NCBI RefSeq assembly: GCF_000012905.2
Contig: NC_007493.2
Span: 960,001-992,000, forward strand
Length of the DNA: 32,000 nucleotides
Source: Cereibacter sphaeroides 2.4.1
Lineage (GTDB): Bacteria > Pseudomonadota > Alphaproteobacteria > Rhodobacterales > Rhodobacteraceae
Direction: 5' to 3'
The notes beneath the pieces are model-generated. The model saw nothing but the letters and a program-made list of their open reading frames with translations, did no database searches and was not told the origin of the DNA. Shown here piece after piece: positions 1-32,000 of the stretch. Within the stretch, counting starts at the first letter, position 1. Each line of letters starts with the position of its first letter. Both the position numbers and the translations under genes were made by a program.

Positions 1-1
1 C

Positions 2-1549
2 ATGCTGGCCCTGACCGAGATGTTCGTGACGGGCTATCAGACGCAGGATCTGGTGCTGCGGCGGGCCTTCGTCGAGGAGGCGATGGCCACGATCGAGCGG
101 CTGGCCGCCGACTGCGCCGAGGGGCCGGCCATCGGCATCGGCGGGCCCTGCCTCGAGGACGGGCGGCTGATGAATGCCTACTGGGTGCTGGAGGGCGGCC
201 GGGTCAGCGCCCGCGTGTTCAAGCACCATCTGCCCAATGCCGAAGTGTTCGACGAGAAGCGGGTCTTCTCGTCCGGCGAGGTGCACGGGCCCTGCCGGGT
301 GGGGCCCTTGCGCATCGGCATTCCGATCTGCGAGGACAGCTGGCACCCGGATGTCTGCGAGACGCTGGCCGAGACCGGGGCCGAGATCCTTCTGGTGCCG
401 AACGGCTCGCCCTATCACCGCGAGAAGCTGGATGTGCGGGTGAACCTGATGGTCACGCGGGTGGTCGAGACCGGGCTGCCGCTCGTCTATCTCAACATGG
501 TGGGCGGGCAGGACGATCAGGTGTTCGACGGCGCCTCCTTCGTGCTCAATCCGCACGGGCGGCTGATGGCCCAGCTTCCGGCCTTCGAGGAGGCGCTCGT
601 CCATGTCGATTTCGAGGCGGCGGACGAGGGCTGGCGGGCGCTGCCCGCGCCCATCGTGGCCCAGCCCGACCTCTGGGAGGCCGACTATCACGCGATGGTG
701 CTGTCGCTGCGCGATTATCTGGGCAAGAGCGGCTTTTCGCGCGTGCTTCTGGGGCTGTCGGGCGGGATCGATTCCGCTCTGGTTGCAGCCATCGCCGCCG
801 ATGCGCTGGGCCCCGAGGCCGTGCGCTGCGTGATGCTGCCCTCGCGCTTCACCTCGCAGGCCTCGCTCGAGGATGCCGCGGCGGTGGCCCGCGCCCTCGG
901 CTGCCGTCTGGACGAGGTGGGGATCGGGGGGCCGCAGGAGGCGGTGGGGGCGGCGCTCGGGCCGCTCTTCGAAGGCACCGAGCCCGGCATCACCGAGGAG
1001 AACATCCAGAGCCGCCTGCGGGGCCTTCTGCTCATGGCGCTGTCGAACAAGTTCGGCGAGATGCTCCTGACCACCGGCAACAAGTCCGAGGTGGCGGTGG
1101 GCTACTGCACGATCTACGGCGACATGAACGGGGGCTACAATCCGATCAAGGATCTCTACAAGACCCGGGTGTTCCAGATGTGCCGCTGGCGCAACGGCCA
1201 CCACCGCCCCTGGATGAAGGGGCCCGAGGGCGAGGTGATCCCGCCGCGGGTGATCGACAAGCCGCCCTCGGCCGAGCTGCGCGAGGACCAGAAGGATGAG
1301 GACAGCCTGCCGCCCTATGCCACGCTCGACGCGATCCTCGAAGGGCTCGTGGACCGCGAGGAGGGTGTGGCCGAGCTGGTGGCGCGGGGCTTCGAGCGCG
1401 AGACGGTGGCGCGGATCGAGCGGCTGATCCTCGGCAGCGAATGGAAGCGCTTCCAGTCGGCGCCGGGGACGCGGCTCACGCGGCGGGCCTTCTGGCTCGA
1501 CCGGCGCTATCCGATGGTGAACCGCTGGCGGGATGCGGGCGGCGCCTGA
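2..1549 (+). CDS. nadE: Glutamine-dependent NAD+ synthetase (5' end truncated by window edge)
   Basis: The ORF is open to the window start. The N-terminal part has a CN-hydrolase context (GIPICEDSWHP). The C-terminal part has the PP-loop ATP pyrophosphatase motif LGLSGGIDSALVAA (SGGxDS). Confidence 0.9.
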   Translation: MLALTEMFVTGYQTQDLVLRRAFVEEAMATIERLAADCAEGPAIGIGGPCLEDGRLMNAYWVLEGGRVSARVFKHHLPNAEVFDEKRVFSSGEVHGPCRVGPLRIGIPICEDSWHPDVCETLAETGAEILLVPNGSPYHREKLDVRVNLMVTRVVETGLPLVYLNMVGGQDDQVFDGASFVLNPHGRLMAQLPAFEEALVHVDFEAADEGWRALPAPIVAQPDLWEADYHAMVLSLRDYLGKSGFSRVLLGLSGGIDSALVAAIAADALGPEAVRCVMLPSRFTSQASLEDAAAVARALGCRLDEVGIGGPQEAVGAALGPLFEGTEPGITEENIQSRLRGLLLMALSNKFGEMLLTTGNKSEVAVGYCTIYGDMNGGYNPIKDLYKTRVFQMCRWRNGHHRPWMKGPEGEVIPPRVIDKPPSAELREDQKDEDSLPPYATLDAILEGLVDREEGVAELVARGFERETVARIERLILGSEWKRFQSAPGTRLTRRAFWLDRRYPMVNRWRDAGGA

Positions 1550-1654
1550 GACCCGCGTCGTGCGGGGGCTGCGCGCCCCCGCCGCCCGGCCGGGGGCCGG
1601 GCTCCCCCGCGGGATATTTGGACCAGACTGAAAGGGAGAGGGCGCCGCGCGGGC

Positions 1655-2599
1655 TCAGAGGGCCGTCGCGGCGGCGGAGGGCAGGAGGCGCGCCACATCC
1701 TCGGGATGGCAGAGTTCGGTCGCCTCGGTGAGGACGGCCGCCGCGGCGCCGGCCACGCCATGGGCCAGCGCCTCCTCCGGCGGGGCGCCCCGCGAGAGGG
1801 CGAGGACGAAGGCGCCGACGAACGTGTCGCCCGCACCCACCGCGCTCACCACCTCGACCGGTTCGGAGCGGGCGTGCCAGCGGCCGCGGGCATCGGCGAG
1901 GACCGATCCGTCGGCGCCGCGGGCGACGATCACGCACTCGGCCACGCCGCGGGCCACGAGGCTTGAGGCGAAATCGGCCGTTTCGGAGGCGCAGGCGAGG
2001 GGGCGGCCGGCAAGGCTCGCGGCCTCGCCATCGTCCATCCGCAGGATGTCGAGGTCGGGCACCCCGCCCGCCGCCAGATGGGCGAGCGGCGCGCCGGACG
2101 TGTCGACCAGAAGCCGGGCGCGCTTGCCCAGCACCCGGGAGACCATGGCCGGGAAGTCGGCCGGCACGCCGGGCGGCAGCGAGCCCGAGAGCACCACCAT
2201 GCCGCCTTCGGGCACGGCGCGGTCGATCCGGGCCAGAGCGGCCTCGACGCGCTCTGCGTCCCAGGCGGCGCCCGGCAGCATGAAGCGGAACTGCCGGCCC
2301 GTGGCCGTTTCGGTGACGGTGAGGCTTTCGCGCGTCTCGCCGGGGCCCGAGAAGGCCACGATCTCGATGCCGGCCGCCGCGACCAGGGCGGCCAGCCGCC
2401 CGCCGATGTTGCCGCCGAGGGCCACGAAGGCGGTGCTCCGGCCGCCGAGGATGCGGATGGCGCGGCTGACGTTCAGCCCGCCGCCGCCCGGATCGACCCG
2501 GGGCTCGGTGCAGCGCAGCTTGATGCCCGGCAGGACCTGCGGCACGTCGGCAGCGAGGTCGATCGCCGGGTTCAGCGTCAACGTGAGAATGGGGATCAT
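1655..2599 (-). CDS. PfkB-family sugar kinase (1-phosphofructokinase-like)
   Basis: ORF 1655..2650. I chose the ATG at 2597-2599 ([15 protein letters not shown]). PfkB signatures are the GG motif ([12 protein letters not shown]) and C-terminal [10 protein letters not shown]. It is convergent with nadE. Confidence 0.8.
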
Positions 2600-2745
2600 G
2601 GCTCGGTTCCCGTTTTGGGGCAGAGTGCCAGACCCGTCCGCCGGGCACAATGCCGCGATGCAGCGGCGGAAGAAGCTGCCGGGCGCCCCGAATGGGAACC
2701 GAAGGCCGCCCGCCTCCGTTCGGCCGGGGCTGCAAGGAGGATCCC

Positions 2746-3339
2746 ATGCCCGTGAAACTCGCCATCCTGTTCTACACGACCTACGGCACCAACCACCGCA
2801 TGGCCGAGATCGCCGACGAGGCCGCCCGCGCGACCGGCGCCGAGGTGCGGCTGCGCAAGATCGCCGAGACGGCGCCCGCCTCGGTCGTCAACGGGCAGGA
2901 GGCCTGGAAGGCGCAGGTGGAGCGGATGGCCGATATTGCCGAGGCCCGTCCCGAGGATCTCGACTGGGCCGATGCCTATCTCTTCTCCGCCCCCACCCGC
3001 TTCGGCGCGGGCCCGAGCCAGCTGCGCGCCTTCATCGACACGCTGGGCCCGCTCTGGTCGCAGGGCAAGCTCGCCGACAAGGCCGTGAGCGCGATGAGCT
3101 CGGCGCAGAACGTGCACGGCGGGCAGGAGGCCACGATCCTCGGCCTCTACACCACCTTCCTCCACTGGGGATCGATCATCGTGGCGCCGGGCTATACCGA
3201 CCCCGTGCTCTTCAAGGCGGGCGGCAACCCCTATGGCTACAGCCACACGCAGGGCGCCGAGTTCGACGAGGCGGCCAGAGGGGCCATCGCCCATCAGGTG
3301 CGCCGGCTGGTGAAGATGGCGGAGAAGCTCACGGCTTGA
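2746..3339 (+). CDS. wrbA: NAD(P)H:quinone oxidoreductase, flavodoxin-like WrbA type
   Basis: The ATG at 2746 is preceded by AAGGAGGA. The N-terminus [18 protein letters not shown] is a flavodoxin-like nucleotide loop. Length ~197 aa. Confidence 0.85.
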
Positions 3340-3363
3340 GCCGCGGCGCGCGCGCCCTGCGGC

Positions 3364-3603
3364 TCACTCCCCGGGGCGGGCGAGGCGATAGCTGCCCTCG
3401 GGCAGGTTCAGCGCGGCGGCGAGATCACGGATCTGCGCCATGGAGAGGGTGATGCGGATCACCTCGTCCCGGCGCGGATCCACCTGCTCCAGCGTGACCA
3501 CATCCTCGAAGGCCGAGATCGTGACATCCTCCTGCAGATGGGGGCCGCCCTCATCGATGAGGGTGATGACGGTCGCGTCGAAATCGTGCTCGATGGTGAA
3601 CAT
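3364..3603 (-). CDS. Small conserved-looking hypothetical protein (79 aa)
   Basis: Internal ATG at 3601-3603 (MFTIEHDFDATVITLIDEGG...). The longer upstream extension of the ORF is Arg/Pro-rich and looks non-coding. No motif recognised. Confidence 0.45.
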   Translation of the reverse strand: MFTIEHDFDATVITLIDEGGPHLQEDVTISAFEDVVTLEQVDPRRDEVIRITLSMAQIRDLAAALNLPEGSYRLARPGE

Positions 3604-3734
3604 GGGCCGATGGTAGGGCAGGGGACGGGGAAGCTCAACCCGCGCGACGGCGGGTGCCCGCACCTTCGCGTGACGGGCCCTTTCGCCCGCCTCGCGTTCT
3701 GTTAAGGTTCGCCGAAAACGAGATGGGGTGACGG

Positions 3735-4466
3735 ATGCTGCGGTTCGGGTTTGCCGCCGTTCTACTGGTGCTGGCGGGCTGTTCCGCACCGATGGGGCCT
3801 GAGGCTCTGGGGCCGGGAAGCTATCAGGCCGCGCCCGATCCGGGGCCGTTCCTGACGCCCGCCGATGCGCAGCGGGCCTTTCCGGCCGTGGTCGCACGCG
3901 TCGAGCCGGTGGCCGAGGCCATCTGCCGCGAACGCACCCGCGGCGTGCCCTGCGATTTCCAGATCGCCGTCGATGCCCGTCCCGGGCTCGACCCGAACGC
4001 CTTCCAGACGCTCGACGATTACGGACGGCCGGTGATCGGCCTCACCCTCTCGCTCATCAGCGACGCGCGCAACGTGGACGAGCTGGCCTTCGTCGTGGGC
4101 CACGAGACGGCGCACCATATCCTCGGCCATATCCCCCGCCAGCGCGAGACGGCGCTGACCGGCGCGGTGCTGGCGGGCGTGCTGGCGCAGATGGGCGGGG
4201 CCGATGCCCAGACCATCCGCTCGGTGCAGGAGTTCGGCGCCAATGTGGGCGCGCGGAGCTATTCGAAGAATTTCGAGCTCGAGGCCGACGGGCTCGGGAC
4301 CGAGATCGCGATCCGGGCCGGTTACGATCCGGTGCATGGCGCGCAGTTCTTCACCCGCCTGCCCGATCCGGGCGACACGTTCCTCGGCAGCCACCCGCCC
4401 AATGCGCAGCGCATCGCCGCGGTGCGCCGCGCGGCCGAGAGCATCGGATATGTCAGCGCCTGGTAA
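3735..4466 (+). CDS. M48-family zinc metallopeptidase, lipoprotein
   Basis: Lipobox in MLRFGFAAVLLVLAGCSAP. HExxH zinc motif in VVGHETAHHILGH. Confidence 0.8.
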   Translation: MLRFGFAAVLLVLAGCSAPMGPEALGPGSYQAAPDPGPFLTPADAQRAFPAVVARVEPVAEAICRERTRGVPCDFQIAVDARPGLDPNAFQTLDDYGRPVIGLTLSLISDARNVDELAFVVGHETAHHILGHIPRQRETALTGAVLAGVLAQMGGADAQTIRSVQEFGANVGARSYSKNFELEADGLGTEIAIRAGYDPVHGAQFFTRLPDPGDTFLGSHPPNAQRIAAVRRAAESIGYVSAW

Positions 4467-4540
4467 GGCTTGATCTGCGTCATGGAAGCGCGCGCGGCGA
4501 CCGGCGAAGGTCGGCGCGCAACCGTCCTGAGGAGGATCGC

Positions 4541-4792
4541 ATGATCGGTTATGTCGAGGCCCCGCGCGCCTGGTCGCTCACCCGGGGCATGGCGCGCGTC
4601 GCGGGCGTGAACCTCCCCGACGCCGTGCTCGAGGGCTGGCTCACCCGGGCCGAACTGGCCGAGATGGTGGATCGCTGCCAGACCTGCACCGCCTCGGACG
4701 CCTGCACGGGCTGGCTGTCGCATTCCGGCCGCTCCACCGTCCTGCCGGCCTTCTGCCGCAACAAGACCGAGATCGAGGCGCTGGCCTCCTGA
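4541..4792 (+). CDS. Small Cys-containing protein (DUF6455-like)
   Basis: RBS GAGGAGGA lies upstream of the ATG at 4541. The sequence ...LTRAELAEMVDRCQTCTASDACTGWL... resembles the DUF6455 family from memory; not verified. Confidence 0.55.
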   Translation: MIGYVEAPRAWSLTRGMARVAGVNLPDAVLEGWLTRAELAEMVDRCQTCTASDACTGWLSHSGRSTVLPAFCRNKTEIEALAS

Positions 4793-4877
4793 GCCCCGGG
4801 GCTCGGAACATCCTCCCGTTCCGGGCCGTTTCTCCTCCGATGCCGCGCCTTCGCGCGGCTTGGAAGGAGGAGCGTCC

Positions 4878-5240
4878 ATGACCCCGCATACCGCCACCAG
4901 CACGAGCCACATGGTCTCGAGCGCCGATGTGAACGGCACGGCCGTCTACAGCCCCAAGGGCGAGCATCTGGGCCATATCGACCATCTGATGATCGACAAG
5001 GAGTCCGGCGTGATCGCCTATGCGGTCATGGCCTTCGGCGGCTTTCTGGGCCTCGCCGAGGACCATCACCCGATCCCGTGGAAGAAGCTGAGCTACGACC
5101 AGACGCTCGGCGGCTTCGTCACCGACATCACGCGCGCGCAGCTGGAAGGCGCGCCCCCGCGCGGCGAGAACTGGCGCGAAGACCGCACCTGGGGCGCGGC
5201 CACCTACAACTACTACGGCGTCCCGCCCTACTGGATCTGA
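4878..5240 (+). CDS. PRC-barrel domain protein
   Basis: The ATG at 4878 is preceded by GGAAGGAGG. VNGTAVYSPKGEHLGHIDHLMIDKESGVIAYAVMAFGGFLG is typical of a PRC barrel. Confidence 0.75.
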   Translation: MTPHTATSTSHMVSSADVNGTAVYSPKGEHLGHIDHLMIDKESGVIAYAVMAFGGFLGLAEDHHPIPWKKLSYDQTLGGFVTDITRAQLEGAPPRGENWREDRTWGAATYNYYGVPPYWI

Positions 5241-5866
5241 TCCGGGCAAAACGGAGGGGCCTGCCACTTGACGACTGCGAGCCCCTCCGCAGCCAGAACG
5301 CCCATGACGCCCGCGATAAGCTCATCCTCGAGGGGCGAGAGGAAACTTGTTGGAGAGAAGGGGCGGAGATGCGACACGTCGAGGGAGATGCCTGCAAGGG
5401 CAAAGATGTGAAGCCCGAGCAGGTGGCGCGCCATCGCTTTGTGTCTGCGGAAGTGGACCATTCCATCCTCCTGCAGCGCGAGGTGCCGGAGCAGATCGAA
5501 GCCCGTGACATGAGCCAGGTCGGTCAGCATCTTGTAATCCCGTCCGAGATGCCGCAGGGCCTTGAGCCTCGGTGTCCTGTTCTTCTCCTGCCGCTTTTGC
5601 CGAAGCCCGCGAACGACTTCGACCGCCTCGATCTCCTGCCGGATGAGGCTGGCAGCTTGGGGATAGAGGTTTCCATTCAACGCGGCCTCGACCAAATCCA
5701 GCCCCGCGATGACCACCTCATGAACTGCGGCGCGCGTGGACATCTCGACGGCGTCTTCCGCGGCGCAGGGCGGCACCGGCCGGCTGGCCACTGACAGAAG
5801 GGCCATCTTTACACCTGCCAGAGCCGAGATGAGAGGCCGGGGAAGATCCTCATCGTCCCCCGTCAT
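5228..5866 (-). CDS. Orphan hypothetical protein (212 aa) in a lower-GC patch, directly downstream of rimO
   Basis: The ORF has non-Arg/Pro-biased, helix-like composition. Its ATG (5864-5866) is only 3 nt after the rimO stop (5870-5872). Its 3' end overlaps the convergent PRC-barrel gene by 13 nt. Internal Met starts are also possible. Confidence 0.5.
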   Translation of the reverse strand: MTGDDEDLPRPLISALAGVKMALLSVASRPVPPCAAEDAVEMSTRAAVHEVVIAGLDLVEAALNGNLYPQAASLIRQEIEAVEVVRGLRQKRQEKNRTPRLKALRHLGRDYKMLTDLAHVTGFDLLRHLALQEDGMVHFRRHKAMARHLLGLHIFALAGISLDVSHLRPFSPTSFLSPLEDELIAGVMGVLAAEGLAVVKWQAPPFCPDQIQ

Positions 5867-5869
5867 GGC

Positions 5870-7237
5870 TCAGACCGGACGGCCCCAGATATCGTACTCG
5901 CCGGCTTCCTCGACCTCGACCGTGAGGATATCGCCGGGAGCGAGGCCCCTGAACCCCTCATCGATGAAGAGGTTGCCGTCGATCTCCGGCGCGTCCGCCT
6001 TGGTGCGGCAGGTGGCGCCGTCTTCGTCCACCTCGTCCACGATCACCTCGATCCGCCGGCCCACCTTCGCCGCGAGCTTCACCTCGGAGATGGCCTGTGC
6101 CTTCTCCATGAACCGGTCCCAGCGCTCCTGCTTCACCTCGGGGGCCACATGGTCGGGCAGGGCGTTCGAGCGCGCGCCGGCCACATTCTCATACTGGAAA
6201 CATCCCACCCGATCGAGCTGCGCCTCGTCGAGCCAGTCGAGCAGGGTCTGGAACTCCGCCTCGGTCTCGCCGGGATAGCCCACGATGAAGGTCGAGCGCA
6301 GCGCGATCTCGGGACAGTCGCGCCGCCAGGCCGCGATCTCGTCGAGCGTGCGGGCCGCCGCCGCCGGCCGCGCCATCCGCTTCAGCACCTCGGGATGGGC
6401 ATGCTGGAACGGAATGTCGAGATAGGGCAGCACCAGCCCCTCGGCCATCAGCGGGATCAGCTCGCGCACATGGGGGTAGGGATAGACATAATGGAGGCGC
6501 ACCCAGGCCCCGAGCCGGCCCAGCTCCCGCGCGAGCGGCAGAATCGGAAACTTCTCCGGCCCCTTCCAGTCGGTGCCATAGGCGCTGGTATCCTGGCTGA
6601 TGACCAGCAGTTCGCGCACCCCGGCCTCGACCAGCTTCTCCGCCTCGCGCAGCACCGCCCGCTCGGGACGGCTCGCGAGCCTGCCGCGCATGTCGGGGAT
6701 GATGCAGAAGCGGCAGGTGTGGTTGCAGCCTTCCGAGATCTTCAGATAGCTGAAATGGCGCGGCGTGAGCCGCACGCCCGTCGCGGGCAGAAGGTCCACG
6801 AACGGATCGGGCGCAGGCGGCACCGCGCCATGCACCGCATCGAGCACCTGCTCATACTGATGCGGACCGGTCACGGCCAGCACCTTCGGATGCGCCCCCG
6901 TGATATAGTCGGGCTCGGCGCCGAGACAGCCGGTGACGATCACCCGCCCGTTCTCGCGCAACGCCTCGCCGATCGCCTCGAGGCTCTCGACCTTGGCGCT
7001 GTCGAGAAAGCCGCAGGTGTTCACGATCACCGCATCCGCCCCCGCATAATCGGGCGAGATCGCATAGCCCTCGGCGCGCAGCCGCGTCAGGATCCGCTCG
7101 CTGTCCACGAGCGCCTTCGGGCAGCCGAGCGAGACCATGCCGATGGTCGGCTGCCCCTCGCGGCGGGGGCTGTCGATCACCAGGCGCGGCGCGAGGTCGG
7201 GGCGGAGGTTGGGCGGGTTCTGGGCCATCGCGCCCAT
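5870..7237 (-). CDS. rimO: Ribosomal protein S12 methylthiotransferase
   Basis: MTTase N-domain ([16 protein letters not shown]), radical-SAM CxxxCxxC ([12 protein letters not shown]) and a C-terminal TRAM-like region. An alternative ATG lies at 7228. Confidence 0.9.
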
Positions 7238-7340
7238 ATAGCGTGGGCCCTGCGCGCGCGGAAGGCCCCGCCTCCTTCATTCTGGCGCAAATATCCTCGG
7301 GGGGTGCGGGGGGCAGACAGCCCCCCGTGGCGCTGGTCTT

Positions 7341-8519
7341 TCAGTCCGTGACCTGCGCCAGCCGCGAGAACAGCTCGGCGATCCCGGCCTGATCCACATT
7401 GGCGAAGGCCATGCGGAACTGGCGCGCCCCTGCCTCCGACCCTTCGGGCTGGAACATGGTGCCGGGCAGCAGAAGCACGCCCGCCTCCTGCACCAGCCGC
7501 GGGGCAAGCCGGTCGGAGGGCGTGTCGAACGGATGTTCGACATAGGCGAAATAGGCGCCGCAGCCGAGAAGCGTCCAGCCGTCGAGCGCCGAGAAGCCGC
7601 CCACCATCGCCGTGCGCCGGGCGAGGATCTCGGCGCGCTCGCCCGCCACCCACTGCGCGAGGTTCCGAATCCCCCAGAGCGCGCCGATCTGGCCGAGCTG
7701 GCTCGGGCAGATCGCCACCGTGTCGAGGAACTTCTCGATCTGCGCCAGACGCGCCGCCGAGGCCACCACGGCGCCGACCCGGTGGCCGGTCAGACGGTAG
7801 GCCTTGGAGAAGGAATAGAGATGCACCAGCACCCCGTCCCAGTCCGGATCGGCAAAGAGCGCGTGCGGCGCGCCGGTCCGGCTGTCGAAGTCGCGGTAGG
7901 TCTCGTCCACGATCAGCGCAAGGCCGCGCGCGCGGGCCAGATCGCGGAAGGCCTCGAGCGTCGCCGCCGGATATTCCACCCCGCCCGGATTGTTGGGGCT
8001 CACCAGAACGATGGCGCGGGTCCGGGGGCCCACAAGCGCCGCCGCCTCCTCCGCATCGGGCAGGAGGCACGGGCCCGTGGGCAGCGGCACCGCCATCACG
8101 CCCTGCATGTCGAGCCACATCTTGTGGTTGAAATACCACGGCGTGGGCAGGATCACCTCGTCGCCCGCCCCGGCGAGGGTGGCCATGATCGCGCAGAAGG
8201 CCTGGTTGCAGCCCTGCGTGATCGCGACCTGCGCGGGCTCGATCCGCCCGCCATAGGCGGCCGACCATTGCGCCGCGATCTCGGCCCGCAGCGCGGGCAG
8301 CCCCAGCACCGGCCCGTAGAGATGGGCCTGCGGATCGTGGAGCGCGGCCTCGGCGAGGGCCGCCCTCAGCTCGGCCGGCGGCGGCTCCACCGGCGCGGCC
8401 TGGCTCAGATTGAGAAGCGGCCGGTCGGCGGGAAAGCTCAGCCCCTGGATCCAGCGCCGCGCCTCCATCACCGGGGGCGGGAAGGTCGCGGCCATCGCGG
8501 GGTTGAGCGGCAGGGTCAT
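7341..8519 (-). CDS. Class I/II PLP-dependent aminotransferase
   Basis: I chose the ATG at 8517-8519 (MTLPLNPAMA...). SFSKAY provides the PLP-lysine motif, and the NPGG and TPWY contexts are typical of fold-type I aminotransferases. Confidence 0.85.
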   Translation of the reverse strand: MTLPLNPAMAATFPPPVMEARRWIQGLSFPADRPLLNLSQAAPVEPPPAELRAALAEAALHDPQAHLYGPVLGLPALRAEIAAQWSAAYGGRIEPAQVAITQGCNQAFCAIMATLAGAGDEVILPTPWYFNHKMWLDMQGVMAVPLPTGPCLLPDAEEAAALVGPRTRAIVLVSPNNPGGVEYPAATLEAFRDLARARGLALIVDETYRDFDSRTGAPHALFADPDWDGVLVHLYSFSKAYRLTGHRVGAVVASAARLAQIEKFLDTVAICPSQLGQIGALWGIRNLAQWVAGERAEILARRTAMVGGFSALDGWTLLGCGAYFAYVEHPFDTPSDRLAPRLVQEAGVLLLPGTMFQPEGSEAGARQFRMAFANVDQAGIAELFSRLAQVTD

Positions 8520-8547
8520 CGGAGGCTCCGGAGGCAGGGGCGGCGGC

Positions 8548-9051
8548 TCAGTCGCGGCCGCGGTAGGGCTCCACATATTGCAGGGCCATGTCCCAGGGGA
8601 AGAAGATCCAGGTGTCCTGGCTCACCTCGGTGATATAGGTATCGACCATCGGCCGGCCCGAGGGCTTGGCATAGACGGTGGCGAAATGGGCGCGCGGATA
8701 GAGGGTCCGCACCAGCTCCAGCGTCTTGCCCGAGTCGACGAGGTCGTCGACGATCAGGATGCCGTGGCCGTCGCCCATCAGTTCGGCCTGCGGGGCCTTG
8801 ATGACGGTGGGCGCCTGCTGCTCCTGCCAGTTGTAACTTTTCACGCTGATCGTATCCACGGTGCGGATGTCGAGCTCGCGGCTCACGATCATGGCGGGCA
8901 CGAGGCCGCCCCGGGTGATGCCCACGACGGCGCGCCACGAGCCGTTGTCCGGCCCCTGGCCGTCCAGCCGCCAGGCCAGGGCGCGGCTGTCGCGGTGGAT
9001 CTGGTCCCAGCTGACGTGGAATCCCTTCTCGTGGGGAAGGCGCTCTTTCAT
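8548..9051 (-). CDS. gpt: Xanthine-guanine phosphoribosyltransferase
   Basis: PRPP-binding motif [14 protein letters not shown]-terminus [18 protein letters not shown] and [19 protein letters not shown] are typical of Gpt. Confidence 0.85.
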
Positions 9052-9060
9052 AACGGTCTC

Positions 9061-9675
9061 CTAGAACGCGGCAAGCTTCACGCCGAGCAGCGCCAGCAGG
9101 CCGCCAAAGCTGCGGTCGATGACGGATTTGAGGCTGATATATCCGCTGCGCGCCCGTTCAAAGGAGAAAACGCGGGCGACGAACGTGTTCCAGAGGAACT
9201 CGTTGAGAAAGACCGCGAGAAGCAGGAGGCCCACGGCCCAGGGAGCCGCATCCTGCGGGACCGTGCCGATGAAGATGGCCGAGAAGAACACGGCCGGCTT
9301 CGGATTGGAAAGCTGGGTGAAGAGCCCGAGCCGGAAGGCCGAGGCGGCGCTCCTCGGCGGGCGTCCGGCCTGCCCGGTGTCGAACGGCCGGTCGGCCTCG
9401 CGCCACATGACAAAGGCCATGCGCATCAGATAGATGGCGCCCGCGATCTTCATGCCCCAGAGCAGCGAGGGCGCCACCTTGAACAGGAGCGCCAGCCCGA
9501 AGAGCGCGGCCGAGGCCCAGACGAGCGCCCCGGCGGCCAGCCCGAGCGCGAGAATCGCCCCGGTGCGCAGTCCCTCGCTCATGCCGGTGCGGGCCGACAT
9601 GAGCACGGCCGGCCCCGGGCTGATCGCCGCCATCAGATGCAGCAGCCAGGCTGCGGCGAAGGCGGCGAGGCTCAT
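9061..9675 (-). CDS. LysE/RhtB-family amino-acid exporter
   Basis: 204-aa polytopic membrane protein. The N-terminus (AISPGPAVLMSARTGM) and FTQLSNPKPAVFF match the LysE family pattern. Confidence 0.8.
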   Translation of the reverse strand: MSLAAFAAAWLLHLMAAISPGPAVLMSARTGMSEGLRTGAILALGLAAGALVWASAALFGLALLFKVAPSLLWGMKIAGAIYLMRMAFVMWREADRPFDTGQAGRPPRSAASAFRLGLFTQLSNPKPAVFFSAIFIGTVPQDAAPWAVGLLLLAVFLNEFLWNTFVARVFSFERARSGYISLKSVIDRSFGGLLALLGVKLAAF

Positions 9676-9676
9676 G

Positions 9677-10501
9677 TCAGTGGTCCTTGCGGCCGGTCAC
9701 GGCGTCGATGTCGGGCGCGTCCACGGCCTTCATGCCGACGACGTGATAGCCCGCATCCACATGCAGCACCTCGCCCGTCGTGCCCGAACCCAGATCCGAC
9801 AGCAGATAGAGCGCGGCCTTGCCCACCTCTTCCTGCGTGACGTTGCGGCGCAGCGGCGAATTCAGCTCGTTCCACTTCATGATGTAGCGGAAGTCGCCGA
9901 TGCCGCTGGCGGCCAGCGTCTTGATCGGGCCGGCCGAGATCGCATTCACGCGGATGCCGTCCTTGCCCAGATCCTCGGCGATATACTGCACCGAGGTCTC
10001 GAGCGCGGCCTTGGCGATTCCCATCACATTGTAGTGCGGCATCACCTTCTCGGCGCCGTAGTAGGTCAGCGTGAGAAGGCTGCCGCCCGCGGGCATCATG
10101 GCGCAGGCGCGCTGGCAGACGGCGGTGAAGGAATAGACCGAAATGTCCATCGTCATGCGGAAGTTCGCGGGCGTCGTGTCGACATAGCGGCCGCGCAGCT
10201 CGGACTTGTCCGAGAAGCCGATGGCATGGACGACGAAGTCGAGCGTGCCCCAGACCTCCTTCAGATGCGCGAAGAGCCGGTCGAGCGAGGCCTCGTCGGA
10301 CACGTCGCATTCCACCATCTCGGTCGCCCCGATCGAGGCGGCCAGCGGTTCGACGCGCTTCTTCAGCGCATCGCCCTGATAGGAGAAGGCCAGCTCGGCT
10401 CCCTGGTCGGCGCAGCATTTCGCGATGCCCCAGGCGATGGACTTGTCGTTCGCCAGCCCCATGATGAGCCCACGCTTGCCAGCCAGCAGTCCGTTCGCCA
10501 T
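9677..10501 (-). CDS. fabI: Enoyl-[acyl-carrier-protein] reductase (NADH)
   Basis: MANGLLAGKRGLIMGLANDKSIAWGIA..., the Y-x6-K context (YNVMGIAKAALE) and ISAGPIKTLAASGI are all FabI hallmarks. Confidence 0.9.
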   Translation of the reverse strand: MANGLLAGKRGLIMGLANDKSIAWGIAKCCADQGAELAFSYQGDALKKRVEPLAASIGATEMVECDVSDEASLDRLFAHLKEVWGTLDFVVHAIGFSDKSELRGRYVDTTPANFRMTMDISVYSFTAVCQRACAMMPAGGSLLTLTYYGAEKVMPHYNVMGIAKAALETSVQYIAEDLGKDGIRVNAISAGPIKTLAASGIGDFRYIMKWNELNSPLRRNVTQEEVGKAALYLLSDLGSGTTGEVLHVDAGYHVVGMKAVDAPDIDAVTGRKDH

Positions 10502-10643
10502 CGGGTTTCCCTCGTGATGTTCTTGAGTGGTTTTCGCGAGGTGTAGGCCATCCCTCGGGTTGCATCAAGTGCGGCAGGATGCGGCGGTATTGTGGGGGGC
10601 GGCGCGTGGCTCTAGGGTCGCTCCGCGCAAGAGAGGAAGCATC

Positions 10644-11246
10644 ATGGACAGGACGGGCATCTTCGCCGGGGACGATCCCTTCGCCATCGCCGCAGGCTGG
10701 CTGGCCGAGGCCGAGCCGCAGGAGCCGAACGATCCGAACGCCATCGCGCTCGCGACCGTCGATGCCGCGGGTCTGCCCAACGTGCGGATGGTGCTTCTCA
10801 AGGAGATCGAGGCCGAGGCTTTCGTCTTCTACACCAATTACGGTTCGCAGAAGGCGGTCGAGATCGAGACCTCGGGCAAGGCCGCCTTCGTGCTCCACTG
10901 GAAGTCGCTGCGCCGCCAGATCCGCGTCCGCGGCCTCGTCGAGCGCGAGGAGGGGGCGCAGGCCGACGCCTACTACGCCTCGCGGTCGCTCAAGAGCCGG
11001 CTCGGGGCATGGGCCTCGGAGCAGAGCCGCCCGCTCGCCTCGCGCACCAGCCTTCTGGCCGAAGTGGCCCGCGTCACGGCACGCTTCGGAACCAACCCTC
11101 CGCGCCCCGCGTTCTGGGGTGGTTTCAGGATCAGGCCGCTCGAGATCGAGTTCTGGGCGGACGGCGCCTTCCGCCTGCACGACCGTTTCCGCTGGCGCAG
11201 GAACAGTCTGTCGGACGGTTGGTCGATCGAGCGGCTGAACCCGTGA
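10644..11246 (+). CDS. pdxH: Pyridoxamine 5'-phosphate oxidase
   Basis: ATG at 10644 after [31 protein letters not shown], the RQIRVRG motif and the C-terminal W..ERLNP ending are typical of PdxH. Confidence 0.9.
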
Positions 11247-11362
11247 TATTCGCGCTTCGCGAATGAAAAGGTTCGTATACGAGTGATGATTTGCTCTTGA
11301 ATCCGCCGGAGGATTGACGGCACTAGTTTCAATCTACGGGCTCATCTGGGGACAGCTCTGGA

Positions 11363-11905
11363 ATGGTGGAAGACGAAAAGGCCCTGCAGCTTGTGCATGG
11401 CCGCGTGAAATGGTTCGATCCGGCCAAGGGCTTCGGGTTCATTGTGACCGAGGAGAATGGGGCCGACATCCTGCTCCATGCCAATGTCCTGCGGAATTAC
11501 GGCCAGAGTTCGGTGGCGGACGGCGCCGGCATCACCGTCAAGGTCCAGAGCACCCAGCGCGGCGTTCAGGCTGTCGAAGTGATCGAGATCGAGCCTCCGG
11601 AAGGAACGACCTTCCACCTCAGCGAGGACAGCGAAGCGACGACCCCCGAGGAGATCGCCGCGCGTCCGCTGGAGCCCGGCCGGGTGAAATGGTTCGACAA
11701 GGGCAAGGGCTTCGGCTTCGCCAATGTCTTCGGCCGGCCCGAGGATGTCTTCATTCATGTCGAGGTCCTGCGGATGTCCGGCTTTGCCGACCTTGCGGCA
11801 GGCGAGGCGGTGGCGCTGCGCATCATCGAGGGGCGGCGCGGGCGCATGGCGGTGCAGGTGGTCTCATGGGAAGTCGCAGCGCGTCAGCATCAGCAACCGG
11901 CCTGA
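11363..11905 (+). CDS. Cold-shock domain protein with two CSDs
   Basis: There are two copies of the RNP-1-like motif, GRVKWFDPAKGFGFIV and GRVKWFDKGKGFGFANV. Confidence 0.85.
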   Translation: MVEDEKALQLVHGRVKWFDPAKGFGFIVTEENGADILLHANVLRNYGQSSVADGAGITVKVQSTQRGVQAVEVIEIEPPEGTTFHLSEDSEATTPEEIAARPLEPGRVKWFDKGKGFGFANVFGRPEDVFIHVEVLRMSGFADLAAGEAVALRIIEGRRGRMAVQVVSWEVAARQHQQPA

Positions 11906-12381
11906 GCGCTCTCGCGCTCGTGCTGGCGCTTCTGCCGGGTGCCTCCCGCGCGGACTGTCGCCCGGATGCGGTCGAGTTGCGCACCGAGGCTGGGTCCACG
12001 ATGCGATTCTCGGTGGAAATCGCCGACACGCCGGCCGAGCGGTCGCGCGGGCTGATGCACCGCGAGAGCCTGCCGCGCTCGTCGGGGATGCTGTTCCTGT
12101 TCGACGCGCCGCACAGGGCGAGCTTCTGGATGCGCAACACGCTCATTCCGCTCGACATGATCTTCGCCGGGCCCGACGGCACGGTGAAGGTCGTCCATTC
12201 CAATGCGGTGCCCGAGGATCTCACGCCCATCTCGGGCGGGGAGGGGATCCAGAGCGTGCTCGAGATCAACGGCGGCCTCGCCCGTGCGCTCGGCATCGGC
12301 CCCGGCACCGTCCTGCGGCATCCGGGCCTCGACCAGTCCCTCGCCGCCTGGCCCTGCGACGAGGCGCCGGCGAAGCCCTGA
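11866..12381 (+). CDS. DUF192-family secreted protein
   Basis: Internal ATG at 11866 (MGSRSASASATGLSALALVLALLPGASRA signal peptide). ERSRGLMHRESLP..GMLFLF....FWMRNTLIPLDMIF is the DUF192 pattern. It overlaps the csp gene end by 40 nt. Confidence 0.75.
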   Translation: MGSRSASASATGLSALALVLALLPGASRADCRPDAVELRTEAGSTMRFSVEIADTPAERSRGLMHRESLPRSSGMLFLFDAPHRASFWMRNTLIPLDMIFAGPDGTVKVVHSNAVPEDLTPISGGEGIQSVLEINGGLARALGIGPGTVLRHPGLDQSLAAWPCDEAPAKP

Positions 12382-12769
12382 GTTCCACGTCCATGGCGCC
12401 ATTCCCGAGGACGCGCAGGCGGTGGCCCCGGTAGACGTATCCCCAAGGATGAGCGGTCGCGCCCTTGGCCGCTGACGGCAGAGCCTGAAGGGCTGCCCCG
12501 AGCGTCGCACCCGGCGCGGCTCGTGACCCGGATCGCATCCTGGCCACAGGGGCCGTTTCCCGGTGTCACCTTTCACGAAGCATAAGCGGTTCGCTCGGAG
12601 AGGCGGCGATGAGAGGAGGCAGATGCCAGCCCCGCCGACCGCTGGGACAGGTGGCGCGGAAGGGGCCAGGGACCGGCCTCGCCTGGGTCACTCCCCGCCC
12701 GCTTGCCGGAAGCCGCAGACAGCGAGCGCCCCTTTCCAAGCGGCCGACGAGGCTGTAGGAAGACCCCGA

Positions 12770-12846
12770 CGGAGTGTAGCGCAGCCTGGTAGCGCGCCTG
12801 CTTTGGGAGCAGGATGTCGGGGGTTCGAATCCCTCCACTCCGACCA
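12770..12846 (+). tRNA. tRNA-Pro (anticodon UGG)
   Basis: 77-nt cloverleaf read by hand. Acceptor stem is CGGAGTG/CACTCCG and D-arm is GCGC-AGCCTGGTA-GCGC. Anticodon stem is CCTGC/GCAGG with loop TTTGGGA. T-arm is GGGGG-TTCGAAT-CCCTC, followed by discriminator A and an encoded CCA. Confidence 0.9.
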
Positions 12847-12847
12847 T
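12830..12847. repeat. attL core (tRNA-Pro 3' end)
   Basis: TCCCTCCACTCCGACCAT, identical to 29253-29270. Confidence 0.85.
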
Positions 12848-12895
12848 TACCATTAAACTGTTTATTTTTAAAGACTTACGCGGTTCGGCTCGGTC

Positions 12896-12912
12896 GCATG
12901 TGTTACAGTTTT
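12896..12912 (+). promoter_or_regulatory. Putative integrase arm-type site (attL side)
   Basis: CATGTGTTACAGTTTTG is identical over 17 bp to 29168-29184. The core TGTGTTACAGT also occurs at 29157-29167. Confidence 0.5.
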
Positions 12913-12981
12913 GCGACTCATCCACACGGCTCAGGCCAGAGCTGGCGGCCCTTCGGAAGGCCCTCACGTCTGCACAGTCAG

Positions 12982-13010
12982 AAGCCCGCCGATGGCGAGT
13001 CGGCGGGCTT
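12982..13010 (-). terminator. Hairpin downstream of the 264-aa cargo gene
   Basis: Perfect 11-bp stem AAGCCCGCCGA/TCGGCGGGCTT with a 7-nt loop, 21 nt past the stop at 13031. The U-tract on the minus strand is only weak (CUUCUGACU). Confidence 0.45.
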
Positions 13011-13030
13011 GCTGGTGGTGGTGCTACGGG

Positions 13031-13825
13031 TCAAGCCGCCAGAAGATCAGGCCGCGTCATTCGCGGCTCGTTCCGCAAGCACTCCTTCCCAATGATCGAC
13101 ACGCTTTCCGGCAGGGCGACGATCTCCTGTTCAACCCCATCGAAGGCCGCCAGAATATCGGCTTTCATCACCATGCCCCGAATGAGCATCGGGCGTTCCC
13201 GGCGCGCCCCGCTACGCTGTGCGAACCAGATGCCGTAGTCACGGCACAAGGTCCACGACATGCCGTGCATACCGTTCTCACACCTGATGCCACGCCAGAC
13301 CTCCACGCTTTCGGGGAGCGCGGCGAAGGTCCCGCGCTCGTCTGCGCTCATGGCAAATTCGCGCTTCGGAACGTCCGCCGTCCACAGCTCGCGCCAAGCG
13401 TCGTAGTCCTGAAAGATGTTGTTTGAGTCCCGCCAGACCTCGGCCACGAGAGGCCAGTATTCTTCAGGGAACATGTCCAACCCGCCCCGCGCAGCCTCCG
13501 AGAGGGCTTCGAGCCTGTAGGGCCTTTCGTGGCCGAAGATGTAGCCGGAGAGGTCTCCCGCAGCCGCTGCCGCCTCAGCACGGTCCCGCATGAACTCAAA
13601 GTGTGCGTTGGTGAGGGCAATATACTCGCGCGTGAGGTTGCCGGGAAGGAGCGCATGAAGGTAACGGTGATTCACCATGATGCCGAGGTCACTGCGCACC
13701 ACATGATCCAACAGATCTTCGTGAAGGTGCTGAAGCGCGTGATCCTCATTGTCGTTTGCGGTCTCGCTCAGGCAGGCTGTCTGTGCAGCGCGCATGAGGT
13801 CGGGCAGGGCGGGGTTATGCGCCAT
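13031..13825 (-). CDS. Hypothetical cargo protein (264 aa) at the attL end of the element
   Basis: ATG at 13823-13825 with AGGAAA 6 nt upstream. Balanced composition (W/Y/F/H-rich, not Arg/Pro junk). No family recognised. Confidence 0.6.
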   Translation of the reverse strand: MAHNPALPDLMRAAQTACLSETANDNEDHALQHLHEDLLDHVVRSDLGIMVNHRYLHALLPGNLTREYIALTNAHFEFMRDRAEAAAAAGDLSGYIFGHERPYRLEALSEAARGGLDMFPEEYWPLVAEVWRDSNNIFQDYDAWRELWTADVPKREFAMSADERGTFAALPESVEVWRGIRCENGMHGMSWTLCRDYGIWFAQRSGARRERPMLIRGMVMKADILAAFDGVEQEIVALPESVSIIGKECLRNEPRMTRPDLLAA

Positions 13826-13863
13826 GTTGGTTTTCCTGTGCCGGTGTTGGGTGGTTCAATTAT

Positions 13864-13886
13864 AGCAAGCCGGCGTCCGGCTTGCT
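13864..13886 (-). terminator. Hairpin between the 53-aa ORF and the 264-aa gene
   Basis: Perfect 10-bp inverted repeat AGCAAGCCGG-cgt-CCGGCTTGCT. On the minus strand it is followed by AUAAUUGAA. Confidence 0.4.
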
Positions 13887-13951
13887 GGCGGCAAATTGCG
13901 GTAAATTGCGACTTCTCAAAGTGATAGGCGCGCCGGGTCTAGGATCTAACC

Positions 13952-14113
13952 TCAGGCAGCTTCGGCCTCGTCCCGAACGCTCTCCGGCCACAGGTCGGCG
14001 ACCTCGCCCAAGGTGGTGACGATGTGCGAGCGGCGATCAAGGCCGGGTGCCGGGTCGGCCATGAGGCGGGCGACGAGGGCGCGATACACGTCATCCGGCA
14101 GGTAATGCGACAT
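13952..14113 (-). CDS. Small hypothetical protein (53 aa), not in the supplied ORF track
   Basis: Hand translation gives MSHYLPDDVYRALVARLMADPAPGLDRRSHIVTTLGEVADLWPESVRDEAEAA. AAGGAA lies 8 nt upstream of the ATG (14111-14113). Confidence 0.4.
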   Translation of the reverse strand: MSHYLPDDVYRALVARLMADPAPGLDRRSHIVTTLGEVADLWPESVRDEAEAA

Positions 14114-14242
14114 TGTTGATGTTCCTTTTATGCTGCTTCGGTCCCTCGAACCTTGCAGGCGGCGAGTCCGCTTGCAAGCAGAAAATTATGGTAAGTCATT
14201 GATTTGCTTATGTAAGTCGTGACTTACCGGGCTTCGGGGTGG

Positions 14243-14875
14243 TCAGAACAGCGCCAGATTTGCGCGTTCGGCTGCGGCCGTTGCAGAACGCTCTCTGCCA
14301 CGTCTCTTCTGTTGATGCGCCTTGTTCGCGGCGCGCTCGCGTTCCACCTGCTCGGGGCTGCGGTTCGCCTTTGACTTGGCCTTCTGCGCGCGGCGATGAG
14401 CTTTCCGTTCCTCCGGCGTCAGGTTCTTGAGGTCGCGCCGGTAAGGCCGCACCGGCTGGCCGGTCGTCTTGAGCTTGTCTTCGGCATAGAAGTTACGCCC
14501 GGACTTGCGGAACCTTTCCAGCCGTTCCGCTTGGTGCTGTTCAAGCCACGCGCCCGCAGCCGCGTTCCTAACGTCAGCGTCGGTGCCGTAGTTCTCGGCG
14601 ACCTCGGCCGGGGTCATGCTCGCGATCTCGCGGTTCAATGCCTCGGCTTCGACCAGATCTTCGGGCGTGGTAGGGCCAAGCTCGGCCAGCAGGTCGGCCA
14701 GTAGGTCAGCCTCGCCCGGCGGCAGCGCGTCCAAGGTAGGCAGGCAGGCCGCGCTCGCCACAAACTCCGCATGTGTCGTTTCAACAGGCGGGGTGCCTAC
14801 CAGCTCGTCAAGCTCACTCATCGCCCGCTCAAGTTTCCGGCGGTCGGCGCCAGACAGATTAAGTGCCCCTTCCAT
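14243..14875 (-). CDS. Hypothetical phage-element protein (210 aa) with an acidic N-half and a strongly basic C-tail
   Basis: ORF with plausible composition. The C-terminus KAHRRAQKAKSKANRSPEQVERERAANKAHQQKRRGRER is lysine/arginine-rich (nucleic-acid binding is an inference). Confidence 0.55.
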   Translation of the reverse strand: MEGALNLSGADRRKLERAMSELDELVGTPPVETTHAEFVASAACLPTLDALPPGEADLLADLLAELGPTTPEDLVEAEALNREIASMTPAEVAENYGTDADVRNAAAGAWLEQHQAERLERFRKSGRNFYAEDKLKTTGQPVRPYRRDLKNLTPEERKAHRRAQKAKSKANRSPEQVERERAANKAHQQKRRGRERSATAAAERANLALF

Positions 14876-14890
14876 CCTCTTCTTGGTCCT

Positions 14891-14903
14891 GTTATGTTAT
14901 CAC
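14891..14903. promoter_or_regulatory. AT-rich GTTAT-repeat motif copy 1 (GTTATGTTATCAC)
   Basis: Lies 16-28 nt upstream of the 210-aa gene start. Related copies occur at 21613-21625 and 27315-27327. Confidence 0.35.
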
Positions 14904-14923
14904 TTGATGTTGATGCCCAGAGG

Positions 14924-14945
14924 GGGCCGGTGTTCGCACCGGCCC
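14924..14945. terminator. GC hairpin just after the stop of the 154-aa gene
   Basis: GGGCCGGTG-ttcg-CACCGGCCC forms a perfect 9-bp stem. The T-run (TTTCT) is on the + strand side, so its role for the minus-strand transcript is unclear. Confidence 0.35.
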
Positions 14946-14949
14946 TTTC

Positions 14950-15414
14950 TCATGCAGCGTCGACCACGGGGGCGCTGTCCGCCGCCGTCAGCAGCAACCG
15001 AGCAAGATCGCGGGCGAGGTCGCGCGAGAAGCTGCGCGGCGAGCCGGGGAACGGCACCGTGATCTGCACCCCATTGCCCTTCCGCCCGGCCGAGAAGCGG
15101 TGATCAAGGTCAATGACGGTGGTCGCGCTGCGCTTCGTCGGGTCCGCCAGATCGCGCACCAGTTCGGCCAGCTTCCGCGCGCCGTCCAACGTGAGAAGGG
15201 CCGGGGTGTCGGGGTCCAGGGCGATGTAGACGCCATCGGGGACGCGCTTGATCGTGACGCCGGGGATGGTGTCCGGGATGGTGCCGCGCGCGATCTCGGC
15301 ATTGATCAGGTGACCCAGAGTCTCGGCGATGGAGAGGCCGCCGAGGGCGGCAGCGATGGCCTTGAGCTGTTCGTGACGCTCGGCCGAGGTCAGGACGTTC
15401 CGGGGGTCGTTCAT
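14950..15414 (-). CDS. Putative DNA-binding regulator with ribbon-helix-helix-like N-terminus (154 aa)
   Basis: The N-terminus NVLTSAERHEQLKAIAAALGGLSIAETLGHLINAEIAR has the strand-helix-helix pattern of CopG/Arc-type proteins, judged by eye. It is the first gene next to the repeat-containing non-coding region. Confidence 0.5.
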   Translation of the reverse strand: MNDPRNVLTSAERHEQLKAIAAALGGLSIAETLGHLINAEIARGTIPDTIPGVTIKRVPDGVYIALDPDTPALLTLDGARKLAELVRDLADPTKRSATTVIDLDHRFSAGRKGNGVQITVPFPGSPRSFSRDLARDLARLLLTAADSAPVVDAA

Positions 15415-15436
15415 GTGATGGTTCCTCGCAAGGGGT

Positions 15437-15466
15437 TTGCACGTCGGGAAAAATCTAACCTTACAT
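15437..15466 (+). promoter_or_regulatory. Sigma70-like promoter candidate pointing into the repeat region
   Basis: TTGCAC-N18-TTACAT. It is divergent from the 154-aa gene start at 15414. Confidence 0.3.
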
Positions 15467-15496
15467 GATTAGACGGTCAAGCGGGATTTTCTGCAG

Positions 15497-15786
15497 TGTC
15501 AGGGGACAATTTCCGGGAGGTGCCGGACTGCCGAGGACACTCCGGGAGGGCCTGAACCTGTCAGGGGACAAAGCTGTCAGGGGACATTTTCCCACAAGAG
15601 AGAAGAGAGGGAAGAGAGATACAGATACTGTGGGAGATTGTCCCCTGACACGTCCCGGAACGTATGACCTTCAGAGTCCCGGAGCGTGTCAGGGGACAAG
15701 GCTGTCAGGGGACATTTTCCCACAAGAGAGAAGAGAGGGAAGAGAGATACAGATACTGTGGGAAATTGTCTCCTGACACGTCCCGG
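15497..15786. repeat. Array of TGTCAGGGGACA motifs organised as two ~100-bp palindromic direct repeat units (15559-15658 and 15687-15786, period 128 bp)
   Basis: Forward motif copies are at 15497, 15559, 15575, 15687 and 15703. Inverted copies are at 15639 (TGTCCCCTGACA) and 15767 (TGTCTCCTGACA). Each unit reads TGTCAGGGGACA-ttt-TCCCACA-[32-nt polypurine AGAGAGAAGAGAGGGAAGAGAGATACAGATAC]-TGTGGGA-gat-TGTCCCCTGACA. The two units differ at about 3 positions. Confidence 0.9.
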
Positions 15787-16095
15787 CTCACCCTCCTGCG
15801 GCTCACCACACAAGATGTTCCGAACTTCTCACGATGACACTAAAAGCCTCGTGCGTCTCCGGCGCTCTCACGGCGTTCCGTTCCGGAGCGCCTGAATGAC
15901 TCGCCAGACTCCACAGGAAGCCCGCTGGTGGGCGCTGATACCCTCCGGGGTGTCGATGCGGCGGCCGGACCTTAGCGGGCCTCTACGGGCTTCCTATTGA
16001 GATTCTTCTGTCCGGTTTAAAATCCCTTGCCGGGGGTTCGCGCGTGTGAGACAAATGTGCATCCGGGGTTCACCGTCTCGGGCTAAGTCAGGAGA

Positions 16096-16125
16096 CCCCG
16101 CGCCTCGTCTCCGGCGTGGGGTTTT
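16096..16125 (+). terminator. Rho-independent terminator-like hairpin on the + strand
   Basis: CCCCGCG...CGTGGGG stem (one G-U pair) followed by TTTT. An alternative GGAGAC/GTCTCC stem also exists. It lies directly below the tape-measure stop codon. Confidence 0.4.
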
Positions 16126-16130
16126 CCATT

Positions 16131-18140
16131 TCAGCGCCTGCCCTGATTAAACATGGCGCCGGGGCGCATCTGCCGGCCGATCTCGTCGCGCACCAGCGCC
16201 CGCATGGAGCCTTCGGTTTCCCGCGCGATCTGCTTTGCAAGATCCGCATTGGCTTCCGAGGTGCCGCCCGTGGCATTCACATTGATCGTCGGGGCAATGG
16301 TGATATTCGGTGCATGAGCCGAAGTTTCTTTCGAGAGTTTCGGTGCGAGCGGGATCTTCGCGTTGTCACTGACAAGCCCGCCAGCGGCATAGCCCTTCAA
16401 ATGCCGGTGCATCCGATCAAGGTTTCCGGCGCCGATTTTAGCGGTTGCTTCCTTACTAAAAACAAACTCGCCGCGATGGACAATCCCGGCCGGTTCAAAT
16501 TTGCCGCCTGCGCCGGTATAGCCGCCCTCAGCGAAGCCGCCGGTCAGGAAGCTGCCGAGGGTGCCGAGGAAGGAACCGGACCCTGCACCGGCCAGCATTC
16601 CTATGAGGCGCTGTTGAAGCGCCATCTCGGCGAGCTGTAGCACGAGCTGCCCGACTGCCTCCTTCGCGCTCATGGCGCCAGACAGCACACCCGTGAAGAC
16701 GCTGGTCAGAGCCTGCGCCCCGCGCTGTCCGGCTGCCTCCACGGCCCGCAGGCGCTCGGCGGCCTGCTCAGCGCTCGTGCCGGCCGTGGCATATGCTCCC
16801 GCGAGCCGGTCGATCTCAGCCGACAGGGCAGGCGTGATCTCTCGGCCCTCGCGCTGCGCGGCGACCAGAAGCTCGGCGCGCTGGCGCGCATATTCGAGCA
16901 TGTCGCTATAGGTTTTGCCCGTGGTCGAGGCGCTGGCGAGCGCCTGCCCCTGCGCTTCGAGGGCGGCGGTCTCGGCGGTGATCGCCTGCACCGCGCGGCC
17001 GTAGTCGTCGGACGTGCGGGCGCCGCCTGCCGTCCGGCCGGGGCTGGTCCCGGTGCCCGTGGCGGGCGGGGTCCAGGTGTCGGCCTTCGGCCGCCACGTC
17101 TGCTCGGTGCGCCGTTCCAGCTCGGCGATGATCTGGTTTTCTTCCTCGTCCAGCTCACGCAGGCGCAGGTTGATGATCGCGCGCCCCCGCTCGCCGTTTC
17201 TCCCGGCGGGCAGGTTGTCCAGTCCGGCGGCCTGCTCGGCCTTCTCGCGCATGATCTCGGTCTGGCGGGCCTGCAAGGTGCGGTCGCGCTGGTTCTGGAA
17301 CTCGCGGAAGCCGTCAATGAAGTCCGCAAGGCTCGCCGCCGCCGAGACGATGGCGGACTTCAGGGCGGTCCCGACCGTGGTCGCGATCAGGTTGAACTGC
17401 CTGTCCACCTCGGCGGCCTTGGCGATCAGTTCGTCGTCCATCACGATACCCAGCGCGTTCGCCTCGGTGATGGTGCGCCGGATGCCCGCTTCGCCCTGCG
17501 CCAGCAACTCGACAAACCGTTCGCCGCCCGCGCCGCCGAACAGCTCGTCGGCAATGCGGATCTGCGCGGCCTTGTCGAGCTGTTCGAGCCGCCCCAGGAT
17601 TTCGAGCATCAGGGCCGAGGGGTCTTTCAGCTTCCGGGCCAGCTCTTCGCCCGTGTAGCCGAGACGCTGGAAGGCTTCGGCCGCGCTGCCCTTGCCGGTG
17701 ACGATGAACTCGTCGGCGCGAAGCGACAGCTCCTTGAAGCCGTCCACGAGGCTGTCAACGCCGATGCGGTTCTGCTCGGCCACGAAGCGCCACTCCTGAA
17801 ACGCCCGCGCCGACAGGCCCGCCCGCTTCGCCTCGTCGCCGATCTGGGCCACGCCCCGCGCGACTTCGTGCGCCCGCTCCGCGATGCCGGTCAGGCCCGC
17901 GCCTGCGATCCCGCCTACAAGGCCGCCCGCGAAGGGCAGGGCCAGCCGCTTGAATGTAGCAGCGATGCCGTCGCCCGCCTTGCCGTAGGTCGCGCTGATC
18001 TTGTCAGCGTTCGCCTTCGCCCGGCGCTCCATGTCGTTCGCGGCCTTCGCCTGCGCGGCGTTGGCGCGCTTCAGGCCCTTTTCGAGCTTATCAATTCGTG
18101 CTTCGATTTCGACAACAAGGCCGGGCAATCCGGTGTCCAT
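16131..18140 (-). CDS. Phage tail tape-measure protein
   Basis: Long coiled, Ala/Gly-rich protein. FQEWRFVAEQNRIGVDSLVDGFKELSLRADEF and the C-terminal GGYTGAGGKFEPAGIVHRGEFVFSKEA are patterns I associate with lambda-family TMPs. I chose the ATG at 18138-18140 with GAAGGA 8 nt upstream; the track starts 2 codons earlier at a TTG. Confidence 0.75.
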   Translation of the reverse strand: MDTGLPGLVVEIEARIDKLEKGLKRANAAQAKAANDMERRAKANADKISATYGKAGDGIAATFKRLALPFAGGLVGGIAGAGLTGIAERAHEVARGVAQIGDEAKRAGLSARAFQEWRFVAEQNRIGVDSLVDGFKELSLRADEFIVTGKGSAAEAFQRLGYTGEELARKLKDPSALMLEILGRLEQLDKAAQIRIADELFGGAGGERFVELLAQGEAGIRRTITEANALGIVMDDELIAKAAEVDRQFNLIATTVGTALKSAIVSAAASLADFIDGFREFQNQRDRTLQARQTEIMREKAEQAAGLDNLPAGRNGERGRAIINLRLRELDEEENQIIAELERRTEQTWRPKADTWTPPATGTGTSPGRTAGGARTSDDYGRAVQAITAETAALEAQGQALASASTTGKTYSDMLEYARQRAELLVAAQREGREITPALSAEIDRLAGAYATAGTSAEQAAERLRAVEAAGQRGAQALTSVFTGVLSGAMSAKEAVGQLVLQLAEMALQQRLIGMLAGAGSGSFLGTLGSFLTGGFAEGGYTGAGGKFEPAGIVHRGEFVFSKEATAKIGAGNLDRMHRHLKGYAAGGLVSDNAKIPLAPKLSKETSAHAPNITIAPTINVNATGGTSEANADLAKQIARETEGSMRALVRDEIGRQMRPGAMFNQGRR

Positions 18141-18152
18141 GTGCAATGTCCT

Positions 18153-19763
18153 TCAGAAAACAAACAGGCCCTCGGCCTCGGGATCGGAGTAAGCCGACTT
18201 GCGGCTGTCGGCGGCGACGGCGCGCGAAACCGCCATCGCAGCGGCAACGGCGCCGTCAATCCGGCTGGTGCGCTGGACCTTGTGCATTCGGATCAGGCCG
18301 CTTTCGCTGCGTGAGGCGCACACGTTCTGAAGATGGTTGCGCAGGACCGGGTGCCCGTCGTGGCGGATCAGGCGACCGTTCACCACGCGCTCAAGATCGC
18401 CAGCGGCAACGCCCATAGTCAGCGGCGCCTGTCGCATCTCCACCACCGGCAGGCCCTCGTCATAGAGGCTCTGCATCATCGGCCGGGCAAGGTGCGGGTC
18501 GAAGGCGACTTCCTGCGCGTCGAAGCGGGCGCATAGCTCGCGGATCTGGTCGGCCACGGCGCTCTGGTCGATGATCGCGCCGGGCGTGGCGATCAGGTGC
18601 CCTTCATCGCGCCATCGCTCGTAAGGCACGCCGTCGCGGTCGGCGCGGACCTTGAGGTCGTCGCCGGGCACCCAGAACCACGGTTTGACACTGATCTGCC
18701 CGTCCGGGTGCTTCCACGCCGCCACCACGGCCGAGAGGTCGCCCGAGATGGACAGGTCAACGCCGATCCAGCAGGGCAGGCCCTCAAGCTCGTCCAGATC
18801 CTCGGCGAAGCGCCGGGCGTCGTAGGTGTCGAAGTCGAAGAGCGGATCGCGGCTGTTCGCCATCCACTCGTTCAAGTTGAACTGCCGGAAGGCGTAGGCA
18901 TCGCTCGGGCGGCCCTCGGCTTCCTTCGCCAGCGTGCGCAGGCCCTCAAGGCTCGGGAAGCCGTGGCGCAGGCCGGGGTTGACCTTGTGCCACGTCGCTT
19001 CGTCGGTCCAGTCGTCGCCTGGCTCGGGCGCGAACAAGATCGGCAAGAAGGCCGGGTTCACGATCTCGCCCCGCGCGACGGCCAAGGCATAGGCATATTG
19101 TTCCGCCGCGACCGTGTCGGCGCCGCGCCCGGCCGTGGTGGCGATCACGGTCAGGCTGTCGGCCACCTTGGCGGTGCCGGACTTCAGGGCTTCCCAGAGG
19201 TCGCGGCCCTTCCATGCGTGCAGCTCGTCAATCAACGTGAAGGCCGGGGTCCGGCCATGCTGCGCGCCACCATCCGACGAGATCGCCGAGAGGGTCACAT
19301 CCTCGGCGCGGAAGACGATCTTCTTTGCCGAGTTGTGCGCGTCATAGATCCGGGTGGCCGCCACGAGGCGCTTGTCGGCGCGGATGATGTTCGCGGCCTC
19401 GCGGAAGCCGATGCCCGCCTGCTCGCGGTCGCAGGCGGCGAAGATCACCTGCCCGGCGGGCACGCGCTCGGGGCCGAGGGTATGGAGAAGGGCCAGGGCG
19501 GCGGCGAGGCTGGTCTTCCGGTTGCCCCTCGGCACCAGCAGGAAGACCGTCTTCACGATCCGGCTGCCGTCCGGGTGCCGGGGTCCGTAGATCGCCCGGA
19601 CGATGCGCTCTTGCCACGGGTAGAGCTGGAAGGCCCGGCCCGGCGCGGTGCTCGCCGGGTGCTTCAGCAGGCGCAGGAACTTCACCGCCCGCTCGCCATA
19701 GCCGAACGGGTCGGGGATCGCGCTGCCGTCATAGATCCACGCCGGATAGCTGCTCTTCGTCAT
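18153..19763 (-). CDS. Terminase large subunit
   Basis: 536 aa. P-loop-like LLVPRGNRKTSLAAA, Walker-B-like FTLIDELHAW and a C-terminal nuclease region (WIGVDLSISGDLSAVV) fit the Terminase_1-type layout. The start overlaps the TerS stop. Confidence 0.85.
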   Translation of the reverse strand: MTKSSYPAWIYDGSAIPDPFGYGERAVKFLRLLKHPASTAPGRAFQLYPWQERIVRAIYGPRHPDGSRIVKTVFLLVPRGNRKTSLAAALALLHTLGPERVPAGQVIFAACDREQAGIGFREAANIIRADKRLVAATRIYDAHNSAKKIVFRAEDVTLSAISSDGGAQHGRTPAFTLIDELHAWKGRDLWEALKSGTAKVADSLTVIATTAGRGADTVAAEQYAYALAVARGEIVNPAFLPILFAPEPGDDWTDEATWHKVNPGLRHGFPSLEGLRTLAKEAEGRPSDAYAFRQFNLNEWMANSRDPLFDFDTYDARRFAEDLDELEGLPCWIGVDLSISGDLSAVVAAWKHPDGQISVKPWFWVPGDDLKVRADRDGVPYERWRDEGHLIATPGAIIDQSAVADQIRELCARFDAQEVAFDPHLARPMMQSLYDEGLPVVEMRQAPLTMGVAAGDLERVVNGRLIRHDGHPVLRNHLQNVCASRSESGLIRMHKVQRTSRIDGAVAAAMAVSRAVAADSRKSAYSDPEAEGLFVF

Positions 19764-20158
19764 CAGGTCACAGCGAGCGGGTTGTCGGCGTCGTCATCCT
19801 CGGCGGCGGTGCTGGCGATCCGCGAGCGCGACACGGGCGACAGGCCATATTCGGCCGCGAGCTGGCGGGCGGTCTGCGCAGCCCGGTTCAAGACGCCGAA
19901 CATCTTTGGGTCAATGACGCCACCGGCCGCCTGCCGCTCGCGCTCGATCTGCCGGACGATGCCCCGCGCGGTGCAGAGGTCTTCGACGCCGCCGAGGTCG
20001 GCGGTCGTGACGATCCGATCTTCCACCAGCCGGGGCAGGACGCGCTTCCACTCGGCCTTGGCCTCGGGCGACAGATGGCTCGGCGCCTTCGGCACCCGCG
20101 CGAGCGGCGCCCGGTCGGCGTTCAGGGTCGGCTTCCGGCCTCGGGTCGCGGTCGTCAT
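19763..20158 (-). CDS. Terminase small subunit, P27 family
   Basis: MTTATRGRKPT...P.HLSPEAKAEWKRVLPRL.......ADLGGVEDLC...RAAQTARQLAAEYGLSPVSRSRI matches the P27-family pattern. Confidence 0.8.
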   Translation of the reverse strand: MTTATRGRKPTLNADRAPLARVPKAPSHLSPEAKAEWKRVLPRLVEDRIVTTADLGGVEDLCTARGIVRQIERERQAAGGVIDPKMFGVLNRAAQTARQLAAEYGLSPVSRSRIASTAAEDDDADNPLAVT

Positions 20159-20469
20159 GCCGCCACCGCCTTCAGCTCAAGACCTCGCCGGCGGCCGATC
20201 TCGGCCACCTCGCGAATGTCGAAGGTCCGGCCGTCGCCCGTCACGATCCGGTCGCCCGTGGTGATGCCCGCCCGCCAGCGGATGCGGAACGTCACATGCG
20301 CGGCCTCGGACTCGCCGAAGCCGGTCGCGCTCTCGCGGTCGGTGCGCTGCACCAGCTCGGCGTGGGCCACGGCCACGGCACCCCAGAGGGTCACAACCTC
20401 GCCGGACGGGTCCACCAGCTCGGTCTTGCGTTGGATCTGGATCAGATGGCGCAGGGCTGCGCTGCGCAT
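20155..20469 (-). CDS. Head closure / head-tail adaptor protein (SPP1 gp16-like)
   Basis: Internal ATG at 20467-20469 (MRSAALRHLIQIQRKTELVDPSGEVVTLW...AHVTFRIRWRAGITTGDRIV..GRTFDIREV), the typical head-closure pattern. An ATGA overlap links it to TerS. Confidence 0.75.
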   Translation of the reverse strand: MRSAALRHLIQIQRKTELVDPSGEVVTLWGAVAVAHAELVQRTDRESATGFGESEAAHVTFRIRWRAGITTGDRIVTGDGRTFDIREVAEIGRRRGLELKAVAA

Positions 20470-20471
20470 TG

Positions 20472-20888
20472 TCAGTCCCTCCACTGAATGACGGCTTCGA
20501 GCTGCACCACGCCATGCGTATAGGCGCGCTCGGGCTGCGGGTCGCGAAGCCAGAGGATCGAAGGGCGCTGCCACTCCACCACGAAGGCGCCGGGGATCAC
20601 AGGCGCGTCGATCAGCGCGCCCATGCAGGCGGTGCCGATCTGCCGGGCGGTGCCCGCGTCTTCCAGCGCCCACACGTCCAAGGTCATGTAGATCCGCGCA
20701 ACGTGCTGGTTGCCCGAAGCCCGGCCGAGATATTGCACCTGATCGGCCTTCAGGATGACGCAGGGCATCCGGTCGGGGCGCACCGGGCCGGTGCGGACGT
20801 GATCCGCAGGCACCAGCGCCAGAACTTCGGGCGTGTCCAGCAGCGCCGCGCGCACCGCCGTCTGAAGGGCCAGGGCGGGATCAAGCAT
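20472..20888 (-). CDS. DUF3168-type tail-completion / neck protein
   Basis: 138 aa. The L..AL...L......LV...V......P....PCVIL pattern is typical of DUF3168 proteins in HK97/GTA-like head-tail modules. Confidence 0.65.
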   Translation of the reverse strand: MLDPALALQTAVRAALLDTPEVLALVPADHVRTGPVRPDRMPCVILKADQVQYLGRASGNQHVARIYMTLDVWALEDAGTARQIGTACMGALIDAPVIPGAFVVEWQRPSILWLRDPQPERAYTHGVVQLEAVIQWRD

Positions 20889-21303
20889 GGCTGCCCGCCT
20901 TTCGGATCGCCTTGCCGATGGCGCGCGACAGGCGGCTAAGTATCCTCGGCCGGGCGATCCGCCACGCCGGACGCGTGAAGGGTTGCGCCTCCATCGTCAC
21001 GGTGCCGAACTCGACAAGGTGCCCGTGGCGCATGGCGGGCGAGCCGACCGTGACCACGGCCTGATTGTCCGGGATGGTGCGCCGCCCGCCGTCGCTGGCA
21101 TAGGCGGGTGTCGTCTGGCCGGGTCCGGTGACGGCGATGCTGTCGCGCAAGGCGCCCGTGTCCACCGGGGCGAGGGCGCGCATCTTCGCGGCCACATCCT
21201 CGGCGGCCTTCACCAGAGCCGGGCGCAGCTCGGCCAGCACGTCGCCGGGGATCTGGTCGAGGCGCGCGGCCAAGCGGCGCGAGCTGTCAGAGGTTGCCGA
21301 CAT
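20881..21303 (-). CDS. HK97 gp10-family neck protein
   Basis: LRPALVKAAEDVAAKMRALAPVDTGALRDSI......HGHLVEFGT..MEAQPF is the HK97 gp10 family pattern. Confidence 0.75.
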   Translation of the reverse strand: MSATSDSSRRLAARLDQIPGDVLAELRPALVKAAEDVAAKMRALAPVDTGALRDSIAVTGPGQTTPAYASDGGRRTIPDNQAVVTVGSPAMRHGHLVEFGTVTMEAQPFTRPAWRIARPRILSRLSRAIGKAIRKAGSHA

Positions 21304-21598
21304 GGCCCGTCACCTGTTCCCGGAAAGGCGCCAGAAGATCGCGAACGCCGAACGGCACGGCCTCGGCAGAGACGCCGAAAGCAACAGCCTCACGCTGTTC
21401 ATAAAGATGCGCCGCCAGCATCAGCGCGGCTTCGACATGGGCAGGACATGCCGAGTTGAAAGCATCGCCGACATGCCCGGCAATCCATGCCTCGGCCACG
21501 GCCAGCTTGTGCGACATAAGATCCGCCTCGGCTATTGCCGTGTCAGGATCAAGGTTCAGTTGCGCCGTCAGCAGCGCGAGGGGAGACTGCGCAGCCAC
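21287..21598 (-). CDS. gp6-like head-tail connector protein
   Basis: 103 aa with a GTG start and GAGGT 7 nt upstream. LLTAQLNLDPDTA..EADL...L..AEAWI......A.......P.....A.LMLAAHLYE.RE is typical of phage gp6-like connectors. Confidence 0.65.
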   Translation of the reverse strand: MAAQSPLALLTAQLNLDPDTAIAEADLMSHKLAVAEAWIAGHVGDAFNSACPAHVEAALMLAAHLYEQREAVAFGVSAEAVPFGVRDLLAPFREQVTGHVGNL

Positions 21599-21612
21599 GG
21601 CGCTACCTCATA

Positions 21613-21625
21613 CGTTATAACATAA
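21613..21625. promoter_or_regulatory. AT-rich GTTAT-repeat motif copy 2 (GTTATAACATAAC)
   Basis: Exact reverse complement of 27315-27327. It lies 15-27 nt upstream of the gp6-like start and contains the 8-bp palindrome GTTATAAC. Confidence 0.35.
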
Positions 21626-21792
21626 CATAGATGTAGCACACTGATTCGGCCCGGAAAAGTTATTTCGGGCCTATCTTGCGCGGACCTCCCCCCGCCGGTC
21701 CCTAGATTAGTGCGAATCTCAGGCCACCGCCCCCGCGTGGGAAACGGCTTGTAGAAGGTGAGGACATAGGGAACTGTGTCGTTTAAGGTGGG

Positions 21793-23265
21793 ATGCTCGA
21801 TGGAGAGGAGCGAATTTTGAGAGTTTCAGAATATTACAAGCTCGGGCGCAACCAAGCTACATTAAAGTTCATAGATGTTGATATTAAAAACGATGCGCGC
21901 CTATTTGTGAATGCACGTGCAATCAGATTGCTGGAGTCGGAGTGGGGGGAGCATTGCGAGTATCTCCTGTCCAATTTTTTCCAAACGATTATTGACTCAA
22001 TTAGGGTCGGCGACGGGACAGCTGCGCTAACAGCCCTGCAAGCACTGCGCGAGCCAAATGAAACTCACTTGGGATTGTCTGCTGGCGAGTCTGACGGAAG
22101 AGGTCTGGGTCCCCAAAAGGCGTATCAAATCTGGAAATCATTGAAGCAAAGTAAGGCAGTGGAAACCGGCCTATTGAGTGATCTAGAGGACACGGTTCTT
22201 CTGGTGGACGGGGTTTCGGTGGATATTCTGTCGGATGTTGTTACAAACATAATCAGAGGCCCACTCATAACCTTTACTCAAGAAACGTGCGAGGAATACG
22301 GCATTCCCATGGAAAAAGGTGTGGCGTCTGGTCCGGTTTGGAACCCGGGCGCGAGATGTTGGGAAGAGGATTTTGTGAGCTTGCCTTTACCTGAAGGGGA
22401 GAAGTTAATACTGGTTCCGAAGTCAATCGTGCGGGTTGATGCGGATTATAAGGTCGGCCAGTATTATCGTCATTACGTATTGGAGTCCATGAAGATCGAT
22501 GAGATCGCTCGCAATAGTGAGCTAGTGTATACGATTAAATCAGGCGCAAGAAAGGGTGAGAGGACTGTCACCAAGACCAGCTTGGAGAAAAAATACGGAA
22601 GTCAACAAAAATCTATCTCAATCGATTACACGAATAAGCGGCCAGATCTTTTGGAGAAATACAAGAGGGATCATTCGGCTCCTACGCCAGCTCTCACACA
22701 TAGGCAAATCGCTGAGGCGCAAGGTTTGCAGCTTCCTGATTGGAAGGCCCTGCTTCAAGCTGTTACCAGTTTGGAGCCGGGAAGGAAGCAAGCATATCTC
22801 TACGAGGACGCCATAACGGATTTACTTTCCGCTCTTTTTCATCCGGTTCTCGTTGACCCGGAGAAGCAATCAGTTCTGCATGGTGGAATAAAAAGGGTCG
22901 ATCTGCGCTTTACCAATTATGCGCGGTCTGGGTTCTTTGAGTGGCTTTCTCGGCATTATTCGTGCTCATACATATTTGTCGAGTGCAAGAACTTTGGGGA
23001 GGAGCTGGGTAATCCAGAGATTGACCAAATCGCAATGCGGTTCTCAAAGGAGAGAGGCCAGTTTGGGATTGTGGTCTGCCGGAATGTCGAGAATGCGGAT
23101 CTTCTAGATCGACGGTGTAAGGCGGCGGCACAAGATGGACACGGGTTCGTTGTGGTCCTGTCAGACTCGGATCTCGGTCAATTGATTGAAGAGTCCAAGG
23201 AGGGCCTGCTTCAGACGTATGAGTTCCCAACGCTTAGAAGAAAGTTCAATCAACTAATTATGTGA
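21793..23265 (+). CDS. Unknown 490-aa protein with C-terminal PD-(D/E)xK restriction-endonuclease-like signature; candidate defence/conflict nuclease
   Basis: It is the only + strand gene in the element. It is visibly AT-rich with A/T-ending codons, against GC-rich flanks. RBS AAGGTGG lies before the ATG at 21793; an alternative is TTG at 21817 after GGAGAGGAG. The C-terminus has YEDAITDLL (helix E338), GIKRVDLRF (D370), YIFVECKNF (E397-x-K399) and then GIVVCRN. The N-terminal ~330 aa are unrecognised. Confidence 0.7.
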   Translation: MLDGEERILRVSEYYKLGRNQATLKFIDVDIKNDARLFVNARAIRLLESEWGEHCEYLLSNFFQTIIDSIRVGDGTAALTALQALREPNETHLGLSAGESDGRGLGPQKAYQIWKSLKQSKAVETGLLSDLEDTVLLVDGVSVDILSDVVTNIIRGPLITFTQETCEEYGIPMEKGVASGPVWNPGARCWEEDFVSLPLPEGEKLILVPKSIVRVDADYKVGQYYRHYVLESMKIDEIARNSELVYTIKSGARKGERTVTKTSLEKKYGSQQKSISIDYTNKRPDLLEKYKRDHSAPTPALTHRQIAEAQGLQLPDWKALLQAVTSLEPGRKQAYLYEDAITDLLSALFHPVLVDPEKQSVLHGGIKRVDLRFTNYARSGFFEWLSRHYSCSYIFVECKNFGEELGNPEIDQIAMRFSKERGQFGIVVCRNVENADLLDRRCKAAAQDGHGFVVVLSDSDLGQLIEESKEGLLQTYEFPTLRRKFNQLIM

Positions 23266-23600
23266 TTGTATCGCTCCTGCATCTGCTTCTGGCGGTCGTG
23301 GCAGGGTTTGCATAGGGCTTGCCAATTGGTGCGATCCCAGAACAGCGTCATGTCGCCCTTGTGCGGGATGACGTGATCGACCACGCCAGCGGGCGCACCG
23401 CAGAAGGCGCAGGTGGGGTGCTGGTGCAGGAATTCGGCGCGGGCCTTGCGCCACTCGTGGGTATAGCCGCGCTCGCGCGACGAGGGGCGCTTCTGGTCGA
23501 AGCGGGCCTTGCGCTCGCGGTCGCGCTGGATCTGGCAGGAACAGCGGGCGCCGTGCGGCACGAGCTGGCCGCAGGTGCAGAGGTGCGGGGGCCGGGGCAT
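23250..23600 (-). CDS. HNH endonuclease (phage packaging-associated type)
   Basis: Zinc-finger cysteines (CTCG...CSC, CAFCG, CKPCH) and the HNH core VDHVIPH....LFWDRTNWQALCKPCH. The 3' end overlaps the + strand ORF by 16 nt. Confidence 0.85.
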   Translation of the reverse strand: MPRPPHLCTCGQLVPHGARCSCQIQRDRERKARFDQKRPSSRERGYTHEWRKARAEFLHQHPTCAFCGAPAGVVDHVIPHKGDMTLFWDRTNWQALCKPCHDRQKQMQERYNHIIS

Positions 23601-23602
23601 GG

Positions 23603-24199
23603 TCAGCCCGCCAGAGCGGCAAGGGCGCGCAGGCCCTCGCGGTCAAAGTCGGGGTCGAGACCTTCCGCTAGGTTCCTCTCGCGCCGGGCGGTGTCGCCGG
23701 GGTCGGCTTCGTCGGCGGTGCCGTGCAGCGCCTTGAGCTGGGCAATCCGACCGTCGAAGGCCAGGATAATTTCCGCCGGAGTCGCATTCAGAGTCTCGGC
23801 CGGGGTCCAGCCCAGCCAGCCGGTGCCGATCTTGTAAAGCTCGGTCAGCGCGTCGACCCACGGCAGCGGCTTCGCCTTCGGGGTGGGCTTGCTGGACTCG
23901 TCAGGCGGCAGCAGCAGCCCTTCGCAGAGGGCGGCAACGGGTGCCTGCACCGCGCGCAGAAAGGGCGCCAGTGGGACGTTCCGGGCGCTGGCAAGGAAGC
24001 TCTCGGCCCGGTGGGGATCGGTCGCGGCGGTGCGGATGATCGCGTGCAGCGTCTGGGTGTCGGCCTCGTCCAGCTTCTCGAAGAGCCGGGCAAAGCCGTC
24101 ATGCAGGCGCTCAAGGATGAGCGCCGCCCGCAGAGACGGGCGCAGGCGCAGGGTGTGTTCCCTATGCGTCAGCGTGATCTCTTCGGGCGCGAGAGGCAT
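23603..24199 (-). CDS. Tail-assembly-chaperone-like protein (GTA g10-like N-half fused to g10.1-like C-half)
   Basis: The N-half ITLTHREHTLRLRPSLRAALILERL...DTQTLHAII resembles the Phage_TAC_11 pattern. The C-half WLGWTPAETLNATPAEIILAFDG resembles the short RcGTA-type chaperone extension. This is a family call from memory only. Confidence 0.5.
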   Translation of the reverse strand: MPLAPEEITLTHREHTLRLRPSLRAALILERLHDGFARLFEKLDEADTQTLHAIIRTAATDPHRAESFLASARNVPLAPFLRAVQAPVAALCEGLLLPPDESSKPTPKAKPLPWVDALTELYKIGTGWLGWTPAETLNATPAEIILAFDGRIAQLKALHGTADEADPGDTARRERNLAEGLDPDFDREGLRALAALAG

Positions 24200-25734
24200 C
24201 AGGCCGCGACCTTCAGCTTCACGAAGCGGTCGGGGTGCGTCAGGTCGGCACCCACACGCTTGCGGGCGTGGAAGCGGACCTGCCCCTTGGTCGCGAGGCT
24301 GAACGGGTCGCGCATGATCGCGAGGCCCACGCGATCCACGATGCGGTAGCCGGACAGATCGCCGAACAGGATCGGGGTGGCGCCCGCCGTCATGTTCGGC
24401 ATATCCGGCGCTTCGACCACGGGGCGGCCGAGAAGCGTGGTCGGGGCCTTCTCCGAGATGCTGTCCAGGAGAAGCGGCTCGCCCATGCCGTTGAAGTAGG
24501 TGCGCAGCTTGGCCAGCGTGGTGCGGTTCATCACCCAGACAGCATTCTGTGCATAGACGGTAGGGATCGCGTGATAGGCTTCGATCAGCGATGCAACGGT
24601 GATCGTGCCCGCACCGCCGCTCAGGGTCGCGATGCCCGCCGCCGCCATGATACCCTTCGGCTTGCCCACACCGTCGCCGTTGACGAAGGCCGCGCTCTCG
24701 GCGCGCCCGAAGCTCTCGGCGAAGTCGGCCATCAGCTCGCCTTCGAGATTGTAGGCGTTGTCTTCCAGAAGTGCGTTCGAGATGTCGGTGAAGGTCGCCA
24801 GCTCGTGCGGGGTCAGCGTGACCTGATCGAAGCTCGGTTCCGATCCGGTGCGGTCGCCGACTTCCGAGACCCAGGTCGCCGAGGTGCCGGTGACGCGCTT
24901 GGGATAGGTGATCTCGGGCGCGCTGATCTGGACGACGCGGGCATACTTGCGGATCGGGCTGAACTCGATCAGGTTCTTGAACAGCTCGTCGCCGAACTCC
25001 TTCGGCGCGAGGTAGCCGCCGTTCGCGGCGGTCGAGACGGTCAGCGACTTGGTGTCAGCGGGGTCCATCCGCTCCACGCCGCGCCGGACATAGCCGCCGA
25101 AGGCCTTCGCTTCGGCGCTCGGGGCCGGGCCGGTCGTCGTGACGCCGGGGCGGTTGGCCTTTGCTTCGAGCTGGTCGAGGCGCTGCTTCAGCGCGTCGAA
25201 CGCCTTGGTGTCGATCTCCGGCGCGTTGGCCGGGGTGGTCTGGTCTTCGTTCTCCACGGGGGTCTTTCCTTCGGTGCATGGTTCTGCCGTGTCATCTGCG
25301 GCCTTGATGGAATGGATCTGCGCGCCCGGATGACACGGGACGGCGACAACGGAGACTTCGAGAAGCCTCAGCTTCGAGATGGAGCGGCCACGGGCGCGGG
25401 GCTTGGCGGCCTCGGTCTCGAAGCCGATGGAGAGGCCCGAGACGGCGCCTGCGCGGATCATGGCGCGGACCTCGCGGGCGCGTTCCACGTCCTGCACGAG
25501 AAGGCGGCCCTTCACGGTCAGGCCCTCGGGCGTCTCGGCGATCTGGTCCCAGACGCCGATCACCTGCGTCTGATCATGCGCGAACAGCATCGGCAACTCG
25601 GCCGGGCCGGTGAAGGCGCCCTTCTCGATCACGTCGCCCACGCGGTCGGGGGTTCCGAAGGGCCAGGCAAGGCCGGTGATCTCGCCGGTCTCTTCGACGG
25701 TCAGCGCCGCCTTGATCTCGATACGGTCGCTCAT
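24199..25734 (-). CDS. Fused HK97-family prohead protease and HK97-family major capsid protein (511 aa)
   Basis: ATG at 25732-25734 (MSDRIEIKA). The protease part has LFAHDQTQVIGVW...GLSIGF. After a linker (AEPCTEGKTPVENEDQTTPANAPE plus the coiled DALKQRLDQLEAKANR) comes the MCP part, GGYLAPKEFGDELFKNLIEFSPIRKYARVV...ATWVSE...LATFTDISNALLED...VNGDGVGKPKGI. It is one uninterrupted frame. Confidence 0.8.
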   Translation of the reverse strand: MSDRIEIKAALTVEETGEITGLAWPFGTPDRVGDVIEKGAFTGPAELPMLFAHDQTQVIGVWDQIAETPEGLTVKGRLLVQDVERAREVRAMIRAGAVSGLSIGFETEAAKPRARGRSISKLRLLEVSVVAVPCHPGAQIHSIKAADDTAEPCTEGKTPVENEDQTTPANAPEIDTKAFDALKQRLDQLEAKANRPGVTTTGPAPSAEAKAFGGYVRRGVERMDPADTKSLTVSTAANGGYLAPKEFGDELFKNLIEFSPIRKYARVVQISAPEITYPKRVTGTSATWVSEVGDRTGSEPSFDQVTLTPHELATFTDISNALLEDNAYNLEGELMADFAESFGRAESAAFVNGDGVGKPKGIMAAAGIATLSGGAGTITVASLIEAYHAIPTVYAQNAVWVMNRTTLAKLRTYFNGMGEPLLLDSISEKAPTTLLGRPVVEAPDMPNMTAGATPILFGDLSGYRIVDRVGLAIMRDPFSLATKGQVRFHARKRVGADLTHPDRFVKLKVAA

Positions 25735-26051
25735 GCCGCCGTCTCCGCGCCGTTCCAACGCGTTTCGAGAATGTCGAGGGCGAGCGGATAGACCTCGCCC
25801 ATCGGGCGGTTGCGGGCGTAGGTATCGACCAGCCGGGCGGCCTCTTGCGGGGTCGCACCGCCGCCGATCAGGCCGAGGCGGATCACCTCGGGCACGTCCT
25901 GCCCCCGGAAGGCGCCCGCGACGGTGCGCAAGTAGATGGCGCCGATCCCGGTTTCGGTCAGGGCTTCCAGCTCGGCGCACATGGCGTCGGTCAGGGCGAA
26001 AGTGCGTTCGCGGTCGCCGAAGAAGGCGACGTGCTTGATGGCGTCGATCAT
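25731..26051 (-). CDS. Small protein (106 aa), second TAC_11-like / GTA g10-like protein between portal and protease
   Basis: ATG at 26049-26051. VAFFGDRERTFALTDAMCAELEALTETGIGAIYLR...DVPEVIRLGLIGGG resembles the GTA g10 pattern. It has ATGA overlaps with both neighbours. Confidence 0.45.
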   Translation of the reverse strand: MIDAIKHVAFFGDRERTFALTDAMCAELEALTETGIGAIYLRTVAGAFRGQDVPEVIRLGLIGGGATPQEAARLVDTYARNRPMGEVYPLALDILETRWNGAETAA

Positions 26052-27241
26052 GCGGATTCCTCGTCGGGCAAAGGCGAAACGGTTTCGCTTTTGCCGCCGG
26101 TCGTGATGTGGGGGTTTTCGAGCGTGTCGCCATCCGGGTGCGCCGGAAGGTTCAGGCCCGCGCGGACCTCGTTCGCGGTCATCGCGCTCATGGCGCGATA
26201 CTGCCCATAGGCGGTTGCGCGGGCGGCGTGGCTCGTGGTCAGCAGGTCGTCGGTGACAAACTCGGCCGTCAGCTCGCGGCGCTCGTCGGGGGTCAGCAGA
26301 CAGCGGGCATAGGCCCATTCCCATGCGCGCAGCCACGGGCGCAGCGTGAATTGCAGGAATTGCCGGTTCTGCTCTTCGAGGTTGCTCCACGTTCCGCGCG
26401 ACAGCTCGCCTAGCATCGTGACCGGAATCCTGAATGCGCGGGCAATCTCGCGGATCTGTTCAAGCCGATTCTCGGCAAACTGGCTGTCGGCGAGGGTCGC
26501 GGACAGGGCCTGATAGTCCATGCCTTCGTCAAGGATCGCCGTGCCGCCGGAGTTGCGCCCGGAGTGCGTGGTGAACCACGAGGCCGCGAGCTTCCGCTTC
26601 GCGTCCACGTCGAGGATCTTCGGGCTTTTGATGATGCCGGACGGGCGCCCGCCGTTGCGGAAGAGGCTGCCGATATGGTCCTCGAAGGCAATGGCGAGCG
26701 CGATGGCCTCGCGGCCCAGGCTGATCGGCGAGCCGCCGAAGGCGCGGACATGCAGCACGTCCGCGAAGCCGTAGCTCGCGGGGCCAGTGTTGGTCGCGAC
26801 GATGTAGAGGGGCGAGCCGTCCGGCGCGGCGTCGAGGCGCACGGCGGCCGGGTCCAGCCGGTGCAGCTCCAGCGGGCGGCCGTCGCTCGCGCGCACGACG
26901 AGGGCGAAGCCGCCATGATCGTTCAGAAGGGCGTCGGCCGTGAGCTGGGCGCGCAGCTCGGCGGCCGAGGTCCACGGGTTCGCCTCGTCATGGATCAGGC
27001 GATAGGCCGGATGATCGCGCCGCGTCAGCTTCCCGGCGTCGAAGATCTTCACCGGCAGCGCGCCGACCGTCTCGGCGATCAGGCCCACGGCGCAGGCCAC
27101 GGCCGGAACGCGCAAGGCCGCGCCCGTGGTGATGAAGGCGCCGGTCACGGTCGGCCGGGCGCCGAAGATCTCGAACGCCTCGGCTGAGGTCAGCGTGACC
27201 GCCGCCTTCTGCTCGGCCTTCGGCTTCCGACTGAAAAACAT
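26048..27241 (-). CDS. Phage portal protein, HK97 family
   Basis: 397 aa. AL.VPAV.ACV.LIAETVG.LP.K.F......R..HP.Y.L....NPW.S and ILDEGMDYQ are typical of HK97-type portals. Confidence 0.85.
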   Translation of the reverse strand: MFFSRKPKAEQKAAVTLTSAEAFEIFGARPTVTGAFITTGAALRVPAVACAVGLIAETVGALPVKIFDAGKLTRRDHPAYRLIHDEANPWTSAAELRAQLTADALLNDHGGFALVVRASDGRPLELHRLDPAAVRLDAAPDGSPLYIVATNTGPASYGFADVLHVRAFGGSPISLGREAIALAIAFEDHIGSLFRNGGRPSGIIKSPKILDVDAKRKLAASWFTTHSGRNSGGTAILDEGMDYQALSATLADSQFAENRLEQIREIARAFRIPVTMLGELSRGTWSNLEEQNRQFLQFTLRPWLRAWEWAYARCLLTPDERRELTAEFVTDDLLTTSHAARATAYGQYRAMSAMTANEVRAGLNLPAHPDGDTLENPHITTGGKSETVSPLPDEESA

Positions 27242-27314
27242 GAGACGCGGTGCATTCCATCAAATTTATCTTGACAGAAGAATCTCACACCGCGAGTCGG
27301 GGATCAAGCAAATT

Positions 27315-27327
27315 GTTATGTTATAAC
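27315..27327. promoter_or_regulatory. AT-rich GTTAT-repeat motif copy 3 (GTTATGTTATAAC)
   Basis: It overlaps the integrase stop codon and lies 74-86 nt upstream of the portal start. It is the reverse complement of 21613-21625. Confidence 0.35.
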
Positions 27328-29133
27328 ATTAGCGAGGTGGTCCAAGTTCAGGCCGGGATACTGAATAGCTTCGATCAGCTTCACCCGTTGCTCAAGCATC
27401 CCCTGAGGCATGATCCCGTAGCGCCCGGTCATGCTGCCTTCGGTGTGGCCGAGGATGAAGCCGAACTCATTATCTAGGTAGCCAGCCCGGCGCAGCGCGT
27501 CGGCAGCACCGTGACGGAACGAGTAGAGGGACAATCCGCGACCTGACTTCAAACCGATGCGCGCGAGATACTTCCCGAACTCGCGGGAAAACTCGCTCAT
27601 CATCTGCCCGCGCTCGTTCCTCTTGGCGCCGGGGAAAAGTCGCTTGTCGCCAGCTTCAACGCGCTGCGAATGATAAGCGAGAAAGCCCAGGCGGATCAGC
27701 TCGGAGTGAACCGGGATCACGCGCATTGATCCAGCCGTCTTGACCTGTTTTCCTTCCTCGTGTGTCTCGCCCTCGGTCGTAATGTGAAAGATCCAGCGGC
27801 CGTGTTCCTGTCGAAGGTCGCTGGTCGCAAGTTGCGCAATCTCACCGGGGCGGGCGCCGGAATAGAGCATGATCAGCGGCACCCAGTAGCGATGATCGCG
27901 GATCAGGACCGGGCCGGGCTTCGAAATGTAGCGCCATGCTGCCTCGCTTTCGCACCCTGCGAACAGAGGTGAGCGGAAGAGGGTGTTCATCTGGTCGCTT
28001 GTGAAGGGCAGGGTCTTCGAGCCGCGTTCCTTTGGCAGCGCCATGCCCGAACAGGGATTGCTCGCGATGTAGCCGTTTGCCTCGGCCCACGAGCAGAACG
28101 CCGAGAGACTGGACAGGTAGCGGTTGACGGTGCGGTCTGACAGGACCGGCCGCTTCGCCTGCTCATTCGCTTCAACAATCTGCCGGATTGTCATTCCGCG
28201 AAACTCGGCGACCTCGGTTGCGCGCAGGGGATACTTGATCAGAAGCGCCTTCCACTCGCGGACGTGCTTCTTCGTGAGCTTGGACACGGGAAACGAGGGA
28301 CCGACCGTCTCCATGAAAACGCCGATGTCGCGACATGCTTCCTCGATCCTGCCCTTGGACACATTCCGGGGGTTCTCGGTTCGGAAGGCTTCGACGGCCT
28401 CGGCGATGCTCTCGCCCGGCGGCGCAACTTCCATCTCGGCGCGCTTCTCTGCGGTAGGGGGCTTCACCAGCGGGTCGCGTGGCTGGCCGGTGTAGTCGCC
28501 CCGGTCCCGCTCAAGCGTGCGTTCGAGGGCTTCGGCCTCGGCCCGCATCATGCGCCTCGCTAAGCTGATCCAGTCAGGAGTTCCACGTTCCACCAGAAGC
28601 CGGTTGCGGTTCAGGTAGTCGTCAACCTCGTGAGAGATCAATGCCGTCTCGCCCTTCACCAAATGCTCGCGCAGGTCGGCCAGCTTCGCCTTGCGAGTAT
28701 CCGAGGCGAGGGCAGGGGCCTGTTGCTTCACTTGTAGCTCAAGAGTCGCGTCGAGGATCGCCAGCGGCTCGGCGCTGGTAATCTCTCCACGGTCGGCGCG
28801 CCGGATCACGTCAGCCTCGGCGGCTGCAATCTCCGCCTCGCCCGGCAGCGTTGCCCGCTCGGCCTCGTCGCGGGTGAGGGCGGCCGTGTAGTGGTCCCAG
28901 ACTGCATGTTCGCGGTCAGCAGCGACAAGCGACCGTCTCGCGCGCAGGTCGTCAAACTCGCGCTGCCATGCGTCAAGCTGGGGGTAGAGGCGCCGCTTCG
29001 CCTCGGTTTCATCCTTCGTTCCGAGGGCCTTCACCAGCTCCTTCTTGCCCACGATGGCGATCAGGTCGAGGGGAACGCGGGTCCGGGCGTAGTAGGCGGC
29101 ACCCCGCCGCAAAAGATGACTAAGACGTGCCAT
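27316..29133 (-). CDS. Tyrosine-type site-specific integrase (long N-terminal extension)
   Basis: Catalytic-domain landmarks are LYSGARPGEIAQL (Arg), LYSFRHGAADAL (H-x-x-R), ILGH and MTGRYG (Tyr). The N-terminus LLRRGAAYYARTRVPLDL is typical of the DUF6538-type integrase N-domain. Confidence 0.9.
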   Translation of the reverse strand: MARLSHLLRRGAAYYARTRVPLDLIAIVGKKELVKALGTKDETEAKRRLYPQLDAWQREFDDLRARRSLVAADREHAVWDHYTAALTRDEAERATLPGEAEIAAAEADVIRRADRGEITSAEPLAILDATLELQVKQQAPALASDTRKAKLADLREHLVKGETALISHEVDDYLNRNRLLVERGTPDWISLARRMMRAEAEALERTLERDRGDYTGQPRDPLVKPPTAEKRAEMEVAPPGESIAEAVEAFRTENPRNVSKGRIEEACRDIGVFMETVGPSFPVSKLTKKHVREWKALLIKYPLRATEVAEFRGMTIRQIVEANEQAKRPVLSDRTVNRYLSSLSAFCSWAEANGYIASNPCSGMALPKERGSKTLPFTSDQMNTLFRSPLFAGCESEAAWRYISKPGPVLIRDHRYWVPLIMLYSGARPGEIAQLATSDLRQEHGRWIFHITTEGETHEEGKQVKTAGSMRVIPVHSELIRLGFLAYHSQRVEAGDKRLFPGAKRNERGQMMSEFSREFGKYLARIGLKSGRGLSLYSFRHGAADALRRAGYLDNEFGFILGHTEGSMTGRYGIMPQGMLEQRVKLIEAIQYPGLNLDHLANVIT

Positions 29134-29156
29134 GATTGCCCCATGTGGACTAGCCG

Positions 29157-29184
29157 TGTGTTACAGTCATGTGTTACAGTTTTG
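29157..29184 (+). promoter_or_regulatory. Two tandem putative integrase arm-type sites (attR side), just upstream of int
   Basis: TGTGTTACAGT occurs at 29157-29167 and 29170-29180. The second copy extends to the 17-bp match with 12896-12912. Both lie 24-50 nt upstream of the int start codon. Confidence 0.5.
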
Positions 29185-29252
29185 GATCTGATAGGCAATT
29201 AAAATCAGTTACTTGGTGAATTTCATGGGGTTGGAGAAAAACCGGGTTATGT

Positions 29253-29270
29253 TCCCTCCACTCCGACCAT
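29253..29270. repeat. attR core
   Basis: TCCCTCCACTCCGACCAT. The preceding element-side bases (GGGTTatgt) retain partial similarity to the tRNA T-arm (GGGTTcgaa). Confidence 0.85.
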
Positions 29271-29342
29271 CCCCGATCCTTCAGGCCGGCACTGACCCGC
29301 GCCCGGCAGAGGTTTCTCTGACACCTCCGAGGGTTGACATAC

Positions 29343-29354
29343 TGGTCATAACCA
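29343..29354. promoter_or_regulatory. GntR-type palindromic operator TGGTcataACCA overlapping a TTGACA promoter
   Basis: TTGACA at 29334-29339 and ATAATC at 29355-29360. The palindrome lies between them, upstream of the GntR gene. Confidence 0.45.
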
Positions 29355-29482
29355 ATAATCGTGCCGGATCATCCTGATCGGCTGCGGGATGGATCCGCAG
29401 CCAGAGGCGAGGGGGCGAAATCCGGCGATTGGCTCAGGGACAGCACAGCACCGTTCAGCGCCGCGGGCGTCCGAGCTATGAC

Positions 29483-30265
29483 ATGGAGGACGGCGACAGC
29501 GCCGAGGCCTTCCGCGCCTTCGCTGCGGGCGTCGCCCTTCAGCGCGAGGATCCAAGCCCGCTCTGGGTGCAGCTGAAGAACCGGATCGAGCACGCCATCC
29601 TCGACGGAACCCTCCCCGAGAACGCGCGCCTGCCCTCCGAACAGGCCATGTGCAGCATGTTCGACCTGTCGCGCCCGGTGATCCGCAATGCGCTGCAGGC
29701 GCTCGCGGGCGAGGGGCGGGTCATCAAGCAGCCGAGAAAGGGCATGTTCGTGGCTCCGCGCGCGCCCGAGCTTGCCTTCATGACCTCGGCGCTCGGCGTC
29801 TTCGACGATCTCTCGGCCAAGGGCTACAAGGTCACGGTCAAGACCTACGAATTCGGCCTGCATCCGGCCAACGAGGACGAACGGCGCGTCTTCAAGCTGC
29901 CCGAGGGATTTCAGGTGATCCGGGCGCTGCGCGTCTATCACGCGAACGAGACGCCGCTGACCCATACGCTGATCTCGCTGCCCGCACACCGGCTGCCGGG
30001 CTTCGAGAAGCTCGATATGGAAGGGCGCTCGATCTTCGGCACGATCCGCGAGCTCTACGGGCTGACGGTCGCGCGGGCGGATCGATGGCTGAAGGGCGCC
30101 ATCGTTCCGCCGGAAGTGGCGGCGCGGATGGGCGTGCCGCCCGGCGGCGCCATGATCGCCATCGAGTCGGTCGCCTACGACCACGACGGCAATGCGCTCG
30201 AATATTACCGCGCCTACTACAACAGCGAAGTCGCCCCGATCCACGTCGCAACCGACGCCCATTAA
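29483..30265 (+). CDS. GntR-family transcriptional regulator with UTRA effector domain (HutC/PhnF subfamily)
   Basis: The winged-helix part is LPSEQAMCSMFDLSRPVIRNALQALAGEGRVIKQPRKGMFVA, and the C-terminal region is UTRA-like. The start is uncertain between ATG at 29483 and TTG at 29429. Confidence 0.8.
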   Translation: MEDGDSAEAFRAFAAGVALQREDPSPLWVQLKNRIEHAILDGTLPENARLPSEQAMCSMFDLSRPVIRNALQALAGEGRVIKQPRKGMFVAPRAPELAFMTSALGVFDDLSAKGYKVTVKTYEFGLHPANEDERRVFKLPEGFQVIRALRVYHANETPLTHTLISLPAHRLPGFEKLDMEGRSIFGTIRELYGLTVARADRWLKGAIVPPEVAARMGVPPGGAMIAIESVAYDHDGNALEYYRAYYNSEVAPIHVATDAH

Positions 30266-30358
30266 GCGCCTGTCGTCACAGCGAAAAACCTCCAGCGGCC
30301 CCGATCTTCGATTTCTGATCATTACCACATTGACAGAAGCAGATTTGCCTCCTACCTT

Positions 30359-30378
30359 TTTCTGGTAACGACCAGAAA
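30359..30378. promoter_or_regulatory. Palindromic operator TTTCTGGT-aacg-ACCAGAAA downstream of a TTGACA-N17-TACCTT promoter
   Basis: Perfect 8-bp inverted repeat with a GGT-N4-ACC core. TTGACA lies at 30330-30335. The site is upstream of the SDR gene. Confidence 0.5.
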
Positions 30379-30458
30379 CCGCACGTCGGGCGCTGGGAAG
30401 GACGCGGCCGAGCCTCGGGAGGAACCTTCGGGTCCGGGCTCCGCGTCAGGGAGGAAGA

Positions 30459-31223
30459 ATGGACTACAGGACGGTTTTTCGTCTCGATGGCGCCTGCGCG
30501 GCCGTCACCGGAGCGGGCAGCGGCATCGGCCTCGAAATCTGCCGGGCCTTCGCAGCCTCGGGCGCGCGGCTCATCCTGATCGACCGCGAGGGCGCGGCCC
30601 TCGACCGGGCAGCTGAAGAGCTCGGCGCGGCGGTGGCTTCGCGGATCGTGGCCGATGTGACGGATGCGGAGGCGATGACCGCCGCGGCCGCCGCGGCGGA
30701 AGCCGTGGCGCCGGTGTCGATCCTCGTCAATTCCGCGGGCATTGCCCGCCTCCACGATGCGCTCGAGACCGACGACGCCACCTGGCGGCAGGTGATGGCG
30801 GTCAATGTGGACGGCATGTTCTGGGCCAGCCGCGCCTTCGGGCGCGCCATGGTCGCGCGCGGGGCAGGGGCCATCGTGAACCTCGGCTCCATGTCGGGCA
30901 CCATCGTCAACCGCCCGCAGTTCGCCTCGAGCTACATGGCCTCGAAGGGCGCGGTCCATCAGCTGACGCGGGCGCTCGCCGCCGAATGGGCGGGCCGGGG
31001 CGTGCGGGTGAATGCGCTGGCGCCGGGCTATGTGGCGACCGAGATGACGCTGAAGATGCGCGAGCGGCCCGAGCTCTTCGGAACATGGCTCGACATGACG
31101 CCGATGGGCCGCTGCGGCGAGCCGTCGGAGATTGCGGCGGCGGCGCTGTTCCTTGCCTCGCCGGCGGCGAGCTATGTCACGGGCGCGATCCTCGCGGTCG
31201 ATGGCGGTTACACGGTCTGGTGA
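30459..31223 (+). CDS. SDR-family oxidoreductase
   Basis: TGAGSGIG Rossmann motif, NSAG, and the S...YxxxK catalytic set (GSMSG...YMASKGAV). Confidence 0.85.
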   Translation: MDYRTVFRLDGACAAVTGAGSGIGLEICRAFAASGARLILIDREGAALDRAAEELGAAVASRIVADVTDAEAMTAAAAAAEAVAPVSILVNSAGIARLHDALETDDATWRQVMAVNVDGMFWASRAFGRAMVARGAGAIVNLGSMSGTIVNRPQFASSYMASKGAVHQLTRALAAEWAGRGVRVNALAPGYVATEMTLKMRERPELFGTWLDMTPMGRCGEPSEIAAAALFLASPAASYVTGAILAVDGGYTVW

Positions 31224-31227
31224 GGCG

Positions 31228-31884
31228 ATGAACGAGATGAGCGATCTGTCCGACCTCGCCAAGCGCGAAGAGATCATCCGCCAGTGTCTCGAGATGAACC
31301 GCTCGGGCCTCAATCAGGGCACCTCGGGCAACATCTCTGTGCGCCATGGCGAGGGGATGCTGATCACCCCCACGTCGCTGCCCTACGACACGCTGGTGCC
31401 CGAGGACATCGTCTTCGTCTCGATGGAGGGCGAGGTGCGGGGCCGGCACAAGCCGTCGAGCGAATGGCGCTTTCACCGCGACATCCTGCGCGAGCGGGCG
31501 GACGTGAATGCGGTGGTGCATGCGCATCCGACCTACTGCACCACGCTCGCCATCATGAACCGCGAGATCCCCTCGATCCACTACATGCTGGCGGTGGTGG
31601 GCGGCCCGAACATCCGCTGCGCGCCCTACGCGATCTACGGTTCGGAGGAGCTGTCGCGGAACGCGGTCGAGGCGCTGCACGACCGCAAGGCGTGCCTTCT
31701 CGAACATCACGGCATGATCGCCGTGGGCAAGAGCCTCGCGCAGGCCATGTGGCTCGCCGTCGAGGTCGAGACGCTGGCCCGGCAGTATCACGGCTGCCTT
31801 CAGATCGGCGAGCCGCGGCTGCTGAGCGAGCGGCAGATCCAGGACGTGATCGACAAGATCGCCGGCTACGGCCACCAGGGCTGA
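31228..31884 (+). CDS. Class II aldolase/adducin-family protein (L-fuculose-phosphate-aldolase-like)
   Basis: ATG at 31228. GTSGNISVR, the VVHAHPTYCT metal-binding histidines and LLEHHGMIAVG are all present. Confidence 0.8.
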   Translation: MNEMSDLSDLAKREEIIRQCLEMNRSGLNQGTSGNISVRHGEGMLITPTSLPYDTLVPEDIVFVSMEGEVRGRHKPSSEWRFHRDILRERADVNAVVHAHPTYCTTLAIMNREIPSIHYMLAVVGGPNIRCAPYAIYGSEELSRNAVEALHDRKACLLEHHGMIAVGKSLAQAMWLAVEVETLARQYHGCLQIGEPRLLSERQIQDVIDKIAGYGHQG

Positions 31885-31949
31885 GCGGCAGAAGGACCCC
31901 GCAAGGGACAAGGCCGGCGGAGGAGCCGGTTGCATAGGGAGGAAGAGAC

Positions 31950-32000
31950 ATGACGACCAAGACCGCGAAGGGCCTGACGATTGCGCTTCTGCTGCTCGCG
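31950..32000 (+). CDS. Start of a secreted/periplasmic protein (3' truncated by window)
   Basis: GGGAGGAAG RBS, then ATG at 31950. MTTKTAKGLTIALLLLA looks like a signal peptide. Only 17 codons are visible. Confidence 0.4.
   Translation, partial: MTTKTAKGLTIALLLLA

Follow-up and report, generated by a model that had tools for sequence, protein, structure and literature searches.

In iteron plasmids such as pPS10, pSC101, F ori2, and R6K, an AT-rich region, direct iterons, a rep promoter with its operator, and the rep gene follow one another in this order. The plasmid initiators are winged-helix proteins of ~30–40 kDa, the iterons are spaced regularly at ~22 bp, and DnaA boxes are usual. Arrays of short direct and inverted repeats are also found upstream of the genes for small ribbon-helix-helix (RHH) proteins (Arc/Mnt, CopG, ParD, omega of pSM19035, ParG-parH, ParR-parC), whose specificity resides in an N-terminal β-strand. 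In these systems the sites usually abut, with a spacing of 7–11 bp, and either overlap the promoter they regulate or serve as a centromere for a ParA or ParM NTPase. To our knowledge, the characterised RHH proteins are repressors, centromere binders, or relaxosome accessory factors, and none is a replication initiator. At the SaPI origin, island-specific iterons flank a central AT-rich region in opposite orientations (PMC9371898).

The repeat array described here has features of each of these systems and departs from each of them. It lies in a 32,000-nucleotide stretch of Cereibacter sphaeroides 2.4.1 (hereafter, the window), within a ~16.4-kb element that has inserted at tRNA-Pro and whose main non-coding gap it occupies. 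The bounds of the element are given by an 18-bp direct repeat, TCCCTCCACTCCGACCAT, present at the 3' end of tRNA-Pro (attL, 12830–12847) and again beside the integrase gene (attR, 29253–29270; integrase, 27316–29133, minus strand). The element appears to be a phage-satellite-like island. Like the cfPICIs, it is ~16 kb long and tRNA-integrated, encodes an integrase, HNH, TerS, TerL, portal, protease-capsid fusion, and head-tail connectors, and carries candidate defence cargo. In contrast to the cfPICIs, it adds a tape-measure-like gene and a weak tail-assembly-chaperone (TAC) match, its gene order differs (int, portal ... TerS, TerL, TMP, gap, p154), and no alpA or pri-rep module was found in it. 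The closest TerL among deposited phages is ~33% identical. A search of every ORF in the element and its relatives revealed no helicase, primase, polymerase, or known initiator domain, in agreement with an earlier reading of the sequence alone (the sequence-only reading), which had recognised neither a rep gene nor a CI/Cro switch. The gap is closed on its far side by an intrinsic-terminator-like hairpin followed by a T-run (16095–16131, plus strand), which faces the 3' end of the tape-measure-like gene and has a counterpart in the related element L001. On its near side lies the minus-strand gene for a 154-aa protein, p154 (14950–15414), followed in the same operon by the conserved p210 (14243–14875, minus strand), which has an acidic N-terminus and a basic C-terminus. 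Neither p210, p264, nor the other small ORFs matched a Pfam, NCBIfam, or PADLOC function.

The array consists of seven copies of a 12-mer packed into 282 bp of non-coding DNA. Five copies of TGTCAGGGGACA lie on the plus strand, at 15497–15508 (S1), 15559–15570 (S2), 15575–15586 (S3), 15687–15698 (S5), and 15703–15714 (S6), while two are inverted, one exact at 15639–15650 (S4) and one with a single mismatch, TGTCAGGAGACA, at 15767–15778 (S7). The sequence-only reading had counted seven copies; seven are indeed present, with the qualification that the seventh is imperfect. The pattern TGTC-N4-GACA occurs seven times in the window, always within 15497–15786, against an expectation of 0.33 from shuffled sequence, and seven matches were reached in 0 of 100 shuffles. 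Each site is thus a dyad, as suits a dimeric binder. The functional site probably extends beyond the 12-mer to include a T-rich flank, as in TGTCAGGGGACAATTTCC; this flank is common to the window and its Sinorhizobium meliloti relative L025.

S1, with the flank ATTTCC, stands alone, 16 bp upstream of the p154 −35 hexamer, while the remaining six sites are divided between two units (15546–15658 and 15674–15786) with a period of 128 bp and an identity of 93% over 113 nt. Within unit 1, the two direct sites S2 and S3 are followed by TCCCACA (15590–15596), a 32-nt purine-rich core (15597–15628), TGTGGGA (15629–15635), and the inverted site S4; in unit 2, S5 and S6 are followed by TCCCACA (15718–15724), the core (15725–15756), TGTGGGA (15757–15763), and the inverted site S7. 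The palindromic arms of each unit span 22 nt, are 91% complementary, and enclose 32 nt. The earlier estimate of ~97% identity between the units also holds, with 3 differences in the 92 nt of the palindromic core, as does the conclusion that their conservation is not protein-coding: the 128-bp period does not divide by 3, and the ORFs drawn through the units both lack the GC3 bias that real genes show in the window. In this strain a single module has recently been duplicated in tandem, a duplication specific to this lineage; relatives evidently manage with a single unit.

The only purine or pyrimidine runs of at least 15 nt in the 32 kb are the 24-nt plus-strand homopurine run of unit 1 (15596–15619), which is pyrimidine-rich on the gene-sense strand, and its counterpart of the same sequence in unit 2 (15724–15747, plus strand). 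The unit 1 run contains a mirror repeat (21 of 23 positions, 15597–15619). The duplex free energy of a 31-mer at the unit 1 run is approximately −37 kcal/mol, compared with a window mean of −48.4 (sd 3.8). The two cores are ~3 sd less stable than the window mean, and are only moderately AT-rich (GC 0.42–0.44); the p154 promoter region, also in the gap, is less stable than either. A DnaA-box-like sequence, TTTCCCACA, flanks the cores (8 of 9 positions to a relaxed consensus, by eye); it is found in this lineage only and, not being conserved in relatives, was given no weight. GANTC (CcrM) sites in the gap, also judged by eye, are no more frequent than expected by chance. Matches to the IHF consensus with at most one mismatch are absent from 15497–15786 and sit instead at the att ends.

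The same architecture lies upstream of the homologous 154-aa gene in 11 related elements, from Rhodobacterales to Sinorhizobium, recurring in L001, L005, L006, L012, L014, L016, L019, L021, L022, and L025. It comprises one inverted site, an AT-rich spacer of 32–77 nt, one to four direct sites, a TTGAC-N17-TAnnnn promoter, and the p154 homolog. The site sequence differs between elements at the equivalent position, and dyads unlike that of the window are seen in L014 (GAAAT-N-ATTTC), L005 (GTC-C-GAC), and L026 (AAACAGTATACTGTTT). Aligning the gaps globally with MAFFT was of little use, since the sites are not homologous in sequence. The spacing from site to site is 16–38 bp, without helical phasing. 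Mini-hairpins (GCGAAGC and CCGAAGG, their stems compensatory) adjoin the module in four relatives; motifs of this type occur at the G4 origin and at RSF1010 ssiA (PMC13037366). Two compact relatives (L023, L026–28) are organised differently. Their gaps measure only 54–63 bp, two tandem palindromes overlap the promoter, and no AT-rich module was found within 3 kb. This layout looks like plain autorepression and shows that the module is not universal.

The spacers enclosed by the opposed sites share composition. Their GC content is 0.19–0.44, compared with 0.44–0.60 for the gaps. Spacers account for ~13% of the gaps, yet contain the most AT-rich 40-mer of the gap in 7 of 10 elements. They are often homopurine/homopyrimidine, with runs of 24 nt in the window, 33 nt in L019, 17 nt in L012, and 14 nt in L001, and the gene-sense strand is pyrimidine-rich with more C than G in 8 of 11 elements; the loop is (CTT)9 in L019, while in L016 the purine-rich sequence is on the opposite strand. 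The window and L001 have identical sites and diverged spacers, indicating that the constraint on the spacer is one of composition rather than of sequence. Such a constraint would be expected of an unwinding element.

The gene downstream of the array encodes the candidate binder. The N-terminal module of p154 contains a variable strand (residues ~5–10), two helices (11–23 and 29–43), and a conserved G-x-S turn. An AF2 monomer model places a two-helix N-terminus (pLDDT 83) after a disordered strand, and the C-terminal part is a duplicated beta-beta-beta-alpha domain for which no structural relative was found; in Foldseek searches, nothing in the PDB or BFVD matched the model at E≤0.001. A weak match to ParG (E=0.056–0.099) aligns the strand-helix-GxS-helix register, while ParD was matched by 5 of 33 members of the p154 family (best E=0.0015) and RHH_1 by 2 of 33, again weak signals. 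Taken together, these weak but concordant signals suggest that p154 is RHH-like. The family, of ~150 aa, comprises 506 clusters at 50% identity and belongs to no Pfam family. A tblastn search of 50,697 phage records with p154 gave no match, and the sole match in a plasmid collection was on S. meliloti pSymB.

Comparison of the arrays with the proteins encoded beside them revealed that the site sequence tracks a few residues of the p154 N-terminal strand, and not overall identity or TerS. Only three of the elements compared, namely the one in the window, L001, and S. meliloti L025, have the strand x-N-V/L, and all three carry TGTCNGGGGACA despite an identity of only 41–62%; the strand T-I-Q pairs with a GCAAAA core in L012, L021, and L019. 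Conversely, the L012 and L016 proteins are 73% identical, with different strands and unrelated sites. The TerS proteins of the window and L019 are 57% identical and their sites are unrelated, whereas those of the window and L025 are 54% identical and their sites are the same. The correlation is imperfect and rests on about a dozen elements, with L005 and L023 as exceptions, their near-identical strands being paired with different sites. Identity over whole proteins (TerS, TerL, connectors, p154, p210) failed to single out a binder; only the residue-level comparison of the strand discriminated. The sequence-only reading had called for a conservation analysis in homologous elements, and this is its outcome: the architecture is kept, while the repeat sequence shifts together with the p154 strand. 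The co-variation of site and strand, coupled with the retained architecture, argues for a protein-binding array and not an RNA gene or a MITE, and the repeats are most likely docking sites for the adjacent p154.

Several other explanations were considered against these observations. The array could be an RNA element, either a hairpin whose C-rich, G-poor loop acts as a Rho-loading (rut) site on read-through from the late operon, or a stand-alone small RNA with anti-Shine-Dalgarno CU-rich loops on the minus strand or GA-rich sponge loops on the plus strand, the last two having been put forward by the sequence-only reading. Both strands do fold better than shuffled sequence (z-scores of −5.7 and −6.3), the gene-sense spacers have the pyrimidine-rich composition described above, and the plus-strand terminator shared with L001 suggests some transcription toward the tape-measure gene. 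The fold scores, however, follow trivially from the inverted repeats themselves, and no Rfam family was matched at its gathering score (the best hit in a search to E≤10, at E=0.12, was an unrelated miRNA model). The units have no promoter upstream and no terminator downstream, neither the sequence nor the polarity of the loop is conserved, and no CCUCC-type motif is held in common. Moreover, conservation is equally strict at the paired copies and at those left unpaired (the direct copies and the lone site), and each site is itself a dyad that co-varies with a protein strand. Neither of the earlier RNA proposals is supported by these results, and we regard an RNA element of any kind as very improbable. 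A selfish or neutral palindromic repeat of the MITE/REP type, or a slippage product without function for the element, would account for the recent duplication (93–97% identity) and for the sufficiency of one unit in relatives. Yet no further copy exists in the window, and an exact scan of 185,579 species genomes and of IMG/VR for the double 12-mer was negative, which marks the motif as lineage-specific. Wherever the motif occurs in the loci fetched, it is at the homologous position of a related element, and the architecture persists from Rhodobacterales to Sinorhizobium, leaving this explanation with hardly any probability. The third possibility is a packaging site. In lambda cosB, opposed R sites lie across an IHF bend, and an array of the cosB or P1 pac type might position HNH, TerS, and TerL on a flanked, bendable core, with p154 as a specificity or accessory factor. 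The HNH, P27-type TerS, and TerL of the element do need a cos, and the gap between the tape-measure gene and p154 is its main non-coding region. Against this, TerS is encoded 4 kb away and its divergence does not follow site identity, the array region lacks the IHF consensus noted above, the spacer is not conserved between elements with the same site as a nicking site would be, the module is missing from the compact relatives, and we know of no RHH terminase subunit. We therefore consider a role in packaging improbable.

The more serious alternative is purely transcriptional control, in which p154 would be an RHH autoregulator or master regulator and the array its operator or insulator, with no part in replication. 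From the promoter-proximal sites, p154 would adjust the output of its own promoter, either through class-I-like activation or through repression, while the opposed sites would loop the flexible, AT-rich spacer into a stable nucleoprotein plug, parting the late operon, which ends at the tape-measure gene, from the early operon. The RHH relatives detected (ParD, CopG/RHH_1, ParG) are all regulators or centromere binders, and no replicase is encoded. The p154 operon has a sigma-70-type promoter (TTGACC-N17-TAGATT, 15452–15480, minus strand), and 12 of 13 related elements have TTGNNN-N17-TAnnnn 22–37 nt ahead of the ATG. In 13 of 13 elements the sites lie on this promoter or at most ~100 bp upstream, the nearest site is 9–21 bp from the −35 hexamer in six of them, and the tandem palindromes over the −35 and −10 of the compact relatives have the layout of a classical autorepressor. 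On the other side, transcriptional control leaves unexplained why an AT-rich, often homopurine/homopyrimidine core is bracketed by opposed sites in 11 divergent elements. The distances from module to promoter fall into two classes (~15 and ~90 bp), which argues against a fixed operator-promoter geometry, and a separate small palindrome already lies between −35 and −10 in many elements. Although the sites are dyads, as in RHH operators, they do not overlap the promoter (−35 to +1) in the window; such overlap is seen only in L023 and L026. Sigma-70 promoter scans returned the p154 promoter only and found none within the spacers of the four elements scanned, so that, as far as canonical promoters go, the idea of operators sandwiching a promoter is without support. 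Purely transcriptional control is possible, and we hold it somewhat less probable than the combination of an origin with autoregulation, which we tentatively favour while granting it less than an even chance.

Several comparisons bear on this preferred reading, a SaPI- or iteron-replicon-like origin combined with autoregulation. As in SaPI and PICI origins, island-specific short repeats are opposed across an AT-rich core, with at least one or two on each side, and adjoin the gene of a specificity-matched protein inside a phage-satellite-like island. Unlike SaPI Rep, a self-loading helicase with a winged-helix origin-binding domain, p154 is RHH-like and has no ATPase; the SaPI origin is 3' of rep whereas the array is 5' of the p154 gene, SaPI sites are 5–6-mers whereas those here are dyads of 12–19 bp, and neither helicase nor primase is encoded here. 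The core, direct repeats, promoter, and binder gene follow one another in most relatives in the order known from iteron plasmids, and the inverted-repeat operators on the promoter of the compact relatives recall those at rep promoters. The RHH-like fold, the wider range of site spacing, the extra opposed site beyond the core, and the confinement of DnaA-box-like motifs to this lineage set the array apart from iteron plasmids. With the RHH arrays it shares a small, probably RHH protein encoded downstream of short direct and inverted repeats, specificity that would reside in the N-terminal β-strand, and the families of the weak matches of p154 (ParG, ParD, CopG). It differs from them in the wider spacing of its sites, the bracketed AT-rich purine/pyrimidine core, the lack of a partition NTPase, and a C-terminal domain of its own. 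Clustered element-specific repeats, an AT-rich segment, and repeats that co-vary with a protein strand are all present, as an origin would require. Counting against an origin are the absence of an initiator from any established class (winged-helix Rep, helicase-Rep, RepA_N, or HUH), the lack of any RHH initiator known to us, the lack of an encoded helicase, the compact relatives with promoter-overlapping palindromes only, the irregular spacing of the sites, and the moderate AT content of the window cores. The comparison thus supports, in either of its two forms, the earlier proposal of an iteron-type origin or an operator array for the adjacent RHH-like protein.

From these observations we propose the following model. 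The seven 12-mers would be the cognate sites of p154, with one RHH dimer bound per dyad and higher-order complexes built from dimers joined through the C-terminal domain. Each unit has one site opposing two others across the 32-nt core, which is relatively AT-rich, strand-asymmetric in its homopurine/homopyrimidine composition, and capable of forming H-DNA. Assembly of p154 on the opposed sites might strain and then open this core, and vegetative replication of the excised element would originate in the opened region. Since the element encodes neither, helicase and primase would have to be supplied by the host or a helper phage. Finally, the promoter-proximal site, centred at approximately −60, would couple p154 occupancy to the expression of its own operon. 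A bolder form of this proposal, which we consider unlikely, is that the widespread ~150-aa RHH family is the replication initiator of a new class of alphaproteobacterial elements encoding a capsid and a tape measure. Dimers on the opposed sites would then open the H-DNA-prone core and recruit a host or helper helicase, making this a helicase-less, RHH-based origin functionally convergent with those of the SaPIs.

Should the array prove to be an origin, p154 would be the first RHH protein known to us to act as an origin-recognition factor, and the system would show how a satellite-like element without a replicase is copied. If it is an operator only, the array would still identify the switch that controls these ~16-kb islands, an undescribed family found in Rhodobacterales and Rhizobiales, and with it their likely master regulator; the islands carry a capsid, a terminase, a tape-measure-like protein, and defence cargo. 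Either way, the pairs of strand residues and sites constitute a small natural data set on the “recognition code” of an uncharacterised RHH family.

The repeats at 15497-15786 proved to be built much as the sequence-only reading had described them in copies, units, period, and arms. The 12-mer TGTCAGGGGACA occurs five times on the + strand (starting at 15497, 15559, 15575, 15687, and 15703) and twice inverted, exactly at 15639 and with one mismatch at 15767. The degenerate dyad TGTC-N4-GACA is matched seven times in 32 kb, against 0.33 expected, and all seven matches lie inside this array. Between the two repeat units (15546-15658 and 15674-15786; period 128 bp) identity is 93% over 113 nt, rising to ~97% in the palindromic core, and each unit has 22-nt arms, 91% complementary, around 32 nt. 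These purine-rich centers, or spacers, which form a module with the sites that face each other across them, carry homopurine runs of 24 nt each (15596-15619 and 15724-15747), the window's only purine/pyrimidine runs of at least 15 nt; the run at 15597-15619 is a 21/23 mirror repeat. The GC3 signature that genes show in this 68% GC genome is missing from the ORFs drawn over the repeats. The array fills the p154-proximal half of a 716-bp non-coding gap (15415-16130).

This gap lies within a ~16.4-kb island (12830-29270) bracketed by 18-bp repeats at tRNA-Pro (12770-12846); the repeat, TCCCTCCACTCCGACCAT, forms the last 18 nt of the tRNA gene and recurs at 29253-29270. Read along the minus strand, the island begins with a DUF6538-type tyrosine integrase, followed by a portal, a protease-capsid fusion, a 198-aa protein (23603-24199) with a weak tail-assembly-chaperone match, an HNH protein, a low-GC gene on the + strand, gp6-like, gp10-like, and gp17-like connectors with a head-closure protein, a P27-type TerS, TerL, a 671-aa tape-measure-like protein (16131-18146), the gap, the 154-aa protein p154 (14950-15414), the 210-aa acidic/basic protein p210 (14243-14875), and finally small ORFs along with a 264-aa protein. 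In agreement with the earlier remark that the element has neither a rep gene nor a CI/Cro switch, its genes gave no sign of a helicase, primase, polymerase, known initiator, or HTH repressor, and no tail tube, alpA/pri-rep module, or replicase was found there. The integrase, portal, protease-capsid fusion, HNH protein, connectors, P27-type TerS, and TerL give the element a cfPICI-like content, to which the tape-measure-like gene and the weak chaperone match are added. Among 50,697 phage records, no TerL comes closer than about 33% identity. The same organization is found in Sinorhizobium meliloti pSymB, Pseudotabrizicola, Cereibacter changlensis, and marine metagenomes; these tRNA-integrated islands may constitute an undescribed satellite family.

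The element's sole + strand gene (21793-23265) marks a GC trough (0.49 versus ~0.67), and its 490-aa product, a match to PDC-M36A, a candidate defence protein of PADLOC (E=2e-37), and to PHROG 27295, is likely anti-phage cargo; the ortholog in the sister element L004 carries Pfam DUF8370. Because all genes but this one are co-oriented, one may speculate that in a circularized element transcription from the p154 promoter could cross attP and continue through the integrase and late genes. The integrase start is closely preceded by two direct copies of ACTGTAACAC at a 13-bp period (29158-29180), and IHF-consensus-like sites adjoin attR (29203-29215) and attL (12854-12866); these are plausibly the arm-type and IHF sites of attP.

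p154 has no family in Pfam, NCBIfam, or PHROG. A word-indexed search returned 33 related proteins and an exhaustive profile search 506 clusters at 50% identity (342 with E<=1e-10), with members nearly all 140-160 aa long and matched over their full length, making this a sizeable, unnamed group and a candidate new domain family. Loci were taken from C. changlensis (L001-3, L018), Pseudotabrizicola (L019), S. meliloti pSymB (L025, annotated), several metagenomes (L005-16, L021-24, L026-28), and a near-identical element in CP047031 (L004). Synteny is kept across them from the connectors through TerS, TerL, the tape-measure-like gene, the gap, and p154 to a p210-like gene; a minor tail gene beside the tape-measure-like gene is present in some loci and absent in others. 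L004 (CP047031.1 965738-986043) differs from the window chiefly in homopolymer lengths, including single-base differences in the gap (e.g., TTTGTCCCCCTGACA), and its ORFs are split or shortened (TerL 467 aa, tape-measure 501+152 aa, p154 101 aa), which suggests long-read sequencing errors or a decaying copy.

Comparison of the gaps revealed a conserved layout with changing site sequence. In ten further elements, read in gene direction, one inverted 12-19-bp site precedes a 32-77-nt spacer and 1-4 direct sites; in a variant (L012, L016, and L021) the spacer is followed by 2-3 copies and then one inverted copy. A TTGNNN-N17-TAnnnn promoter follows the module in related elements, 22-37 nt before the ATG. 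The site is TGTCAGGGGACA in the window, L004, and L001, TGTCCGGGGACAATTTCTC in S. meliloti, GCGTCCGACGACA in L005, GTGTCCGTCATCAAA in L006, GAGGGTAATGGTTTTGC in L012, GGGGGTAACGGTTTTGC in L021, CGTGTGAAATCATTTTCG in L014, TGTTCCTGCGAATTTCTTG in L016, and GCGCAAAAGCGTAGAA in L019, most of these sequences containing an internal dyad. Two tandem copies of the module are peculiar to the window and the near-identical sister element L004, so the 128-bp period stems from a recent lineage-specific duplication. Spacers are AT-enriched in every case (GC 0.19-0.44 versus 0.44-0.60 for whole gaps), often contain long homopyrimidine/homopurine runs (24 nt in the window, a 33-nt (CTT)n in L019, 17 nt in L012, 14 nt in L001), and are pyrimidine-rich on the gene-sense strand in eight of 11 elements. 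They make up ~13% of the gaps and hold the most AT-rich 40-mer in 7/10 elements; in the other three, the window included, it falls in the promoter region. The window and L001 have identical sites, yet their spacers are alike in little but composition, which points to a compositional constraint on the spacer. In compact relatives (L023 165-217; L026 2937-3000), the p154 homolog lies 54-63 bp past the tape-measure gene; in the gap of L023 and L026-28, two tandem GTATAC-core palindromes overlap a TTGCNT-N17-TATAAR promoter, and no AT-rich bracketed module was found within 3 kb. These layouts look like that of a textbook autorepressor.

Which protein reads the sites is suggested by p154 itself. 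In its AF2 model (pLDDT 83), residues 1-10 are disordered and helices span 11-23 and 29-43, followed by a C-terminal duplicated beta-beta-beta-alpha domain; no significant structural neighbor was found in PDB or BFVD, for the duplicated domain or the whole. Profile matches of the family to ParG (1p94; E=0.056-0.099), in which NPTIKLPAERLEQLKAIAAALGLSIADTVGHLIRA aligns with the ParG strand, helix, G-x-S turn, and helix, to ParD antitoxins (5/33 members, best E=0.0015), and to CopG/RHH_1 (2/33) are weak, mutually concordant signals of an RHH fold. In the 33-member alignment the variable part comprises the ~8 residues before a conserved ER/RR-x2-QLKAI, the N-terminal position occupied in RHH proteins by the DNA-reading strand. 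Across about a dozen elements, site identity tracks these strand residues and not overall identity. Among members with known sites, only those of the window (PRNVLTSAER), L001 (PKNLLTSAER), and S. meliloti (PINVRLDPRR) have an Asn-Val/Leu strand, and TGTCNGGGGACA is common to the three although overall they are just 41-62% identical; a T-I-Q strand accompanies a GCAAAA core in L012, L021, and L019 (39-62% identity), and an N-P-[TV]-[IV]-K strand a GTATAC core in L023 and L026. L012 and L016 are 73% identical with different strands (TIQLAPER versus AIKLSRER) and unrelated sites. The correlation is imperfect: L005 and L023 have near-identical strands and different sites. TerS shows no such link, being 57% identical between the window and L019, where the site is unrelated, and 54% between the window and L025, where it is the same. 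We infer with good confidence that the repeats are p154 binding sites.

In the window, p154 has a sigma-70-type promoter, TTGACC-N17-TAGATT (15480-15452, minus strand), placed between its start codon and the lone 12-mer. A further small palindrome sits between −35 and −10 of the p154 promoter in most elements (TCTAA-N10-TTAGA in the window and L012, AGATACCACTCTACA/TGTAGAGTAGTGTCT in L014, AACACATATAC/GTATATGTGTT in S. meliloti); because it does not track the p154 strand, it suggests a second regulator or a host factor. Intrinsic-terminator-like hairpins with a T-run (window 16095-16131, +; L001 2243-2270, −) are directed at the tape-measure gene's 3' end, counter to the orientation of all the element's genes, and would imply a ~330-450-nt transcript from the repeat region toward that gene, for which a promoter was sought and not found. 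A 16-nt inverted repeat (15909-15924/15986-16001, core AGGAAGCCCG/CGGGCTTCCT), with a 28-nt counterpart at 96% identity in L001, a similar hairpin (GGCTTC...GGAAGCC) in L006, and an adjoining GTGAGTC-like motif common to six elements, could be a late-operon terminator or RNA stabilizer, or possibly cos. Just upstream of the module in four relatives (L001 2600-2660, L005 8050-8100, L006 7125-7195, L014 2545-2615) is a GC-rich block that keeps 82-90% identity where the elements' proteins reach just ~40-57% and that forms 2-3 mini-hairpins with GAA triloops (GCGAAGC, GGCCGAAGGCC, GCCGAAGGC) whose stems vary yet remain complementary through compensatory changes. Such GAA-loop heptamers are known from the G4 origin and RSF1010 ssiA (PMC13037366). 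The block is missing from the window, which has just a weaker tccgGAAcgga near 15877-15887.

Tentatively, we favor a reading in which the array combines an origin with autoregulation. In SaPI origins, island-specific iterons pointing in opposite directions flank a central AT-rich region (PMC9371898), much like the array's opposed, element-specific sites around an AT-rich core. The strand-asymmetric, compositionally constrained cores are as expected of unwinding elements, and the window's mirror-repeat purine tract might extrude H-DNA under supercoiling. Iteron basic replicons are ordered as AT-rich core, direct repeats, promoter, and gene of the binder, as are the parts in these elements. Against an origin, the element encodes no replicase, we know of no RHH initiator, site spacing is variable (16-38 bp), the window cores are just moderately AT-rich, and the compact relatives hold promoter and palindromes without the module. 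Purely transcriptional control, a possible and only slightly less probable explanation, fits the typical role of RHH proteins as repressors or centromere binders, the resemblance of the compact relatives to textbook autorepression, and the placement of the sites in 13/13 elements, which either fall on the p154 promoter or come within ~100 bp; in six, 9-21 bp separate the nearest site from the −35 hexamer, so that it lies near −60, a class-I-like position. It leaves unexplained, however, the conserved AT-rich purine/pyrimidine core between opposed sites; sigma-70 promoter scans of the spacers in four elements detected none, and module and promoter are separated by about 15 bp in one class of elements and about 90 bp in another. 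Both functions could hold at once, since plasmid initiators are autoregulatory too. Co-variation of p154 with the sites and the shared layout speak for the earlier proposal of an origin or operator array for the RHH-like protein, and both of its readings fit most of the data.

Other functions have far lower probability. A cosB-like packaging site is very unlikely: TerS is encoded 4 kb away and does not co-vary with the sites, and the array lacks an IHF consensus, IHF-like matches occurring instead at the att ends. Less probable again is a function at the RNA level, whether the anti-SD or GA-rich sponge RNA proposed earlier or a rut-like C-rich loop; strong fold z-scores are trivial for inverted repeats, an Rfam search of the region gave no match, loops are not conserved, and unpaired copies are kept as strictly as paired ones. 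A selfish palindrome, of which no dispersed copies were found in the window, the genome and viral contigs scanned, or the loci compared, is extremely improbable.

Iteron and operator arrays are well known, and the kind of feature is not new. What is new is an RHH-type reader from an unnamed 500-cluster family together with opposed sites bracketing a homopurine/homopyrimidine core, and its setting in tRNA-integrated alphaproteobacterial islands with capsid, terminase, and tape-measure-like protein and without a replicase. That the array is an RHH-based, helicase-less origin is unlikely, if conceivable. Likewise new are the natural co-variation data tying strand residues to site sequence.

Follow-up and report, generated by a model that had tools for sequence, protein, structure and literature searches.

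An element integrated in the genome of Cereibacter sphaeroides 2.4.1 is probably an intact, cf-PICI-like, capsid-forming phage satellite that completes its virions with helper-phage parts. It lies within the window, the whole stretch of 32,000 nucleotides that was analysed (contig NC_007493.2, positions 960,001 to 992,000). An exact repeat search placed the element at 12830-29270 (~16.4 kb), flanked by 18-bp direct repeats of TCCCTCCACTCCGACCAT (Table 1). The sequence-only reading that preceded this analysis had drawn its limits at 16131-27241, which is too small, as both int and the 3.3-kb module that follows the tape measure protein (TMP) gene fall outside it. The putative arm-type site CATGTGTTACAGTTTTG has a second copy beside int at 29168-29184 and a shorter copy at 29157-29167.

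Table 1. Features of the element and its integration target; coordinates are positions in the whole window.
Feature	Coordinates	Strand	Evidence or remark
tRNA-Pro (UGG), integration target	12770-12846	+	ARAGORN; Rfam tRNA 68 bits
attL, first 18-bp copy of TCCCTCCACTCCGACCAT, overlaps tRNA 3' end	12830-12847	.	identical to 29253-29270
CATGTGTTACAGTTTTG, candidate integrase arm-type site	12897-12913	.	exact repeats; putative function
264-aa accessory protein, possible ADP-ribosyltransferase-fold cargo	13031-13825	-	phrog_4776 E 4e-46, PHROG without assigned function
210-aa highly charged protein	14243-14875	-	analogous charged protein in equivalent position in relatives
154-aa conserved protein, candidate DNA-binding regulator	14950-15414	-	homologues directly 3' of TMP in many relatives
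Sigma-70-like promoter TTGACC-17-TAGATT, directly upstream of 154-aa gene	15452-15480	-	consensus scan only
Seven TGTCAGGGGACA copies, both orientations, within 128-bp tandem duplication	15497-15778	.	candidate operator or iteron array
TMP, 669-671 aa	16131-18146	-	phrog_10574, full length, E 3e-149
TerL	18153-19763	-	TerL_ATPase + TerL_nuclease
TerS	19763-20158	-	Terminase_4, E 2e-18
Head-closure (head completion) protein	20155-20469	-	Phage_HCP, E 3e-19
Tail terminator / Tail_completion_gp17-like (DUF3168)	20472-20888	-	PF11367 E 3e-23; phrog_176 tail terminator
HK97 gp10-like neck / tail-completion protein	20881-21303	-	PF04883 E 4e-16; TIGR01725
gp6-like head-tail adaptor (Ad1)	21287-21598	-	phrog_40 E 5e-14; PF05135 slightly under cutoff
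Conserved 88-nt non-coding block, core ACCGGCG...CAAGA	21650-21737	-	~50 nt upstream of adaptor gene
AT-rich cargo gene, 490 aa	21793-23265	+	PDC-M36A (PADLOC candidate defence protein) E 2e-37; phrog_27295 E 6e-125
HNH endonuclease (packaging accessory)	23250-23600	-	PF01844, E 5e-6
198-aa GT-type tail assembly chaperone, C-terminal Phage_TAC_6	23603-24199	-	phrog_7493; family-level PF09550
Prohead protease-MCP fusion, 511 aa	24199-25734	-	Peptidase_S78 + Phage_capsid; TIGR01554 E 8e-104
106-aa tail assembly chaperone (Phage_TAC_11, GTA-gp10 family)	25731-26051	-	PF11836, E 2e-27
Portal	26048-27241	-	PF04860, E 2e-91
Tyrosine integrase, N-terminal DUF6538	27316-29133	-	PF20172 + PF00589 (Phage_integrase); phrog_1
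attR, second 18-bp copy of TCCCTCCACTCCGACCAT, beyond int	29253-29270	.	exact repeat

Gene content of the element

Annotation with Pfam, PHROGs and NCBIfam reproduced every gene call, and the HMM searches returned the same minus-strand gene identities and order, from int to TMP, as had first been read from the letters. The genes form two tightly coupled operons, portal-chaperone-protease/MCP-chaperone-HNH and adaptor-gp10-like-terminator-head closure-TerS-TerL-TMP. ATGA overlaps join portal to the 106-aa chaperone, this chaperone to protease-MCP, and the head-closure gene (104 aa in the public record) to TerS; TGATG overlaps join protease-MCP to the 198-aa chaperone and TerS to TerL. The intact, tightly coupled ORFs described earlier are thus indeed present. 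Among GenBank phages, identity to TerL never exceeds 34%, and the best match to the MCP is at most 37% identical.

The C-terminal residues 457-671 of TMP match residues 639-853 of lambda gpH (E 2e-19), and the TMP of Sinorhizobium phage phi2LM21 is 37% identical over 548 aa, with a 210-aa segment at 60%. Among homologues of the 198-aa protein, PF09550 (Phage_TAC_6) was matched in 16 out of 16 (best E 5e-7) and PF11836 in 2 of the 16; at family level, these profile matches identify it as a tail chaperone, not a tube protein. We agree with the earlier remark that TMP and chaperones sit awkwardly in the cf-PICI class, and this is the interesting part of the finding.

HMM searches gave no family match in any ORF to a tail tube, distal tail, baseplate, holin, endolysin, primase, helicase or Rep, and the absence of tail tube, baseplate, lysis and replication genes claimed beforehand was upheld by HMM and PHROGs annotation. 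The PICI hallmarks (alpA or divergent regulators beside int, and a primase-replicase) were likewise absent from the element in profile searches. We count the absence of these modules against the satellite reading, since it leaves replication of the element without explanation, and likewise the retention of TMP and chaperones in an element that has dropped the tube gene.

A family with a fixed gene order

TerL relatives were collected from 176 genome stretches and 348 IMG/VR stretches, with the best 80 of each kept. The exact order of the element recurs in 70 of 136 related loci and, with a gpM-like gene added, in another 16; these 86 loci come from Rhodobacterales and Hyphomicrobiales genomes, covering several genera and two orders, and from IMG/VR. 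What had looked like a scrambled arrangement is therefore a gene order that is fixed in a large family. The order published for proteobacterial cf-PICIs also has morphogenetic genes first and hnh-terS-terL last, so that terminase genes following the neck genes are expected for a cf-PICI lifestyle.

Family members were found in Rhodobacterales, Hyphomicrobiales, Caulobacterales and Azospirillum. The elements measure 14-18 kb and are integrated at tRNA genes for Pro, Val, Met, Ser, Thr, Gln, Leu, Glu and Cys; because these sites differ, descent of the relatives by vertical inheritance from a single old insertion is excluded. Among virome contigs of the family, none with terminal repeats was found. 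Across 10-13 independent pairs, dN/dS was below 1 in nearly every comparison (about 0.1-0.4), the exception being one head-closure pair at 1.04. With ratios of 0.12-0.39 for TMP and 0.03-0.49 for the chaperones (0.12-0.49 for the 198-aa chaperone), the sequence comparisons indicate purifying selection on all genes, TMP and chaperones included.

The relatives are graded in their tail-related genes: some have none, most have the set found in the window, some add a lambda gpM-like gene (located after TMP and matching tip protein M of lambda), and some additionally encode a major tail protein. The lack of tube and tip genes is hence borne out for the element itself and does not extend to the whole family, in which many members carry one or the other of these proteins; the missing tube gene is a feature of the element's clade. 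In one relative (L037), a tRNA gene ends the element directly after TMP and a 130-aa ORF, leaving no room for tip genes.

This gradation bears on whether the tube and other parts come from an unrelated helper phage or, in a multipartite or nested system, from another family member (for instance of type B) or a fixed partner locus. A major tail protein of phrog_158 is present in relatives of both type B and type A'; one Roseovarius contig carries a type A element (L029) together with a tube-encoding type B element (L058), and Martelella genomes hold several family members. However, a tail-tip set or lysis genes were found in no family member examined, so that a true phage or GTA would still be required, and we consider a multipartite system unlikely.

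Comparison with known systems

With the cf-PICIs EcCIEDL933 and KpCIDSM30104, the element shares a size of 10-18 kb, an integrase with att sites, its own MCP, protease, portal, adaptor, connector, HNH, TerS and TerL, and the lack of lysis genes and of a complete tail module. In both, morphogenetic genes lead and terminase genes end the order, terminase and capsid genes are remote from deposited phages, and defence cargo is present. In its probable mode of operation it is similar to the cf-PICIs known from enterobacteria and Firmicutes. Protease and capsid genes are fused in some Firmicutes cf-PICIs. The element differs in having no alpA/Stl-type regulator or primase-replicase beside int, its regulatory module being at the far end; in the cargo slot and four neck genes between HNH and TerS; and in its additional TMP, two tail chaperones, tail terminator and tail-completion protein. 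Tail genes are forbidden for cfPICI in SatelliteFinder. Classical cf-PICIs take finished tails, whereas the element is proposed to supply tail parts. Its hosts are Alphaproteobacteria, of which we found no mention in the cf-PICI literature searched.

EPIPs, the TMP-encoding satellites of Mycolicibacterium (Mycobacteriaceae), resemble the element in being small, in encoding capsid-related proteins, a small terminase, head-tail adaptors and TMP, and in lacking a tail tube or holin (preprint PMC12822802). The tails of their particles differ in length from those of the helper (PMC12822802), which is the behaviour predicted for the element. Unlike the element, EPIPs are ~11 kb in size, have actinobacterial hosts and a serine integrase and were isolated as free particles, and TerL, portal and chaperones are not reported for them (PMC12822802).

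Phage phi2LM21 has a homologous TMP with a gpH-type C-terminus, in a 46.6 kb genome with the canonical order TerL-portal-protease-MCP-neck-tube-chaperones-TMP-tip-fibres-lysis; the element has one third of this content, in a different order.

RcGTA-like GTAs share related HK97-type capsid, neck and chaperone families with the element, as well as a size of ~15 kb and alphaproteobacterial hosts. Their genes, among them those for tube, a short TMP and the tail tip, follow the canonical order, and they have no integrase, whereas the element has int, att, TerS, HNH and a long lambda-type TMP, is without tube and tip, and belongs to a family with varying tRNA sites. A GTA of the host could conceivably be the parasitised partner, lending its tube (g9), tip (g12-g15) and lysis functions. 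The four alphaproteobacterial groups in which the family occurs commonly have RcGTA-like clusters, one chaperone falls into the GTA-gp10 Pfam family, and the closest solved structure to the protease-MCP is the RcGTA capsid protein (E 6e-42). Yet the RcGTA-like cluster is only distantly similar (portal 28%, MCP 34%, neck via family HMMs only), the C-terminus of TMP is lambda-type, as is the gpM-like gene that relatives carry, no similarity of TMP to the GTA tape measure was detected, and the family's tube genes have no sequence match to the RcGTA tube. We therefore give a GTA satellite little credence.

Cargo slot and conserved non-coding block

The AT-rich insert seen in the initial reading is real, with a GC content of 49% against 66% in the rest of the element and a single plus-strand gene within. 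It is the occupant of a family-wide variable cargo slot: the gap between HNH and adaptor genes ranges from 239 to 3424 nt across 91 relatives. Defence genes occupy the slot in relatives, namely RT-TIR, GmrSD with HEPN, and a methylase alongside a BglII-type endonuclease.

The core of the non-coding block next to the slot occurs in 83 of 98 type A loci, invariably just upstream of gp6 or gp10. One arm of an apparent hairpin in the block varies without compensation, which suggests a site in the DNA more than a structured RNA; it is a candidate cos site or late-operon control site.

Cargo genes that resemble defence systems would also fit an integrative defence island, which has lost spread by its own particles and keeps structural genes to hinder phages, for instance through TMP or chaperone decoys or capsid sequestration. 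With TMP and chaperones, it could disrupt the assembly of helper tails. Purifying selection on the complete capsid, packaging and neck set argues against this explanation, and spread to many tRNA sites and genera, taken with selection, is most simply accounted for by particle-mediated transfer; we regard a defence island as improbable.

Highly improbable is a decaying or rearranged prophage remnant, its tail, lysis and replication genes deleted and its order a product of rearrangement: the absence of essential phage functions and the AT-rich insertion mid-element would suit it, but the order is identical across different genera and orders, att repeats and integrase are intact, integration sites are independent among relatives, no gene is disrupted and coupling is tight throughout, dN/dS lies well below 1 for tail-related genes too, and the supposed insertion fills a slot that varies across the whole family. 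Where the sequence-only reading had left satellite and remnant side by side, the gene order, att and int, tRNA sites and dN/dS support the capsid-forming satellite and reject the remnant.

The module downstream of TMP

The earlier view that the element has no recognisable CI/Cro-type repressor fails to account for the 154-aa protein and its neighbouring repeat array. An AlphaFold2 model of this protein (pLDDT 83) has two N-terminal helices and two beta3-alpha repeats, with no significant fold match in the PDB, and it is not a tail-tube fold; a weak sequence match to CopG/RHH was obtained. In the array, the 12-mer TGTCAGGGGACA has 7 matches where 0.08 are expected, and 7 of 16 scored relatives have different 11-mers of their own, in at least three copies, at the equivalent position. 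We propose the 154-aa protein as a candidate regulator of the element.

The 210-aa protein gave no family match in Pfam, PHROGs, NCBIfam and other profile searches, and only weak similarity to same-position proteins in three relatives (L003, L004 and L085). The 264-aa protein is not conserved among related elements, with only 4 homologues found; it has a conserved motif R..S-x-T..E-x-E, and Foldseek matches to ART toxins were weak and non-significant.

A proposed satellite life cycle

In the proposed cycle, a helper phage with a lambda-type tail would infect or be induced, relieving repression of the element, which would excise and build small capsids sized for ~16 kb. Its own HNH-TerS-TerL would package its DNA specifically, and the conserved block that precedes the adaptor gene may serve as cos. 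Virions would be completed with helper parts: the element would contribute TMP, both chaperones, the tail terminator and the tail-completion protein, and borrow tube and tip. A complex of TMP and chaperones would seed tail assembly on the tail-tip complex of the helper, the satellite would dictate how far the helper tube protein is polymerised (~100 nm for 670 aa), and the element's terminator, which would match its own neck, would cap the tail. Lysis, and probably replication too, would be borrowed from the helper. Alternatively, TMP could work against the helper, as a decoy that spoils its tails.

For both helper and ancestor, the likely type is a lambda/HK97-like temperate siphophage of Alphaproteobacteria. 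By supplying TMP, chaperones, terminator and completion protein, an element with this putative satellite lifestyle would enter tail assembly earlier than classical cf-PICIs do. It belongs to an apparently undescribed, large alphaproteobacterial family, which most likely parasitises helper phages.

Boundaries and integration site

An exact 18-bp direct repeat, TCCCTCCACTCCGACCAT, stands at both ends of the element, so that the island integrated at tRNA-Pro spans about 16.4 kb, tyrosine integrase included. The extent of 16131-27241 given by the sequence-only reading is therefore too short. A second short repeat recurs near both ends and, judged by sequence, may be an integrase arm-binding site. 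An Rfam scan returned the tRNA as its sole match.

Features of the element and of related loci (L-numbers: loci from genome contigs or IMG/VR)
Feature	Locus	Coordinates	Strand	Remarks
tRNA-Pro	window	12770-12846		integration site
attL, TCCCTCCACTCCGACCAT	window	12830-12847		18-bp direct repeat; 3' end of tRNA-Pro
Candidate arm-binding site, (CA)TGTGTTACAG(TTTTG)	window	12897-12913		once, near attL
Candidate arm-binding site, same repeat	window	29157-29184		twice, between int and attR
264-aa protein	window	13031-13825	-	probable cargo
Highly charged protein	window	14243-14875	-	after 154-aa gene
Highly charged protein	L003	12996-13523		after 154-aa gene
Highly charged protein	L004	13043-13606		after 154-aa gene
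Highly charged protein	L085	13529-14110		after 154-aa gene
TGTCAGGGGACA array	window	15497-15778		seven copies, both orientations
88-nt non-coding block	window	21650-21737		~50 nt upstream of adaptor gene; invariant ACCGGCG and CAAGA
AT-rich cargo gene, 490 aa	window	21793-23265	+	49% GC; PADLOC PDC-M36A homologue, phrog_27295
attR, second copy of TCCCTCCACTCCGACCAT	window	29253-29270		just past integrase gene
RT-TIR protein, cargo	L002	12399-13898		
GmrSD_N + HEPN protein, cargo	L087	4376-6319		
MT-A70 methylase + BglII-type endonuclease, cargo	L088	15418-16842		

Gene content, order and coupling

Scans of the element's ORFs with Pfam, PHROGs, NCBIfam and PADLOC reproduced the gene list and order first read from the sequence. 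Along the minus strand, the portal gene directly follows a DUF6538-tyrosine integrase, with no regulator module between them; next come a 106-aa Phage_TAC_11 (GTA-gp10 family) chaperone, a protease-MCP fusion, a 198-aa protein and HNH. Beyond the AT-rich insert lie a gp6-like adaptor, an HK97 gp10-like protein, a gp17/DUF3168 terminator, a head-closure protein, TerS, TerL and the tape measure protein (TMP; 670 aa), which matches phrog_10574 over the full length (E 3e-149). Cereibacter supplies the closest named homologues. The tight coupling noted earlier also held: the junctions are ATGA/TGATG overlaps or gaps of 2-6 nt and delimit two operon blocks, portal-to-HNH and adaptor-to-TMP.

The tail set is partial, comprising TMP, two chaperones, terminator and completion protein. 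The claimed absence of tail tube, baseplate, lysis and replication genes was borne out, as no ORF matched a tail tube, distal tail, baseplate, holin, endolysin, primase, helicase or Rep in the four collections; AlpA was likewise without a match in Pfam, PHROGs or NCBIfam. The only unassigned conserved ORF within the att boundaries is that of the 154-aa protein.

The ORFs of unknown function were considered as a hidden tail tube. The family of the 198-aa protein shares the motif GWLGWTPE..WNATP.EI, and PF09550 (Phage_TAC_6) matched all 16 of its 16 aligned members, TAC_11 also matching two of these. By these profiles the protein is a GT-type tail chaperone of the TAC_6 type, not a tube protein, and it was ruled out. 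The 154-aa protein was set aside on a confident AlphaFold2 model (pLDDT 83) with two N-terminal helices and two beta3-alpha repeats, which had no significant PDB match and no tube-like fold. The 264-aa protein was rejected as a rare cargo gene resembling ADP-ribosyltransferase (ART) toxins weakly.

A family of related elements

TMP homologues are abundant in Rhodobacteraceae, and four public loci (Phaeobacter, Celeribacter, Cereibacter, Paracoccus) have a gene-for-gene identical order. A TerL-profile scan detected 176 TerL-related stretches in genome contigs and 348 in IMG/VR; the best 80 of each were kept, and these came from Rhodobacterales, Hyphomicrobiales, Azospirillum and others. Synteny with these homologous elements was confirmed: among the 136 kept loci holding both portal and TerL, the window order is exact in 70, and 16 more add one gene after TMP.

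Related elements measure 14-18 kb and occupy tRNA genes for nine different amino acids, the integrase changing to match. Across 10-13 independent close pairs, dN/dS ranged over 0.05-0.15 (TerL), 0.12-0.39 (TMP), 0.03-0.49 (both chaperones) and 0.09-0.58 (terminator). Comparative sequence evidence thus identifies the family as living mobile elements, not decayed prophages. In loci with the window gene order (type A), TMP falls into length classes of ~665-685, 780-800, 830-850 and 890-920 aa, which would give tails of correspondingly distinct length.

No sign of encapsidation emerged: terminal repeats, sought as marks of circular or terminally redundant genomes, were absent from the 80 IMG/VR contigs. 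Logan contigs of ~17.4 kb hold just the element, and assembly breaks at att sites could account for them. Within the incomplete part of the literature covered, we found no account of satellites in Rhodobacterales or Rhizobiales, or of this family.

A graded series of tail genes

A family tube protein is encoded in the Xanthobacter locus L037 (phrog_158, E 1e-20), together with two chaperone ORFs and a DnaB-like helicase. Used as a tblastn query, it was found in about 27 relatives and was absent from the window and its large clade. Its gene lies between HNH and adaptor in the tube-encoding loci (type B); in three type A-like loci it separates MCP from the 198-aa chaperone. In 16-18 type A relatives, a lambda gpM-like tip protein (PF05939; PDB 8iyk_M, E 2e-9) is encoded just after TMP. 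In about 15 loci (type C), tail-related genes are absent save for an adaptor in some; their content is that of a classical capsid-forming phage-inducible chromosomal island (cf-PICI).

The C-terminus of the window TMP aligns with lambda gpH residues 639-853 (E 2e-19). L037 terminates at a tRNA gene directly after TMP and a 130-aa ORF, and large tip or fibre genes follow TMP in none of the loci examined. Together with the gpM-like genes, these sequence matches indicate that what is missing belongs to a lambda-type tail, namely the tube, the gpM/L/K/I/J-like tip and the fibres.

Putative regulator, cargo and a conserved non-coding site

The 154-aa gene follows TMP after a gap of 716 nt, and homologues occupy the equivalent place in many relatives. 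The gap holds a sigma-70-like candidate promoter and, inside a 128-bp tandem duplication, the TGTCAGGGGACA array (0.08 copies expected). Different repeated 11-mers were present in the equivalent gap of seven of the 16 relatives scored, in keeping with a DNA-binding protein paired with a site of its own. We hypothesise that the 154-aa protein may be a regulator of the element or an origin-binding protein.

Neither the 210-aa nor the 264-aa protein is conserved across the family, and no homologues of the former were found. The gene after that of the putative regulator encodes a highly charged protein of 175-210 aa in the window and in three relatives; these proteins end in a short hydrophobic tail (...NLALF, ...YGAF, ...FGAF, ...YGMF) and share little other similarity. 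The 264-aa protein, which has four homologues only in 5.8 billion proteins, carries a conserved VWRG / SWT / E-x-E (R/S-x-T/E-x-E) motif and gave weak Foldseek matches to ART toxins (Rhs TreX, cholera toxin); because of this motif and likeness it is probably cargo.

The AT-rich cargo gene and the HNH gene are convergent, with a 16-nt overlap at the 3' end of HNH. The product of the cargo gene is a homologue of PDC-M36A, a candidate defence protein in PADLOC, and a homologue 34% identical to it lies after TerL in the Martelella type C element L045. In relatives, the HNH-to-adaptor gap ranges from 239 to 3424 nt, and cargo (RT-TIR, GmrSD + HEPN or a restriction-modification pair) sits there or in a second slot after TMP. 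From the gene content (see table), the family apparently serves as a carrier of defence genes.

Across genera, 83 of 98 type A loci keep the core of the 88-nt block upstream of the adaptor. An RNA structure was rejected: one arm varies without compensation, and the block is for this reason taken as a DNA site. It may be a cos site or a late-operon control site.

Comparison with phages and known satellites

TMP, MCP and TerL searches of 50,697 GenBank phage records yielded no characterised phage with the element's order, the best matches reaching 34% identity for TerL and 37% for MCP. The order is thus not the standard one of any characterised phage family in this set. An 18-kb record considered as a same-order phage, MW091529, proved to be an ordinary RcGTA-like cluster. 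The TMP is 37% identical over 548 aa to that of Sinorhizobium phage phi2LM21; unlike the element, this phage is 46.6 kb long and has a canonical lambda-like order with tube, tip, fibre and lysis genes. Compared with an autonomous HK97/lambda-like temperate siphophage, the element is without a major tail protein, tip/baseplate and lysis cassette; no replicase was found in it, and it carries a putative regulator accompanied by an operator array.

The cf-PICI literature defines these islands as 10-18 kb in size, with an integrase and a capsid and packaging module of their own, and as lacking a lytic or a complete tail module. The element is a 16.4-kb integrated island with tyrosine integrase and att repeats, has matches for all eight capsid/packaging genes (Pfam, PHROGs or NCBIfam), and is without lytic genes or a complete tail module. 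At least three independent cf-PICI groups are described, with a packaging module related at 50-90% within the proteobacterial group (EcCIEDL933), so relatedness to EcCIEDL933 is not strictly required.

Proteobacterial cf-PICIs place morphogenetic genes first and hnh-terS-terL last (cf-PICI literature). The description of the gene order as scrambled is therefore misleading: a terminase after the neck genes is to be expected of a satellite lifestyle. The element likewise has capsid genes first and terS-terL late, but its hnh lies upstream of the cargo slot and four neck genes, and TMP follows terL. It has neither alpA or divergent regulators next to int nor a primase-replicase; the only candidates for regulation are the 154-aa protein and the adjacent repeat array, at the end opposite int. 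The partial tail set is one that the cfPICI model of SatelliteFinder would forbid. For a satellite TMP, the nearest functional precedent is the EPIP, a TMP-encoding Mycolicibacterium satellite whose tails differ in length from those of its helper (preprint, PMC12822802, 2025). By the described features the element is cf-PICI-like, but it departs from cf-PICIs in the regulation/replication module and in its extra tail-assembly genes.

Proposed mechanism and alternatives

Most of the capsid-forming satellites known come from enterobacteria and Firmicutes, and such satellites are thought to take finished tails only. Between the satellite and the remnant left open by the sequence-only reading, the satellite is the best supported interpretation, and we regard it as fairly probable. 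A helper siphophage would trigger derepression and excision, whereupon the element would make small capsids and package its own DNA via HNH-TerS-TerL. The TMP-chaperone complex would assemble on helper tip complexes and recruit helper tube subunits, with the satellite TMP setting tail length; satellite terminator and completion proteins would cap the tails and join them to the neck of the satellite, and the helper would supply lysis.

A broader proposal, which we advance tentatively and rate a little below even, is that capsid-forming satellites of Alphaproteobacteria, forming a large and undescribed family, hijack tail assembly, not finished tails. Private tails of satellite length would then bear a terminator fitting only the satellite neck. 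The reduction series, from no tail-related genes, through TMP, chaperones and terminator, to the addition of gpM and then of a tube protein, would be a record of step-by-step evolution linking phage and satellite.

Family members of differing tail-gene content share genomes: one Roseovarius contig holds L029 and L058, and one Martelella MAG holds L041, L045 and L049. Such co-residence may point to nested dependence, and it favours a reading in which the element relies on another family member, although we consider this unlikely.

A satellite of a gene transfer agent (GTA) is less likely still. RcGTA-like GTAs lack integrase and att sites and are inherited vertically at a fixed chromosomal locus, whereas the element has an integrase and att repeats, and its relatives sit at nine tRNA species. 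The RcGTA-like cluster has the canonical head-to-tail order with tube, short TMP and tail-tip genes (g9, g11-g15); the element has a different order and no tube or tip. A GTA was rejected as close relative or helper because the similarity is only distant, and since the tail markers are also lambda-type, support for the GTA reading is generic. That the element is a defence island without further transfer is improbable to a similar degree. A prophage remnant is contradicted by the common fixed order, the varied tRNA sites and the low dN/dS, and is very improbable.

Significance

With hundreds of members in Rhodobacterales and Hyphomicrobiales, orders that include marine roseobacters and rhizobia, the family would bring Alphaproteobacteria within the range of the satellite lifestyle. 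The rules now used for detection would miss it because they forbid tail genes, and satellites with a tape measure gene are exceptions only now coming to be reported (2025 preprint, PMC12822802). With its graded natural variants, the family lends itself to testing what share of a tail a satellite has to build itself. Given their variable defence cargo, these elements may also bear on phage resistance and on gene flow among their host bacteria.

Follow-up and report, generated by a model that had tools for sequence, protein, structure and literature searches.

RSP_2356 of Cereibacter sphaeroides 2.4.1: a gene for a putative two-domain nuclease, carried as cargo in a phage-like element, and a plausible phage-defence candidate

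Within a 32,000-nt window of the Cereibacter (Rhodobacter) sphaeroides 2.4.1 genome, RSP_2356 is a horizontally acquired cargo gene that occupies a variable hotspot. The hotspot belongs to a phage-like element of 16.4 kb integrated at tRNA-Pro. The product of RSP_2356 has a two-domain architecture, in which an N-terminal domain of the DUF8370 family precedes a nuclease fold with conserved putative catalytic residues, and the gene has no conserved partner. Since a foreign-looking nuclease gene is thus found at a spot that holds anti-phage genes in related elements, RSP_2356 is a credible defence candidate, and we propose that it is plausibly a single-gene phage-defence nuclease.

The cargo gene and the HNH–gp6 slot

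An 18-nt direct repeat, with one copy at the tRNA-Pro 3' end and the other next to the integrase (see the table), bears out the size of the element as given by a sequence-only reading of the window. Head, connector, terminase and tape-measure genes are recognized within the element, and replication, lysis and baseplate genes are not recognizable in it. Pfam searches agree with that reading on the two neighbours of RSP_2356, an HNH endonuclease and a gp6-like head–tail connector, the latter being syntenic in related elements. RSP_2356 and the HNH gene are convergent, the 3' end of the former and the stop of the latter overlapping by 16 nt. Independent gene calls made on public contigs show that, as claimed, RSP_2356 is the sole + strand gene of the element and the only opposite-strand gene from the integrase to the tRNA.

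The range first given for the gene (21599–23275) does contain the + strand ORF, but adds the upstream intergenic stretch and 10 nt past the stop. Two start codons are available, and the databases contain both the 482-aa and the 490-aa form. The true start is likely to be the TTG at 21817 rather than the ATG at 21793: a Shine–Dalgarno sequence is positioned 6 nt 5' of the TTG, and almost every homologue among the matches listed is 475–495 aa long and carries MRVSEYY at its N terminus. Residues are therefore numbered here on the 482-aa form. Upstream of the gene no match to the sigma-70 consensus was found, scans for promoters and terminators remained at chance level, and in an Rfam scan the tRNA was the sole match, with no RNA family upstream of RSP_2356.

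Table. Features of the element and of RSP_2356, in coordinates of the window
Feature	Coordinates	Strand	Remarks
att repeat, 18 nt	12830..12847	+	3' end of tRNA-Pro (tRNA 12770-12846); one element boundary
gp6-like head-tail connector, left anchor of slot	21287..21598	-	Pfam Phage_connect_1 E=5.7e-4
Variable cargo slot, gp6-like connector to HNH	21599..23249	.	1651 nt, GC 0.49
RSP_2356 upstream non-coding region	21599..21816	+	contains Shine-Dalgarno GGAGAGGAG at 21802-21810
RSP_2356, longer ORF version	21793..23265	+	alternative ATG 21793, 490 aa
RSP_2356 cargo gene, DUF8370 domain + putative PD-(D/E)xK nuclease	21817..23265	+	482 aa from TTG
N-terminal DUF8370 (PF28123) domain, residues 1-306	21817..22734	+	mostly helical, one beta-hairpin
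C-terminal PD-(D/E)xK nuclease domain (predicted), residues ~309-482	22741..23262	+	AF2 topology, Foldseek
Putative catalytic D362 codon (D370, 490-aa numbering)	22900..22902	+	conservation
E389-C390-K391 codons, ExK motif (E397/K399, 490-aa numbering)	22981..22989	+	conservation
HNH endonuclease, right anchor of slot	23250..23600	-	Pfam HNH, PHROG 2323
Integrase	27316-29133	minus	next to second att copy
att repeat copy 2, 18 nt, TCCCTCCACTCCGACCAT	29253..29270	+	adjoins integrase; other element boundary

The composition of the gene is foreign. GC content is 0.48 in RSP_2356 and 0.49 in the slot as a whole, as against 0.64 in the element and 0.64–0.73 in the adjacent 400-nt windows, and GC3 is 0.52 compared with 0.80–0.93 in all neighbouring genes; the AT-richness described earlier is hence real, although the estimate of 'mid-40s' per cent GC was slightly low. 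The accompanying claim of recent acquisition holds as far as foreign composition is concerned, but recency can be taken only in a relative sense, the gene being present in a single arrangement among the 23 contigs examined that have an identical gp6 gene: a gene-less copy of the element was sought among these contigs, and only the arrangement with RSP_2356 was found. A repeat search detected neither a target-site duplication nor inverted repeats flanking the insert.

Across 72 related elements from other alphaproteobacterial species, the gap between HNH and gp6 ranges from 162 bp to 5595 bp (5.6 kb). Low GC content (0.01–0.20 under that of the flanks) is found in most of the larger gaps, which frequently contain opposite-strand genes. 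The 68 cargo ORFs found in these slots fall into 48 clusters, most of which have no Pfam match; recognizable cargo includes type II restriction–modification (R-M) genes (MTase_II/REase_II), GmrSD, RelA_SpoT, NYN and an IS, together with the PADLOC candidates PDC-S15, PDC-S33 and HEC-06. Because the gap varies in size and its larger versions hold diverse low-GC cargo, we regard it as a cargo hotspot, in keeping with the accessory position that had been proposed for RSP_2356. The gene does sit in the junction, as stated when it was described as interrupting the structural operon, but this interruption is not unique to it, since the junction is variable throughout the element family. RSP_2356 is in none of the 72 syntenic elements from other species, and on this ground we rejected the reading that it belongs to the core of the element as a structural or lysogeny gene. 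A homologue with 74% identity occupies the same slot in Paracoccus liaowanqingii, where it adjoins a gene for type IV restriction.

It is established that defence genes are housed in hotspots of prophages and satellites (PMC9122126, PMC10085698). Those described there for P2-like phages, P4-like satellites and PICIs resemble the HNH–gp6 slot in their fixed position within the conserved backbone of a mobile element and in their diverse, often low-GC cargo, with known defence systems among it. They differ from it in that the HNH–gp6 backbone is an alphaproteobacterial tRNA-Pro element of unusual gene order, whose slot lies between the packaging HNH and the head–tail connector, and in that this hotspot is known from sequence.

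Domain architecture of the RSP_2356 protein

Judged by its modelled structure and by residue conservation, the C-terminal third of the protein is a PD-(D/E)xK nuclease, and the fold put forward in the sequence-only reading is thereby upheld. In the full-length AF2 model (pLDDT 87.8, pTM 0.87), this part is predicted to run in the order alpha(323–341)–beta(345–350)–beta(363–367)–beta(385–391)–alpha(399–406)–beta(416–421), i.e. the core alpha-beta-beta-beta-alpha-beta fold of the superfamily, also found by Foldseek, with the D...(D/E)xK residues on strands 2 and 3. Foldseek matched the domain to FokI (E=2e-4), Nt.BspD6I (5e-3) and EcoT38I (0.06), and marginally to VC1899, Can2 and Cap4 (E 0.1–1). 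The residues D362, E389 and K391, previously named as D370, E397 and K399 on the longer form, are invariant in an alignment of 45 homologues; in a second alignment, of 44 more divergent members (27–64% identity), their conservation is at least 90%. The motifs YEDAITDLL, GIKRVDLRF, YIFVECKNF and GIVVCRN are all present in the protein; of the E...D...ExK arrangement read from them, the last three residues are conserved, whereas the helix residue E330 is not conserved in distant members.

Membership of the Mrr type, to whose fold the domain had been likened earlier, finds no support at the level of sequence for this protein. In Pfam, Mrr_cat gave no match to the RSP_2356 protein at E<=1, and weak, sub-threshold matches were seen in 8 of 44 relatives (best E=0.0027), relatives also giving weak matches to HSDR_N_2 and RRG7. 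An NCBIfam scan of the protein returned nothing, a sequence-profile search of the PDB returned only 2l5q, which is non-significant (E=0.054), and the only match in the Pfam scan, to 5_3_exonuc_N (E=0.19), was dismissed as spurious.

For the N-terminal region, in which nothing had been recognized, Pfam and Foldseek likewise provide no recognizable relative: the isolated domain, modelled by AF2 with a pLDDT of 90.8, has nothing credible in the PDB (best E=1.3) or in BFVD (best E=0.09). The Pfam family DUF8370 (PF28123) is assigned to the identical database protein, as a precomputed annotation, and to all homologues among the matches listed. Since PF28123 is also carried by N-only proteins of ~316 aa, it corresponds to the N-terminal domain. 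Conserved polar residues of this domain in RSP_2356 are D26, E79, D125, D136, S139, D140, N144 and K202. Moreover, tiny plasmids encode DUF8370-only proteins from which the nuclease is absent, and the N-terminal domain may therefore be autonomous, possibly enzymatic, and not a sensor.

Homologues and relation to known systems

The view that the system is undescribed is overstated. The gene already bears the name RSP_2356, and UniProt calls its product a 'Restriction endonuclease type IV Mrr domain-containing protein'; besides carrying DUF8370 and a partial match to PDC-M36A, the protein matches PHROG 27295 (of unknown function) over its full length (E=6e-125, aa 9–489 to profile positions 1–469 of 469) and belongs to a family of about 4000 clusters at 50% identity. 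This family extends over Proteobacteria, Firmicutes, Actinobacteria, Acidobacteria and cyanobacteria. No paper was found in literature searches for DUF8370, PF28123, PDC-M36, RSP_2354–2358, phrog_27295 or the accessions. Homologues reside mostly outside elements of the tRNA-Pro type; tblastn against 50,697 GenBank phage records gave no match to RSP_2356, and IMG/VR holds only six loci with homologues. In 14 of 14 loci examined the gene has a GC content of 0.43–0.53, always under that of its host flanks.

Several homologues are associated with defence genes. In particular, the Phyllobacterium homologue has TIR_2 and AbiJ_NTD5 neighbours, another lies in an integrase island with a NotI R-M system and NACHT, and one on a Bacillus plasmid is placed between a TOPRIM+UvrD pair and McrBC; three examined homologues are solitary among housekeeping genes. 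Two relatives have a PNP_UDP_1 domain, which is used by ATP-degrading immune effectors, fused at the C terminus. No recurrent neighbour or partner gene emerged from the contexts examined. Methyltransferase genes were found neither in the slot or element nor adjacent to the homologue in nine other contexts, and the one methylase seen is part of a separate NotI pair ~3 kb from the homologue.

FokI and Nt.BspD6I, the best structural matches of the RSP_2356 model, likewise consist of several domains, the C-terminal one being a D...(D/E)xK cleavage domain with a single active site, but the global TM-score is only about 0.25 and sequence identity 10–12%, and the first 306 aa of the RSP_2356 protein bear no resemblance to the recognition domains of FokI. 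Unlike these type IIS enzymes, RSP_2356 has no adjacent methyltransferase that we could find, and we reject it as a classical type II/IIS R-M nuclease, no cognate methyltransferase having been found. Like RSP_2356, the Mrr type IV enzymes (Mrr_cat, PF04471) are nucleases that stand alone and belong to this fold superfamily; the RSP_2356 protein differs from them in that neither Pfam nor Foldseek finds a winged-helix Mrr_N domain in it. The Cap4, Can2 and VC1899 (Card1-like) effectors have the nuclease fold in common with it, similarity being marginal, and combine a sensor domain with a PD-(D/E)xK effector, an architecture to which that of RSP_2356 may be likened if its N-terminal domain is a sensor; however, RSP_2356 lacks both SAVED and CARF domains, and neither a cyclase nor CRISPR adjoins it.

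The match to PDC-M36 deserves separate consideration. The N-terminal domain matches the PDC-M36A model PDLC04597 (aa 10–236, E=1.9e-37) and the nuclease domain PDLC04598 (aa 334–462, E=9e-17), both partially and with scores of 127 and 59 bits as against 418 bits to PHROG 27295. PDC-M36 comprises three genes, FAM_01399>>FAM_00303>>FAM_00303, and this cassette occurs inside BREX, DISARM or type I R-M loci (Payne et al., bioRxiv 10.1101/2024.01.29.577857), whereas RSP_2356 is one gene in a prophage-like slot. No other gene of the element has a PADLOC match to the cassette partners, and homologues elsewhere have no conserved partner; the cassette being incomplete, RSP_2356 was rejected as a complete PDC-M36 system. 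The PADLOC check suggested earlier accordingly yields a partial match to PDC-M36A but no complete known system, and PADLOC would call none here, because only the A component is partly matched and the cassette partners are absent. RSP_2356 and PDC-M36 are alike candidates that come from genomic association, and other PDC candidates have had mixed outcomes in experimental tests.

Possible functions of RSP_2356

The explanation that we favour, to which we would give about an even chance of being right, is that RSP_2356 is a self-contained defence nuclease, carried as cargo of the HNH–gp6 hotspot, which uses DUF8370 as a sensor and cuts invader DNA. Expression in the lysogen would start from the region upstream of RSP_2356 itself and run antisense to the structural operon. 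The N-terminal module of ~300 aa, DUF8370, would most likely sense or bind a cue specific to the invader and so license the nuclease, and the FokI/Mrr-like C-terminal domain would, through D362, E389 and K391, act as the DNA-cleaving effector. Upon entry of a competing phage or mobile element, DNA would be cut by the RSP_2356 protein, which would protect both the host and the resident element. In favour of this scheme are the cargo status and hotspot position of the gene, the fold and conserved residues of the nuclease domain, the lack of a recurrent neighbour, the defence genes near several homologues and the partial match to PDC-M36A. Against it count the incomplete PADLOC match, the three homologues alone among housekeeping genes, the lack of a match in GenBank phage records and the mere six loci in IMG/VR, the DUF8370-only plasmid proteins, the poor conservation of E330 in distant members and the lack of a promoter match.

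It is also conceivable, but in our view unlikely, that RSP_2356 is a type IV modification-dependent enzyme after the manner of Mrr, MspJI or GmrSD, in which DUF8370 would bind a modified base and the nuclease would cut nearby with no infection-triggered activation. The solitary occurrence of this type of nuclease, which has no methyltransferase in any context examined, speaks for such an enzyme, as do the Mrr-domain name in UniProt, the weak Mrr_cat matches in relatives, the co-occupancy of the Paracoccus slot by a type IV enzyme and the presence of GmrSD in the slot elsewhere; the strictly conserved polar set of the N-terminal domain could, moreover, form a base-binding pocket. Yet the protein itself lacks a Mrr_cat match at the threshold given above, its N-terminal domain is, by Pfam and Foldseek, unlike the modified-DNA readers SRA, winged-helix Mrr_N and DUF262, and both the PNP_UDP_1 fusions and the nuclease-less N-only proteins fit a sensor/effector or an enzymatic logic better.

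Single-gene insertions between housekeeping genes with no integrase, a GC content consistently under that of every host and the insertion of RSP_2356 between conserved phage genes would suit a selfish, homing-endonuclease-like gene that spreads by cutting empty sites with no benefit to host or element. We nevertheless think this improbable, considering that 482 aa and a large conserved extra domain are atypical of homing endonucleases, that Pfam finds no match to the LAGLIDADG, GIY-YIG or HNH homing families, that the insertion sites of homologues differ and do not recur, and that target-site repeats do not flank the gene. Furthermore, many unrelated cargo genes are found in this slot, so that the position of RSP_2356 is accounted for by the site and not by the gene. 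A role in the life cycle of the element itself, in which the nuclease would degrade a helper-phage or host genome at induction or process DNA for packaging, gains some appeal from the gene content of the element, which, with no recognizable replication, lysis or baseplate genes, may depend on a helper; satellites do encode nucleases that interfere with their helpers. Such a role is improbable as well, however, given the absence of RSP_2356 from 72/72 syntenic relatives, its foreign composition and opposite orientation, and the location of most homologues outside such elements. Least of all do we expect a non-defence nuclease of repair or recombination, or a relic of some earlier transfer that no longer has a function. 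Housekeeping neighbourhoods of some homologues would accord with either, but the ORF is intact, 111 blocks of the public collection list the identical protein, the putative catalytic residues are kept in divergent members of the ~4000-cluster family, and the patchy, mobile distribution and low GC content are unlike those of core repair genes.

Finally, if the defence function that we favour is true, it would provide a function for a large orphan family (Pfam DUF8370, PHROG 27295, ~4000 clusters at 50% identity), and single-protein nuclease defences would gain a new sensing domain. We suggest, tentatively and as the less probable outcome, that two things may hold jointly: that DUF8370 is an unrecognized sensor or enzymatic fold defining a very large single-protein immune family, and that the HNH–gp6 junction is a new defence hotspot. 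DUF8370 would then work in three forms, namely alone on small plasmids, with a PD-(D/E)xK nuclease, and with a nuclease plus a PNP-type effector, and the hotspot, located in widespread alphaproteobacterial 16-kb phage-like elements, would be one that could be mined for further systems. C. sphaeroides 2.4.1 is a genetically tractable model organism, and in the element family at large the HNH–gp6 junction appears to offer a ready site for discovery.

The cargo gene and its element

The only opposite-strand gene of the island, according to independent gene calls on public contigs, lies as cargo between the HNH gene and the gp6-like connector gene, and both its position and its deviant composition agree with the sequence-only reading. 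Its GC content is 0.48, against 0.64 for the whole element; four 400-nt windows over the gene give 0.47–0.52, with 0.64–0.73 on both sides, and its GC3 is 0.52, compared with 0.80–0.93 in each neighbouring gene. The cargo gene and HNH converge, with a 16-nt overlap at their stops (window 23250–23265), and therefore the final five codons of HNH fall within low-GC, cargo-type sequence. The protein is identical to RSP_2356 of Cereibacter sphaeroides 2.4.1, for which databases give different start codons (ATG in WP_011337424.1, 490 aa; TTG in ABA78514.2, 482 aa). Since nearly all of the homologues listed have 475–495 aa and the N-terminus MRVSEYY, and since TTG 21817 is preceded, 6 nt upstream, by a Shine–Dalgarno sequence (GGAGAGGAG, 21802–21810), the product is likely to be the 482-aa form, to which residue numbers refer here. 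All 23 contigs read that carry an identical gp6 show one arrangement with the cargo gene present, so that its acquisition, previously proposed to be recent, is not demonstrably so within the species.

Coordinates of the features discussed (window positions, or positions in loci of relatives, L-numbers)
Feature	Position	Strand	Remark
tRNA-Pro	12770–12846		
18-nt direct repeat	12830–12847 and 29253–29270		boundaries of 16.4-kb island
gp6-like connector	21287–21598	−	slot neighbour
Cargo gene ORF	21793–23265	+	490 aa counted from ATG
HNH gene	23250–23600	−	slot neighbour
Tyrosine integrase, DUF6538-type	27316–29133	−	
17-member same-strand slot family	L047:12450–13184, L049:12447–13172, L074:12751–13494		14 other loci
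N-only DUF8370 proteins	L102:2500–3456; L103:4980–5924		very small plasmids

The minus-strand genes run from the integrase through portal, a 106-aa tail-tube/TAC-like protein, a protease–capsid fusion, a 198-aa unknown and HNH to the slot, and continue after it with gp6, a gp10-like protein, gp17 tail completion, head completion, TerS, TerL, tape measure and four small unknowns. In the element (12830–29270) no gene was recognized as serving replication or lysis, or as encoding a repressor, major tail or baseplate component; it could be a satellite, or else be GTA-like or defective. The unusual order of integrase, portal, protease–capsid, HNH, connectors, TerS, TerL and tape measure is fixed in the element family, whose members occur in 80 or more species of Rhodobacterales and Hyphomicrobiales. 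One record labelled as a MAG of the Firmicute Exiguobacterium profundum (CP059262.1) carries this alphaproteobacterial element with a flank GC of 0.66, and is probably mislabelled or contaminated.

The HNH–gp6 gap as a cargo hotspot

When the capsid protein was used to scan genomes, one for each species, 80 elements with conserved synteny emerged in Rhodobacterales and Hyphomicrobiales; in 72 of them the positions of both HNH and gp6 (or gp10) could be assigned and the gap measured. The HNH–gp6 distance ranges from 162 to 5595 bp (median ~790 bp), and slots above 850 bp have a GC content 0.01–0.20 below their flanks (0.41–0.64 vs 0.55–0.68). Counting ORFs of 140 aa or more, these larger slots hold 68, of which 30 are on the opposite strand; the 68 fall into 48 clusters. 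The clusters include one same-strand family with 17 members, absent from the window's element and probably the source of nine PADLOC ‘mad1’ matches; at several loci it starts directly after HNH. Other named slot cargo includes restriction functions (GmrSD; a type II methyltransferase with a restriction enzyme), the PADLOC candidates PDC-S15, PDC-S33 and HEC-06, and Beta_protein, FRG, RelA_SpoT, NYN, Peptidase_M78 and an IS1595 transposase. DUF8370 is carried by none of the 72 elements. An element of the same type in Paracoccus liaowanqingii has a 74%-identical DUF8370 nuclease in the equivalent slot, beside an SRA_ScoMcrA–HNH protein (L009:9028–9840) that matches the PADLOC model of a type IV methyl-directed restriction enzyme (E=5e-18). 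The gap is thus a cargo hotspot, in agreement with the suggestion that the gene occupies an accessory slot, and its pattern follows the same logic as hotspots known from P2-like phages, P4-like satellites and PICIs (PMC9122126, PMC10085698).

A nuclease domain joined to an independent N-terminal module

Searches of the cargo protein against a local copy of Pfam and against NCBIfam gave no useful match. It matches PHROG 27295, a family of unknown function, from end to end (E=6e-125) and PADLOC PDC-M36A in part, one model covering the N-terminal 230 aa (E=1.9e-37) and a second residues 334–462 (E=9e-17); all homologues bear the precomputed Pfam label PF28123 (DUF8370). The family, which counts 4003 clusters at 50% identity when E<=1e-3 is required and 806 when the limit is E<=1e-30, most of them of ~480 aa, is not the undescribed one that had been proposed, being catalogued, though uncharacterized, as Pfam DUF8370, as PHROG 27295, under an Mrr name in UniProt and through its PDC-M36 relatives; we found no paper mentioning its identifiers.

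The protein has a two-domain architecture. In a confident AlphaFold2 model of the full protein built from 45 homologues (pLDDT 87.8, pTM 0.87), residues ~309–482 adopt the canonical alpha-beta-beta-beta-alpha-beta order, with D362 at the start of strand 2 and E389-C-K391 within strand 3. The best Foldseek match of this domain in the PDB is FokI (E=2e-4, probability 0.99), followed by Nt.BspD6I, EcoT38I, VC1899, Can2 and Cap4, all, like FokI, PD-(D/E)xK nucleases. The predicted topology, these matches and residue conservation support a PD-(D/E)xK nuclease fold for the C-terminal third, as initially proposed. The nuclease site is intact and conserved: D362, E389 and K391, named in that proposal, are invariant in close homologues and at least 90% kept in members of 27–64% identity, whereas the helix residue also named, E330, is not conserved in distant members. 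The ‘Mrr-type’ assignment holds at best as a distant kinship, given that Mrr_cat gives sub-threshold matches in 8 of 44 relatives and no match to the cargo protein itself in the Pfam search.

Modelled alone, residues 1–306 also give a confident prediction (pLDDT 90.8), and Foldseek found no credible match for them (best E=1.3 in PDB, 0.09 in BFVD), in line with the earlier failure to recognize a relative. PF28123 is also borne by nuclease-less proteins of ~316 aa. Some come from Bacillaceae, one of them from a Bacillus cereus plasmid of 4.56 kb that has two annotated genes; another is encoded on a 9.5-kb plasmid of Acinetobacter baumannii, next to a RelE/ParE toxin gene. The N-domain is an independent module and, since such forms occur on very small plasmids, DUF8370 may act on its own. 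Polar residues common to N-only and fused forms (D26, E79, D125, D136, S139, D140, N144 and K202) suggest a ligand pocket or active site. In two representatives (P0217, 751 aa; P0242, 1144 aa) a PNP_UDP_1 domain of the nucleoside phosphorylase superfamily follows the DUF8370–nuclease unit.

Genomic contexts and possible function

Several homologues lie near defence genes. The Phyllobacterium gene adjoins a TIR_2 protein with AbiJ_NTD5 close by; that of a Bacillus mycoides plasmid has a TOPRIM and UvrD pair on one side and an integrase and McrBC on the other; and one on a metagenomic contig adjoins an integrase, with a NotI restriction–modification pair and a NACHT protein present. The Tabrizicola homologue shares a small integrase island with genes for a MazG-like protein, HNH_2 and a resolvase, two loci have hypothetical-gene surroundings with resolvase or HTH genes near, and at three the gene stands alone amid housekeeping genes. 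The association with defence genes is thus recurrent, not universal. Neither a recurrent partner gene nor an adjacent methyltransferase was seen in the homologue contexts examined, and at each of the 14 loci analysed the gene has a lower GC content (0.43–0.53) than the flanking host DNA; the DUF8370–nuclease gene behaves as a mobile, self-contained gene.

We envisage that the protein would be made in the lysogen, that DUF8370 would recognize an invader-specific cue, and that the nuclease would then cut DNA and stop the invader. Such a sensor-licensed nuclease is only tentatively favoured over a plain type IV restriction enzyme, because the PNP fusions suggest effector-style logic and the nuclease-less forms a function of the N-domain's own. 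A homing-type selfish gene is less likely, considering that the slot houses many unrelated cargo genes, as is a function in the life cycle of the element itself, since the cargo gene is missing from syntenic relatives. We also consider an inert remnant less likely, given that divergent members of the family, itself large, have kept the catalytic residues.

The initial interpretation is partly supported, but the system is not the undescribed one then proposed. Relatives of the cargo protein are among the components of PDC-M36, an untested PADLOC candidate; PDC-M36 is a three-gene cassette embedded in other defence systems, whereas here there is one gene only, and tests of other PDC candidates have had mixed outcomes. 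We regard the cargo gene as encoding a candidate defence nuclease carried by a prophage or satellite, with added interest in an N-domain that lacks a structural match and in a hotspot not previously noted.
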